Shown: positions 1-64,000, counted from the first letter of the stretch. The stretch: 64,000 nt of DNA from Octopus sinensis (GCF_006345805.1 NC_042999.1:169012001-169076000), one strand, 5' to 3'. Numbers and translations are program-made. The notes: a model not told the origin generated them from the sequence alone.

Positions 1-426
1 TTAAATCAGTCAAATGGGATCCATTATTGTCCACACACTGTCGAAGGCGTTCACGAAAGTTGTCAATAACTCGGTGGGTCATTTCATGTGGAATGGCAGT
101 AATTTCTTGACGAATTGCATCTTTAAGTTCTGGCGGTGCGAGGTCGGCCGGTTGATTTTCGTTTCAATGCAGATCCAGTAGCTCTGAAGTTGGTAACCCA
201 TAACAAGATCGTGTTTCAAGCTGGTACGGGATCATGTCTACCAAGATTGAAGTGCAAATGGAACGCTCTTTGTGTTGCAGTTACAGAATCGTTTGTTTTG
301 ATAAACGTTTACACAATAAAAGCGTGATGCTCACCAGTCCAATTCATGGCAGCAACTGAAAAAGAAACGAAAAACAATGCCTTTTATTTAACCTACAAAT
401 GTGTCAGATCATTTTGCCTGACCCTG
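1..426 (-). mobile_element. Internally deleted Tc1/mariner-superfamily DNA transposon (3' end lies outside the window)
   Basis: Minus strand from ATG 347 reads MNWTGEHHAFIV*TFIKTNDSVTATQRAF...GRPRTART (HTH N-terminus). It is joined at about 125 to the transposase C-terminus ELKDAIRQEITAIP...RQCVDNNGSHL, so the DDE core is missing. The 5' terminus CAGGGTCAGGCAAAATG ends at 426 next to TA 427-428. Confidence 0.72.
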
Positions 427-428
427 TA

Positions 429-1895
429 TATCAGGTCATTAAGAATGAAATGTCGAATTTTAAACTGAAAGTTATTTTACTTTATCTGAACAAAAGCAAT
501 GCATTTAATCAAAGTATGCACCAAAATTATCAACACAATTTTGCCATTTTATTTTTTTTCTACTGTAGGCACAAGGCCCAAAATTTATGGGGAAGGGGCC
601 AGTTAATTAGATCGACCCCAGTACACAACTGGTACTTAATTTATCAGCCCCAAAAGGATGAAAGCAAAGTCAACCTCAGCGGAATTTGAACTCCAAATGT
701 AAAGACAGACAAAATATCGTTACGCATTTCACCCTAACATTTCTGCCAGCTTGGCACCTTCAATTTTGCCATTTTATTGATAGCTTATTTATGCTAGCAG
801 CAAAAAATTCTGGAGAGCAAGAGGTGATGAAATCATGAAAGGCTGCTTTTGCACCTTCTTCGGATTTGAAGTTTTTTCCTTGCAAAAAGTTGTCTAATGC
901 CCGGAAAACATGATACTCAGTTGGTGCAGGGTCTGGTGAATATAGTGGATGACAGAGTACTTCCAAGTTCAGTTCCTATAATTTGAGTAGTGTTCTTTGT
1001 GCACCATGCGGTCAAGCATTGTCTTGCAAGAGAACTGGTCTGTTTCTATTGACCAATCATGATTGTTTAATTTCAAATTTACTCATTTCAGCCAATTGGC
1101 TGATGTATATATCCACTGTAATTGACTTACCAGATCTCATGAAGCTGTAGTGGATGGCACCAGTGCTGGACCACTAAACAGACACCATTAGCTTCTTTTG
1201 GATTGTGTTTAGCACTTCATTTCTATCCAACCACCCTGCAGAACTCTTGCTATTGTTGAAAAGAATCCATTTTTCATCACACGTTACAATAAGATGCAAA
1301 AATGGTTCACTTTTATGCTGTAACAGCAAAGAACAGTAAGTTTCAAGACAACATGTCATTTGATGCTCATTCAGTTCATGTGGTACCCACTTGTCTAGAT
1401 TCTTTACCTTGCCGATTTGTTTCAGATGGAATCAAAACATCAAACCTTGCTGCTAACTCATGTGTAGTTTGAGATGTATCCGCTTCCACTACAGTTTCCA
1501 GCTCATCATTATCCACCTTGGTCTCAGGTCTACCATGGGGTTGATTTTCAAGAGTAAAGTCACCAGACCGGAACTTCTCAAACCATGAACGTACAGTACG
1601 TTCATTTGCCACATTTTCACCAAACATCCCACTGATGCTTCAAGCTCTCTCGGATGCACTGGTTCTACAACAGAACTCATGTTCATAAACAACAGGAATT
1701 TTTCCATCAGTTCATAAAAATTGATTTAGAAGAGAAAACTCACAATGTAATCAGATACTGTGAATTGCATTTCGAAAAGTGATGTAACTCTTCAATGTTG
1801 TAAAACAAATAATTGTCAGAATAAATCATTAGAGTTAACTATTGTCAAACTTGGTGCATAAGAAAATTGGTCAGTTCATTCTTAATGACCTGATA
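429..1895 (-). mobile_element. Mariner (D,D34D-type) transposon, full length but frameshifted
   Basis: TIR TATCAGGTCATTAAGAATGAA at 429-449 matches the reverse complement of 1875-1895, with TA on both sides. ORF pieces 1376-1627 (HTH), 1174-1359 (IVTCDEKW) and 760-966 (HPLYSPDPAPTEYHVF, resembling YSPDLAPSDYHLF). The C-terminus CVDNFGAYFD* lies at about 505-540, beyond a SINE insertion. Confidence 0.92.
554..760 (-). mobile_element. tRNA-headed SINE, family S2 (AAGGCGGCGAGCTGGCAGAA head), inserted in the mariner
   Basis: Homologous to copies at 17445, 24345, 34797 and 54068. Flanked by an 18-bp direct repeat CAATTTTGCCATTTTATT at 536-553 and 761-778. Confidence 0.88.
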
Positions 1896-1905
1896 TATAC
1901 ATATA

Positions 1906-2599
1906 CTAGCAGTATAACCCAGCCTTGCCCGGGATTAAGTTACAATTATTAAGCTAATCAAGTTCTTTATTTCAAACCAAACTAGGTAATATCAACTCTC
2001 AACAAAACACTTTTTTACTCGGCGTAAACTAAAAACAAAACTCTTTCGCACCCAAAGTAATGTGTGTGAGAGAGAAGAGGAGGAAGAAAGATGAACGATT
2101 TAAAATAAATAAATGATTTAAAATAAATATATTGTAATTGTTTTATGAGAAAGTATATATACTATGATTATAAAATATATTGTCTTTCAAAATCATCCTG
2201 AATTTTAACACTATATCTCGTGTTTAAGAAAAAACAAATCATTTTACATTTCATTTTATATGAACGTCGTCACTTACTCTCTCTCTCTCTCCCTCTCTCA
2301 CTTTGTCTTTCCTGTGAAACTCTGCCTCCTTCTTCCACTTTTCTTTATCTTGTTTTTTTTGTTAGACGCCGTCAAAAAAGCTATGGCTGATATTTTTTAT
2401 GGCTAAAAGCAATGGCTGAAAATAGATTTTTACACTATCCGCAGGTGCCTTGGGATAAAAATAAGTTGACAAAACCCAGATAGGATGTTGACGAAAGTCC
2501 TAAAATTTGAGCGACATGCATGCTAATTTGTGGATGTGCATAAATTACAATCACGTACACACACACACACACACGCACACACATCCTCCCTTTTATAGA
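1906..2599 (-). mobile_element. Non-autonomous Helitron (family B)
   Basis: Minus strand starts A|TCTATAAAAGGG followed by (GT)n, and ends with a CCCGGGCAAGGCTGGG hairpin plus CTAG|T at 1906. Confidence 0.65.
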
Positions 2600-2619
2600 T
2601 ATGATATATATATATATAT

Positions 2620-2860
2620 TTCTTTTACTTGTTTCAGTTATTTGACTGCAGCCATGCTGGAACACCACCTTTAGTCGAACAAATTGACCCTAGGACTTAT
2701 TCTTTGTAAGCCTAGTACCTATTCTATCAGTCTCTTTTGCTGAACCACTAGGTTATGGGGAGGTAAACATGCCAACATCAGTTGTCAAGCGATGGTGGGG
2801 GTACAAACACAGACACACAAATAAATACATGCATAAATACACACACACATATGTATGTAT
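2620..2860 (-). mobile_element. SINE family S1, 3' half
   Basis: TTTTACTTGTTTCAGTTATTTGACTGCAGCCATGCTGG...GTTGTCAAGCGATG...ACAAACACAGACAC matches the other S1 copies. Confidence 0.8.
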
Positions 2861-2873
2861 ATATATATATATA

Positions 2874-3856
2874 CTAGCATTATGACCCGTCGTTGCCGGG
2901 TCATAGTGCTAGTGCATGTATATTTGTGTATATATATGTGTACATATTACATGTACATCTATATATATACATCTACACATAAAATACAAAATACAAAGTT
3001 ATATCTTGATATCGCTAGTGATAACAATACTCAAAATATACAACAGACTGGAATTGTTAGCCCGTCTCTTGTAATTTCGATCAATTGTATCTTGTCCTCC
3101 CTCTTGTATAGAAGTGTGGCTACAATCCTTACAATCCAGCCTACCTCTACTTGGGGGGGGGGGTTGGCATTTAAAATTTTTTCCGGGACGTCCTATATCC
3201 CAGATATAAAGGTAAAAATAAAATATTTCCACTTTGCAAGTTCGAGTCGAGTACTCCCTTGCACGCTCCATTGACTCGAACCTTGCTTCTATTGTGGCGA
3301 ATTTACCGCCTCTGATTAGTTATCTTTCATAGTTACACGAAGACACTTTTCGAAGGTGCTTTCCTCCATGTGTTCAAATCTTCTTTTTTCTCTACATTGT
3401 ATACTTTATAGACAATAGTCTTTTCTTTAATTTAATTTTTTATTATCCATCTGGACTATTCCATTTCTGCACGCTAATTTTATTTTTAATTTATTCCCAT
3501 TCATGTGAAACCACTTATTCAAGTTCTCATTGATGCAATTTTATACCAATTGCTATTTTTACTTTTGTTATGTTACGATTATATCATACTTTAGTTTGAT
3601 TTTAATTATTACTTACTACATATAATTCAATTATTATTATTATTTTTATTGTTAAAGTGAAAGTATCTGACATAAAATAGAGAAATGATTTGTTTCACTT
3701 TTAACATGTAATAGTGGAGAAGATATGATATTGCTATGGGCTCGCTCTAGGCAAGAAGTTGAACATTTTTTTTGCCCATGAAACTACATGGACCCTAAGT
3801 AAGGCATGTGTAAAATTTGAATGAAATTGGTTGTGTAGTTCTCAAGTTTTAGGGAA
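2874..3856 (-). mobile_element. Non-autonomous Helitron (family A), 5' end lost at the junction with a PLE
   Basis: 3' palindrome ACTAGCATTATGACCCG-TCGTTGC-CGGGTCATAGTGCTAGT. The body is collinear with the copies at 32009 and 46229. Confidence 0.82.
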
Positions 3857-3879
3857 TCGTAGTGGAGAAGATATGATAT

Positions 3880-5578
3880 TGCTGTGGCCTAGGCAGAAAG
3901 TTAAAAATTTTTGTCAAAAGGGTGGGTATACATGGCCTTTCTAGGGTTAACAGAAATGACAGAAATAGTAGTAACGATAATGAAGATAACCCTAGAAAGG
4001 CCATTAACATGTATACCCACCCCTTTGACACTCAATTCTTCAACGTATGTGACAAATCTTACGGCATAAGCCTGATTTATCCAACAACATTACCCTTCAA
4101 CAAAAGAGTCTACATCCCAAGACATACTAATGACCATATGGAAGCACAGTTCACTATAGCTAGGACCAAACTTAGACAGATTTTAGGATTATACACTAAG
4201 AGACAGAGACAGAATAAGACAGAGGCCCAACAACTCGGGATTAAACCTGCATGTGGCCTACAGAAGCTCATTCAGCGCACGAGGAACGGAGAGGTGATAT
4301 GCCTTCCCACGGATAAGTCCGGCAGGATGTCAATAGACAGCTTACCAAACTACATCCAGGCAATGCAACCTCATATCGCCAATACAAAAATAACAACTTT
4401 ACAGGCACATGAGGAGAGAGAGAAAAGGTCCTCAACGCCCACATGATGATGTGGACAATTGTTCTGGGACCCCAGAAATGTACAGCAAATAATTTCCAAG
4501 CCTGGAACAATGATATCCCAGCACTGTATGGACTTCGCAAGGACCATAAAGTAACCACTGACCCTATAGCAGGACCACCAACAAGACCAGTCTGTGGAGC
4601 GAATATCGCTAGCAATTACAGAATCTCCTACTTCCTCTCAATGATCATATGCCCTATAATCCGGATGTCACCTGATGTTTGTGACAGCACAGAAGATCTC
4701 CTCAGCAGGATTAATGACTGTAACAACACTTGTGACCTGACAGGATTTATGGTGGGTAGCATGGATGTGGTATCCCTATACCCATCGATCGACGTAGATT
4801 TTGCGGTGGAGAAGTGCGTGGATGTGATGATCAATGAGAGCAAGGTGGAGTTCCGCAATGTCAACACAGAGGAACTGGGCCTCTTACTTGGACTGACATG
4901 TGACAATGAATACCTAGATAAACATGATCTTAGTAGTCTCTGCCCCAGTAGACGTTTAAGAGGTAGACCACCCACAATTACTTCTATGGCTAGGAAGACC
5001 CATATAGAGAGATGGCGCGGATGGACCAGAGCCATACGGAGCCCCGCAAATGTCCACCAGGTAAAGAAAATGATCGCACATGCACTAGGAGCTAGTATAA
5101 GAGTTACCCTAAAAGGCCACACGTTTAAGTTTAACAATAAAATATATGCCCAGGACGAGGGGGCAGCCATCGGCGTTAGTATCGCTGGTGATGTGGCCAA
5201 CCTTTTCATGGTATGGTTGGACAGAAGGCTTAAAGAACGCCTAACACAGAACTCCATACTCGTAAACATGTACTCTCGCTATGTTGATGATATCAACATA
5301 GTGGTAAAGGCATCCCCACAAGAGAGTACTGTTGATATAGTAATAGAAACTAATACTATGGAAAGCATCCAGCAAATAGCTAACTCCATCCACCAGAGTA
5401 TTAAGGAGTATAGACTACCCCACTAAACACCCCAACCATAGACTACCAGTACTAGACACTGAACTCTGGCTAGAAATTGTGAATAATAAAACCCAAATCC
5501 TTCATTCATACTATGCCAAACCTATGGCCTCAAAAGACTTGATCCACCGGAACTCAGCCAACATAGAGATATAAGCAT
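3880..5578 (+). mobile_element. Penelope-like element (PLE) reverse transcriptase, frameshifted and 3'-truncated
   Basis: ORFs 3922-4446 and 4443-5426 carry PLE RT motifs: LPTDKSG, IPALYGLRKDHK, RPV, GSMDVVSLYPSID, QDEGAAIGVSIAGDVANLFM and RYVDDI. LPVLDTELW follows in another frame. No GIY-YIG domain is present. Confidence 0.88.
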
Positions 5579-5603
5579 GCACAAATGAAGACTATATAAT
5601 GTA

Positions 5604-5661
5604 TATGACAGTTTAAAAGTTTTGAATTAAGTATTTAATTCAAAACTTTTCAACTGTCATA
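5604..5661. repeat. 27-bp inverted repeat with a 4-nt loop
   Basis: TATGACAGTTTAAAAGTTTTGAATTAA-GTAT-TTAATTCAAAACTTTTCAACTGTCATA, one mismatch. Confidence 0.9.
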
Positions 5662-6066
5662 CTCTTTACTCTTTTACTTGTTGCATTCATTTTGACTGTG
5701 GCCATGCTGGAGCACCGCCTTTAGTCGAGCAAATCGACCCCGGGGCTTATTCTTTGTAAGCCTAGTACTTATTCTATCGGTCTCTTTTGCCGAACTGCTA
5801 AGTTATGGGGACATAAACACACCAGCATCGGTTGTCAAGCAATGCTAGGGGGACAAACACAGACACAGAAACACACACACACACATATATATATATATAC
5901 ATATATACGACAGGCTTCTTTCAGTTTCCATCTACCAAATCCACTCACAAGGCATTGGTCAGCCTGGGGCTATAGCAGAAGATACTTGCCCAAGATGCCA
6001 CGAAGACTGAACCCGGAATCATGTGATTGGTTAGCAAGCTACTTGCCACACAGCCACTCCTGCGCC
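5661..6066 (-). mobile_element. SINE family S1 (tRNA-like head, internal CA/TA microsatellite, GAGTAAAA-repeat tail)
   Basis: Minus-strand head GGCGCAGGAGTGGCTGTGTGG with A-box-like and B-box-like motifs. High similarity to about 10 other copies in the window. Confidence 0.9.
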
Positions 6067-6252
6067 TTGATACATTATATATTTATACTTATATATATTT
6101 ACATATCTTTATACATATTTATATTTTTAGTATAGCAAGTATTTTACACATGTATATATCTTTCTGAAGAATTTTCTAATATTGATTTCCTGACATTAAT
6201 AATATATTATAATATATGTGTGTGTGTGTGTGTGGTGTGTGTGTGTGTGTGT

Positions 6253-6490
6253 GTGGAGGCATGTGGCTTAGTGCTTAGGGTGTCAGCATCATGATCGTAA
6301 GATTGTGGTTTCAATTCCTGGACTGGGCGACGCATTTTGTTCTTGAGCAAAACACTTCATTTCGCATTGCTCCAACTCACTCAGCAGACAACAATGAGTA
6401 ATGTTGCGATGGATTGGCGTCCCATCCAGTTGGGGGTCACATATACCATTGAAACCAGGAAATCAGACCCTGGCTATGCTTTAAAAGGGC
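6253..6490 (+). mobile_element. Degenerate tRNA-headed SINE (S3-related)
   Basis: GTGGAGGCATGTGGCTTAGTGCTTAGG...GGTTTCAATTCCTGGACTGGGCG resembles the head of the copy at 48285. Confidence 0.6.
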
Positions 6491-6510
6491 ACATTTATTT
6501 ATTTATATAG

Positions 6511-9160
6511 ATCATCATCATCATCATCAACGTTTAAAGTCCGCTTTCCATGCTAGCATGGGTTGGACAATTTTGACTGAGGGCTGGCAAGCCCGATGGC
6601 TGCACCAGGCTCCAATTTTGATCTGGCAGAGTTTCTACAGCTGGATGCCCTTCCTAACGCCAACCACTCTGAGAGTGTAGTGGGTGCTTTTTACGTGCCA
6701 CAGGCATGGAGGCCAGTCAGGCGGTACTGGCAATGACCTCGCTCGAATACTTTTACGCATGCCACCAGCACAGGTACCAGTAAGGCGACTTTGGTAACGA
6801 TCACGCTCGAATGGTGCCCTTTTATGTCCCACTGGCACAGAAGCCAGTTGGCTGCTCTGGCAACGATCACACTCGGATGGTGCTCTTGGCACCCTACTAG
6901 CAGAGGCATGAGTGCCAGTAAGGCGACGCTGGTAACAATCATACTCGAATACCCGCTCTGTCAACGATCAAACTCATATGGTGCTCTTTGCACCCTGCTA
7001 GCACAGATGCCAATCATCGAACTGATTTTGATTTGATTTTGATTTCACTTGCCTCAAGAGGTCTTCACAAAGCAGGGTCACAAGTTATGATCTCATTTGG
7101 CTTGCCGGGTCTTCTCGAGCACAGCATATTTCCAAAAGTCTGGTCGCTAGCCATTTCCTTGGGGAGGCCTAATATTCGAAGGTCGTGCTTCACCACTTCA
7201 TCCCAGGTCTTCCTGGGTCTACTTCTTCCACGGGTTCCCTCAACCGCTAGGTTGTGGCACTTTTCCACAGCTATCCTCATCCATTCTTGCCACATGACCA
7301 TACCAGCGCAGTCGTCTCTCTTGCACACCACATCTAATGCTTCTTAGGTCCAACTTTTCTCTCAAGGTACTTACACTGCAGTTGTCGGACCAGGAATATA
7401 GCATCAGTGGTGATTCTACCTGGCACAAAACCGAACTGCATCTCATCTAAGCAAATTCTCTCCCTAATGAGATGGGCTATGACCCTCTCTGAGACCTTCA
7501 TCACCTGATCCAACAGTTTAATACCCCTGTAGTTATTTCTATCTAGAGCATCACCCTTACCCTTGTAGCAGTTGACTATGGTGCTGCTACGCCAGTCATT
7601 GGGTATGACTCCATTATGAACTACCTGGTTAACAATACAAGTGACTAGGCCATAGCCCACATAACCAGCTGTTTTAAGCATCTCAGCAGTGATTCCTGAT
7701 GGGCCAGGGGCTTTACCTGGTTTCATACCCTTAATTACCTTAACTACAAGGGAGCTGTCTATTCGGATAGCTGGTCCCTCTACTGGGTCAACATTTGGCA
7801 GGCTCTCCTCCTCCCATTCATTCTCCACATTCAGCAGTCTTTCATAATGGCTTCTCCAAGCCTCTTTCTTTTCACCAACAGTAAAAGCAAGTGCCCCATC
7901 ATCCATGCGGACACATTTCTCTCCTGTAACATCACTATTTTCTCTCACACACTGTCTAGCAATCCGAAATACCTCAGTTCTTTGGTCCTCACATCGCTGG
8001 ACATTGGCAAACTTCTTCTTTTCTGCTACATCTTTGGCTATGTATACCTGCTGCCCAGCCTCCCTTTTGGCTACCTGGTACAGTTCCCTGCTACCCCCAT
8101 CCCTCCAGGCTTTCCAGGCCTGTTTCTTTGCACTAATGGCTTTGTCTACTGCACTATTCCACCACCACGTAACTCTAGGTCTGGAAGGGACTTTGCACCA
8201 TCCACGGACTTGGTCTGTGGCACTCAGCAAGCTATCGCGTAGGAATTTCCAGCTACCTTCTATGTCCGATGTCTGTAGCTCGTCCTCCCTCTCATCAAAT
8301 TTCTTGATGAGGATGTCCCTAAATCTCTGACCATGTGAAGGGTTTTTTAGCTTCCAAATCCTTCTTTTCTGGATTGGTCTGTTTCTTGGAATCCTTCTGG
8401 CCTCAAGCCTAAAGTCACTATTGATTAGCCTATGCTGAGGGGTACATTCTTCACCCGGGAGGGTCTTTGTATTTAAGAGCAACCCTGCATCCCGCTGTCT
8501 GGTGAGGATGAAGTCTATTTGGCTAGCGGAGTCTCCTGACTGATAGGTTATTAGGTGGCAGTCAGGCTTCCTGAATTTAGTGTTGCAGATTAAAAGGTTA
8601 CATGCATCACAGAATTCCAGTAGTCTAGTTCCCTCATCATTTCTGGTGCCAATACCATGGCCACCGTGTACCCCAGTGAAGATACCCGATTCTCGCCCAA
8701 CATGCCCATTAAAATCTCCACCCACAAAGATGAGGTCCTTGCCACTCGTCTTTGAGGTAGCCTGTAGAAGGGTATCATAAAAGTGGTCCTTCTGATCATT
8801 TGGTAGCCCCGCATGTGGGGCATAGGCAGAGATATTCGTAGCTGTGCCACTCTGTAGGACTAACCTGAGCTTAAGCACTCTATCGCAAACCCTGACAAAC
8901 TCTATGACCTTATCCACCCATTTCTCCGCAAGGAGAATGCCTACACCCCCTACACCATCCATGTTACCTTGCCAGAAGACTTTATACCTATGAGGACTTT
9001 ATACCTATGCCTGTGAGGACCCTAGCTGAAGCACCTCTCCATCTTACCTCTTGTATGCATCTCACTAGACCTACCTTTCAGTGTACCAACATTGACAGTG
9101 CCAACTCTGAAAACTGGAAAGGTAATGTGGGGGGAGGGGTGCAATTCAGCGCCTGAAAAG
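6511..9160 (-). mobile_element. RTE-clade LINE, copy 1: APE endonuclease plus RT N-terminus, RT core deleted, 3' UTR and (TGA)n tail present
   Basis: ORF 7334-8962 has SAYAP, GGDFNGHVG, DFIL, KAPGPSG, YRGIKLL and QFGFVPG. A broken N-terminus RVGTVNVGTL lies at about 9080-9115. The junction at 7375/7376 skips to the C-terminal LRWYGHV region. The tail appears as (CAT)n at 6511-6530. The 5' UTR may extend to about 9400. Confidence 0.92.
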
Positions 9161-9965
9161 AAGAGTGTTGTTGTGGTGGTGATCGTTTTTTAGGCATTTT
9201 TCATCTGATCTCTCTTCCGACCTCACAACATTCAAGCATTTAGACGTGATAAGGATATGGTCCCTGCCGTAGGCAGGAGCTGGTGTTAGCAGCGTTGTAA
9301 GCATAAGCATTAAGGTCATGATGATGTAGATGTAAGCTCTATGGCAGAAATACTGATATTCTAGGTGTTAGTAGCATTCTAAGCAAGCATTATGGTCATT
9401 GAGTAATGTAGTTTAAGCAGCGTAGCAGAAACATGGATATTCTAGTATTGGGTTGGGGGAGGGGGATTCCAGCTGAAAAAAATTTTGGTTGCATTGCGGC
9501 GGGGAAGGGTTCCATAAGGGAGAAGAGAGAGGGAGAGAGGGAGAGAAAGTGGGGGGAAATGGAGGAGAGAGTGCAGGTAATATAGGGGAGCACCAGTGGG
9601 GAGGGTGGGGTAAGGAGAAACGATGACAGGTAGAGTTGGTTGCAGGTTCTAGACAGAATGAAACGTAGGATATCACGAGTGAGGGAGGGGACTGGAAGGA
9701 GATGGCCGGTTGAGGCAGTGACAGATTTCAAAACAGAAGGAAACATAAGATAACTGGTTAAGTGGGCCGGTTGATGAGCTGCGGCGCTAAATGCTTCTGT
9801 CTTCGGGGAGAGGGGCAGGGGTAGGGGTAATACATAGTGAAATGGCATATTGAGGAGGAGGGGTTGGAGGAATAGACACACGTAATGGTGGTTGGAGAAG
9901 GGATATCCGGTGTAGATGGTGTAAACAGAGTGTTATCCGGTGGTGGGGGTGGGAGAGGGCAGGCA

Positions 9966-9991
9966 TATATATATATATATTATATATATAT

Positions 9992-10069
<78 letters not shown>

Positions 10070-10075
10070 TAAATT
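9966..10075. repeat. (TA)n microsatellite
   Basis: Direct reading of the sequence. Confidence 0.95.
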
Positions 10076-10249
10076 AGAGCTAAAATTAATTAATTTTATT
10101 TCTATGTATTGGCTTATGATTTTCACTGTTTGATTTGCCTAATAGTGGTTTTATCTCTAATTTAATATAATATAATATAATATATTTATACTATAAAATT
10201 ATATTTAATCCTAAATCTAATTTTTCCCTGTAAGTTTGGGTTTACTCCC

Positions 10250-10287
<38 letters not shown>

Positions 10288-10291
<4 letters not shown>

Positions 10292-10341
10292 CCTCTATTC
10301 TTTACTTTAGAGTGTGGTTCTTTTCTGATATATGTTTTACT

Positions 10342-10379
<38 letters not shown>

Positions 10380-10428
10380 AGTAAAACATATATCAGAAAA
10401 GAACCACGCTCTAAAGAATAGAGGAACA
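10288..10428. repeat. Near-perfect palindrome centred on (TA)16
   Basis: Arms of about 52-57 bp (GTTCCTCTATTC...GTTTTACTGAC / GTCAGTAAAAC...GAATAGAGGAAC), differing by one substitution and one 5-nt indel. Confidence 0.9.
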
Positions 10429-10505
10429 ATTATTGAAACAAAAATCTTAATTCTGGTCATAGAGTTACAAAAGGTTTCATACCCACAAAAGCTAAAGCCT
10501 TAAGG

Positions 10506-10680
10506 TCAGCTCATGAGACTATACAAGATGATGTTGCTTGAAGTGCAGGTGAAGGCGTGAGTGATATGATAGGATCGATGATGGGTGCCTGTGATGAGGG
10601 TGGTGTTGGATAGGTGTAGGGAAGTGTGACAGCATGGGTGAGCAATGTACCCCGGCATTGCCCAGTTGTTATGACCTACA
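10506..10680 (-). mobile_element. Small PLE fragment (start of the GIY-YIG region)
   Basis: Reads YHITHAFTCTSSNIILY, similar to YHVTDSFTCISSNVIYC at about 31930. Confidence 0.5.
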
Positions 10681-11469
10681 GCAGTGGTTCCCAAACGTTT
10701 TCAGACTGCTGCCCCCTTAACACCCAGGCCACATTCCTAGTGCCCCCACCCCTACTAACCATCACAAACACAGACCCCTTTCTGAAGCAAATTCAAAGCA
10801 ACTGTATTTCACAAATAAAACTTAACCTAATGAACCCATTATTTTGTTTGTTTTTACATGAATTGCTCCCCCATTATCGCCCCACTTTTGATAATTTAAT
10901 AAAATCAACAAATTTCACCTAGTAGTATTTCAGTATGGAAAAGGACCATATTTGGTAAAAACTTATATAATTATAACAACAAGGGTTTGCAACAAGTTGC
11001 ATGACCACATACTCAAAATTTTAGAAATAGCAGCCAAAGGATTACTATTTCCTTTTTCTACAAAAATATGTCTCCACATACAACAATATTTGTAACTCAC
11101 ATATGGCAAAAAAAAGAAGAAAAATAATGAAATCAAACAGTCCTCGGTTAATTATGGATGCACGTTTCTGGATTAGAATCATAAGATTCATTTCCTTTAT
11201 CAACATAATATTCCGGTAAATAAATCTAGAAATGCTAGGAAAACTAACCTCTTATATTTCCGATCAAGCGTCATCGGAACACATAAAAGCCAACCAGCAT
11301 ATCCACATTTATATAGACAAGCGAATTCGTATTTCCCTCCAAAATTGATTTATCTTCATCAGCCACATATACCTCAACAACATTTCAAATGTTGCCATCT
11401 ATGCCAGTACACTCGTCTGAACGCCAAAGCGTTAACAGAGCGAGAACAGTGAAGAAGTTTCAATGAAAA

Positions 11470-11846
11470 TAGTAATGCAATACTAGAGTATTGCTTTCCA
11501 GTAAAGAATAGCCCGTGAGGGTAAATTATACATAAAAGTAAATAATTGATACAACGAAGTATCGATATTTACTGGAAAATAGCGAACGTAATAAATAAAG
11601 GTTTTTCATTTTTCAGATGGTCTTCCTGGAGGTAAGACAATTTTTCATGTTTGTTGCACACACACATCTTTACTAGTACATACGCAGTGAAGCTATACAT
11701 TAGCGTCGTATTTATTACGTTCGCTATTTTCCAGTAAATATCGATACTTCGTTGTATCATTTATTTACTTTTATGTATATATATATATATAAATTAGTAA
11801 TGCAATACTAGAGTATTGCTTTCCAGTAAAGAATAGCCCGTGAGGG
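11470..11846. repeat. Direct (52 bp) plus inverted (70 bp) repeat block at the truncated 3' end of a PLE
   Basis: 11470-11521 is identical to 11795-11846. 11528-11597 is the reverse complement of 11709-11778 with one mismatch. Confidence 0.88.
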
Positions 11847-11877
11847 AAAAATATACAAAGAAGTAAATATATTGTGG

Positions 11878-13190
11878 GTGGTGGATTTGCTCTTTGTGAA
11901 TGGTGATTCTTTGACGGAGCAAAATTCCTGTTTGTCCAATATAGAGTTTACCACATCCTATGCATGTCATGACAGAGATTACATTTGCTGAGGCGCAGGT
12001 GAAATTTGATTTGATTTTAAATATTTCTCCTTGTTTGAATTGGAATTCCGAACCCTCCAGAAGGTGGGGGAATGTTCCACAGTTATAACGCCCACATTTT
12101 GTCACTTTTGGCTCAGTTGTTAGTGGGTAAAGTCTAGCGCTGATTAGTATTCTTTTCAGTGACTTCGGTTGCTTTTTGCTTTTTATAATTTTATATGAGC
12201 TTAAAATTTCGTTCATTGTTTTGTCTGCTGTGAGGATGGGAAGGTTTTGGGTGATGATGTTGAAGGCTTCGTTTTTTCTGGGGTTATGTGTGGAGATGTA
12301 CGGGAGTATTTTTAAGTCTTGTTTAGTATTTCGGCTAGTTTTCCTTAATCTTTGTATATCTATTTCCTTAGCTCTTTTGATGCCCTCATTTACTAATGAG
12401 ATTGGGTAATGTCTTTTAGTTAGTGTAGATCTAAGTTCAAGGAGTCTATGTTCCCGGGTGTATGTATCGGAAACTATGGTGCAGATTCTTTTTGCTAGGT
12501 TAAAAGGTATGTTGATTTTTATGTGTTTGGGGTGGCAGGAGTTAAATAATAGGTATTGTTTAGAGTCTGTGGGTTTATAAAAGATGTCTGTTTCTATGTG
12601 GTTGTTAACTATTCTAATTAAGATGTCTAGAAAAGGGAGTTGTTTACTGTTGTGTTCCATAGTGAATTGTATATTGCTGTGTATGTTGTTGAGCATTCTT
12701 TTGAAATCAAGGAGTTGATCCATGCTATCTTGCCAAAGTATGAAGCAATCATCCAAAATCTCTTCCAGTTCTCCTTTAAGTAGCAATTAAAAGAGGCGCC
12801 ATATTTTCTAGTGATGATTGGTATAACTTAAGTTTGTGGTAACCCATTACGAGGTTTGCAATCACTGGAGCAACTCTGGTCCCCATTGCAATTCCGCATT
12901 TCTGTCGATAGTAAGTAGTATTGAACAAGAAATGATTGTTCAACAGGACGAATTTCAGTGCTTCAATTATAAAATTGTGGTTAATGCGTCCTGGGATCTC
13001 TTCTGGGTGTTTTTCTAGCCAAAATATGATTGCTTCTATACCATAGTCGTGTGGGATATTAGTGTATAGATTCACCACATCGAAAGATACCAGTAGAGTT
13101 CCGTCCTTTACTGTCTTCGGCAGGTGGTTCAGCATGTCTAGGTCATCCCTGATATAGCTTTTCACATATTTTAAAAGAAGTTTGAGTAAT
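11878..13190 (-). mobile_element. Penelope-like element: RT plus GIY-YIG endonuclease, truncated at both ends
   Basis: LVSFDVVNLYTNIP, QKCGIAMGTRVAPVIANL, (RY)LDDCFI, IQFT, LPFLDI, YKPTD, SCHPKH, then FTCASANVISVMTCIGCGKLYIGQTG...RITIH. Frameshift at about 12790. Confidence 0.92.
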
Positions 13191-13683
13191 ATGTCGAGAA
13201 TATATATATATATATATATATATTCATGTGTATGTGTATTTTGTTTCATATTTATATTTGCATTTTTATATTTTTATAATTGTACTTTATAATCTCTGAC
13301 GAGGCCTTGAGATATATATATATAAGTAACTCATTTTTAACTGCATATTACCTCAATACATCTGACTAATATAGGCACAATGACATACCTTTATCTACAA
13401 GCTGAAACTGGATTTGGATGTTCTATTTAAGTAATTAATAAATAATATGAATTGGTAATATCTGTAAGTTGATGATTGAAAGGAATCTGTTCCTCCATTT
13501 TCTTATTTGTATTATGAATTGAGATAAAATATTTTACCTTCGCCCATATAATACAATAAATGAATTAATTGCATTGCAATTATAAGCATTTATGTATTTG
13601 CCTTTTGGGTACTTCACCAGCAGTATATTGGATAACTGATATCCCATAGTGGGTTACACTCATAACCCCTATCTCACTTTGTA

Positions 13684-13686
<3 letters not shown>

Positions 13687-13765
<79 letters not shown>

Positions 13766-13884
13766 ACATGTATAAATATGGATATATGTATATATATGTA
13801 TACATGTATATGTATAGCTGTGTATGTATACATATATTTCTATACATATAGATGTATATATGTATACATGTATATGTGTAGATG

Positions 13885-13968
<84 letters not shown>

Positions 13969-14125
13969 ATATATATATACAGATAGATAGATAGATAGAT
14001 AGATACATACATACATACATACATAGATAGATGTACATTTAATATGTACATATACATATACACATATATACATGCATACATATATGCACCCATACACACA
14101 TACACACATACACACACACATACAT
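13687..14125. repeat. Compound microsatellite (TA)n/(TAGA)n/(TACA)n/(CA)n
   Basis: Direct reading. It produces the spurious YIYI ORFs in the track. Confidence 0.95.
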
Positions 14126-14126
14126 A

Positions 14127-14445
14127 GGTGCAGGTATGGCTGTGTGGTAACAAACTTTGTTCCAAAACACATGGTCCTGGGTTCAGTCCCACTGTGTGGT
14201 GACTTGGCATGTGTCTTCTGCTATAGCCTCAGACCAACCAAAGCCTTGTCAGTGGATTTTGTAGACAGAAACTGAACGAAATCAATCATATATATATGTA
14301 TGTATATATGTAAAACTATGTGTGTGTCTTTGTGTTTCTCCCTCATCACTGCTTCACAACTGGTGTTCATTTATTTACATCCCCATAACTTACTGGTTTC
14401 ACAAGAAGAAACTAGTAGAATAAGTACCAGGATTATCAACATAAA
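14127..14445 (+). mobile_element. SINE family S1 (older copy), the only plus-strand S1 copy seen
   Basis: GGTGCAGGTATGGCTGTGTGG...GGGTTCAGTCCCACTG head. Confidence 0.8.
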
Positions 14446-14507
14446 AAAAGCACTAGGCTGTGTCTCATATTTTTGTTTGCCCATTCAGTTGTATCTATCA
14501 ATTTATC

Positions 14508-14553
<46 letters not shown>

Positions 14554-14612
14554 ACACGCACACACACGCACACACACATATATATACATGTATGTATATG
14601 TTCACATTCATA

Positions 14613-16253
14613 TCTATTATATAAAAGTCAATGTTTTTATGTTTGTTTGTGTGTTACTTAGACATTCGAAAACTGCTACACCGATCATAATGAAATTTGG
14701 AACACAAAATCCAAGCCTAGGGAGAAGGGTAATGCTGTGTGTTTCATACAATTTCATGAACCAAAATTACTGAATGGATCTTTATGATATTTGAAACTTA
14801 GATTCAATGCATAAGGGCAAGTGTAATGCAATATGTTTGGTTTGTATTTCAGATGGTTTAAATGGAGCAGTACCCCCATGAAAATTCTTAAATTTTCAAT
14901 GTTGATGAAATTTCAACCATGGGTAATTGACACACATCAAGAAGTATTCTCAAAGTTTCCACTTCACATGAGGATTCTAAGACAACCTAATGGAGGCCTT
15001 AACTCACAAATTTTAGACATTTCTTTATGATCCAAAACTAGGTCAAAAATACTGAATGGATCTTTACGAAATTTGGAAATTATATTCTATGCATAAGGGC
15101 CATAATCCCCATGACAATTCATATATTTTTGCTGTTGATGAAATTTTAACCATAGATACAAATGAAGTATCATTTATAAAATTTCATCTTCTTAGAAGTT
15201 AGAAAGCCCTTTCATGGGGACTTAACACCCACAATTTAGTCATTTTATCTAAGCAAAGATGAATACAGTTGTGCCCTTGGAAGCTGTAGGGTTACCGAGC
15301 ATAAAAGATGAGCATTATTTGTAATTCAATGGTACAGCAGTGTAACAGTTTGCTTTGACATACACTTACATTGTGATTTCTGCAATGTGGTGCATAAATT
15401 CCGTTGCAAAGTGTTGAGTAAAGTTATTTGATTGCAGACCTCCTTTCAGTCTTTTTATTATCACTGGGTCACACATAGTCCCCAGATAGTAACATTGTTT
15501 TCAAGGCCTTCCCAGATGAGTTACTGGTTATTCAAAGACACTTATAGATTGTAAATTTATTCTGTCTAGTTACGTATCAGTATAGTAGTCATTTGCAAAC
15601 TCCAGAGGAGACACTTTCATTTCTCCTTAGCCCTCACGTCACACAGTTGTTAATGTTGATTTCAGTTGGGTCATGCCCTTCCAATTGCTATAGATTCTTA
15701 ATGCATCTTACGGCTGTGCCTGTCACCTGGATGGTGAGGAATCCTACATTGGGAGTTCTTAATGACTAGGGTAGGGTAGCTGACTGCTTATTGTGATCAT
15801 TCATCTTTTGGTTTCCTGTAGCTTTGTTCTCTTTTACAAACCCAGTGAACATATATTTCCTATTTCAAAGAAATTCAAACAATAGATATAAGACCCAAGT
15901 TAAACAGATTCTCAACAATTCATATTCTCTGGTTGACATTAAGGTACCCACCCCCAACAGGGGTCTTAACTCTCACATTTTAGAGCTCCATGACCTTAAT
16001 TTTTCAGGTGCAAAATCCTTTTAACAGGTTCAATAAAACTGGAATTTTGGAATATGCGCATAAAAATCAGTAGTAAGGGATACATGTGGCATGATTACAA
16101 TTTTTTAAGGGTGTGTAAAGAGGGAAATAACCCTCATCTGCAATTTTGATGAAATTCGAAACATAGATATTCCAGTTCATTACAGAAAATATAACAGACA
16201 AGTCTAATTCTTCAATTGTATGTAACACGAGCAACGCTGGGTAACTCTGCTAG
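14613..16253 (+). mobile_element. Non-autonomous Helitron (family D), 1.64 kb, with internal subrepeats
   Basis: Begins A|TCTATTATATAAAAG and ends ACACGAGCAACGCTGGGTAACTCTGCTAG|T. Internal recurring CCCCATGA(A/C)AATTC / GGNCTTAAC motifs. Confidence 0.7.
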
Positions 16254-17444
16254 TATAAAATAAATGTCAGATTGAAATATGTACTGAGGTCAGTATGGTT
16301 AAATAAAAGTTTTGAGGGTGATACCCCATCATGGTGACAGTTGAAAAACTAAGCCCAGTAAAATAATGTTTAAAGACTTAATAACTTCAAATTTAAGGTA
16401 ATGGATTACTAACCACAAGATAATGAGTTCAAACTTCATATTGAACTTCCACTCTCTACGTTAACACTATATGTACATCTCAGTCTACTTGACTTCCAAC
16501 AATTAATAATTGTAATTTGAAGTTGTGTGATTAGTAGTAAGAAAGATGTCCAGATTTCTGTAAAAATTATTGTGCAAAATATTCTGTGAAAAAGTACTTT
16601 TTTGCACCACAGCAAAACATGCACACGCATGCAGAGAGGTGCGTCTGTGGTAACTTGAGCTACTAGAAATAGCAGCCAAATCTCTCTTAAAACACACCCT
16701 TTCAACAATAGAATGATGTAGATTTACAATATTTGAAGAAGAAAAAAACTATGCGATGGGCTACTCTGGGCTAAACAAAACAAAAACATACTTCACATTA
16801 AAAGATTATCTACTAAATGATACTAATAAATTTGATGGTATATTTTCAAAGTTTCATTTCCTGGTAAAATTCCATGTAATTTAAGCATTTTATCATTGTA
16901 CTCTATGTAAGATATAAAAGCTGTTCAGGCAGAGTTGTCTCCCTTAGCTAAAGACCTCAAAATCGTGCGACCCAACCTTATTTTCGAGGTTATTTTTGTA
17001 GTAAAAAAGAGCTGTGCGAAAGCCATACTTTATTTGGTAAGCGAAAGATTTCTGAATCTTTTGACACCTCATATGTCGAAATCAGCATCTCAGTTTTTGA
17101 ATCCATAAAGAACATACACAAACTTTGTTTTATATATTAAGATATATATACAAATATATATACACACATATATGTATGTTTATATATAAATATAAATGAG
17201 AGAGGGAGATTAAGTCCATAATGAGGTTATACCACAATAATATTATGTAATAAAGCAATACCAGCAGCACATATGACAGTAACACAGGTACACAGTGGGT
17301 TAGAGAATTACAGAACCAATCAAATTAATTATTAGGAGAGATATATAGTTTGCTACCAGTAAACATGTAACAGGTTTCAAATAAGTGAACTTAAGTTGAA
17401 ATGTTTGCATTATAGTATTTTCCGCTGGAAGCTCCAATCGAAAT

Positions 17445-17660
17445 ATATTTCTTTACTACCCACAAGGGGCTAAACACAGAGAGGACAAACAAGGACAGAC
17501 AAACGGATTAAGTCGATTACATCGAACCCAGTGCGTAACTGGTACTTAATTTATCGACCCTGAAAGGATGAAAGGCAAAGTTGACCTTGGCGGAATTTGA
17601 ACTCGGAACGTAACGATCGACGAAATACGGCTACGCATTTTGCGACCCGAAATGATAAGG
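17445..17660 (-). mobile_element. SINE family S2
   Basis: TTTCTTTACTACCCACAAGGGGCTAAACACAGA...GGCAAAGTTGACCTTGGCGGAATTTGAACTC. Confidence 0.85.
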
Positions 17661-17751
17661 CTGAGAAACGCTGTTATAGATTATGCCTAACTGAAAACGA
17701 TCACCGCCACATCATCCAAACAGATCTGGTGGAACCGGGCTTAGCTGCTAG

Positions 17752-17779
<28 letters not shown>

Positions 17780-17793
<14 letters not shown>

Positions 17794-18573
17794 GGCAGTT
17801 TGTCTGTCTGTGTGTCTGTGTGTCTGTCAGGTTGTACCCTCACCCTGACCACAGCTTTCAACCGATTCTGATGAAACTTGACACACACATAGCCCAATGT
17901 CATAATTCAAAACTAACGCAGCAAAAATTTTGAAAAGTTCCCCCAGTTCTGAAAAAAAATCGATAAATTCGACATGGGTCGAGAATCTAAGCTTTTTATA
18001 TGCAACACATTTTCTACAGACTATCTGGGGGACGCAACTCGACCTTTTTAACTCTCGGAACACGTGGGGTAAGTATCCCAAAATGTATAAAAATGTACAA
18101 AAACGGCAAAAAAGCGGGCAGCAATGTGAGTGACAACAACGAAAAAGTCAAAAGTGACCAAACTGAACAAACGAATGGAAAAGGTTTTTTGATGCACATG
18201 ACAAAAGCGGTTTATAATAAACCAAGAGTTTGCAAGTAGCGTCCAAGGACCCTTAGGGTACGTCAAAAATTTAAGGTAAAACGTTTGGAGTGGTAGTTAT
18301 AAAGAAAGTGTAAACAAAAAAAGTATTCGAATAACTTGCAGCTGCAGCAGCTATTAGCAGAAGTGGGGTAAAGTCTCGAATGTAATTTCTTCCTGGTAGG
18401 AATTGGTTGGGTTGAATTATCGATAGCTGTTTGATAGTTATTTGGGAGTGAAGAGAAGACATTGCAACCTACACATGCGCCTTCGTTCCCTAGAGGGAAA
18501 GGACTAGATTGGGATTAGTCGTTGCCTACTAGGGGCTCTTACATACCCGGGCAACGCCGGGCTATGCTGCTAG
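17780..18573 (+). mobile_element. Non-autonomous Helitron (family E)
   Basis: Ends CCCGGGCAACGCCGGG hairpin followed by CTATGCTGCTAG|T. Starts TATATAAATGGCAG plus (GTCT)n inside a TA run. A second truncated Helitron-like 3' end sits at 17748-17751. Confidence 0.68.
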
Positions 18574-18594
18574 TATATATATATATAGATATAT

Positions 18595-18711
18595 ATCCTT
18601 TCGGGGTTGATAAATTAAGTACCAGTTCCGCACTGGGGTCGATGTAATCGACTTAATACATATGTCTGTCCTTGTTTGTCTCCTCTGTGTTTGCCCCTGT
18701 GGGTAATAAAG

Positions 18712-18715
<4 letters not shown>
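18595..18715 (+). mobile_element. SINE family S2, 3' half
   Basis: ATCCTTTCGGGGTTGATAAATTAAGTACCAG...GTAATAAAGAAATA. Confidence 0.8.
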
Positions 18716-18755
<40 letters not shown>

Positions 18756-19046
18756 CAATTAAGGACAACTACTTAATAAGGAAAACTTAACAAGAAATGT
18801 CAGGTAGATAGCGTAAAAACCTCATAAGAGAAAAAATTTCGAAAATAATTATTTCTTATTGAACATATTAATTTATATATAGAGGGCATTATACATACAT
18901 GCCAGAAGGCATTATACATACATGCCAAACGCTAAGAGGGACAATTAGTCATTTCTACCAAAAATATTACTAATCCCACCGAATGCAATTTTTCAAAGTA
19001 AGACATTTAAAAAAATATATATATATATATGTATGTATGTATGTAT

Positions 19047-19260
19047 GAAGAACTTAAGCGAGCTGTGCGAAAGTGCACGGCTCGTATAGTGAATGGGGAA
19101 AGCTTGGTCTGCAATGTTTGCAGTCGTGTATACTTGTCAAGAGCAGGGCTCATTAGCCACCAACGGAGCCGCAAATACAAAATATAAGTTAGTCCTAGAG
19201 CGCACAATGTTCCTGAAGGTCGGCAATGGTCTTCCTCAGTCACGAGTGGATGGCCATCAT
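19047..19260 (+). mobile_element. 3' end of a BovB-like RTE LINE (C-terminal C2H2-like motif)
   Basis: Reads ...LVCNVCSRVYLSRAGLISHQRSRKYKI*, then a short UTR ending at a (GTAT)n run. Confidence 0.6.
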
Positions 19261-20149
19261 GTATGTATGTATGTATGTATGTATGTATGTATGTATGTAT
19301 GTATGCATGTGTGTGTCTATATATATATATATATATAAATAATATATAAATATATATGCATACATACACATATATGTACATACATATACTTGTATATACA
19401 TGCATTTATGGGCACAGGACACCACGGAATGTAAGCAACATGAAATAAACATGAAATCCGAAATACAACAACATGGAATATGAAATTTTTATTGCAAACA
19501 ATGAAAGAAACAAACGGAAAACAAAACAAACAATATGAAAAAACAATCTTTCATCAGTATTTCGAGTATGTATGTATATATATACACACACACACACAAA
19601 TGTGTTTGCTTGAGTTTGTGTGCATGATGGCATGTGTGTGTGAATTGTTTGTGTGTGTGTTAGTATTCACTATCATAAACGATCCCGTTCTGATGGCCTG
19701 TAATCTAGCAAGTTGAACCCAATAATTTTGTCTCTGCTATTCTACACTGATAGTTTCCCCATCGCCCCTATTCTTCTTTCTTTCTAGCTTTCTCTAAAGC
19801 TTTATATCTTGTCACACTTTTTCTTTCAATAATCTTAAGCCTAATCTCACCACCTACTTAATACAAATAATTCATTGTAGTTTTATCTGTTGACGGGGTT
19901 TATACCCCCCACCCCAGCCCATATTATATCTGGCTATGCTTTGGTACAGATTCATTCACTTATTCATTGCCAAAATGAGAAGGTCAGCACACATTCCATA
20001 TCTTGATATTTTTTCTGAAGCAAATATTTAATTTTAAGTTTTAATTCACCCAAAGAAAATGTCTTTTTTTTCATGATGCAACTCATCATGAATTCATGCC
20101 CGAAACAGCTGTAGTGAATCTCAACCCATTTGTGTTCTTTCCTTATATC

Positions 20150-20750
20150 TTTTATTTTTATCTTTTACTTGTTTCAGTCAATTAGACTGTAGCCGTGTTG
20201 GGCACCACCTTGAAGAATTTTTAGTTGAATAAATCGCCCCCTGTACTTACCTCTTCTGTTAAGCCTGGTACTTATTCTATCATTCTCTTTTGCCAAACCA
20301 CTAAATTACAGAAATGTAAACATACCAACACCAGTTGTTAAGCAGTGGTGAGGGACAAACACAGACACAAAGATGCATACACATAAATATATACATAGAT
20401 AGATAGATATACGATGGGCTTCTTTCAATTTCCATTTATCAAATCCACTCACAAGGAACAGATGATGAAATTTTGGTAGTGATCCAGGAATTTTATGTTA
20501 CGGGGACGTAAACACACCACCATCAGTTGTCATGCGATGTTGGGGGGTCAAACACAGACACATAAACATACACACATACATATATTCGACGGGCTTCTTT
20601 CAGTTTCCGCCTACCAAATCTACTCACAAGGCTTTGGTCGGCCCGAGGCCATAGTAGAAGACACTTGCTCCAGGTGCCACGCAGTGGGACTGAATCCGGA
20701 ACCATGCATATGGTAAGCAAGCTACTGACCACACAGCCGCTCCTACACCT
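20150..20750 (-). mobile_element. Two adjacent S1-family SINE copies (about 20150-20460 older, about 20490-20750 head-containing)
   Basis: Both match S1 body segments. The head ends at ...CACACAGCCGCTCCTACACC near 20748. Confidence 0.78.
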
Positions 20751-21067
20751 TACAATGTTACATTGTTTGAGTATCTCCCTTGAAAATACGTTCATCATTT
20801 CCATGTAACCTATGGTAGCGTTGCTATTTCCAAAGTTTATTTTCGTTTCTCTGTTAGTAATTTTACTCACATATCTATCTTAAAATGAGCTTGGCAGAGG
20901 TCTGCACTCTCCGAGTACTTTTCTAGTTCTTAAGTTTCCAATATTTCAAGACATTGGAAAACATCAGCAAGACCAAACTACATATAACAACAAAACTGAG
21001 CTGTGTGCAGCTGATTGACCATTATATCAATGCTATATTGTACATGCAATGCAACTCTCCATATACA

Positions 21068-21346
21068 TGTAGTGAGTGCACGATTTGAATATAGAGGCAC
21101 CTACCTTCTCTTCTTAGTGACGGAGACCCTCCAGTGATGACTAGTCCTTCCTCACAGCCCCGACCCGAACACTAACGATAGCAGCTGCTAGCCCAAACCC
21201 TTAGCGACGTCCTCACACGTCTTGTCCTCTGCACGACCCACGTTGGAAAGGGCACAATTTAGGCTCCCTGCGCACGCCTGACGGCTGACCCCTTTCGCTT
21301 GCCCCAGCTTCCGGTCAACGCACCCGGCTGCTGACGTCATCCCACA
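21068..21346. mobile_element. Solo LTR (279 bp) with a 5-bp target-site duplication
   Basis: Starts TGTAG and ends CCACA. ATACA lies at 21063-21067 and again at 21347-21351. GC and CpG content are much higher than in the flanks. Confidence 0.8.
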
Positions 21347-21569
21347 ATACATACACTTCAGTGCAGAAAAGAGGTTTGCAGCACAGAATTACCAAAGATT
21401 TCCTGGAGAAAGGATCCTAACCCCAAAATGTCAAAATACAAGATAAAAATAAAAACCATTTACTTAAATTATTAATTACAAGCAGAGGTACCCGCCATTC
21501 CCCAGCATAACCCTCAATGGAGTAATCATTCAAATGAATCGAAAAACTTCTGTCAAACACGACTATAGA

Positions 21570-21980
21570 AATAACAATTAACAGGTGTTGGCCCTAAAGA
21601 GGGCCTTTGAACGTTCCCTATGAAATATCTCTGCAGTAGTGCTGCCAGAATACATGAATCCAATGGTAACAATTTAATCTTGCTGGTGCTGAAGAGAGCC
21701 TTGTATTGTTTACTCTTAAGAGTCTCAGTGGTGGTGCTGCCAGCAAAGACAAATCCAGTGATAACAATTTATAGTTGGTGGCCCTGAAGAGGACCTTTTA
21801 ATGTTCACTTTGAATTATTTCAGCAGCGGTGCTGCCAGCAAAGATGAATCTGATGGTAACAATTTAAACTTGGTGGCCCTGAAGAGGGCCTTGGATCATT
21901 TACTCTTAAGAGTCCCAGCTGCAGAGCTGTCAGCAAAGACAATTCCGATTAGAGATGGTAGCCCTTAAGAAGTCCTTCAC
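21570..21980 (-). repeat. Tandem array of five ~95-bp units, each with a histone-3'-stem-loop-like hairpin
   Basis: 16-nt hairpins start at 21590, 21685, 21780, 21875 and 21960. Minus-strand reading of unit 4 is AAGGCCCT-CTTC-AGGGCCACCA. Units 1/3 and 2/4 are more alike, giving a 190-bp dimer. Confidence 0.85.
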
Positions 21981-22151
21981 ATCACTTTGGTGTGTCATAT
22001 TTGCTTTGCTTGTTATTTGAAATTGTAACCTAGAAAAGCATGGTAAGATCATGCTGGAATGTCAGAAAAATGTGTAAATAAGATGTAGCCAAAAGTGGAC
22101 TAATTAAGTTAAAACTACAGTCTCATGCATATAGTTGCATATCTAGACATA

Positions 22152-22552
22152 CTCTTTTACTCTTTTACTCTTTTACTTGTTTCAGTCATTTGACTGCGGC
22201 CATGCTGGAACACTGCCTTTAGTCGATCAAATCGACCCCGGAACTTATTCTTTGTAAGCCCAGTACTTATTCTATCGGTATCTTTTGCCGAACCGCTAAG
22301 TGGTGGGGACGTAGACACACCAGCATCGGTTGTCAAGCAATGCTAGGGGGACAAACACACACATACATATATATATATATACATATATACGACAGGCTTC
22401 TTTCAGTTTCCATCTACCAAATCCACTCACAAGGCATTGGTCGGCCCGAGGCTATAGCAGAAGACACTTGCCCAAGATGCCACGCAGTGGGACTGAACCC
22501 GCAACCATGTGGTTGGTTAGCAAGCTACTTACCACACAGCCACTCCTGCGCC
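22152..22552 (-). mobile_element. SINE family S1, full length
   Basis: Complete head-to-tail match to the other copies. Confidence 0.9.
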
Positions 22553-22666
22553 TATATGTTCATATATATTTCAAGGATAAACTTCTGGAAAGTTTTACAG
22601 ATCTTGTACAGTTCCAGTGATGGATTGGATATGTAGTCTTCGAATTAGCTTTCTCCTTTCTGTTTT

Positions 22667-22805
22667 TCAGAAGCTTAATTTCTCAAGATTGGTATTTAGG
22701 CAGTGTGTTACATATCTCAAGGCCCCAATAATAACAGGTATGAACCTAAACTTGTAATCTGGATAGAGTAACTGCAGATTTCTCAATAGTTCAGCGTAGG
22801 TAGCA
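22667..22805 (-). mobile_element. Fragment of a restriction-like-endonuclease (R2/NeSL/R4-group) non-LTR retrotransposon C-terminus
   Basis: TYAELLRNLQLLYPDYKFRFIPVIIGALRYVTHCLNTNLEKLSF fits the KY..L.......P...GALG....L...L..L pattern of REL elements. Confidence 0.6.
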
Positions 22806-22857
22806 AGTATGTATATATATGCATGTATATATGCATGCATGTATGTATGTTTGTATG

Positions 22858-22896
<39 letters not shown>

Positions 22897-23374
22897 GTAA
22901 AAGATGCAAGGAGTGACTCAAACTAATAGGTATGCACTTTGAGTGCTCAATTTGGTATGCCACTAGAATTCCAGTTTCAACTGCAGTTGAAGATTTGATT
23001 TTGTGATTGCTTTTCTAAAGTGGCTAGAAGTTGCTTCCCTTTGAGCCAGTAGGTATAGATTAAAACAGAAATAAAAAAGCAAATGGTTTGACAAAACTTG
23101 ACACGGCTATTTAATTTAGCTATATAACAAAAAGGTATACATAGTCTCTAACAGCTGTTTCTTGAATATACCAGCTACTGGAACATTGTTTCAAGTGAAG
23201 ATTCCATTGCTGAGTATTCCGTCATCAGAGAGGGAGAGGTCAAATAGATGTAACAGAGGAGGAAGATTACTCATCAATGATATTATCGTAGTGCATTTTG
23301 TTACAAAAGAAATTGCAATGAATTTCAGTTAAAAATCCAATTTTCATTTATCTTTCCACTGTTGCCTCTACTAT

Positions 23375-24130
23375 ATATGTCAATGGGAAAGCATTAAAAG
23401 TGGCTTCCTCTTTCACATATCTTGATTCCATTGTGTTAAATGATGCTAAGAGGAATGAAGAAATTGAGCCCAGAATTGGGAAGGCTAGCTCCAATTTTAG
23501 TAAGCTTTATCATAGGTTTTGGAACAGCCACATTGTATCATCGAAGTTGAAAGTCAATGTATATAAGTCAGTGGTCTTGACAACATTGCTTTATGGAGCT
23601 GAATCTTGGACTCTGTACTGAAGCACATCAACCAGCTTGATGCTTTTCATTTGCAATGCTTGTATACTATCTCCAACATAAAACCAACTGACCATATCCA
23701 TACTAACAAAATTATTGAAGACAGGTATTGAAGACATACAGCTTAGATGATCAGGTCACCTCTCATATATTAGTGATATCAGAATTCCAAAGCAACTTCC
23801 CTTTGGCCAATTTCCAACAGGAAAGTTAGTTGGAAGGCCACTCTTGTGCTTCAAAGACAAACAAAAAGATAATCTGAAGAGATGCAATATTGCCTTTTCT
23901 TCCTGGGAAAATAAAGCATCAGAATGCAGGACCTGGCACCAGTCCTGCTTCTCCTCAGTTCAAAGATTTGAGCAAAAGCTGACTCCAACATTGGGACCAA
24001 CTTTGTGCAAGCATGAAGCCACTTTGGCAAAATGCTGCTCCAATTGGAAACCTTACCTGTCATTGTGCATTTTGTTGCATGAAGCAAAGAAGGCTTTGCC
24101 ACCCACCTATGGAAACACAAAGTAAATGAT
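23375..24130 (+). mobile_element. Decayed BovB-like RTE LINE, 3' portion
   Basis: FTYLDS, RIGKASSNF, KVNVYKSVVLTTLLYGAESW and GRPLLCFKD..KDNLK, with stops and frameshifts. Confidence 0.85.
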
Positions 24131-24289
24131 CAATAAGTACTCAAGCAAATTGAGTCCTCAACTTGTTCCATTTGCCAAAAGAGTTGTCAGGCACCAGCAG
24201 GCCTCAAGAGACACATTCATGTCCATAGAACATGATTAATGCTTAATTTTACTGAACCCTCATTTGTCGGTTCATGGCAAGAGAATCCA

Positions 24290-24329
<40 letters not shown>

Positions 24330-24344
24330 ACACATATACATATA

Positions 24345-24570
24345 TATTTCTTTACTACCCACAAGGGGCTAAACATAGAAGGGACAAACAGGGACAGACA
24401 AAGGGATTAAGTCGATTACATCGACCCAGTGCGAAACTGGTACTCTATTTATCGACCCCAAGAGGATGAAAGGCAAAGTCGACCTCGGCGGAATTTGAAC
24501 TCAGAACGTAGCGACAGACGAAATATCGCTAAGCATTTCGCCCGCCGCGCTAACGTTTCTGCCAGCTCGA
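24345..24570 (-). mobile_element. SINE family S2
   Basis: Full body match, with the head near 24570. Confidence 0.88.
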
Positions 24571-24780
24571 CATATACACTAGCAATACATCCTAGCATTG
24601 CCCGGTGATCTACAGCCGCATTCTATTATTTGTTCTTTTCTTATGGGCAGAATCAGCACAGTTGATATATAGTGAACTAGATAACTGGCATAATGGAAAT
24701 TATTAGTGAAATTATAAGTGAAGCGGGAGGATACAATTTGCATTGGTTTGCATGAAAGTGCTTTCTGTCCTTAAAAAGGA

Positions 24781-27097
24781 TCATCATCATCATCATCATC
24801 ATCATTTAGCGTCCGTTTTCCATGCTAGCATGGGTTGGACGGTTCTACTGGGGTCTGTGAAGCCAGAAGGCTTCATCAGGCCCAGTCAAATCTGGCAGTG
24901 TTTCTACGGCTGGATGCCCTTCCTAACGCCAACCACTCCGTGAGTGTAGTGGGTGCTTTTTACGTGCCACCCGCACTGGTGCCAGACAGAGCTGGCAAAC
25001 GGCCACGAACGGATGGTGCTTTTTATGTGCCACCGGCACGAGGGCCAGGCGAGGCTGGCAACGGACACGAAACGGAAAGTTCTCTTACATGCCACCGGCA
25101 CTGGTAACACATCTGCAATTTCCATTGATCGATTTCCATTGATCGATTTCGATTCTGATCCTCACTTGCCTCAATGGGTCTTCACAAGCAGAGTTTCGAC
25201 ATGCCACCGGCACTGGTAGCACATCCGCAATTTCCATTGATCGATTTCGATTCTGATCCTCACTTGCCTCAACACGTCTTCACAAGTAGAGTTTTGTGTC
25301 CCAAGAAGGGAAGGTATGCATACGTAGGCTGGCTCCATCCCATGTAGAAGGCCACGGGTTGTGGACTCACTTGTCCTGCCGGGTCTTCTCGCGCACAGCA
25401 CACTTCCAGAGGTCTCGGTCTCTAGTCATTTCCTCAGTGAGACCTAAAGTTCGAAGGTCGTGCTTCACCACCTCGTCCCAGGTTTTCCTGGGTCTGCCTC
25501 TTCCACAGGTTCCCTCAACCGCTAGGGTGTGGCACTTTTTCACACAACTATCTTCATCCATTCTCGCCACATGACCATACCAGCGCAAACGTCTCTCTTG
25601 CACACCACAACTGATGCTTCTTAGGTCCAGCTTTTCTCTCAAGGTACTTACACTCTGCCGAGTGTGAGTACCGGCATTACACATCCATCGGAGCATACTG
25701 GCTTCATTTCTAGCGAGCTTACGCATATCCTCAGCAGTCACGGCCCATGTTTCACTGCCATGTAGCATGGCTGTTCGTACACATGCATCATACAGTCTGC
25801 CTTTCACTCTGCGTGAGAGGCCTTTTGTCACCAGCAGAGGTAAGAGCTCTCTGAACTTTGCCCAAGCTATTCTTACTCTAGCAGTTACACTTTCAGCACA
25901 CCCGCCCCCGCTGCTGACTTGGTCACCTAGGTAACGGAAACTATCAACTATTTCTAGTTTTTCTCCCTGGAAAGTGACGGAAGTTGGTCTCAGAGCATTT
26001 TCAGTGTTTATTGTTCCTGAGCATCTGCCACATACAAAAACCATCTTCCTAGTTAGCCTTCCTTTGACATTGCTGCATCTCTTATGTGTCCATAGCTTAC
26101 ACTTGGTGCATCTTATAGAGTTTCTACCTACACCTTTTCTACAGATCGAGCAGGGCCATCTACCTGAAGGTGTTTGTGATTTGTCTACCTTCCTACTGAT
26201 TACGACTTTGGTTTTAGCTAGATTGACTCTGAGGCCCTTCGATTCTAATCCTTGTTTCCACACCTGAAACTTCTCCTCCAGTTCTGATAGCGACTCAGCA
26301 ATTAGAGCAAGGTCATCAGCATAGAGGAGCTCCCAAGGGCATCCTGTCTTGAATTCCTCCGTTATTGCCTGGAGGACTAAGATAAATAGGAGGGGGCTGA
26401 GTACTGAGCCTTGGTGGACCCCTACCTCTACCCGGAATTCTTCACTGTACTCATTTCCAACCCTCACCCTACTAGCGGCGTCCCTATACATGGCCCGCAC
26501 AGCTCTCACTAACCATTCATCTATCCCTAGTTTTCTCATTGCCCACCAGATAAGGGATCAGGGGACCCTGTCGAAGGCTTTCTCCATGTCAACAAAAGCC
26601 AGGTACAGGGGCTTATCTTTGGCTAGGTATTTCTCCTGCAGCTGCCTTACCAGGAATATAGCATTAGTAGTACTTTTCCCTGGCACAAACCCAAACTGCA
26701 TCTCATCTAAACTAACTCTCTCTCTAATTAGTTGGGCTATGACCCTCTCCGTAACCTTCATCACCTGGTCCAACAGCTTGATACCTCTGTAGTTATTTGT
26801 ATCTAGGGCATCACCTTTACCTTTGTAGCAGTTGACTATTATACTGCTACACCAGTCATTGGGTATGACCCCTTTGTGTATCACCTGATTAACTATATGG
26901 GTGACTAGGCTATAGCCGACACTACCAGACATTTTGAGCATCTCTGCAGTGATTCCTGATGGGCCTGGGGCTTTCCCTGTCTTCATGCTTCTAATTGCCT
27001 TAGCTACCACAGAACTATCAACTCGGATAGCTGGTCCCTCTGTTGGGTCAACATTCGGCAGACTCTCTTTATCCCATTCATTTTCTTCATTCAGCAA
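24781..27097 (-). mobile_element. RTE-clade LINE, copy 2: 5'-truncated, RT core intact apart from one in-frame stop, 3' UTR and (TGA)n tail present
   Basis: ORFs 26558-27097 and 25367-26539 share one frame separated by TGA at 26558-26560. Motifs FVDMEKAFDRV, GVHQGSVLSPLLF, LLYADDL, FRYLG and LRWYGHV. The tail appears as (CAT)n at 24781-24805. Confidence 0.95.
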
Positions 27098-27138
27098 AAC
27101 TATATATTGTTACATCATATAAAAGGGGGTTAATATGA

Positions 27139-27486
27139 TTTTGCCCAGAAATCATGTTTTCAAAATTTTTATTTTCTCCTGTCCCCATTGCAATTTCTTA
27201 ATTTGTAACTTTTTTCAAATTTTTTTTTATCCACATACAAAAATACAGAGATTATAAATCTAGGAAATATACTCTTTACTCTTTTACTCTTTTACTTGTT
27301 TCAGTCATTTGACTGTGGCCATGCTGGAGCACCGCCTTTAGTCGAGCAAATTGACCCCGGGACTTATTCTTTGTAGGCCCAGTACTTATTCTATCGGTCT
27401 CTTTTGCCGAACCGCTAAGTGACGGGGACGTAAACACATCAGCATCAGTTGTCAAGCAATGCTAGGGGGACAAACACAGACACACA

Positions 27487-27559
<73 letters not shown>

Positions 27560-28200
27560 CAGGCTTCTTTTAGTTTCCGTCTACCAAATCCACTCACAAG
27601 GCATTGGTCAGCCCGGGGCTATAGCAGAAGACACTTGCCCAAGATGCCACGCAGTGGGACTGAACCCGGAACCATGTGGTTGGTTAGCAAGCTACTTACC
27701 ACACAGCCACTCTTTTTTAAAGTTTAATTTTTCTTAAAGAAACACTCACCTCACCTACCCATCACCTACTCACTTTCAAAAAGCTAAAACCTCCCAATGT
27801 TTCACTTTCATCTGATATTTCATGCATGCATAGAATTGTACTGAAATAGCAGACATAAAAAATACCAGACAACCACCAGAAAACCCGACATGCTAGAAAC
27901 AACAGGTAAACAACATTATTTATGAATAAACTTCCCCGCTTTCCAAAAAGCTAATTGTGAAACATTAGGAGTTTGTAGCTTTTTGAAAGTGGTGAGGTGA
28001 TGGTTGGATGTTTGGGAAGGAGATTTTGGGATTTCTTTAAGAAAAAAAGGAAGAAGAAAATTCTGTAAGATTTGTACTCTCTATTTTTTCTCCATGGATT
28101 ACCAAAAAAAAAATCTTGGAAAAAAGTAAAAAAAAAAATGAAGAAATTAGGGTGGAGAGGGAGAAAATTAAAATATTGAGAACGTGGTTTTTGGACAAAA
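27139..28200. repeat. Old fold-back element with long imperfect arms, left arm interrupted by a SINE
   Basis: 27139-27268 matches the reverse complement of about 28060-28200. 27730-27806 matches the reverse complement of about 27958-28047. Confidence 0.65.
27272..27712 (-). mobile_element. SINE family S1, full length
   Basis: Complete match to the other copies. Confidence 0.9.
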
Positions 28201-28506
28201 TCTTAATCTCCTGTATCAAAAACACAGGAATTGGAAGAAATCTAGAAAATAATGAGGGGTGAAAATGTCAACTTAGACATACTAGAAACAACAGGTAAAG
28301 GACAGGATTTCGGGGATAGCTTCCTTTTAAGTTTATATGGCAGATCAGGTTTTTAGATACGCTCATCACAAACACAAGTTACAGAACAGAAAAAGGTAAT
28401 TTCTATCGGATTTGAACTGTAATTTTGTGTGTGCACACAGCAAGGAATAACATAATTCATACAGAAGTTTTCCCTAGTTTGTGTGTGTGTGTGTGTGTGT
28501 GTATGT

Positions 28507-28544
<38 letters not shown>

Positions 28545-29314
28545 ACGTGTACGCATGTATGTGCCAAAGAGGTTATTTTATAGCATTCTTTCATTTGAAG
28601 CAGCAACGTTGTCAACTTGATCATATGGTCAATCATATGGGTTCATATGATTGTTTTATTTATTTATGCATTGAAGAGAGCACAAATTGAAAGAGAGGAG
28701 AAAGTGAAAAGGCAACATTTGCTTTGAAATGAGAGAAGAAAGTGAAAGAGAGGAGAAAGTGAAAGATGTATGTATGTGTATATGAAATGGATGTGTGTGT
28801 GTGTGTGTGCATGTGTGTGAGAGACAGAGACTGAGTGAGTGAAGGTATGTGTTGTCATGTATATATTTTTTGCATGTATGTGTAAGTGGCACTCACTCGC
28901 TCTCTCTCTTTCTCTCTCTCTCCCTCACACACATGCACACACATACATTATCTTTCATATACACGTACATAAATACATATGCATACATCTTTTTTTGTAT
29001 GTATGTGTGCATGTGAAAGTGAGAGAGTGAGTAACTGTATTTCCTCATAACAAATAGAGAAATGGATGTCTTTTAATGAAATTTTTTGGTTGTGGCTTAT
29101 TTTGATACAATATTTATGTATACATTTTTATAAATGTTTGTCTGAGTAGAATTCTATGCATGTGTGAAGCATTGGACGAAAGTGAAACATTAGAAGCAAA
29201 TCAAAATATTGCTTGAAAATGACCTCAAAATTGTGCAATTTGACCTCGTTTCCAAGGTTATTTTAGTAGTAAAAAAGAGTTGTACGAAAAACATAGTTTA
29301 TCTGGTAGCCTTTA

Positions 29315-30103
29315 TATTGGGTCATCCCATAAATAATGTATTTTTTTTACACTTCTTTTTTAATGCGAGGCCTATCTTACAAAATTCACTTGTCCGTGAC
29401 GAAAAATACTCCTCCACTACTGTTCTGATCTCATCTACAGAATTCATATTTTTTTCATCTAAATGATTTTGAAGACAGTGGAATAAATGATAATCAGATG
29501 GGGTAATATCTAGTCAATATGGTGGGTGGGGCATCGTTTCTCTTTCAAACTGCTCCAGCCTTTGGAATGTCATCCTTGCTGTATGTGGTCAAGCATTGTC
29601 CTGATGGAAGAACACCTTTCATCTTGAAACCATAGATGGTCACTTTTCTTCTAGCACTGACTTGAATGACTGGTTGAATGACCAAATCCAAGCTTCTCTG
29701 CTAGTTCTTGAACAGTTACAATGGGATTTTGTTCCACCAGGGTTTGCAGGATGTCCTCGTCGAGCTGTACAGAACTTCCAGGATGAGACTCATCTGCTAG
29801 GAATTTCTGGAACCACAGTTGAGCCTGGCTTGTGCTTATTGTCTGATCCCCATATAAGGCATTAATGTTCCTTGCACTTTTTGTGTTGCTGCCTCTATTG
29901 AACTTGTAAAGATGCCGAATATGCTCCTTTGTCACTTCCAATTATAGCTTTGAAAAAATAACTGTGCTCGCACTAAGCATAAGGACAAGGTAAATTACTA
30001 CCTGCTTTAACAGCATGTTGAATCAGGTAATTTATCCCATCCCCCTCTGACTTTTAGTTCATGCAATTGAAAAAGACCACATTATTTATGGGATGACCCA
30101 ATA
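29315..30103 (-). mobile_element. Internally deleted mariner (second family)
   Basis: Perfect 25-bp TIR TATTGGGTCATCCCATAAATAATGT at 29315-29339 and 30079-30103, with TA flanks. ORF 29651-29941 is a mariner HTH-like N-terminus (MEVTKEHIRH...WFQKF...DEDILQTLVEQNP). Confidence 0.88.
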
Positions 30104-30432
30104 TACATATAGATAGATGATAAACAGCTTTCTTTGTTATAGTATAGATGTGACTAATTCAGAGAAACATTACCTTCATTATTCACACATCATCACTCTC
30201 ATAATGCAACACTTTGTAATTTTGGTTCAAACTGAAAGTGTGAAACTATTTTCACTTTCTAATGAAACCTGGTCATTGCAGAACAGTGTGTTTCAAATAA
30301 CTAAAGCTAATTGTTGAGATAACGTAGAAAATATGTAAATGAAAATAAAGTTTATTTGGTAGCCAAAAGATTATTGAATGTTTTGATATCCCATATGTCA
30401 AAATGGGCAACTCAGTTTTTGAATGCATAAGG

Positions 30433-30474
<42 letters not shown>

Positions 30475-30689
30475 CTCTTTTATATATATATATAGATATA
30501 TGAGTGAGTGAACGAATGAAAGAAAGTGGCACTCAACACATTGGGTAGGAGTTACACATATTATTTAATAAGAATTTGACTCAACTCCATAAAACTTAAC
30601 GTTTCATAGGTTTGAGCCTTATCTTGTCAGCTATCTAGACAAGAGGAATGGGATTTGAGACAAATTCAAGATGGCTTCTAGATGTTAGG

Positions 30690-30890
30690 CCTCTATCAGT
30701 CAACTCAGTGCCATGTAAAAGCACTCAGCACACTCTGTAAAGTGGTTGGCATTAGGAAGGGTATCCAGCCATAGAAACCATGCCAAATCATACTGGAGTC
30801 TAGTGCTTCTCCCCAGCTTGTCAGCTCTTGTCAAACCATCCAACACATACCAGCTGGGACAACAGACGTTAAATGATGATGATGATGGTG
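30690..30890 (+). mobile_element. Short element sharing the RTE 3' UTR and (TGA)n tail
   Basis: GTGGTTGGCATTAGGAAGGGTATCCAGCC...ACGTTAAATGATGATGATGATG. Older minus-strand relatives lie near 50020-50230 and 51200-51400. Confidence 0.7.
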
Positions 30891-31399
30891 GTGTATGTAT
30901 GTATGTATGTATGCATGCATGTATGTATGGTTATATAAGTTGAATAAAGGACTTCAGTACCCTATGTATTCTCTGCTCCTTTTGTTAACTATTCCAGAAG
31001 GTGCAGTGGGTGCATTTGAGATTCCAGTGCTAGTTGTCAAGGACCATAGGTATATGCAAAAAAAACCACACACAACAAACATTTAAGGCCATGAATGTTC
31101 CCTTACCTCCAGACAACAATCTTTGATTATTGAGATTATCTTCCAGTCTCATATTAGCTAGTCTTAATTGCTTTTTGATAATTGAGGCACATCCTTTGAA
31201 GATAGAGCTAATTTTACTAAACCAATAATTAATGCTATATGCTTTTTGATATACATGTATTTGTCTATATATATACAACTGGTCTTTCTGCATCATTTAT
31301 CTTAGTTCATTTTTCTTGATTTATGCAAATTATGTCAGTCGTTGTTCAATTCTTTTTTTGTATATGGCCATAACCCAAGGCCACTGGAGATAAGGTAGT

Positions 31400-31970
31400 A
31401 TAATAGTAGTGCTGATGAAACCTCTTGCAGCAGGAACATGTGACCACAATTGTCCTCTTACCTTCAGATAATATGCCTGTTCTTTAAATTAATAGTATGT
31501 CAACTTTGAAGAAATCTTGTGCGTGTGGGTGAGCATACCAAGGTGGGCAGTATGTGGGTGTGTAAGTGGAGAGTGTGAATCCATGTGTGATTGCTGTAAA
31601 GTGAAGAGAGGAAGTGAGATTAGTATCAGATGAAGAGAGGAGGTGAGTTGAGCCCATGTGGTGCAAAGGATTGAAGACAGAAGCTTAATTGCTGTTCATG
31701 GCAAGAACAGGAGCCTGGGAGGCTCTTGTGCAGAGACAGTCCGAACACAGATAAATGTTGTAGCAAATGACGGGTAGAGAGGAAATGGCACAAGACCGGA
31801 GTGTCATTGCTAAGTCTGATGTCCTGGAGGTGCTCCACGAACCAGTCAGCCAAGTGGTGTCCCATTTGACTAATGTACAGGGAAGGACAGAGAGAGTAGG
31901 AGATACAGTAAATGACATTACTAGAGATGCAGGTAAAGGAGTCAGTGACATGATAGGAATTACATACAGA
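31400..31970 (-). mobile_element. PLE 3' fragment: GIY-YIG endonuclease plus downstream sequence
   Basis: SFTCISSNVIYCISYSLCPSLYISQMGHHLADWFVEHLQDIR...HF...EQQLSFCLQSFAPHGLN. Confidence 0.8.
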
Positions 31971-31977
31971 CACACAC

Positions 31978-32008
<31 letters not shown>

Positions 32009-32009
<1 letters not shown>

Positions 32010-32677
32010 TAGCATTATGACCCGTCTTTTGCCGGGTCATAGTGCTAGTGTATGTATATATGTGTATATATATGTGTACATATTACATGTACATCTATAT
32101 ATATATATACATCTATACATAAAATACAAAATACAAAGTTATATCTAGATATCGCTAGTGATAACAATACTGAAAATATATAACAGACTGGAATTGTAGG
32201 ACTATTCCATTTCTGCACACTAATTTTATTTTTAATTTATTCCCATTCATGTGAATCCACTTATTCAAGTTCAAGTCATTGATGCAATTTTATACCAATT
32301 GCTATTTTTACTTTTGTTATGTTACGATTATATTATACTTTAGTTTGATTTTAATTATTACTTACTACATATAATTCAATTGTTATTATTATTTTTATTG
32401 TTAAAGTGAAAATATCTGACATAAAATACAGAAATTTTTTTGTTTCATTTTTAACACGTAATACTGAAATAGTAGAGAAGATATGATATTGCTATGGGTT
32501 CGCCCTAGGCAAGAAGTTGAACATTTTTTTTTCCCATGAAACTACATGGACTCTAAGTAAGGCAGGTGTAAAATTTGAATGAAATTGGTTATGTAGTTCT
32601 CAATTTTTAGGGAAACACACAGACAGACAGACAGACACACACACACACACATTCTCAGTTTTATATACATATATAGA
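32009..32677 (-). mobile_element. Helitron family A, internally deleted copy
   Basis: Same 3' palindrome as the 2874 copy. 5' end A|TCTATATATG...AAAACTGAGAATG. About 390 bp are missing relative to the 46229 copy. Confidence 0.85.
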
Positions 32678-32976
32678 TATACGTATATGTACATACATCC
32701 TGGGTATGATTTTAAACTGCGTCTGGTAGTGGAGCTTTGGTATAGGATTTCCAGGATTTTGAGGAGTGTGGAACCACCTCTTAGTCACTAGTGTTCCCAC
32801 ATGTACTTTAACTTAGAGTTATATCCCCTGTTAGGGTACCTGCTATGGGTAAACCAACATGTAAACCACTAGGAGTGAAGGAGTCCTAATTCTCTATAAA
32901 CCCTATGCTATTGTACCAAGCCATTTCTGGTGTCCTACATGTTGATGTGTCTAGATTCTAATGAATCTTATGACTT

Positions 32977-33040
<64 letters not shown>

Positions 33041-33044
<4 letters not shown>

Positions 33045-33193
33045 AATGTAATATGTGACAATTATTTGGTAGCCATGATAAAACTCCGAGTTTCGGATGC
33101 CGAATAATTGTCACATATTACATTTACAGATAAATTCCTCTATTTACATAAGATCGAGGTCTCTTTCTTTCTTTTGCTGTCTTACCATTTTTA

Positions 33194-33236
<43 letters not shown>

Positions 33237-33968
33237 TGAAATACAATAAACGGCTTCCAAATAGGAAAGCCATGTGCTAGAAAGAGCAGTAGAAAATTCA
33301 AAACCACCAAATAAGGATAAATTTTTGAAAGGAATGAAAATTAAAAACGTTTACCATCTCAATTATTTCCCAGACCATGATTTCTAACTATTTCCAGCAA
33401 AATGGCTTTCCTATTTGGAAGTCTCTTATTGTATTTCTATGTGAATAATATATAGTCTAATGACTAATTCGTTTTTGTGCTAGGCCATTGGTAATAATAT
33501 TTTCTTATGACCCAATTATTATGTTTAAATATTCTCTGATAAATTTGTTTGAAATTTTTACCGGCATCCTCTCTGTTGCCGGGTATAATCTGAGTCAGCG
33601 CAGTAGTCTGAAAAGTTAGGATATACAAGCAGTTAGTTTTACATGTGGATCTGGCTGTGTTGTGTATTTGAAATCGAAAGGCTGTCCCACTGATGAAACT
33701 GGCCTTCAGCAAATATTTTTTTGCTGGAAATAGTTAGAAACCATGGTCTGGGAAATAACTGAGATAGTAAACGTTTTTAATTTTCATTCCTTTCGAAAAT
33801 TTATCCTTATTTGGTGGTTTTGAGTTTTCTACTGCTCTTTCTAGCACAAGGCTTTCCTATTTGGAAGCCTCTTATTGTATTTCTATGTGAATAATATATA
33901 GTCTAATGACTAATTAATTCGTTTTTGTGCTAGGCCATTGGTAATAATAATTTCTTATTACCCTATTA

Positions 33969-34000
<32 letters not shown>

Positions 34001-34070
34001 CAACAAACTACATATGTAACAGCAAACAAAATAGACCTCAATATCATTGTAAATAGAGGACTAAATTTAT
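33041..34070. repeat. Nested inverted/direct repeat complex bounded by (TA)n, probably PLE-derived
   Basis: Perfect 26-bp arms 33041-33066/33103-33128. About 165-bp arms 33238-33402/33719-33883. Direct repeat 33404-33520/33850-33972. A weak GIY-YIG-like remnant lies on the minus strand between them. Confidence 0.75.
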
Positions 34071-34796
34071 TAAATAAGACAGTCATGGAACACTTATATT
34101 CAGAAGCCCAAGTCTCTCAATAGCAATTTGATTCAGCTGTTGTAAGCATGTTACACTGATGTTATATGTTTGCAACAGCTGAAGAACATTAGCAATCAAA
34201 TTACTGAATGTAAGTACTCCATGCTTGATTCATTTAATAATTGTATATATACATACATAAATATGTATGTATAAATATATACATAAATAAGCTTTTAATT
34301 TGTTTAGGGCAAATGCACTTATAAAATCTTCTTTGCTTCCTGTTGTCAGCTACCACGCATTATTCCATCTTCCAGAGAAATCCTATGGGATCGTTATGTA
34401 TGCAGAACACCTTACAGCTTAGAATAAATAGAGTAATGACAAAACATGACTTGTGGATGGAAATTTCTAGACTTTATTCATGTATTGTAACATATATTTC
34501 TGCATCCCTCATGCTCATTTGTGAGGACATTTTCACATCCATGGAATATTATCAAATACTATTTATAATATGTAGGAATCTTGAGTATACCTCTGTTCCA
34601 TGTGTATATTTCACCAGGAATTTGACATTAATGGTTTTTTGTTAGTCCAATGTTTACATTTAAAAACATTTACCATTTTACCCCAATCTTGAAGCTCTGT
34701 CTTGTTGGATATTGCTTGTGAATTGTCATAATTTATCACAGAAAGAGATACAAAGGAGAAAAAATATATAAATATATGGATTTATATATATATATA

Positions 34797-35030
34797 TTTG
34801 AAGGCGGCGAGCTGGCAGAAACGTTAGCGCACCAGGTGAAATGCTTAACGGTGTTTCGTCTGCTGCTACGTTCTGAGTTCAAATTCTGCCGAGGTCGACT
34901 TTGCCTTTCATCCTTTCGGGGTCGATAAATAAAGTACCAGTTACGCACTGGGGTCGATGTAATTGACTTAATACCTATGTCTGTCCTTGTTTGTCCCCTC
35001 TGTGTTTAGCCCCTTGTGGGTAGTAAAGAA
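34797..35030 (+). mobile_element. SINE family S2, full length
   Basis: TTTGAAGGCGGCGAGCTGGCAGAAACGTTAGC...GAGTTCAAATTC...GTAGTAAAGAAATA. Confidence 0.9.
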
Positions 35031-35049
35031 ATATATATATATATATATA

Positions 35050-35656
35050 TTTGAATAAAGATGTATTATTACCATTATTTATAGTAATATGGTGACGAGC
35101 AAGTTCACCCCTTTACAGGTGCAATATAAAGTAATTTCAGATACAGTAGGGTATATAATATCACTTACTAAAATCAGAGCCAATGCTCCAAAGCCATCAT
35201 AAAAATTACGATAAAGATACACACGAGCAATGCAATGAATATATGAGAAATAGGTTTACCTTTGCTTTGAATACTTCAGTAAGAAATGTATATTTCAATA
35301 CCAATTGATTTCACACTTTGCATGACAAACATGCTCTGCGACCTTCAGCTGAAAATAACATTTTGAACATCTATTTCTAAAATATTCACTATGTTAACTC
35401 GTGTGCGTTCCTTACTTTCAACATCCCACTCTGTTTAAAAGAAACTATCATAAACAAGAAAAATTTGAATAAAAATATATCATTACTATTATTTATAGTA
35501 ATAATAAGGTGGCTTGCAAGTTCACACCTTTACAGGTGCAATATAAAGTAATTTCAGCTACAGCAGGTTATATATTGTAATTTTTATGTTGGTTTTTGGA
35601 GCATTTGCTCTGATTTTAGCAAGTGGTATTATATACCCTACTGTATCTGAAATTAC
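35050..35656. repeat. Direct plus inverted repeat block
   Basis: 35131-35209 matches the reverse complement of 35577-35656. About 35050-35160 is repeated directly at about 35465-35576. Confidence 0.75.
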
Positions 35657-36129
35657 AATACACACTCTCTCACACACAAACATATAGTCAATTCAATGGA
35701 CAAACAATTCAAAAAACGAAAAAAATAAAAAGAGAAAAAAACCAATGTGCACAAGAATATTAGTTTAATGCTTGGTGAAAGGAGAGTTTTTAATGTTTCA
35801 AGCATGGCTCATAATTGGAAGGGAGAAAGGGAAAAGTTCAAAGAAGGAAAATTGCCAATGGCCCATGTGTGGTTACATTTCACCTCCCCCCACACACACA
35901 CAGACCCCCCCCACACACACACAGAGGCACTTCAGCAGCAAACTTTTGGACATTTTAGTCACACAAACGACCAAGAGAATTTGCCTGCTCATCTGCCATC
36001 ATCCCACCTCTCCCATATGCTGCTTTACACTATCCTCAGGGACCCACTGAAATGCTGAATGAGCTCTGCTTAGTAGAAGCCTACATTTTTTACCCCACTC
36101 CAAGACAAACTTTCTGAATTTAATTTTTC

Positions 36130-39100
36130 AATGCAGCTTCAGCTATTGATGGCCCTCGTAGTCTTGACAAAAGACATTTTGCTATATTGATCAGCGAGAA
36201 GTAAGAATTGTTGACCATTGAAGTAAAAAGTATCAGCTGCAATATTTTGGAATGGTCTTGTTGAGTGTTCTTCTATCATCATTGTTTCTTTGGTATTTCT
36301 TTTCTGATGCCCATTGCATATTTCACATGATTGTTCTAGTTGTTTCGATGACTTTGTTTATGTCTCTCCAATAAAGCCTATTCCTTACTTTAAGCTGACA
36401 CTTTTCAATTCCATACTGTGCATCATGAATTCTTTGAAGAACAGTGTTTTGCGTGTTTTTTGGAATGACCATGCACTGACCTGATAGGCAGTCTTTCAAT
36501 GGCCAGCAGTTTCTTATACTTTTTGGTGTCTTTCACAGTCCCTGGCCATCCACTTATTATTTGTTTTAGAATTTTCAGTGCTTTATCTTCTTCTGTAGCT
36601 TCTTGCAACTCTATTTGGTTCTGTTCTGATATATCAACAGCATGTATTGTAAGATCTAATTTAATTTCTTTCCCTTGTTGGCGGTATTCTTGATAAATAG
36701 TCTGGAACTCTCATTTCTTTACCTGGTTTTATATGATTTGGAGCATCATTCAGTTGTAGCCTTAACAGCATTCTTTGCTCTCTTGGGGTGCAATGTTTTT
36801 GTTCTATATGTTTTCCAATGATCTGTGGTCTGATCAAATTTGGAGCTCTTTCTTGTACACATACATGTGAAATTTTTCATAATCAAGTACCACTACAAGT
36901 AGCTCTCTTTCTGTATTTACTCTTTTACTCTTTTACTCTTTTACTTGTTTCAGTCATTTGACTGCGGCCATGCTGGAGCACCACCTTTAATCGAGCAACT
37001 CGACACCGGGACTTATTCTTTTGTAAGCCCAGTACTTATTCTATCGGTCTCTTTTGCCGAACCGCTAAGTAACGGGGACATAAACATACCAGCATCGGTT
37101 GTCAAGCAATGCTAGGGGGACAAACACAGACACACAAACACACACACGCATATATATACATATATACGACGGGCTTCTTTCAGTTTCCGTCTACCAAATC
37201 CATTCACAAGGCATTGGTCGGCCCGAGGCTATAGTAGAAGACACTTGCCCAAGGTGCCATGCAGTGGGACTGAACCCGGAACCATGTGGTTGGTAAACAA
37301 GCTACTTACCACACAGCCTCTCCTGCATATCTTTACTTAACATCAGTCAGACTTTACTAGCAAATGCAACAATTTTCCCATCCTTGATCAGTGTTGCATC
37401 TCGGCCTAACATGCCAGACTCTATCTGGGTCACTCTCTTTGCATTAGCACTGAAATAAGTAAAGCAAATGTTTTCATAAACAGTCTTTCAATTTTTGAAA
37501 AGCTTTTTCATGTGTATCATTCAATTGTCATTCAGTGTCTTTCTTGAGTAGTGATCTCAGTAGAGCTATTCTAGAACTGAGTTCTGGTATGAAGGAGTTT
37601 AGATACTGGATTGTATCTAGAAATTTCTGAAGTTCCTCAAGGTTTGTAGGTTTTGTTTTAATTGAATCACATTTATCTGGATCTCGGTGAGAGCCATTTT
37701 CATTCCACATAAAACCATAAAATTTTATCTGTTTTGTCTCACTTTGCACTTGCCATATCTTCTAGCTTTATCTATTGTCCTCAAGTTCTTATTATGCTCT
37801 TCAATTTTTTTGTCTTATATGCAAATTTCATCAAAAACACCAATGGCTCCTGTGCAGTTTTCTAGTATTTGGTCCATTTTTGGCTGAAAAATGTTCTGAG
37901 GCACCTTGAGCCCAAATGGACACCATAAAAATCTGTATCTTCCAAATGGTGTATGGAAACATGTAAGCAGACTTGATTCCTATCAAGATGTATTGCTCAG
38001 TACCCATGCATGTTTTGCATCTAATTTTGTAAAATATTTAGCACCTGCTAGTTTGTGGGAAATTTTCTCAAGGGTTGGGGCTTTGTGATTAAGTTCTTTT
38101 AATGCATTATTCAATGGATTTTGATCTAAACATATAAATAACCCACCATTTTTCTTCCTGCTACATGCAATTGCATTCACCCAGTCTGCTTGTTCATTTA
38201 ATTTTGTGATCACACCAATTCTTCAATTTTATCTAATTCTTTCTTTAATTAATCTTTCAAGTACATTGGATACTTCTTTGGAGGTTGTACCACTGGTGTT
38301 GCATTTTCAACAATGTGTACTTTTTGCTTCCCTGGAAAATTTCCATACCTTTAAATATGTCAAGGTATTCACTTTTGAGGTTTTCTATGCTTTGCTGTTG
38401 TTTTCTTGTATCTGGTGTTATGCTACAGTTGATTTGCTCCAGGCCCAACTTTTTACATTGTCTTAGGCCTAACATTGTTGTATCATTGTTGCACACGAAA
38501 AATTTGGCTTGCATAGTGTTGGAATTTTTGTATCTAAGACTAAGGGCTACTGAACCATATTATGGTATCTTCTGAGACTTGTTGGCTTTCCAGCAGCTTT
38601 ACAAATCTTTTGTGGGTACATCTGCTTGTATAGCCTAGGGGTAGTATATTTCCATTGGTGCCAGTGTCTATTTTCATTTTTATTTTGCATTTTCTTTCGT
38701 AGGAATTTTTACAATCTATGATAGTAAATATTTCCCTGCTCTCACTGATATTGAGACTTTTGTCTTCTTTATTTTTTACAGTGTATAGATACGTCTTCTT
38801 CCTCAGTCTGAATTATATTGTGACTTGTAAGTGGCATCCACTACACCTGGACAGCTTTTCTTTGCTGGTTCCGCATCAGCTAAGTCTCTGGTTTTGTATG
38901 GGCTTTGTTTTCTGGTTCTGTGTGGACTATTTTCGTTTATAGTTGCTTTTCTATGCCAAATTTTTCAAAATGGTGTCTATGGCATTTTCTGCATTCTCTG
39001 TTAAATGCATAACAGTCTTTTCTTTTTCTGTGAGCTTTCCCACATCTTCTACATTGATTAGTATTTTCCACTAATACTTCTTCATAACGTAACCTTATGC

Positions 39101-39760
39101 TTTTAAAAGCTACCTCCGACATAAGATTTGGTTTATTACCCCCACCTTAGCGAAGGTGGAGGTATTGTTTAAGATGCTTCTTTTTACATTTGCCCGCTTT
39201 AATCCTTTTATTATTTGTTCAAGGATTCTTTCATCCTTGTTTACGCCAAAGTTACATCTTTCATTTAAATATTCATTGACTGAGTTTTTATTTTATTGCA
39301 TTGATGAAAATTCTAACCATTTAACCCCTTCGTTTGGTTTCTGTATCGAATGGGCTTCAAAATTTTAAATACATTGTTGAAGATTCTTTCTATTCAGTTG
39401 TAATGTTGGCATTTTTCATTAACCCTTTGCACAGGACCCTTTGGTCCTGTACTAAACAAGATATAATTGTGTATAAGTTTTTCTTCTATTCTGTTAATAA
39501 AGAAGTAGGAATTCATAAAGTTGATCCATTCATTGTAAGCCTTGCATTTATTCTCATTTGCCCAATCTATAATTGGTAATGAAATTGTAGATATCACCAT
39601 TTCTATAGCCTATCATTTGAGTCAAACTCACTTATATATTTTGGAAGAGAAAAAATTACCTTTTTTTTATTATTGTTGTTACCGCTGTATGTCTCACACT
39701 ACTCTCTGTTAACTTGAACACATAATTACCTTGTGACATGCTTTCTACTACCACATGTGT
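36130..39760 (-). mobile_element. Decayed Ty3/Gypsy LTR retrotransposon (gag-PR-RT-RH-partial IN)
   Basis: gag-like start at 39600. Zinc knuckle CRRCGKAH..KDC. Protease MKIDTGTNGNILP at about 38650-38685. RT WVNAIACSRKKNG...KLDAKHAW. Integrase start ADTFYFNGQQFLLLADQYSK at about 36180-36240. The domain order is Gypsy-type. LTRs were not resolved. Confidence 0.85.
36918..37327 (-). mobile_element. SINE family S1 inserted in the Gypsy pol region
   Basis: Full-length copy with pol-like sequence on both sides. Confidence 0.9.
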
Positions 39761-40760
39761 GATTTACCATCAAGGAACAAATTGTTATGTTTATTAATGA
39801 AAGAATTTTGCCTTCTGATATTTCTCTTTACATTCACATAAAACATACATTCATACTTTACTGCCATGATTCCCAATGTGGGGCATGGTAATGTTTTGGT
39901 GGGGCATGGTAATGTTTTGGTGAAGCATGCGTAGGGTTATGCTGAATTTTTATACCTTTTGTACACAATGTTTAGTATACCAATAAAGAAAGGAGACAAT
40001 TCGTGAATGAATTATTAAAAAAAAATTCTTTACATCACTTTGGTGGACAATTTTATCAAATTTTGGACACTTTAGAGACAACAGGTCGTTTTCATTTTAT
40101 TCATAAGATCTGATGTCACTATTTCCTTCAATTTAGTGGTATGTGAAAACATGTAGGTAATTATAAATGTGTATGTATGTGTGTGGTGTGTGTGTGTGTG
40201 TGTGTGTGTGCACGTGCATGCGAGCGTGTATGTAGTATGGAACTGGTCAGTACTGAAAGCAATGCCATCTTAATTCCTTATGGAGAAATAAACTGGAGAC
40301 AGACTTATGTGTGCAGGTATGTCTAAGAGTATTTTACTCTTTTATCTCTGGCGACGGAGAAGGTTGAAAGAATTGAACGGTGTGAAATCAGTTGAAATGG
40401 AGTGGAAGTGAGGAGTAGTCTCAGTGAAGGAAGAGAAAGAAGCAGAAAGAGAGAGAGGAGAGAGAGAGAGAGAGTGACTTATGGTACTGGTAACACACAC
40501 ATACTCACACACATGTATACATATGAACAGAGATGAGAATGAACAGGTCATTTTATTCCCACCAGTTAGTTTGTGAATTCAGCAAAAAGGTAAGAAAAAC
40601 TTCCATAATTGATATAAAGGCTTTTGCAGCTGAGAAGCTTCATGGAATATTTTTGGTTTCTTTTCGAACATATTTTCCAAAAGTTTATACTGAAATCTTT
40701 TTGAAGAAATTGTTGGAAGAATTTTCTTGAACTGAATTCATTTCGTGTTTGATTTAAAGA

Positions 40761-41756
40761 CATAACTACAGATGCCTACCCCCCCCCCCGACTTTGGATG
40801 ATCATAACTTTCAGGAAAATGGATATTTTTTAATGAAATTGTCTACGAATATATGTTATATCATGTAGATTCCAAATATACAAATTTTTTGCGGGGTGGG
40901 GGTGGGGTGTGTTTTAGGAGGGTTTGGTGGCGAATTTCGGAAATTCACTAGAGTCCAATTCAATTAGTCTTAACTTTCAAGAAAATGGATGTTTTTTCAT
41001 GAAATTCTCTACAAATATACCTTGGACTGTGTAAATTCCAAGCACACAGGAATTTGGGGGGAAAACAATTGGGGCTATTTTTGACAACTGTTCTCCACTC
41101 GCAGATGTTTCTGAACAAGTTGTCCATATTTGTTTCATTTCTCTGTTTTGTGCGTTTGTGCATCCGTAGATTTCTACGGAAGCAACAAACAGGCAATGAA
41201 GCCCTCACCAGAAAACTCGTTATACTAAAAGTAACAGCTAAAGGTCTGGTACACAGAAATACGTTATTAAGACGTCTTATCTGTTGCAAACGATTTTTTT
41301 AACTTTAAGTAAATTTCCAGGTTAACATTGTTACACATGTGTATGTGAGTGTGTGTGTGTGGGCAGGTGGAAGAAATCTACGGACGCGCAAATGCACAAA
41401 ACGGAGAAAATGAAACAACTATGGATGACTTGTTCAGACCCACGAGTGGGGAACAGTTCTCAAAAATAGTCTCCAATTGTTTTCCACCAAAATTCTCATG
41501 TCTTCAGAATCTACATAGTTCGAGGTATATTTGTAGAGAATTTCATTAAAAAATATCCATTTTCTTGAAAGTTAAAATGAATTGAATTGGACTCCGGTGA
41601 ATTTTCCAAAATTCTCCACCCCAATCCCTCCTAAAATTTTGTATATTTGGAATCTACCTAATATAAAACATATTTGTAGACAATTTCATTAAAAATATCC
41701 GTTTTTCTGAAAGTTATGATCATCCAAAGTCAGGGGCGCAGAAATCTGTAGTTATG
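40761..41756. mobile_element. Fold-back element with ~400-bp inverted arms and a ~195-bp spacer
   Basis: 40761-41175 aligns with the reverse complement of 41372-41756. Each arm contains two copies of AACTTTCA(G/A)GAAAATGGAT...ATGAAATT. Confidence 0.82.
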
Positions 41757-42076
41757 CTGATTCAAAAATACATAAAATGAGTAGCGCAACTAAAAAAAAA
41801 AGTTTGTCAATATTCAGAGGAATATTTAAAATTTGGATTTATACCCACAATCCATGATAAACTGCCACCAAGTTTGGGTGAAAAACTCAGATCTTGTGAA
41901 TTTTTCAAAGTCTTCTCCCCATACCCTGGAAAATACTTTTCCACAAATTACTTTATAAACATAATCTATTTCATTTAAAAAAAAAAAAATTTTTCCTAAA
42001 GTTATGAGGGAAAAATTCGGATCTTGTGAATTTTCTGACCCACCCACATACTTTCCACGCATTTTTTCATATTTGT

Positions 42077-42497
42077 TTACTCTTTACTCTTTTACTTGTT
42101 TCAGTCACTTGACTGCGGCCATGCTGGAGCACCGCCTTTAGTTGAGCAATTCGACCCCAGGACTTATTCTTTGTAAGCCCAGTACTTATTCTATCGGTCT
42201 CTTTTGCCGAACCGCTAAGTGACAGGGACGTAAACACACCAGCATCGGTTGTCAAGCAATGCTAGGGGACAAACACAGACACACAAACATATACACACTC
42301 ACTTATATATATATATATATATATACATATATACGACAGGCTTCTTTCAGTTTCCGTCTACCAAATCCACTCACAAGGCATTGGTCGGCCCGGGGCTATA
42401 GCAGAAGACACTTGCCCAAGATGCCATGCAGTGGGACTGAACCCGGAACCATGTGGTTGGTTAGCAAGCTACTTACCACACAGCCACTCCTGCGCCT
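42077..42497 (-). mobile_element. SINE family S1, full length
   Basis: Complete match to the other copies. Confidence 0.9.
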
Positions 42498-43562
42498 ATT
42501 TCCTATACATTTTTTTACATTTGTTGCACTATTTTTTTTATTTTGTTTCCAGGTGATATCGTAAACATTAGCCAAATTTTGAATAATAAAAGGTAAATAT
42601 CACAAGGGGGCATCAAGATTTTAGAAATGAGTCGGTAAGGAATGATCAAAAATCAGTTGGGAACCACCACTTTACTGGAAGCCTTCTTACACACACACAA
42701 TTCATATACTTCTTAAACCTCTTTGTGACTGGCATTTGTGCCCCTTTTTCTTCTCTTAGTGTGACTGACATATCATTGTATCACTTGCTGACATCATGCC
42801 ATGTCGTTTTTTAATAAGTCAAGTTGGAAGATTTTTACACAGATAATCACTTTTATTTACAACTCAAAACTACCAATACACACACACACACACACATATA
42901 TATATAATATATATAAATATATACATGTATACATACATATATGTACATACATATATATCTATATATACATGCATAGATGGGTACAGGACGTCAAAAAACA
43001 TAGATAAAATAAGAAGCAATAACATAAAAAACAAAAACATAGAAAATGAACTTTTTTCAAACAACGCAAAAAACAAACAGAGAAACGAGACATGCAACAT
43101 AAAGAACATTCCCCTTCATCAGTTGTCCCTGTTTTATCTACTCCGCATTTCGAAGGTAAGGACGAGATGTGACTTCATTAAAACAGTCCTTCCCGCAAAG
43201 CAAATTAAATCAAATTTGGGATTTTTTGCGGAGGGTGAAAGTGGTAACAAAAACAGGACAGTGAGAACAAAACAGTAAAAACAAACGGTGAGGGTTTTTA
43301 AGCCAAGACGATGTGAAGTGGTGAACGCTGGAAAAACGAGCTTTGAGAAGAGACAGGCGAAAGCACGTCTTGTCTTTAGGAAGGAAGTGGAATAAAGAGT
43401 GGTGGATGGCCATTGGTCACGTGTGAGCAACGAGAGAGTCAAGTAGGAAGAGTGAGAGAGAGAAGGAATGGTGAAGGGGAGAGGAGAAGAATAGGAAAGG
43501 GGTGGGAGAGAAAAACAGAAAGGAAGAAGAACAAGTGAGGGAGATAGATAGAAAGAAAAGAG

Positions 43563-43603
<41 letters not shown>

Positions 43604-44189
43604 CATGAAGAAATGTGAGCAAGAGAAATAATATTCTTAAGATTATAAATCTGGAAAAGTTCAGGACGACTTATTACATCCGATAAAGTACAGCACAAGA
43701 AAATTTTTACTTAAAATATTGCAGCTAAGGATAAAATTTCAAATAAAATATTTGGATTTAGAAAATATTAGCTTTTATTAAAACTAAAAATTTTATTATA
43801 AGTTATTACTTCTATTTGTTATTACTGGTTGCTTCTATTAAAAAAAAAATAATTCTAAAATATTTTTCACACTTTAAGAAAATTCATTTTTTAAAATTAT
43901 TAATTAATAATTAGAAATTTGAAAACAGATTATAAAAAATAATAGTAGTACATAATTAGTTAGTACAATAAATAGAATAATACAAAAGTTAGCTATATAT
44001 TACTGTAAAATCTATCTATAACAACAAATTCACAGTAAAATTTGCTTCAGTTATTGCCTAAAATATTGCCAAGTCTTCACATTTTTAGTCTGGAACAATG
44101 CCTATTTTATATATAATGATATTGCCTCCCATATATATACTATTCTACCTTGCATAAATTATGTGCCTTAATGAAGAAAGCAGCGAACA

Positions 44190-44780
44190 TATTAAACTAG
44201 AAACCGATGAACTAGAGGATGCAGCAGAGTTTACGTATTTGGTAGTAAGATAGCATTTTCAGGTGGCACCGACGAAGATTATTAAGATGAGAATAAGTAA
44301 GGCAAGAACCGCTTTTCACCTGTTAAAAAAACGTATGGAGTGTATTTTCTAACACTAACGTAAAAGCAGTGTTTATTGTATGGGGCTGAGACATGGCGAA
44401 CATCAGTTAAGTCAAATAAGCAAATAGAATCATTCATCAACAGATGCTTGCATAGTATACTTAAAATTAGATGGCCCAAACACATAAGCAATATGGAGCT
44501 ATGGCAAAGAACAAATCAGGTCTCAATTAGGGAGCAAATATTTAAGGAAAAGTGGAAGTGGATTGGTAGCACAATTAGAAAAGACACACCAAATGTAGTG
44601 AAAAGTGCTTTACAGTGGAATCTGGATGGATATAGAAAGAAAGGTAGGCCTAAGAACTCGTGGCGGAGATCAACACAAAAGGAACTAGAGAAAGGGGGAC
44701 ATTCATGGCAGAGTATAAGTACAGAAGCGACATGGAATTCAATTATAAGTGGCCTGTACTCCGTGTTGGAGGGTTAAAGG
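44190..44780 (+). mobile_element. RTE LINE 3' fragment (third RTE family)
   Basis: YGAETW, FINRCLHSILKIRWP, WKWIGSTIRK and ALQWNLDGYRKKGRPKNSWRR. Confidence 0.88.
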
Positions 44781-45292
44781 CAGAAAAAAAGAAAGAAATT
44801 TGGTTAAGAACTGACTTAGTGACAAGCTCTGAAAGATGCTGCATGTGAGTAAATTGCAGCCTTAAGAATATTATTCAACTACTACTGTAGTTGAATGATA
44901 TATATATGTGGTTATTAAGCTTTTATTTTTATATTACACTACAGAAGATGGTAGGGATTATAATTTTTGTATGACTTAATAGAGTTGTCGCTATTTAGTT
45001 ACATATATAGGAGTAGTTGTAATTTACTTATGGAATTTATTTATTGATATGGTTGTACATAGGATATTTGTGTTTGAAAGTTGTGGTTTCTTTGGTTTGT
45101 TTGTTCCTAAAGAACACATATTTTAGTGCTGTTGACATTGCAGGATTGAATGGTACTGCCCAGTTGTTGAAACCATAATGATATCCATGGGGCAGCTGAT
45201 GATAGAGATATGTTGGGTTGTTGGTATGGCTGTGGAATAGTATTATAACACATCCTTTTGATATATATATATATAATATATATATATATATA

Positions 45293-45796
45293 CTGTAAAT
45301 CCTCGAGTATAATACACAGGGGATTTTTAGGGGGATGTCCCTCTGAAAAGCCTAAACCTTGTGTATAATACGCACCCCTTCTCTAACTTGAGTTGTGCAT
45401 AATTAAGCCAGCAGTACCTAGTCGAACAAACACTTCTGCACATGCGTAATCCAATCATAGTGATGTTCTTAACTGTTATATGGGAATGTAAATATGTTTG
45501 CAAATTGTTTTTCTTACATGTTATTCTGTGTTCTGAATACTTTTATTTTAATAAATGTTGCTTTCTGCAAGTTATGGATGATTCTTTTATGACTTCATTG
45601 CTTTCAGGCTTAACTTAAGGTATTTTCATGCCCGAAATCACAAAATGTGTCTAAATAAACATTGCCGGACAGCAAATAGAGACTTGGACATCACTTAGAA
45701 AATATTTTTCATTTTAACCTCGTATACAGTGCGCACTAGGGATTTTGACCTTTAAATTTTGGGAAAAAAGTGCGGATTATACTTGAGGATTTACGG
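45293..45796. mobile_element. pogo/Tigger-like MITE
   Basis: TIRs C(T/C)GTAAATCCTC(G/A)AGTATAAT at both ends, flanked by TA at 45291-45292 and 45797-45798. Confidence 0.78.
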
Positions 45797-45869
45797 TATA
45801 TATAAATTTAAGGGACATAATCTAATATTATATCCAGTTACACATCTTGAACCTTCACTTTACTTTATT

Positions 45870-47600
45870 CAAAATTCATGTGGTGGACAATCCCTACTGC
45901 ACTATCATCTCCACTTGTAACTGTCCCACATTATGTCTATCATCATACCTTGACAAACTATTATCACTTCTTGTCACTGTCTTATCCACATTAAAGACAC
46001 CAACCATGTCTTTTTGACCAGTTCACTTTTCTGCCTGAAGAATCCAAACACCTATTCACCACAGACATCAAACCATTGTACATTGTCATCTCATATAACA
46101 ATGGCTTACTAGCCCTTAAACCCTTTGTAAACCCACTACATGAAACCAGTAATATTACACTCCTCACCTAACTGAGACCATCTTAATCCTTAATAGCTTT
46201 TCTTTCTCTGGAGAATTTTATAAACAAACTAGCATTATGACCCGTCGTTGCCGGGTCATAGTGCTAGTGCATGTATATATGTGTATATATATATGTGTAC
46301 ATATTACATGTACATCTATATATATACATCTACACATAAAATGCAGAATACAAAGTTATATCTTGATATCGCTAGTGATAACAATACTCAAAATATATAA
46401 CAGACTGGAATTGTAGGTCCGTCTCTTGTAATTTCGATCAATTGTATCTTGTCCTCCCACTAGTATAGAAGTGTGGCTACAATCCAGCCTACCTCAACTT
46501 CGGGGGGGGGGGGCATTTAAAATTTTTATCTGGCACGTCCTACGTCCCAGATATAAAGGTAAAACTGAAATATTTCCACTTTGCAAGTTCGAGTTGAGTA
46601 CTCCCTTGCACGCTCCGTTGACTTGAACCTTGCTTCTATTGTGGCGAATTTACCGCCTCGGTTTAGATATCTTTCATAGTCGCACCAAGACACTTTTCGA
46701 TGGTGCCCTCCAGGTGTTCAAATCTTTTTTCTCTACATTGTATACTTTATAGACAATAGTCTTTTCTTTAATTTAATTTTTTATTATCCATCTGGACTAT
46801 TCCATTTCTGCACGCTAATTTTATTTTTAATTTATTCCCATTCATGTGAAACCACTTATTCAAGTTCAAGTCATTGATGCAATTTTATACCAATTGCTAT
46901 TTTTACTTTTGTTATGTTACGATTATATTATTCTTTAGTTTAATTTTACTTATTACTTACTACATATAATTCTATTGTTATTATTATTTTTATTGTTAAA
47001 GTGAAAATATCTGACATAAAATAGAGAAATGTTTTTGTTTCACTTTTATCACGTAATAGTGGAGAAGATATGATATTGCTATGGGCTTGCTCTAGGCAAG
47101 AAGTTGAATATTTTTTTTTTTGCCCATGAAGCAACATGGACCCTAAGTAAGGCATGTGTAAAATTTGAATGAAATTGGTTATGTAGTTCTCAAGTTTTAG
47201 GGAAACACACAGACAGACAGACACACATTCTCAGTTTTATATATATAGAGATTAGTGCTGTTGCTTTGGGACGTAGGATGAACCCCAATGATGCCAACCT
47301 CTTTGAAGGCCAATTCACTGGTCCCATCCAAAAGCTGTATGGTCATTATATTGATGATTATGTTGGCATGACTACATGTACCAGATAACAGCTCATCAAT
47401 GTTATCTCTTTTGCTAAAGCCTTTCACTCTGCCTTAGAATTTACATCCACATATCTGATACTTTTGTTAGTTTTCTCTATATCTCCATCACTACAAACAA
47501 TGTCCACCTATCTACCTCTATCCACTTCAAACCTACTGACTCTCACTTCTATCTCTATTACTTTTATTCTCACCCAAGACACACTGAATCTGCCATATCT
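45870..47600 (+). mobile_element. Decayed PLE reverse transcriptase, split by a Helitron
   Basis: Left part reads ...LFTTDIKPLY...LNSFSFSGEFYKQ up to 46228. Right part from 47252 reads ISAVALG...ANLF...HYIDD...FHSALEFT...HFKPTDSH...SHP. Confidence 0.82.
46229..47251 (-). mobile_element. Helitron family A, complete non-autonomous copy (1023 bp)
   Basis: Minus strand reads A|TCTCTATATATATAAAACTGAG...palindrome...CTAG|T with no target duplication. Removing it restores the PLE frame. Confidence 0.92.
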
Positions 47601-48284
47601 TTCTCCTTTCTTACAAAATTTACCAAGCTTCATTTCCATGAATATACAACTAATATACAACTTCAATTTCTTTACAGAGAGTGACATTTCGGAATCAGTA
47701 CACATGTTTTGAGAATTATCAAAACTTTTCTCATTCAAACATTCATTATTGTTGATAATATGCAATGTTTCATGCGGAAACAATTACTAGCAACATTCAA
47801 AAACATTTGAAATTTGAAATTTTAATATATTCCATTAATATAAACAAATATTTTAGATTGAAAGACTTCTTGGATCAAAACTGGTATTCTGACATTCCAG
47901 ACAATGTTATTCTGCATGTTAGATTAAAATTATTTCTATATTTGGAGAGTTTGAAATGTATATGTGAATCAATCAAAAATGTAAAATTTTAATGCTCATT
48001 GTAGACTATGAGCATTAAAAATGTTATATTTTAATGAATTTTTGTCACATTTTAACAAAAATTTTTCTGATAATTTCCAGAAGCTTAAGTAAAGGGAGTA
48101 CTAATCCTAAACCAAGCCTAATCCTACCTCTGACCCAAACCAAGGATTCAGCTCAGTCAATAACACAATATTCTTATACTTGCTGTTAAGAATCTTGAAA
48201 TTTCTTTAAATTCTGAGGGATTACTTACAAATAATATCTACAATTACATGAAAACTGATGATTTTTGATATATATTATACTCAT

Positions 48285-48593
48285 GTGGAGGCGCAATGGC
48301 CCAGTGGTTAGGACAGCGGACTCGCGGTCGTAGGATCGCGGTTTCGATTCCCAGACCAGGCGTTGTGAGTGTTTATTGAGCGAAAATACCTAAAAGCTCC
48401 ACGAGGCTCCGGCAGGGGATGGTGGTGATCCCTGCTGTACTCTTTCACCACTCTTTCTCCCACTCTTTCTTCTGTTGGCCTGCTTGCTTAGCCAGCGGTG
48501 TGGCGTCATTCGAAGGCTAAAACAATGCAAACGCATTGTGACCAGCGATGTGTAACTACATCTGATGGTCTGGTCGGTCACGTGATCACGTGA
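48285..48593 (+). mobile_element. SINE family S3 with a tRNA-Arg-like head
   Basis: GAGGCGCAATGGCCCAGTGGTTAGG (A box), ACTCGCG loop, GTTTCGATTCC (B box). Consistent with the tRNA-Arg-derived OR SINEs described from octopus (family name from recall, not checked). Confidence 0.85.
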
Positions 48594-48859
48594 TTACACT
48601 CATAACATTGATTTTATTTTCTAATTTTTTATATTTGTATCTTTTATATTTTATCAGTCATGTGACTGTAATGAAGCATATCATGAGTTGCTAAACTATG
48701 AGGAGGTAAACAAACCAACAGAGGTACTAATGTTTCCTAATGTTACAAAGAATCAATTAAAAAATAAAAATTACAGTTTCATTTTATTCCATCGAAATTC
48801 ATATCTAATTTTCTGGAAAGCTTTCATTATCCCAGAATTGGCAAAAATTGCTGATTAGG

Positions 48860-49284
48860 TTACTCTTTACTCTTTACTCTTTTACTTGTTTCAGTCATTT
48901 GACTGCGGCCATGCTGGAGCAACGCCTTTACTTGAGCAAATCGACCCCGGAACTTATTCTTTGTAAGCCCAGTACTTATTCTATCGGTCTCTTTTGCCGA
49001 ACCGCTAAGTGACGGGGACGTAAACACATCAGCATCGGTTGTCAAGCAATGCTAGGGAGACAAACACAGATACACACACACAGACACACATACATACATA
49101 TATATATATATACATATATACAACAGGCTTCTTTCAGTTTCTGTCTACCAAATCCACTCACAAGGCATTGGTCGGCCCGGGGCTATAGCAGAAGACACTT
49201 GCCCAAGATGCCATGCAGTGGGACTGAACCCGGAACCATGTGGTTGGTAAGCAAGCTACTTACCACACAGCCACTCCTGCGCCT
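48860..49284 (-). mobile_element. SINE family S1, full length
   Basis: Complete match. Probable TSD TAGGTTA(C/T)TCT. Confidence 0.9.
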
Positions 49285-49619
49285 AGGTTATTCTGAAACA
49301 TTAAATATATTTTCACAAATGGAAACAAACAGAGAAATTCTGAAATTTGTGAAACTCCTAAGAAATTTGAAATTTTACATCATTCCATTCGCTTCATCAG
49401 TGATTGTTTATCTTTTACTTGTTTCAGTCATGAGACAGTAGCCATCCTGGGTGGGGTACACCTTAAGAAAGGTTATCTTGTTATCCTGCAACTTAAAAAC
49501 AGTTCCACTTCACTATTTCCTGTTGGTGCCAAATACCTTGGGAATAATTGGATTTATGTGTGTGTGAGTCCGTCTGTCCATCCATCCGTCCGTCCGTCTG
49601 TCCATCCATCCATCCATAT

Positions 49620-49765
49620 CCTATTTCTTTACTGCCCACAAGGGGCTAAACATAGAGGGGACAAACAAGGACAGACAAAGGGATTAAGTCGATTACATCG
49701 ACCCCAGTGCGTAACTGGTACTTAATTTATCGACCCCGAAAAGATGAAAGGGAAGGTCGACCTAC
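49620..49765 (-). mobile_element. SINE family S2, 3' half
   Basis: TTTCTTTACTGCCCACAAGGGGCTAAAC...GGTCGACCTA. Confidence 0.82.
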
Positions 49766-49920
49766 ATATCCTGTCATTGCCAGGCAATTTTTACAATAGG
49801 TGCTTTTATTTAACTTTTTTTGTTCCATGTCAGACCATGAGGGGGTAGGCAATTTATAAAGTATTAATAAAATATGTTATCTGCTTTGTGTATCCACTTT
49901 GACACTTGTTGAAGTATACG

Positions 49921-50004
49921 TGCATGTGTGTATGCATGTATGTGTGTATGCATGTATGTGTGTATGCATGTATGTGTGTATGCATGTATGTGTGTATGCA
50001 TGTG
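49921..50004. repeat. 16-bp minisatellite (TATGCATGTATGTGTG) x about 5
   Basis: Direct reading. Purely alternating purine/pyrimidine. Confidence 0.9.
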
Positions 50005-50626
50005 ATTATCATCATTAACCATTAATATCTATGTTTCATGCTGACATGTGTTGGACAGTTTGACAGAGTCCAAAACAGACACTGGAGCATGATGCAGTTC
50101 TTCGGCCCATGGTACATTGTACTCTAAAGTCTGCTTTGGTATGGTTTCTACAACTGAATGCCCTCCTAATGCCAACTACTTTACATGTGTACTGGGTATT
50201 TTTTTGTGTCACCAGTACTGCTGAGGTTGCCATGCAGCTCACAAGGCTATGAATCCTGAGAGAAGGGTGGTCTGGTTTTATGCTGGGGGATGAGGGGTTA
50301 GAGTATGAGAGAAGGGTGGAGGCAGAGCAGGTAGAAGAGCTGCATGGTTACTCCCATTTAGTAAGGGAGAGGAAAAGAATTATCAGTAGGCGGTGTGAAG
50401 AGATAGATGAGATGTCAAGGTAGTCCCTCAAGGCATGAAATAAGTAGATATGAGTGGGTGGGGTTATTGCAAGATTGTAAATAGAGCAGAAGCTAAAGGA
50501 ATAAAGAAGCAGCCTGTAACTGTAAAAAAAGTTGGGTAAAGTTGAAGAGTGATGATCAATGAGTCAAGACTTGGAGAGAGTAGAGATGCAGAAGAGAGTA
50601 GGTGGAGGGGAGAACAGAAGGATACT

Positions 50627-51006
50627 GGGAAGCACTCTGTCGGTTACGACGACGAGGGTTCCGGTTGATCCGATCAACGGAAAAGCCTGCTCATGAAATT
50701 AACATGTAAGTGCTGAGCACTCCACAGACACGTGTACCCTTAACGTAGTTCTCGGGGATATTCAGCGTGACACAGAGAGTGACAAGGCCGGCCCTTTGAA
50801 ATACAGGTACAACAGAAACAGGAAGTAAGAGTGAGAGAAAGTTGTGGTGAAAGAGTACAGCAGGGATCACCACCATCCCCTGCCAGAGCCTCGTGGAGCT
50901 TTAGATGTTTTCGCTCAATAAACACTCACAACGCCCAGTCTGGGAATCGAAACCGCGATCCTACGACTTCGAGTCCGCTGCCCTAACCACTGGGCCATTG
51001 CGCCTC
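50627..51006 (-). mobile_element. SINE family S3 (same head and body as 48285, different 3' tail)
   Basis: Head GAGGCGCAATGGCCCAGTGGTTAGGGCAGCGGACTCGAAG on the minus strand. TSD CAGAAGGATACT at 50615-50626 and 51006-51017. Confidence 0.88.
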
Positions 51007-52077
51007 AGAAGGATACTAATGATACAGCTGACAGGGCAAGGATGACAAGAGAGCTGACAAGGTGGGGTTAGGCTACAGGAGCAGGCAGGCATAGTGCATG
51101 ATGAGAAGTAGTTCAGTTCATTGGAGGCAGTAAATCAATGTAACATGTGAGTGGAGAGCACAATATATACAATGTTTTCAGAATTCAGTTTTGCCTTGGT
51201 GGACATCATCATCATTTAATGTTTGTCTTCCATACTGGTTTGACAAGGGCCAAAACAGTAGACATTAGTGTCAAGTTCCAATGTCTATCTTGGCATGACT
51301 TTCCCTGGATATTCTTCCTAACACCAATCACTTTACAAAGTGTACTAGGTGCCTTTTTACATCACACCCACACTATTGAGGTCACCCAGTAACTGTCAAG
51401 ACAAAAAAAAAAAAGAAGCCTCCCTGAGTGGGGTCATAATAGTGTAGCAGGTGGTTTTATGCCATGTGGTGAGAACCTAAAGTATGATAGAGGGGCAAGC
51501 ACAGGTGTCTTCCTATAGAGGAGATACAATGCTATCCTGCATTATGTAAGGGTGGGGAAAGTAGCAAGAAAGATGATGATGTTAGTGATGAGGTTTCAGA
51601 GCAGACTCTCAACACCAATCACACGTCTGTATATCCATTGATATATGTGTGTTCATATATGATATATACATTGATATGCTGATCTTGACCTGACTTGGTG
51701 TCCTATTATTAAAAATCCTTGATACAAATGAATCCTACAAATAATTATATATATATATATATAATTATTGTTATTCAGCCATGAAACGATCGTAGTGTTT
51801 TACTCTTTATCTTTTATTAAACTTTTAATACTTTTGATATTTATATAACAAATAAATAAATAAATAAATAAACAAATAAATTAATAAATAAAATAATATA
51901 TAAATATAAAAATATACATACATATATATATATATATATTTGTATATATATATTTAAAATTTATAAGTTTAAATTATTTAAATAATTTTTTAATTTTTAT
52001 ATTTTTAAATTAATTTTATGTATTGGCTTATGTTTTTCACTGTTTGATTTGCCTAATAGTGGTTTTATCTCTAATTA

Positions 52078-52159
<82 letters not shown>

Positions 52160-52162
52160 ATA

Positions 52163-52725
52163 TCTATATATATAAAACTGTAGTTGTGTGAGTGTCTGTC
52201 CCCTTCGATTTAGATTCCTAACTACTCCCACATTTTGCGGTGCAGTTTAACCAAATTCGAGTATCTTATAGTCGTGATTAATATCGAGCCCGTCTGGCTA
52301 TTAGCGCGCGTCTACGATGAGTCTACGATTTAAAAAATAATTTAACATCATTTCTTATTCCATTTTAATGCATAATTTTTCGTGTGTCGATGGCGACGGA
52401 GTTGGCGTCCATGGTCACAGCTGCACCTGTTTGCTTCTCCCCCTTCTTCCCTCCCTCGTGAAGCTGTGGGGAAGGGAGTGTAAGGAAATCAACGTCGTAA
52501 AGCGTTGTCAAGGAGACCAGCGTTCTTTTAGAACAACGACTTCATGGCTTGAAGACACCAAAACAGAAAATGTCTACGATGAGTCAACGATTTAAAAAAA
52601 ATTTATCATGATTTTTTTTCCATTTTTAATGCATTTTTTTTGCTATTTTTTGGCTATAACTCTCTAAAAATGTTTATATAGTTATTTCCCTTACAAACCC
52701 GAGCAACGCCGGGTGATACTGCTAG
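52163..52725 (+). mobile_element. Non-autonomous Helitron (family C)
   Basis: A|TCTATATATATAAAACTG...CCCGAGCAACGCCGGG-TGATACTGCTAG|T. Confidence 0.82.
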
Positions 52726-52739
52726 TCTATATATAAAGG

Positions 52740-53063
52740 AGAGCACTCTGTCGGTTATGACGACAAGGGTCCCAGCTGATACGATCAAAGGAACAGCTTG
52801 CTCATGAAATTAACGTGCAAGCAGCTGAGCATTCCACAGACACGTGTTCCCTTAAAGTGTTCAGGGAAATTTAACATGATACAGAGTGTGTCAAGGTTGG
52901 CCCTTTTGAAATACAAGTACTACTCATTTTTGCCAGCTGAGTGGACTGGAGCAGTGTGAAATAAAGTGTCTTGGTCAAGGAAACAACGAGTCTCCGGGAA
53001 TTGAACTCATGACCTTACAATCATGAGCCGAATGCCCTAACCACTAAGCCATGCACCTTCACA

Positions 53064-53065
<2 letters not shown>
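52740..53065 (-). mobile_element. S3-related SINE (older)
   Basis: Shares its 3' part with the 50627 copy (GCACTCTGTCGGTTA...). tRNA-like head near 53060. Confidence 0.7.
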
Positions 53066-53104
<39 letters not shown>

Positions 53105-53240
53105 TTGAATGTTGATAATTTATTGAATAAGAAAATTAAAATAATGTCTGTGGGACGTTTCTGCATGGAAAGCAAATAGATCTGGATACCATACTTAATG
53201 TGCTGAGCTGAAAATATTTTCTAATCAATTGAAATTACTG

Positions 53241-53352
53241 AAATGATTGAAACCAGTAAAAGATAAATACTAATGTCTGTACTTCTCATTACAGTTAATT
53301 GTAATGAGAGGTACAGACATTAGTATTTAACTCTTACTGGTTTCAGTCATTT
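53241..53352. repeat. 53-bp inverted repeat with a 6-nt loop, overlapping the tail of a degenerate S1 SINE (about 53330-53530, minus strand)
   Basis: 53241-53293 versus the reverse complement of 53300-53352: 4 mismatches, loop GTTAAT. Confidence 0.9.
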
Positions 53353-54067
53353 GACTGGCCATACTGGGGCACCGTCTTGAAGGGTTTAGTCGAACAGATT
53401 GTTCCCCGTACTCATCTTTTTTTAAACCCGGTACTTATTCTTTTGGTAGAAGACACTTGCCAAAGGTGTCCTGAATTCGAAACTACATGATTGCGAAGAG
53501 AACTTCTGATGAATCAATAGCTATGCCTGCGACTGTAATAAATCTTACGAACACACAGACACACACACACAGAAAAGCTTCTCAGAGGGAAGGGAGGTTA
53601 CTCTCGAAATTTCTGTAACTGGATTGAGGTTATATCTTTGGCAGCTTTGATAACTCTGATCATGTATCATGCTATGCTTTACTGAGGAAATATTAGACCT
53701 TCTTAGTGAAGCATAACCTTCTAGTTAGGCCAAAATCTCAGAATGACTAATTTCAGTTTTATTGGATCGCCTTAATGTCTAGTGTTCCAGAGTCTTGGGA
53801 GTGGACTCTGCTTCACAAAGATAAGACCGAAACCTATTCAGAGTTGTCCCTACAGCTGCAAAGACCAGATTTACTTGCTCACCTCCTACTTAGCTCTAAT
53901 TCTGGTCAGTTGAAATTTGGTTAGTTCACACCTTTTTCTCTCTTTAGAATACTTTTCATTAACGTACTTATAATTTCAGCTGATCAGGAATTATTTTCGT
54001 TTTTATCGTACATAACGAAATGTTCTTCGCATAGAAGGCACTTTGAGAATTTTATCACTATCATTAA

Positions 54068-54282
54068 TTATTTCTTTACTACCCACAAGGGGCTAAACAC
54101 AGAGGGGACAAACAATGACAGACATCGACCCCAGTGCGTAACTGGTACTTAATTTATCGACTCCGAAAGGATGAAAGGCAAAGTCGACCTCGGCCGAATT
54201 TGAACTCAGAACGTAACGGCAGACAAAATACGGCTTAGCATTTCTCCCGACGTGCTAACGGTTCTGCCAGCTCGCCCGCCTT
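54068..54282 (-). mobile_element. SINE family S2
   Basis: Full body match, with the head near 54280. Confidence 0.86.
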
Positions 54283-54649
54283 ATCATTAATACAGATAGT
54301 TTTCTCCGTTTTGTCACTAAAAAACATTTGGTACTTTTGTACCGACTGACCCTTTCCTTCCTTCTGATATCTTCCTCTAACTTCCACTTTTTCATTACCC
54401 TCATTTCACAGTAAATGTTCCGAAACGCAATTGTGACGATGCTTCTGCAATTCCTCCTCTCCCCATCGTCTTTCGCTCTCTCTCTCTCTCCAGTAACCTC
54501 CCTTCATCTATCTCATTCTCACTAATCTTTCTAGATTTTTGCACAAAATACTTGCTTTCGATTTTAGTTTCTCTCTGTATTGTTCGAACTCCAGTTTTTT
54601 TCCTTTTCATGAGTGAACATGCACACATATACTCTAATGTATATATATA

Positions 54650-54702
<53 letters not shown>

Positions 54703-54918
54703 CATACAAGTAATAAGTGAGGGACCACATGTGGTCACTCTAACGCTAGAAATAGATCCGCAAAGGGAATCCACCACTAAAGAATTGTTCTCAAGCATTA
54801 ATTCAACACGCCAAGAATTTTTACTGTATCACAGTTTTTTCACGCTAGGCCACTTGGTGTTTTAAATTGATGTTATTAATTAATATTCAATTTTTTCACC
54901 CTTATTGTGATTTTAATT

Positions 54919-54951
<33 letters not shown>

Positions 54952-55042
54952 CTTTTAAGTATATTACTCTACCACTGGTATTTGAGTACTCTTTTTTCCA
55001 CCTTGTTTCACATTTATGTGTTTACTCCGCTATATATATATA

Positions 55043-55200
55043 TGACAATTAGTCGGTTGCCATAATAAAACTCAGAGTTTCGGATGTCAGGGCGGGATTC
55101 TGAGTTTTATTATGGCAACCAACACTAATTGTCACATATTCTATTATAGATAGATTCCTCTATTTACATAATATCGAGGTCTCATTCATTCTTTTGTTGT
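55043..55200. repeat. Hairpin-containing repeat, second copy of the 33041-33195 family
   Basis: Arms 55043-55075/55099-55134. The downstream ATTCCTCTATTTACATAA(G/T)ATCGAGGTCTC is shared with the 33.1-kb copy. Confidence 0.8.
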
Positions 55201-55559
55201 CATATTATTATTGGTACTATTATCATTATTTGCTTCCTGATATTCAGTTTTTAATGACCTATCTTAATTAGGTTAATACCAGCTCTGGTTTTCACGCCGT
55301 ATTTTTTGCAACCCACGAATCACTAATAACCGATTCTCCACCCCCCACTTCTTGCTGCTACTATTATTTCGCCCATGTGTAGGTCAGCAGATCCGCAAGC
55401 TGATAGCTTTGGTAGGTTGTAATACAAGTTGGTAGGTTGTAATAAGACATTGAGAAAAAGATAGATACGGATAAGATATACTCATGTAATGAGAACATTA
55501 ATCCAAGAGACAAAGATAAGAGGTAGAAATATATGAAGAGATAGTAGGAGAAACTAATT

Positions 55560-56204
55560 AATTAAAAAATAAAAAAGGTGGGAATAAAAGAAATTGTAGA
55601 AAACTGGACAGGAGAAAGAAGCGTAAGAGAAAAAGTCTTCAGCGCACGTTATTTGCATTTGTGGTGTAATGTAAGGGGAAGAAGCACCTTGTAAAATGAC
55701 AGTTGAAAAGGAGGGGCAAGGTGAGATAAAGATGGATAAACTGAAATGAAGGTATTGAAGCAAGAGTAAAAGAAAAAGTAAAAATAGGAGAAAGAAATGA
55801 ATAGAAAGAGAAAGAAAGTTATAAAAGGTAGGTGAAAATCGGTTAGTGGTGAAGAAGAAGAAGAGGAAGAAGAAATATAGGTAAAAGGAGGAGATGGTGC
55901 GAGAATAAGCGTGGTGGGAGGAGATGAAACTGGTAAGAGGTAAGTGAATAAGGTCATGGGTGCAACGAGAGAAGGGAGATAAATGTGAATGTGTGAGGGC
56001 AGAGGCAAAGAAAGTGCAGAGAGGGAAAGCGGAAGGAGGGTGGTGGTGGTGGTGGGAGAGAGAAACGAGGGTGCGAGGAGGAGGAGGAGGATGCTTGGAA
56101 GGGAGTAGGAGGTAAAAAAAAAGGTGAACGAAACGAGAGAGGGAAGAGAGAAATCGGGACCCTGAGAAAGAATATAGGAGGAGGAAGTGGAGAGGGAAGA
56201 AGAA
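55560..56204. repeat. Low-complexity polypurine (GA-rich) tract
   Basis: The plus strand is overwhelmingly A/G. It produces the spurious S/L/F-rich minus-strand ORFs. Confidence 0.85.
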
Positions 56205-56499
56205 GAAGAAGTGAGTGGAGCAAGGAAGGAGGAGGTGGAGAGAGGAAAGACTGGGAAGAAGAAGAAGTAGAAGAAGTGAGTGGAGCAAGGAAGGAGGAGG
56301 TGGAGAGAGGAAAGACTGGGAAGAAGAAGAAGTAGAAGAAGTGAGTGGAGCAAGGAAGGAGGAGGTGGAGAGAGGAAAGACTGGGAAGAAGAAGAAGTAG
56401 AAGAAGTGAGTGGAGCAAGGAAGGAGGAGGTGGAGAGAGGAAAGACTGGGAAGAAGAAGAAGTAGAAGAAGTGAGTGGAGCAAGGAAGGAGGAGGTGGA
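56205..56499 (+). repeat. 65-bp purine-rich tandem repeat, four identical full units plus one partial
   Basis: GTGAGTGGAGCAAGG recurs at 56211, 56276, 56341, 56406 and 56471. Confidence 0.95.
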
Positions 56500-56869
56500 A
56501 AGCTGCATCAAACATTTGAACGGAGCCTTGATTCGAGTCGATTTTTATTAAAACGAGAAAGGAAGTCGAAAAGCGAGTGCGGCGGTGGCAATTCGTGTGT
56601 TCGTCGTATCGGGGTTGTCGCATCTCCCTTCCTCGGCTCTCATCTTTTTTTGTTGTTGTTGTTGTTGGGGATCCCACCTCCCCCCCTCTCGAAACCAAAA
56701 CACAAAAAAAGGACAACACAAAACGGACCTTAAAACCGGGGGACAGGAAAGAAAATCGTCAGAAATCAACAGAATCTAATGAGGAAAACTCCCGCGACCA
56801 CACACACTCGATCATGGATTGTCTATCTTATTTATCGTCGTATTTTTCTTGTGTGTTAACCAGATAAAA
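56500..56869 (+). promoter_or_regulatory. CpG-rich putative promoter / non-coding first exon of scrib (start position uncertain)
   Basis: Abrupt rise in CpG density in a CpG-poor window. Donor-like AAAA|GTGAGT at 56870 can pair with the acceptor TTTTTTTTGTTTCTTCTTCAG| ending at 57601. Inferred without transcript data. Confidence 0.45.
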
Positions 56870-57601
56870 GTGAGTGTGTCACGCACTTGTCGTGTTCGTC
56901 TCATCGTCACTATCCTGTCCACCATCCATTCGGAATTTGAAAAAGGAGGGGAGATGGACAACAGTCGCTGTAAAATGGATGTCTTTCAGGAATGTGTAGC
57001 AGTCATTAATACGAGGTAGAAAGGCTAAGGAAACTATAAATACACACACACTGAGTGAAAGTGAGAGACACAGGCCTGGCTTGGTGTGTTGCTGGCTATT
57101 TATACGCACAGACATATTTGTGAACACACCAACAGGCTTTCAAAACGGAATACAGACATTATTGGCGCTCAGCAACAAAGATCGCAACAGACACTTGAAA
57201 TATATGCAGAGGCATAAATTTCTACACACACAGACACACATCCATCTATCTATCTTATTTATCTAAAAAAAGTAACAACAGTATGTAACTTTCTAAGCAA
57301 GTGAAGTGTCAAATTGCAAAAGATAAAACCCGTTTACCAACAAGGAAAAGGAAAATACCATTAAAAGTAATTAAGGAAAAAAGTTGTCCTTTAAAACACA
57401 AAAATCTAATTGTAAAAATGTGAATCGTCATGCAGAAAGCTGGTTCTTTTTCTGTTGAATGATGTGAAAGTTTTGATGATAAAACCTCGACCACCACCAA
57501 TGATTATTGGCAACAGATCGTGATTTTTATAGCTAAATAATTTAATACGACCAACAACTGAAGAAAAAATCTAGGGTGATTTTTTTTTGTTTCTTCTTCA
57601 G

Positions 57602-58101
<500 letters not shown>

Positions 58102-59059
58102 TAATTAATAATAGCTTAATATGAACAATCACATGTTTTGAGATTAATTAGCCCTCCACATCCTCTGTTTTTATTTTGTTTATCCTGACAACTGTGTTGC
58201 GATTATTTTGTCTCAATCTAATTAAGACTCGACAACAATTAATTGTATTTAGATTCCTGAGTTGTGAGTCCATCATGTCTAATCGTCTTCTTCCCAACGC
58301 ATTTAACTGTTTGATTAAAACGGAATATAGAAACCATTATCATGGAATTTTGAAGGCAGTGGGACATTTTACAAACACTAGATTAGCAGTTGGGTACTAT
58401 TTTATGGTACCTCAGTACCTCATTTCCTCACTGGTTCGTGTGTCACTTTAATTACATCTCTATGGTGCGCGTGGTAATGTAATGTATCCATATTTGCCTT
58501 CAATTTATGGTTGACAATCATTATTAGTACCAAAGATGAGGAATGTCACGTTTATGTCGTGTTAAGCGACATAATTTATAAAACGGTTGCATCCGGGAAT
58601 CGAAACCGGTTCGTCAACTCTCGGATCCCGTTCAAGCTCTTATTTATTTTTGAAGCTATCATTTTTTATCCAGCGTGTTTAGAGTTTAATGTTTTTGTAA
58701 AACTTGTCTCCATGCAGCAGCAATCGGCGATTGCAAGGAAGACTACATTTCCTTCTTCTAACAAAAGGTTAAATATAACTTCAATAATTTTGTCAGGAAT
58801 ATTTTCATAATCACTTTCAAATGCAAGGAATCCCCTTTTTTTTTTGTGTGTTAAAGGTCCTGATTTACTGCAAAATAATTGCCCACAAAAACACCTCATC
58901 ACGAAAAGAGGGTCGGAGTCATTTCATTTCGCTGATGCCCTTGAAAAATATTATACAAACGTCTTAATAATTTATCCACTTCCCTACAAAATTCAAGGAC
59001 CTAATGTAAGAAATCAATATTGGTTGTATGCAGCAATTAGTCTTTTATATATATATATA

Positions 59060-59430
59060 CTAGCAGTATCGCCCGGCGTTGCTCGGGTTTGTAAGGGAAA
59101 TAACTATATAAGCATTTTTAGAGAGTTATAGCCAAAAAAATGCATTAAAAATGGAAAAAAAATGATGGTAAATTTTTTTTAAATCGTTGACTCATCGTAG
59201 ACATTTTTAGAGAGTTACTTCCCTTATATAATAGCGAAAAAATGCATTAAAATGGAAAAAAATGATGGTAAATTTTTTTTTAAATCGTAGACTCATCGTA
59301 GACGCGCGCTAATACCCCGAAGGGCTCGATATGAATCACGACTATAAGATACCTGGTTTTGGTTAAACTGCACCGCAAAATGTGGGAGTAGTTAGGAATC
59401 TAAATCGTAGGAGACTTTTATATATAAAGA
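59060..59430 (-). mobile_element. Helitron family C, shorter copy, in the scrib intron
   Basis: Same 3' end (CCCGAGCAACGCCGGGCGATACTGCTAG|T on the minus strand) and body as 52163-52725, but lacking its ~220-bp insert. Confidence 0.85.
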
Positions 59431-59575
59431 TATAGATATATATATAGCAATTAAGGGTAAAACTAATTAATTACGAAGTAATCAATAAATTTCACCAAGT
59501 AGAATTCGGTATGAAAACAGGACCGTTATACGGTAAATTCTAGTAATACTAATAATACTATATATACAATATTAG

Positions 59576-59606
<31 letters not shown>

Positions 59607-61149
59607 GCGAACAATTAAATTGAAACATTTTATCCTTCACCTCCCTTTAACAAATATGGTTTCCTACTTTACACAGTCTTTACAAGTTTCAGTAAAATAG
59701 TTGTTAATTTTTTCTTGATTAATCATCAGTAGCATGGATTATTCCTGTTAAGTGTCTTTTTGTAAACAAGTCTGCCACATTCGATGGCCATCTCTAATCC
59801 GTGGTAGATAAACTATTTACCAACATTTTTTTCACTGTTTCGTGGGAGTTATCCCACAAGTAGCCATTATTACTTTCTATCTTTTTCGATCATTTTTCAC
59901 TTTCTTTTGATGTCATGTTTTGTTTTCTTTCAATATTTTCGAAAGAAAAAAACAATGACAAACCAAAACATGATTGAATTAATATTATTACTTCTTCATA
60001 ATTTTGCAATCTAGGCCTTGATTTTTTTTTTTTATTAATTCTTTAAAATAAAAACTGCTGGAAGTTTTTTTTTTTTTTTCTTCTTCCTATTCAAATAATC
60101 TGATAATTGTCTATTTTTTGTGTGAAAATTTCACATTCCTCCTCATCACTGCTGCTCCCAGTTTTTATTTACGCCGCTTTCCTTCCATTTTGTCGAATCG
60201 CTCAATAAAATAATTGTAAACAAAAAGAAGACGTTCAAACATTTCCCTCTAACCTATTTCCACTAAAACTGACATATTTTTCGAGTGACAGATTGAATGT
60301 ATTTATAGGATATTTTTTTCACTCTCTGACTCAAAAATCCTGCCATGGTCGACTTAGCCTTTCATTTCTTTTAGATCCATATAGAATGTATCGGACATGA
60401 ATTGAGTAAACTGTTACACACTCGTACCACACCGAAAGACCATTAAAATAACATTCATATCTAGTTTATTACGGGAAATTTGCTGTTCTCGCAAATATCT
60501 ACTTCAGCTTTCTTTGTGGCGTTGTGTATGTGTAACAGGCGATAAAAAAGTTTATGTTCATTCTCTTTGTATCAGAGGAAATGGTTCTCTAATGAAAGAT
60601 TCTGTTTTAACCTTAACACATTCCCTTTCACAAGTATCTAACCCTAACCCTTAATTTTTTTGCTGTTTACTGAAATATGTCTGTCGTCATTTAAGGCCAG
60701 GCTAGCTTTGAGTAAGTAATACTATGGTTAATGTGTTCTAGCCACAAACAACCGTCCCATCTTATTCCAGTGTATGCAGAAGGATTCTGTGAATCCTTCC
60801 CGTCTTAAGATGGTAAGGTGTTGTTTGAGGGGAATTTAACTTCTATCGCCGACTTAAAGGCTGTTTTGCTTGCTCGAAATGGTGGTTGTTGACCTATGAC
60901 CAAAGCTATTCCAGCTGCATTCCGTCAATTGTGGAAAACATCCATGTCAACGGCTGTCTAGTTGTGCCCTTCCCTTTATAAGAACGTGATTTGAAGGAAA
61001 TGAAACTACGATTGCAAGCACGTCAAATGACCAAATAAGACCCTCAATCGCTGGTTCGTGATGACTGTATTAGTTATTTAGACCCATGCCAAACCAGGCT
61101 ACAATCAAATAATATTTCAAAATGAACCATGTATTTTAATCAAGACCTC

Positions 61150-63850
61150 ATTATCTAAAGTATCTTTTCTAGGTACGCGGGTGTGTTCTGATATTTGGCT
61201 ACTATCACTACTAGCAGGTTGAGCGACCANNNNNNNNNNNNNNNNNNNNNNNNNNNNNNNNNNNNNNNNNNNNNNNNNNNNNNNNNNNNNNNNNNNNNNN
61301 NNNNNNNNNNNNNNNNNNNNNNNNNNNNNGAACCTATCGGGCCTACTGCCTGAATTGTGTTTATTTCGTTTATCGCCGCTAAAGACATCAGGGCATAAAC
61401 GTTATGTCCGATATAGTGGTGTGGGGTTGACATCACTGATACACAACGCCCCAGACAGCCATATCAGGATTGCTGAAAACAGAGCAGTATTGTTTCTTCT
61501 GCAGTATCTCGACCATGGATTTGGCATTATCTTGGAGAGTGCTAGTTTCATCAATTAGAGGGTCAACCCTGCGTTTCCTCGCAAATGAAAAGAACACTTG
61601 GGGTTGAGTTTTGATTTTTTCAATGGCCCACTTCTCCTCAGCTGATCTTGGTTATGATGAGGGTCTTCAACATGCTTGTTGGAGGTTATATTTTTTGGAT
61701 TCAAGCAGTGCGATAGCCGTCTTTTTTGGTAATTTTTTTTTTGTTCTTTTTATTTTTCTGATAATGTTTTTCCTGTTTTGATTCTGCACTTTTTGTTGGT
61801 CAGTGTTTTGCACATATGTCTGTGACGGTGTCTACAAAGATCTGCCAAGATGTTTTATGGTTGGTGGAGATGTGTGTATGTGTGTAAAGGACCAGTCAAC
61901 ATGTGATAGCTCGTTCCTGATTGCATCCCAGTTGGCATTTGGAGATCCATGTTGTCAAATGGGTGGGCTGGAGGGAAGTCACTAGGATTAGCTTTCGCTG
62001 GTGGAATTTCATGTTACAGAGAACCATGTCATGGTCTGAAAGAAGGGTTTTTCCCACTGTAACGTTATGTATAGTGTTAGTGTGGTTACTAAACCTAGGT
62101 CCAAAATGTTTCTTCGATGTCTTGTTGGTGCAAGGACAAGTTGGGACAAGAAAAACTCATTCGTAAAGTCGAAAAGTGACTCTGCTGCTTCTTTGTCAGC
62201 GGTTGAGGCGGGAGTGCTTGGTTTCAAACAGTTTGTAGTCCAGTCAACACAGGGTAGATTGAAGTCTCCCATCATGAGTAGGTTACTAGAATGGCACTGT
62301 TGAATAAAGCACTTAATGCTGTTGTGGCATTCTTTAAAGCACAGTATGGGTGTTTGGGGCGGCCTATAGAGCCCAATTACTGTCAGGTCATTGGCTTTGT
62401 TGTGCACGGTGACAGATTCACAGTAGCCGTTGGAGAATATACTATTTCCATCTGCCGTAAACGAATCATGCAGGAAAATGGCAGTTCCACCCTTCCTTCT
62501 GCCGATACGATCCGCGCGGATGGTTGTGAAATTCTTCACTCTGACTTCGGCTTCCAAGTGGGAGTTGTCAAGGTGGGTCTCAGTGAGAATGAAGAAAGGG
62601 ATGTGGTGTGGATGGTTACCAACCCAGTCTTCAATGAACTGGACCTTCCATTTTTGTGCATTGATGGAAGGGCTGACACCTCGTGCATTGAGTAGGAATG
62701 CGGAGGTTAGTGTAGTGGCTGGTTTTGACTGTTGCAGGGGGCTTGGATTTTTTGTGTGTGTTAGTGGCAGCAAGGTGGGGGAATTGGTGCACTGGGGTAA
62801 TAGCATAGGGTGGTGTTGAGTGATGGCTAGAATATTTTTGTGTATCTCTTTTGCCATGTTCAACATGGCTAAAAAAGAATTTTCCTGCTTAGGGAGCAGT
62901 TTTTGGCTGGAGGTGTGGTTGTACTGTTGGATAGGGTTGTAGTTTCCACTTTTGTTGTTGTTGTTTTTGTCTTCCTGAAAAGACTGGACCAGCATTACTG
63001 CAGCATGGTGTGTTTCTATTTTTATTTTTATTCAGGTTTGTGTGTTGGCTTGAAGCCCCGTTTCTGTTTGTGCGTCGGGTCCCTGGAAGATGAGTGAAGG
63101 GACAGTCACTCAGAAGACATGTTCTCTCACGTTGGGAATACCGGCAGATTTTGGGACTCCGAGTTGTGTGTGTTTTGAATTTCGATTTACTATTTGGTGG
63201 TGTTGATGTTATTGTGGGATGCGTGCTTTGGCCTTGGCCGGTAGTGCGTCTAGTGCCGGGTAGATGCGTGAAGATGCAGTCACTATTTGTGCAGAGTCTC
63301 TGGCGCAGTGAATAGCGGCATATTTTGGGGTTTCTTGTTTGTGCCGTGGGGGGCGCAGTCTGCTTCATATGTTTCTTTAAGTTTTTGTTACTGCAGTAGT
63401 ATTGAGGTGGTGATGTGGGGGAAGAGAGCAGTGGTTTCTTATTTGGTTTTTTGTTGGTATTTTTGGTGGCAGCGGTGGTGATGATGATGACGATAATTGT
63501 GGTGGTTGCCATGAGAGCCTTGAAAAGATACTGGCATTTAGTGAATCATCTAGTATGCTAGAGTTGAGGAGTGGCTGTTGTTGTTCTTGTTGCTGTGGCT
63601 GTTGTTGTTGTTGTTGTGCTTGACCAAAGTTAGGGTCAGCTATTGTGCTGGGAACTAGGAGTGGCTCATTCTGTTGTTGTTGTTGTTGTTGTTGTTGTGG
63701 CTGTTGATTTTCTAGCTGTTGCTGTTCTTGAACAGTGAAAATATAAAGAAGTTTTTCAAAATGGCTTTTTGTCAGTTTGAAAGAAGCTTCCATATGCTTC
63801 AGTTTGCTATGAATCTGTTTGACAGATCATGTGTTGATTATTTGTGATGT
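61150..63850 (-). mobile_element. CR1-group (CR1/L2-like) LINE with ORF1 and ORF2 endonuclease, antisense in the scrib intron, running into the assembly gap
   Basis: ORF1 pieces (63377-63793, 62889-63512) have polyQ and two C-x8-C-x4-C-x3-H motifs. ORF2 APE has LLNARG, ILTETHL, GGTAIFL, GLYRPP, MGDFNLPCVDW and PTR..NILDL. It continues with frameshifts to a GPD-like motif at 61330. A probable 3' tail lies left of the gap. The clade assignment is approximate. Confidence 0.82.
61230..61329. other. Assembly gap (100 N, true length unknown)
   Basis: Run of N in the sequence. Confidence 0.99.
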
Positions 63851-63889
63851 TTTTTCCGAAATCTCATTCAAACATAAAACATTTAAATT

Positions 63890-64000
63890 TTGTATATATG
63901 TGTATATATATATATATGTGTACATATATATATGTGTACATATATATATGTGTGTATATATATATGTGTGTATATATATATATGTGTACATATATATATG
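63890..64000. repeat. TA/TG/TACA compound microsatellite
   Basis: Direct reading. Confidence 0.9.

What the first reader, a model, noticed from the sequence alone, without database searches (positions are those of the whole stretch)
21570..21980. Phased tandem array of histone-mRNA-type 3' stem-loops with no histone gene
Seen: five 16-nt hairpins start at 21590, 21685, 21780, 21875 and 21960, giving spacings of 95, 95, 95 and 85 bp, although the units are clearly diverged from each other. On the minus strand they read AAA-GGCCCT-CTTT-AGGGCC-AACA, AA-GGCTCT-CTTC-AGCACC-AGCA, AAAA-GGTCCT-CTTC-AGGGCC-ACCA, CAA-GGCCCT-CTTC-AGGGCC-ACCA and a degenerate fifth. Units 1/3 and 2/4 are more alike, forming a 190-bp higher-order repeat. 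Established: replication-dependent histone mRNAs end in a 6-bp-stem, 4-nt-loop hairpin (GGYYYU-loop-ARRRCC) with A-rich 5' and ACCNA-like 3' flanks, bound by SLBP. U7-dependent processing needs a purine-rich downstream element. Here both flanks match as well as the stem, the first loop base is C rather than the usual vertebrate U, there is no purine-rich downstream element, and no histone ORF is in the window. Inference: this could be a satellite amplified from a histone 3' end, or a non-histone RNA (lncRNA or retroelement UTR) carrying multiple SLBP-binding sites as a decoy or for cell-cycle-linked stability. The 95-bp period is not a multiple of 3, so it is not a protein repeat.
Basis: partly seen in the sequence, partly recalled or inferred. 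Interest (0 to 1): 0.75.

Follow-up and report, generated by a model that had tools for sequence, protein, structure and literature searches.

The report
Decaying minisatellite carrying histone-like hairpins
A 440-base tandem repeat in retroelement-rich animal DNA carries three hairpins that look almost exactly like the ends of histone messages, but the matching locus in a related genome has let every one of them decay, so it is most likely an ordinary old repeat rather than a new RNA device.

Summary
On the minus strand, three of the five are intact stem-loops with a 6-bp stem and 4-nt loop. They match Rfam Histone3 (RF00032) end to end at 29.0, 27.5 and 25.2 bits. That is below the 34-bit gathering score, but they are the only such hits in 128 kb. 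They differ from documented SLBP-binding hairpins (GGCCCUUUUCAGGGCC) only by C instead of U at loop position 1. No histone coding remnant, purine-rich downstream element or second copy exists in the window. A protein-library search recovered one homologous locus from another genome (Logan contig L001, 83% identical, matching unit by unit). There, all hairpins are broken or deleted, the 95-bp phase is lost to deletions, and no Histone3 hit remains. Hairpin cores diverge no more slowly than the rest of the array (88% vs 82%, p=0.21), and the array evolves like its flanks. Verdict: an old, single-locus, neutrally decaying minisatellite whose founder unit carried a histone-type hairpin. Whether the founder came from a histone 3' flank or arose by chance is undecided. 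A function as a multi-SLBP-site RNA is not supported. Low interest.

The parts
21546..21985 (-). Tandem array of about 4.5 units of 95 bp with a partial 190-bp higher-order structure
   Evidence: TRF, the repeat finder, unit alignment A1, self-blastn
21590..21605 (-). Unit 1 hairpin CAAA-GGCCCU-CUUU-AGGGCC-AACA; intact, -11.3 kcal/mol
   Evidence: Rfam Histone3 match 21610-21565, 29.0 bits; fold. The L001 counterpart has GG->AA at the stem base
21685..21700 (-). Unit 2 degenerate hairpin ACAA-GGCUCU-CUUC-AGCACC-AGCA; two stem mismatches
   Evidence: No Histone3 hit; does not fold as a stem-loop; 18 bp covering it (21687-21704) are deleted in L001
21780..21795 (-). Unit 3 hairpin AAAA-GGUCCU-CUUC-AGGGCC-ACCA; intact with one G.U pair, -8.7 kcal/mol
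   Evidence: Histone3 match 21800-21755, 25.2 bits; fold. The L001 counterpart loses the top U-A pair (U->G) and folds with a 5-bp stem and 6-nt loop
21875..21890 (-). Unit 4 hairpin CCAA-GGCCCU-CUUC-AGGGCC-ACCA; intact, -11.4 kcal/mol
   Evidence: Histone3 match 21895-21850, 27.5 bits; fold. The L001 counterpart is AGCCUU-CUUC-AGGGUC-ACAA, -3.2 kcal/mol
21960..21975 (-). Unit 5 degenerate hairpin GGACUU-CUUA-AGGGCU-ACCA in a truncated unit
   Evidence: Sequence; does not fold as a stem-loop
21712..21723 (.). 12-nt perfect palindrome ACTCTTAAGAGT in unit 2; the same palindrome recurs in unit 4 at 21902-21913
   Evidence: the repeat finder I5. Both copies are altered in L001
21478..22116 (.). 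Block homologous to Logan contig L001 37-639: the array plus about 70 bp of left flank and about 130 bp of right flank, all unique in the window
   Evidence: blastn, MAFFT A2 at 83% identity in aligned columns, no homology beyond either edge
21100..21350 (-). Context only: GC- and CpG-rich block with TGACGTCA and CCGGAAG motifs, ending in AAG|GTAGGT on the minus strand; a putative promoter and non-coding first exon 200-650 bp downstream of the array on the hairpin strand (inference)
   Evidence: Sequence and CpG observed/expected profile; no Pfam hit for its 54-aa ORF
22148..22571 (-). Context only: SINE copy with an (AAAGAGTA)n tail that bounds the unique segment; a second, split copy lies at 20138-20751
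   Evidence: 9-13 other copies in the window at 73-90% identity

Best explanation
This is an old, single-locus minisatellite in non-coding DNA between SINE insertions.

How it formed (inferred): a 95-bp founder segment that already held a histone-type hairpin (AAA-GGCCCU-CUUC-AGGGCC-ACCA) was duplicated by slippage or unequal exchange. It diverged, was duplicated again as a 190-bp dimer, and then froze.

What has happened since (shown): since the split from the genome represented by L001, the copies have evolved independently and at the rate of the surrounding unique DNA. The hairpins are inherited passengers. Three happen to survive in this genome, and none survives in histone form in the other. 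The locus most likely does nothing as an RNA element.

Origin of the founder hairpin (open): my estimate is about 40% a captured fragment of a histone gene 3' flank that acquired a U-to-C change in the loop, about 45% a fortuitous GC-rich palindrome, and the remainder some other source.
For: - The array and hairpins are real.
- It is a single locus. There is no other copy in 64 kb. One related cluster was found among 1.84 billion representatives, and it holds one sequence on three short contigs.
- The homologous locus L001 matches unit by unit. Diagonal identities are 0.83-0.87 against 0.53-0.82 off the diagonal. The array therefore predates the split and has not been homogenised since.
- Array identity (83.2%) does not differ from the unique flanks (84.3% and 72.1%; p=0.35).
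- Hairpin cores are 87.8% identical against 81.7% for the rest of the array (p=0.21). Stems are 30/36 identical.
- L001 has four deletions of 12-19 bp that destroy the 95-bp phase, and one removes a hairpin. TRF no longer detects a repeat there, and there is no Histone3 hit at E<=1.
- L001 hairpin energies fall from about -11 to about -3 or -4 kcal/mol, or the geometry changes.
- Two of the five units are already broken in the window itself.
- There is no histone coding remnant, no purine-rich downstream element, and no ORF over 55 aa.
- All matches are below the RF00032 gathering score.
Against: - Within the array, the 23-nt hairpin block ranks 2nd of 95 circular windows of that size (0.83 vs 0.66 identity, column-permutation p about 0.01). 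The finding was selected for exactly this property, so the test is biased.
- All 6 stem differences map to the L001 branch and none to the window branch. Given the background share of 14/37, P is about 0.06. Constraint limited to the window lineage is therefore not excluded.
- Infernal E-values make a purely random origin of a 29-bit full-length match improbable in 128 kb.
- Orthology of L001 is inferred, not proven, because homology stops abruptly at both edges. A dead paralogue would say less about constraint on the window copy.
- No expression data were available.
Confidence: 0.75

Rival explanations
1. Functional RNA. A minus-strand non-coding RNA or UTR in this lineage uses the three intact hairpins as SLBP-binding sites, acting as a decoy or for S-phase-linked stability or processing. 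The L001 lineage has lost this function.
For: - Three hairpins are stable and would form in an array-length transcript (pair probabilities 0.80-0.99).
- They meet the stated minimal SLBP-binding requirement of the stem-loop, two 5' A's and one 3' A (PMC10388802).
- C-first loops are native in C. elegans.
- C-first loops also occur right after stop codons of non-histone ORFs in environmental eukaryotes.
- None of the 6 stem changes falls on the window branch.
Against: - It is not conserved in the only homologue. All hairpins are lost, the spacing is lost, and the substitution rate looks neutral.
- Two of the five units are dead in the window itself.
- There is no downstream element for U7-type processing.
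- Loop position 1 is C, whereas all 12 human loop variants and a bivalve's histone hairpins start with U.
- On the hairpin strand the array lies upstream of, not inside, the only promoter-like block nearby (inference).
- There is no evidence of transcription.
Confidence: 0.05
2. Internal tandem repeat of a low-copy mobile or duplicated element. On this reading the ~640-bp block 21478-22116 is a discrete unit, and L001 is a second, paralogous insertion rather than the orthologue.
For: - Homology with L001 ends sharply at both edges. About 1 kb of L001 flank matches nothing in the window.
- From memory, not tested here: mollusc genomes are known to carry non-autonomous elements with internal tandem repeats.
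Against: - There are no terminal inverted repeats. The best flanking inverted pair is 21 nt at 76% and lies inside the block.
- There is no second copy in 64 kb.
- Only one related ORF cluster, with one sequence, exists in the whole protein collection.
- In this genome, lineage-specific SINE and other insertions are frequent enough to explain the broken flanks.
Confidence: 0.12
3. DNA-level cis-regulatory repeat. The palindrome GGCCCTNNNNAGGGCC would be a repeated binding site for a dimeric factor, placed 200-650 bp from a CpG-rich promoter-like block.
For: - The array adjoins a GC- and CpG-rich block with CRE-like and ETS-like motifs and a possible splice donor.
- The hairpin block is the best conserved part among the units.
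Against: - The palindromes are not conserved in L001.
- No factor with this site was identified.
- The promoter itself is an inference.
- The spacing is not preserved.
Confidence: 0.06

Closest known systems
Replication-dependent histone mRNA 3' stem-loop (Rfam RF00032), the SLBP binding site
   Same: - 6-bp stem, 4-nt loop, GG at the base and U-A at the top, A-rich 5' flank and ACCA 3' flank.
- The stem GGCCCU/AGGGCC is identical to the mouse H4-12 and several human hairpins.
- The covariance-model alignments cover the full model.
   Different: - The scores are 25-29 bits against a gathering score of 34.
- Loop position 1 is C, not U.
- It is not downstream of any histone ORF.
- There is no purine-rich downstream element.
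- It is repeated in tandem.
- It is not conserved in the homologous locus.
Nematode-type histone hairpins with C at loop position 1 (C. elegans CTTT/CTTA; PMC1924863)
   Same: The loops here are CUUU (unit 1), CUUC (units 2-4) and CUUA (unit 5), so they share the same first loop base.
   Different: - Those hairpins follow histone genes and are almost invariant across all copies.
- The organism here is not a nematode.
- A bivalve's native histone hairpins start the loop with U (primers in PMC6210712).
Ordinary minisatellites (VNTR-type local tandem repeats)
   Same: - Head-to-tail copies of a 95-bp unit at one locus, with higher-order structure.
- Copies diverge 20-40% from one another.
- Indels erode the phase in a relative.
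- The substitution rate looks neutral.
   Different: Nothing essential. The only unusual feature is that the founder unit contained a sequence resembling a known RNA element.
Histone pseudogenes or orphons with a decayed stem-loop (e.g. Hydractinia H1.3; PMC5011920)
   Same: A histone-type hairpin that accumulates mismatches once it is no longer used.
   Different: Those retain the histone coding sequence next to the hairpin. Here no coding remnant exists within 64 kb.
Histone-type stem-loops after non-histone ORFs in environmental eukaryote contigs
   Same: The same 21-nt hairpin with a C-first loop, and similar sub-threshold Histone3 scores of 26.7-33.8 bits.
   Different: There the hairpin is single or double and lies 21-59 nt after a stop codon. 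In L002 a purine-rich element follows it. Here there is no upstream ORF and five tandem copies.

Membership tests
Histone mRNA 3' stem-loop (RF00032) | 6-bp stem and 4-nt loop with GG at the base and U-A at the top | tested here: met
   Met in units 1, 3 and 4 (3 of 5); units 2 and 5 are broken
Histone mRNA 3' stem-loop (RF00032) | Covariance-model score at or above the curated gathering score (34 bits) | tested here: not met
   29.0, 27.5 and 25.2 bits. Note that likely genuine C-first-loop hairpins in L004/L005 also score just below it, at 33.8 bits
Histone mRNA 3' stem-loop (RF00032) | Lies shortly downstream of the stop codon of a histone gene | tested here: not met
   tblastn of H1, H2A, H2B, H3 and H4 against the window: best E = 0.48, and nothing near the array
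Histone mRNA 3' stem-loop (RF00032) | Purine-rich histone downstream element about 10-20 nt after the hairpin | tested here: not met
   Purine fraction 0.29-0.47 at positions +9 to +25; the conserved downstream block is UAAAUUGUUA
Histone mRNA 3' stem-loop (RF00032) | U at loop positions 1 and 3 | tested here: not met
   Position 3 is U, but position 1 is C in all five units. All 12 human variants start with T. C. elegans is the known exception
Histone mRNA 3' stem-loop (RF00032) | Loop and stem match this species' own histone hairpins | not testable with these tools
   No cephalopod or other eukaryotic genome collection could be searched. The only evidence is indirect and from a bivalve: stem GGCCCT, loop starting with T
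Histone mRNA 3' stem-loop (RF00032) | Strong conservation of the hairpin between related genomes | tested here: not met
   Every L001 counterpart is altered or deleted; cores 87.8% vs rest of array 81.7%, p=0.21
Histone mRNA 3' stem-loop (RF00032) | Bound by SLBP, and the RNA 3' end is formed after ACCA | not testable with these tools
   Needs EMSA or CLIP and 3'-end mapping
Minisatellite (local tandem repeat) | Head-to-tail copies of a unit of tens of bp at a single locus, non-coding | tested here: met
   TRF periods 95 and 190; unique in the window; no ORF over 55 aa, and the reading frame shifts between units
Satellite DNA (high-copy, multi-locus) | Many arrays or long arrays across the genome | tested here: inconclusive
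   Only 4.5 units here. One homologous locus was found through ORF libraries. No whole-genome nucleotide search was possible
Tandem-repeat-containing non-autonomous transposon | Defined termini (inverted repeats or target-site duplication) and multiple dispersed copies | tested here: not met
   No terminal inverted repeats; no other copy in the window. The sharp homology edges with L001 remain unexplained

The most novel reading that the evidence does not exclude
In the window's lineage only, the array is transcribed on the minus strand and its three intact CUUC/CUUU-loop hairpins are bona fide binding sites for that animal's SLBP. This would be a lineage-specific non-histone RNA carrying several SLBP sites. 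The environmental contigs, in which the same hairpin follows RING-finger ORFs, would then be a precedent for histone-type 3' ends on non-histone messages.
Probability: 0.04. Interest if true: 0.65.

Novelty: new member of a known kind. Interest (0 to 1): 0.17.

Why it matters
If the hairpins were functional, this would be a rare case of SLBP-type stem-loops outside histone genes in an animal, and repeated in tandem. That would touch the long-held view that only replication-dependent histone mRNAs use this 3' end. The evidence instead points to a neutral relic. Its practical value is cautionary: a near-perfect, statistically unusual match to a short RNA motif, multiplied by tandem duplication, can look like a designed array, and one comparison with a homologous locus is enough to show that it drifts. 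The by-product (histone-type hairpins after RING-finger ORFs in uncultured eukaryotes) may be the more interesting lead.

Tried and rejected
1. Rfam at gathering thresholds on the whole window returned nothing. The permissive scan gave the three sub-threshold Histone3 hits. It also gave weak + strand hits (scaRNA ncR27, mir-22, snoU54; E 0.07-2.6), which I dismissed as noise.

2. Coding repeat: rejected. There is no ORF over 55 aa, and the frame changes from unit to unit.

3. Histone pseudogene upstream of the array: rejected by tblastn.

4. Exact look-ups of three window ORFs in public assemblies found nothing. The collection's gene caller uses alternative genetic codes: P0001 reads through a TGA.

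5. A six-frame pseudo-protein query to catch copies in any frame returned nothing, not even the embedded positive control P0001. The result is unusable.

6. The search for homologous proteins with P0001 found only P0001 itself.

7. The viral-contig scan for the hairpin gave 0 hits.

8. Literature searches for a histone stem-loop in cephalopods, in transposable elements, or as the literal CUUC hairpin sequence found nothing relevant. Three key older papers are not held.

9. I tried to explain L001's left edge as a repeat insertion, but found no match in the window.

10. I ran no further search on histones. There was no way to steer the subsequent look-ups to a cephalopod genome, so the species' native hairpin remains unknown.

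Full report
**1. Observation**

- Tandem Repeats Finder reports 21628-21946 with period 95 (3.4 copies, 72% matches). It also reports 21571-21946 with period 190 (2.0 copies, 80% matches).
- Ungapped repeat finding gives 95-bp spacing.
- In a fixed 95-nt register on the minus strand, unit identities are 0.80 for units 2/4, 0.72 for 1/3, 0.72 for 2/3, 0.74 for 3/4 and 0.58-0.63 for the rest. The 190-bp higher order is therefore real but carried mainly by units 2 and 4.

The five 16-nt hairpins lie at + coordinates 21590, 21685, 21780, 21875 and 21960.
- Three fold as 6-bp-stem, 4-nt-loop hairpins (-11.3, -8.7 and -11.4 kcal/mol). They would form within an array-length minus-strand RNA, with pair probabilities of 0.80-0.99.
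- Unit 2 has two stem mismatches. Unit 5 has one mismatch plus wobble pairs. Neither folds as a stem-loop.

**2. Is it more than chance?**

- At Rfam gathering thresholds nothing in the window matches.
- With permissive thresholds, units 1, 4 and 3 match Histone3 (RF00032) over all 46 model positions at 29.0, 27.5 and 25.2 bits. The gathering score is 34.
- In a scan of the whole 64 kb on both strands these are the only Histone3 hits at 25 bits or more. Their E-values, counted over all 4227 families, are 3.4e-4, 1.3e-3 and 8.9e-3.
- They are also the only perfect GG-initiated 6/4 hairpins in the window.
- Because the three are copies of one founder, this is one event, not three. Even so, one event at about 28 bits is unlikely in random sequence of this length.
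- The stem GGCCCU/AGGGCC is that of the mouse H4-12 hairpin used as an SLBP competitor (PMC1635294) and of several human histone genes (PMC7807067).
- The only departure from those hairpins is C at loop position 1. All twelve human variants start with T. C-first loops (CTTT, CTTA) are the native form in C. elegans (PMC1924863).
- In a bivalve, RT-PCR primers placed on the histone hairpins imply the stem GGCCCT and a loop beginning with T (PMC6210712). This is indirect, and not from a cephalopod.

**3. What is absent**

- There is no histone coding remnant anywhere in the window (tblastn with H1, H2A, H2B, H3 and H4; best E = 0.48).
- There is no purine-rich element after any hairpin.
- No ORF is longer than 55 aa, and frames shift from unit to unit.
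- There is no other copy of the unit in the window.

**4. Context**

- The window is rich in non-LTR retrotransposon and mariner fragments (Pfam RVT_1, endonuclease-reverse transcriptase, Mos1 HTH).
- It also carries at least ten copies of a ~420-bp SINE with a (TACTCTTT)n tail.
- The array lies in a 1.4-kb stretch (20752-22147) that is unique in the window and bracketed by two SINE insertions.
- On the hairpin strand, 200-650 bp downstream of the array, is a GC- and CpG-rich block (about 21350-21100). It carries TGACGTCA and CCGGAAG motifs, has no long ORF, and ends at AAG|GTAGGT.
- I infer that this block may be a promoter with a non-coding first exon. If so, the array lies upstream of that transcription start rather than inside the transcript. 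This is an inference only.

**5. A homologous locus**

No eukaryotic nucleotide collection was available, so I searched a 55-aa ORF spanning about 1.75 units against 1.84 billion representative proteins.
- It gave one hit, P0001 (97 aa, E = 2.4e-8).
- P0001 is encoded on a 1613-bp Logan contig from run SRR11869385 (L001).
- L001 37-639 is collinear with window 21478-22116. This covers the array and both unique flanks, at 83% identity in aligned columns.
- Each window unit is closest to its own L001 counterpart (0.83-0.87, against 0.53-0.82 for other pairings). The array therefore predates the separation of the two sequences and has not been homogenised since.
- P0001's cluster holds one sequence on three short contigs, and no other related cluster exists. 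This argues against a multi-copy family.
- The window-type ORF is also absent from the collection. Together these suggest that L001 comes from a different species, in which it is the orthologue (inference).
- A caveat remains: homology stops abruptly at both edges, and I could not explain that.

**6. What the comparison shows**

L001 has no Histone3 match even at E <= 1, and TRF finds no tandem repeat in it. Its hairpin counterparts are:

| Unit | L001 sequence (minus strand) | Change |
|---|---|---|
| 1 | AACCCU-CUUU-AGGGCC | basal GG lost |
| 2 | (deleted) | 18-bp deletion |
| 3 | GGUCCG-CUUC-AGGGCC | top U-A lost; now a 5-bp stem with a 6-nt loop |
| 4 | AGCCUU-CUUC-AGGGUC | three stem changes; 3' flank now ACAA |
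| 5 | AGACUU-CUUA-AGGUCC | changed in both arms; already degenerate in the window |

- Four deletions of 12-19 bp destroy the 95-bp phase.
- Hairpin cores (3 + 16 + 4 nt) are 86/98 identical, against 227/278 for the rest of the array (Fisher p = 0.21).
- The stems of the three intact hairpins are 30/36 identical, which is the array average.
- The array as a whole (83.2%) evolves like its flanks (84.3% and 72.1%; p = 0.35).

**7. Residual signals in favour of constraint**

- Among the window's own units, the hairpin block ranks 2nd of 95 circular windows of its size (0.83 vs 0.66 identity; column-permutation p about 0.01). The finding was selected for conserved hairpins, so this test is biased.
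- I polarised the window/L001 differences with the other units as outgroup. In the cores, 7 changes fall on the L001 branch and 1 on the window branch. In the rest of the unit the split is 23 and 14 (Fisher p = 0.24).
- All 6 stem changes fall on the L001 branch. Given the background share, P is about 0.06.
- So the common ancestor already had at least three intact hairpins. One lineage lost them all and the other none. This is compatible with chance, and only weakly suggestive of constraint in the window lineage.

**8. Interpretation**

The best-supported account is a neutral one. A 95-bp founder containing a histone-type hairpin was duplicated locally, re-duplicated as a dimer, and has since decayed as ordinary non-coding DNA. 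The duplication mechanism (slippage or unequal exchange) is inferred. The neutral rate and the lack of hairpin conservation are shown.

The origin of the founder is open.
- For capture from a histone 3' flank: the full-length model match, the natural stem variant and the correct flanks.
- Against it: the C-first loop, the well-conserved but non-purine downstream block UAAAUUGUUA in place of a downstream element, and the absence of any coding remnant.

A functional multi-SLBP-site RNA is not excluded for the window lineage but has no positive support. I put it at about 5%. Two further rivals get about 12% and 6%: an internal repeat of a low-copy mobile element, and a DNA-level palindromic binding-site repeat near a promoter.

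**9. Side observation**

A metagenome scan for the exact 21-nt hairpin with a C-first loop found four contigs, three of them independent.
- Their Histone3 scores are 26.7-33.8 bits.
- None encodes a core histone.
- In each, the hairpin lies 21-59 nt after the stop codon of a same-strand ORF. Two of these ORFs are RING-H2 finger proteins (PF13639, 36.2 and 34.5 bits).
- L003 has two hairpins 40 nt apart. L002 has a purine-rich AGAAAGAAA about 12 nt downstream of its hairpin.
- This suggests that some uncultured eukaryotes place histone-type 3' ends on non-histone messages.
- It also shows that likely genuine C-first hairpins can score just under the Rfam gathering score. 'Below threshold' alone therefore does not disqualify the window's hairpins.

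**10. Verdict**

The resemblance to histone stem-loops is genuine, and function is not supported. This is a new instance of a known kind (a minisatellite), possibly a relic of a histone 3' flank, and of low interest. The decisive missing data are this species' native histone hairpins, a genome-wide nucleotide search, more orthologues, and strand-specific RNA 3'-end data.

Noticed in passing
L002 1537-1557 (+), L003 128-148 (-), L004 2578-2598 (-), L005 1198-1218 (-): Environmental eukaryote contigs carry the same C-first-loop, histone-type hairpin 21-59 nt after the stop codons of non-histone ORFs. Two of these ORFs are RING-H2 finger proteins. L003 has two hairpins 40 nt apart, and L002 has a purine-rich element after its hairpin. 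This may be histone-type 3' ends on non-histone mRNAs in uncultured eukaryotes.
   Followed up: partly
window 21100-21350: A GC- and CpG-rich block with TGACGTCA and CCGGAAG motifs and no long ORF, ending at AAG|GTAGGT on the minus strand. It looks like a TATA-less promoter plus a non-coding first exon of an unidentified minus-strand gene.
   Followed up: partly
window 22148-22571, 20138-20751, 42064-42512, 36918-37326, 48861-49285, 27269-27712, 5660-6084 and others: At least ten copies of a ~420-bp SINE with a (TACTCTTT)n tail on the + strand, 73-90% identical to one another. They account for many of the 90-130-aa pseudo-ORFs that begin MLGGQTQT....
   Followed up: partly
window 4443-5426, 7334-8962, 25367-27097, 62009-63512, 29651-29941: Fragments of non-LTR retrotransposons (reverse transcriptase; endonuclease-reverse transcriptase) and a mariner-type transposase HTH domain. 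None is intact over its full length.
   Followed up: partly
window 13686-14126, 14505-14584, 10288-10431, 19259-19401 and others: Long TA/TATG/CA microsatellites produce dozens of sub-threshold 'microRNA' hits in the permissive Rfam scan (mir-297, mir-466, mir-3149 and others, up to 65 bits against gathering scores of 85-100). These are compositional artefacts.
   Followed up: no
window 24952-25101 and 9282-9445: Two further local tandem repeats: period 63 (2.4 copies, 80% matches) and period 81 (2.0 copies, 77% matches). Both lie near retroelement ORFs.
   Followed up: no
window about 61230-61330: A run of N (an assembly gap), visible as a string of X in the ORF at 61155-61436.
   Followed up: no
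L001 170-463: The collection's gene call P0001 reads through a TGA (…YSWWP W SGPF…), so alternative genetic codes were used in ORF calling on Logan contigs. This explains the 'translates_to_query: no' flag for P0001, and may also explain why exact look-ups of window ORFs failed.
   Followed up: yes
tool behaviour: A 2531-aa six-frame pseudo-protein query with X at stops returned no hits, although it contains P0001 almost verbatim. Negative results from such composite queries should not be trusted.
   Followed up: no
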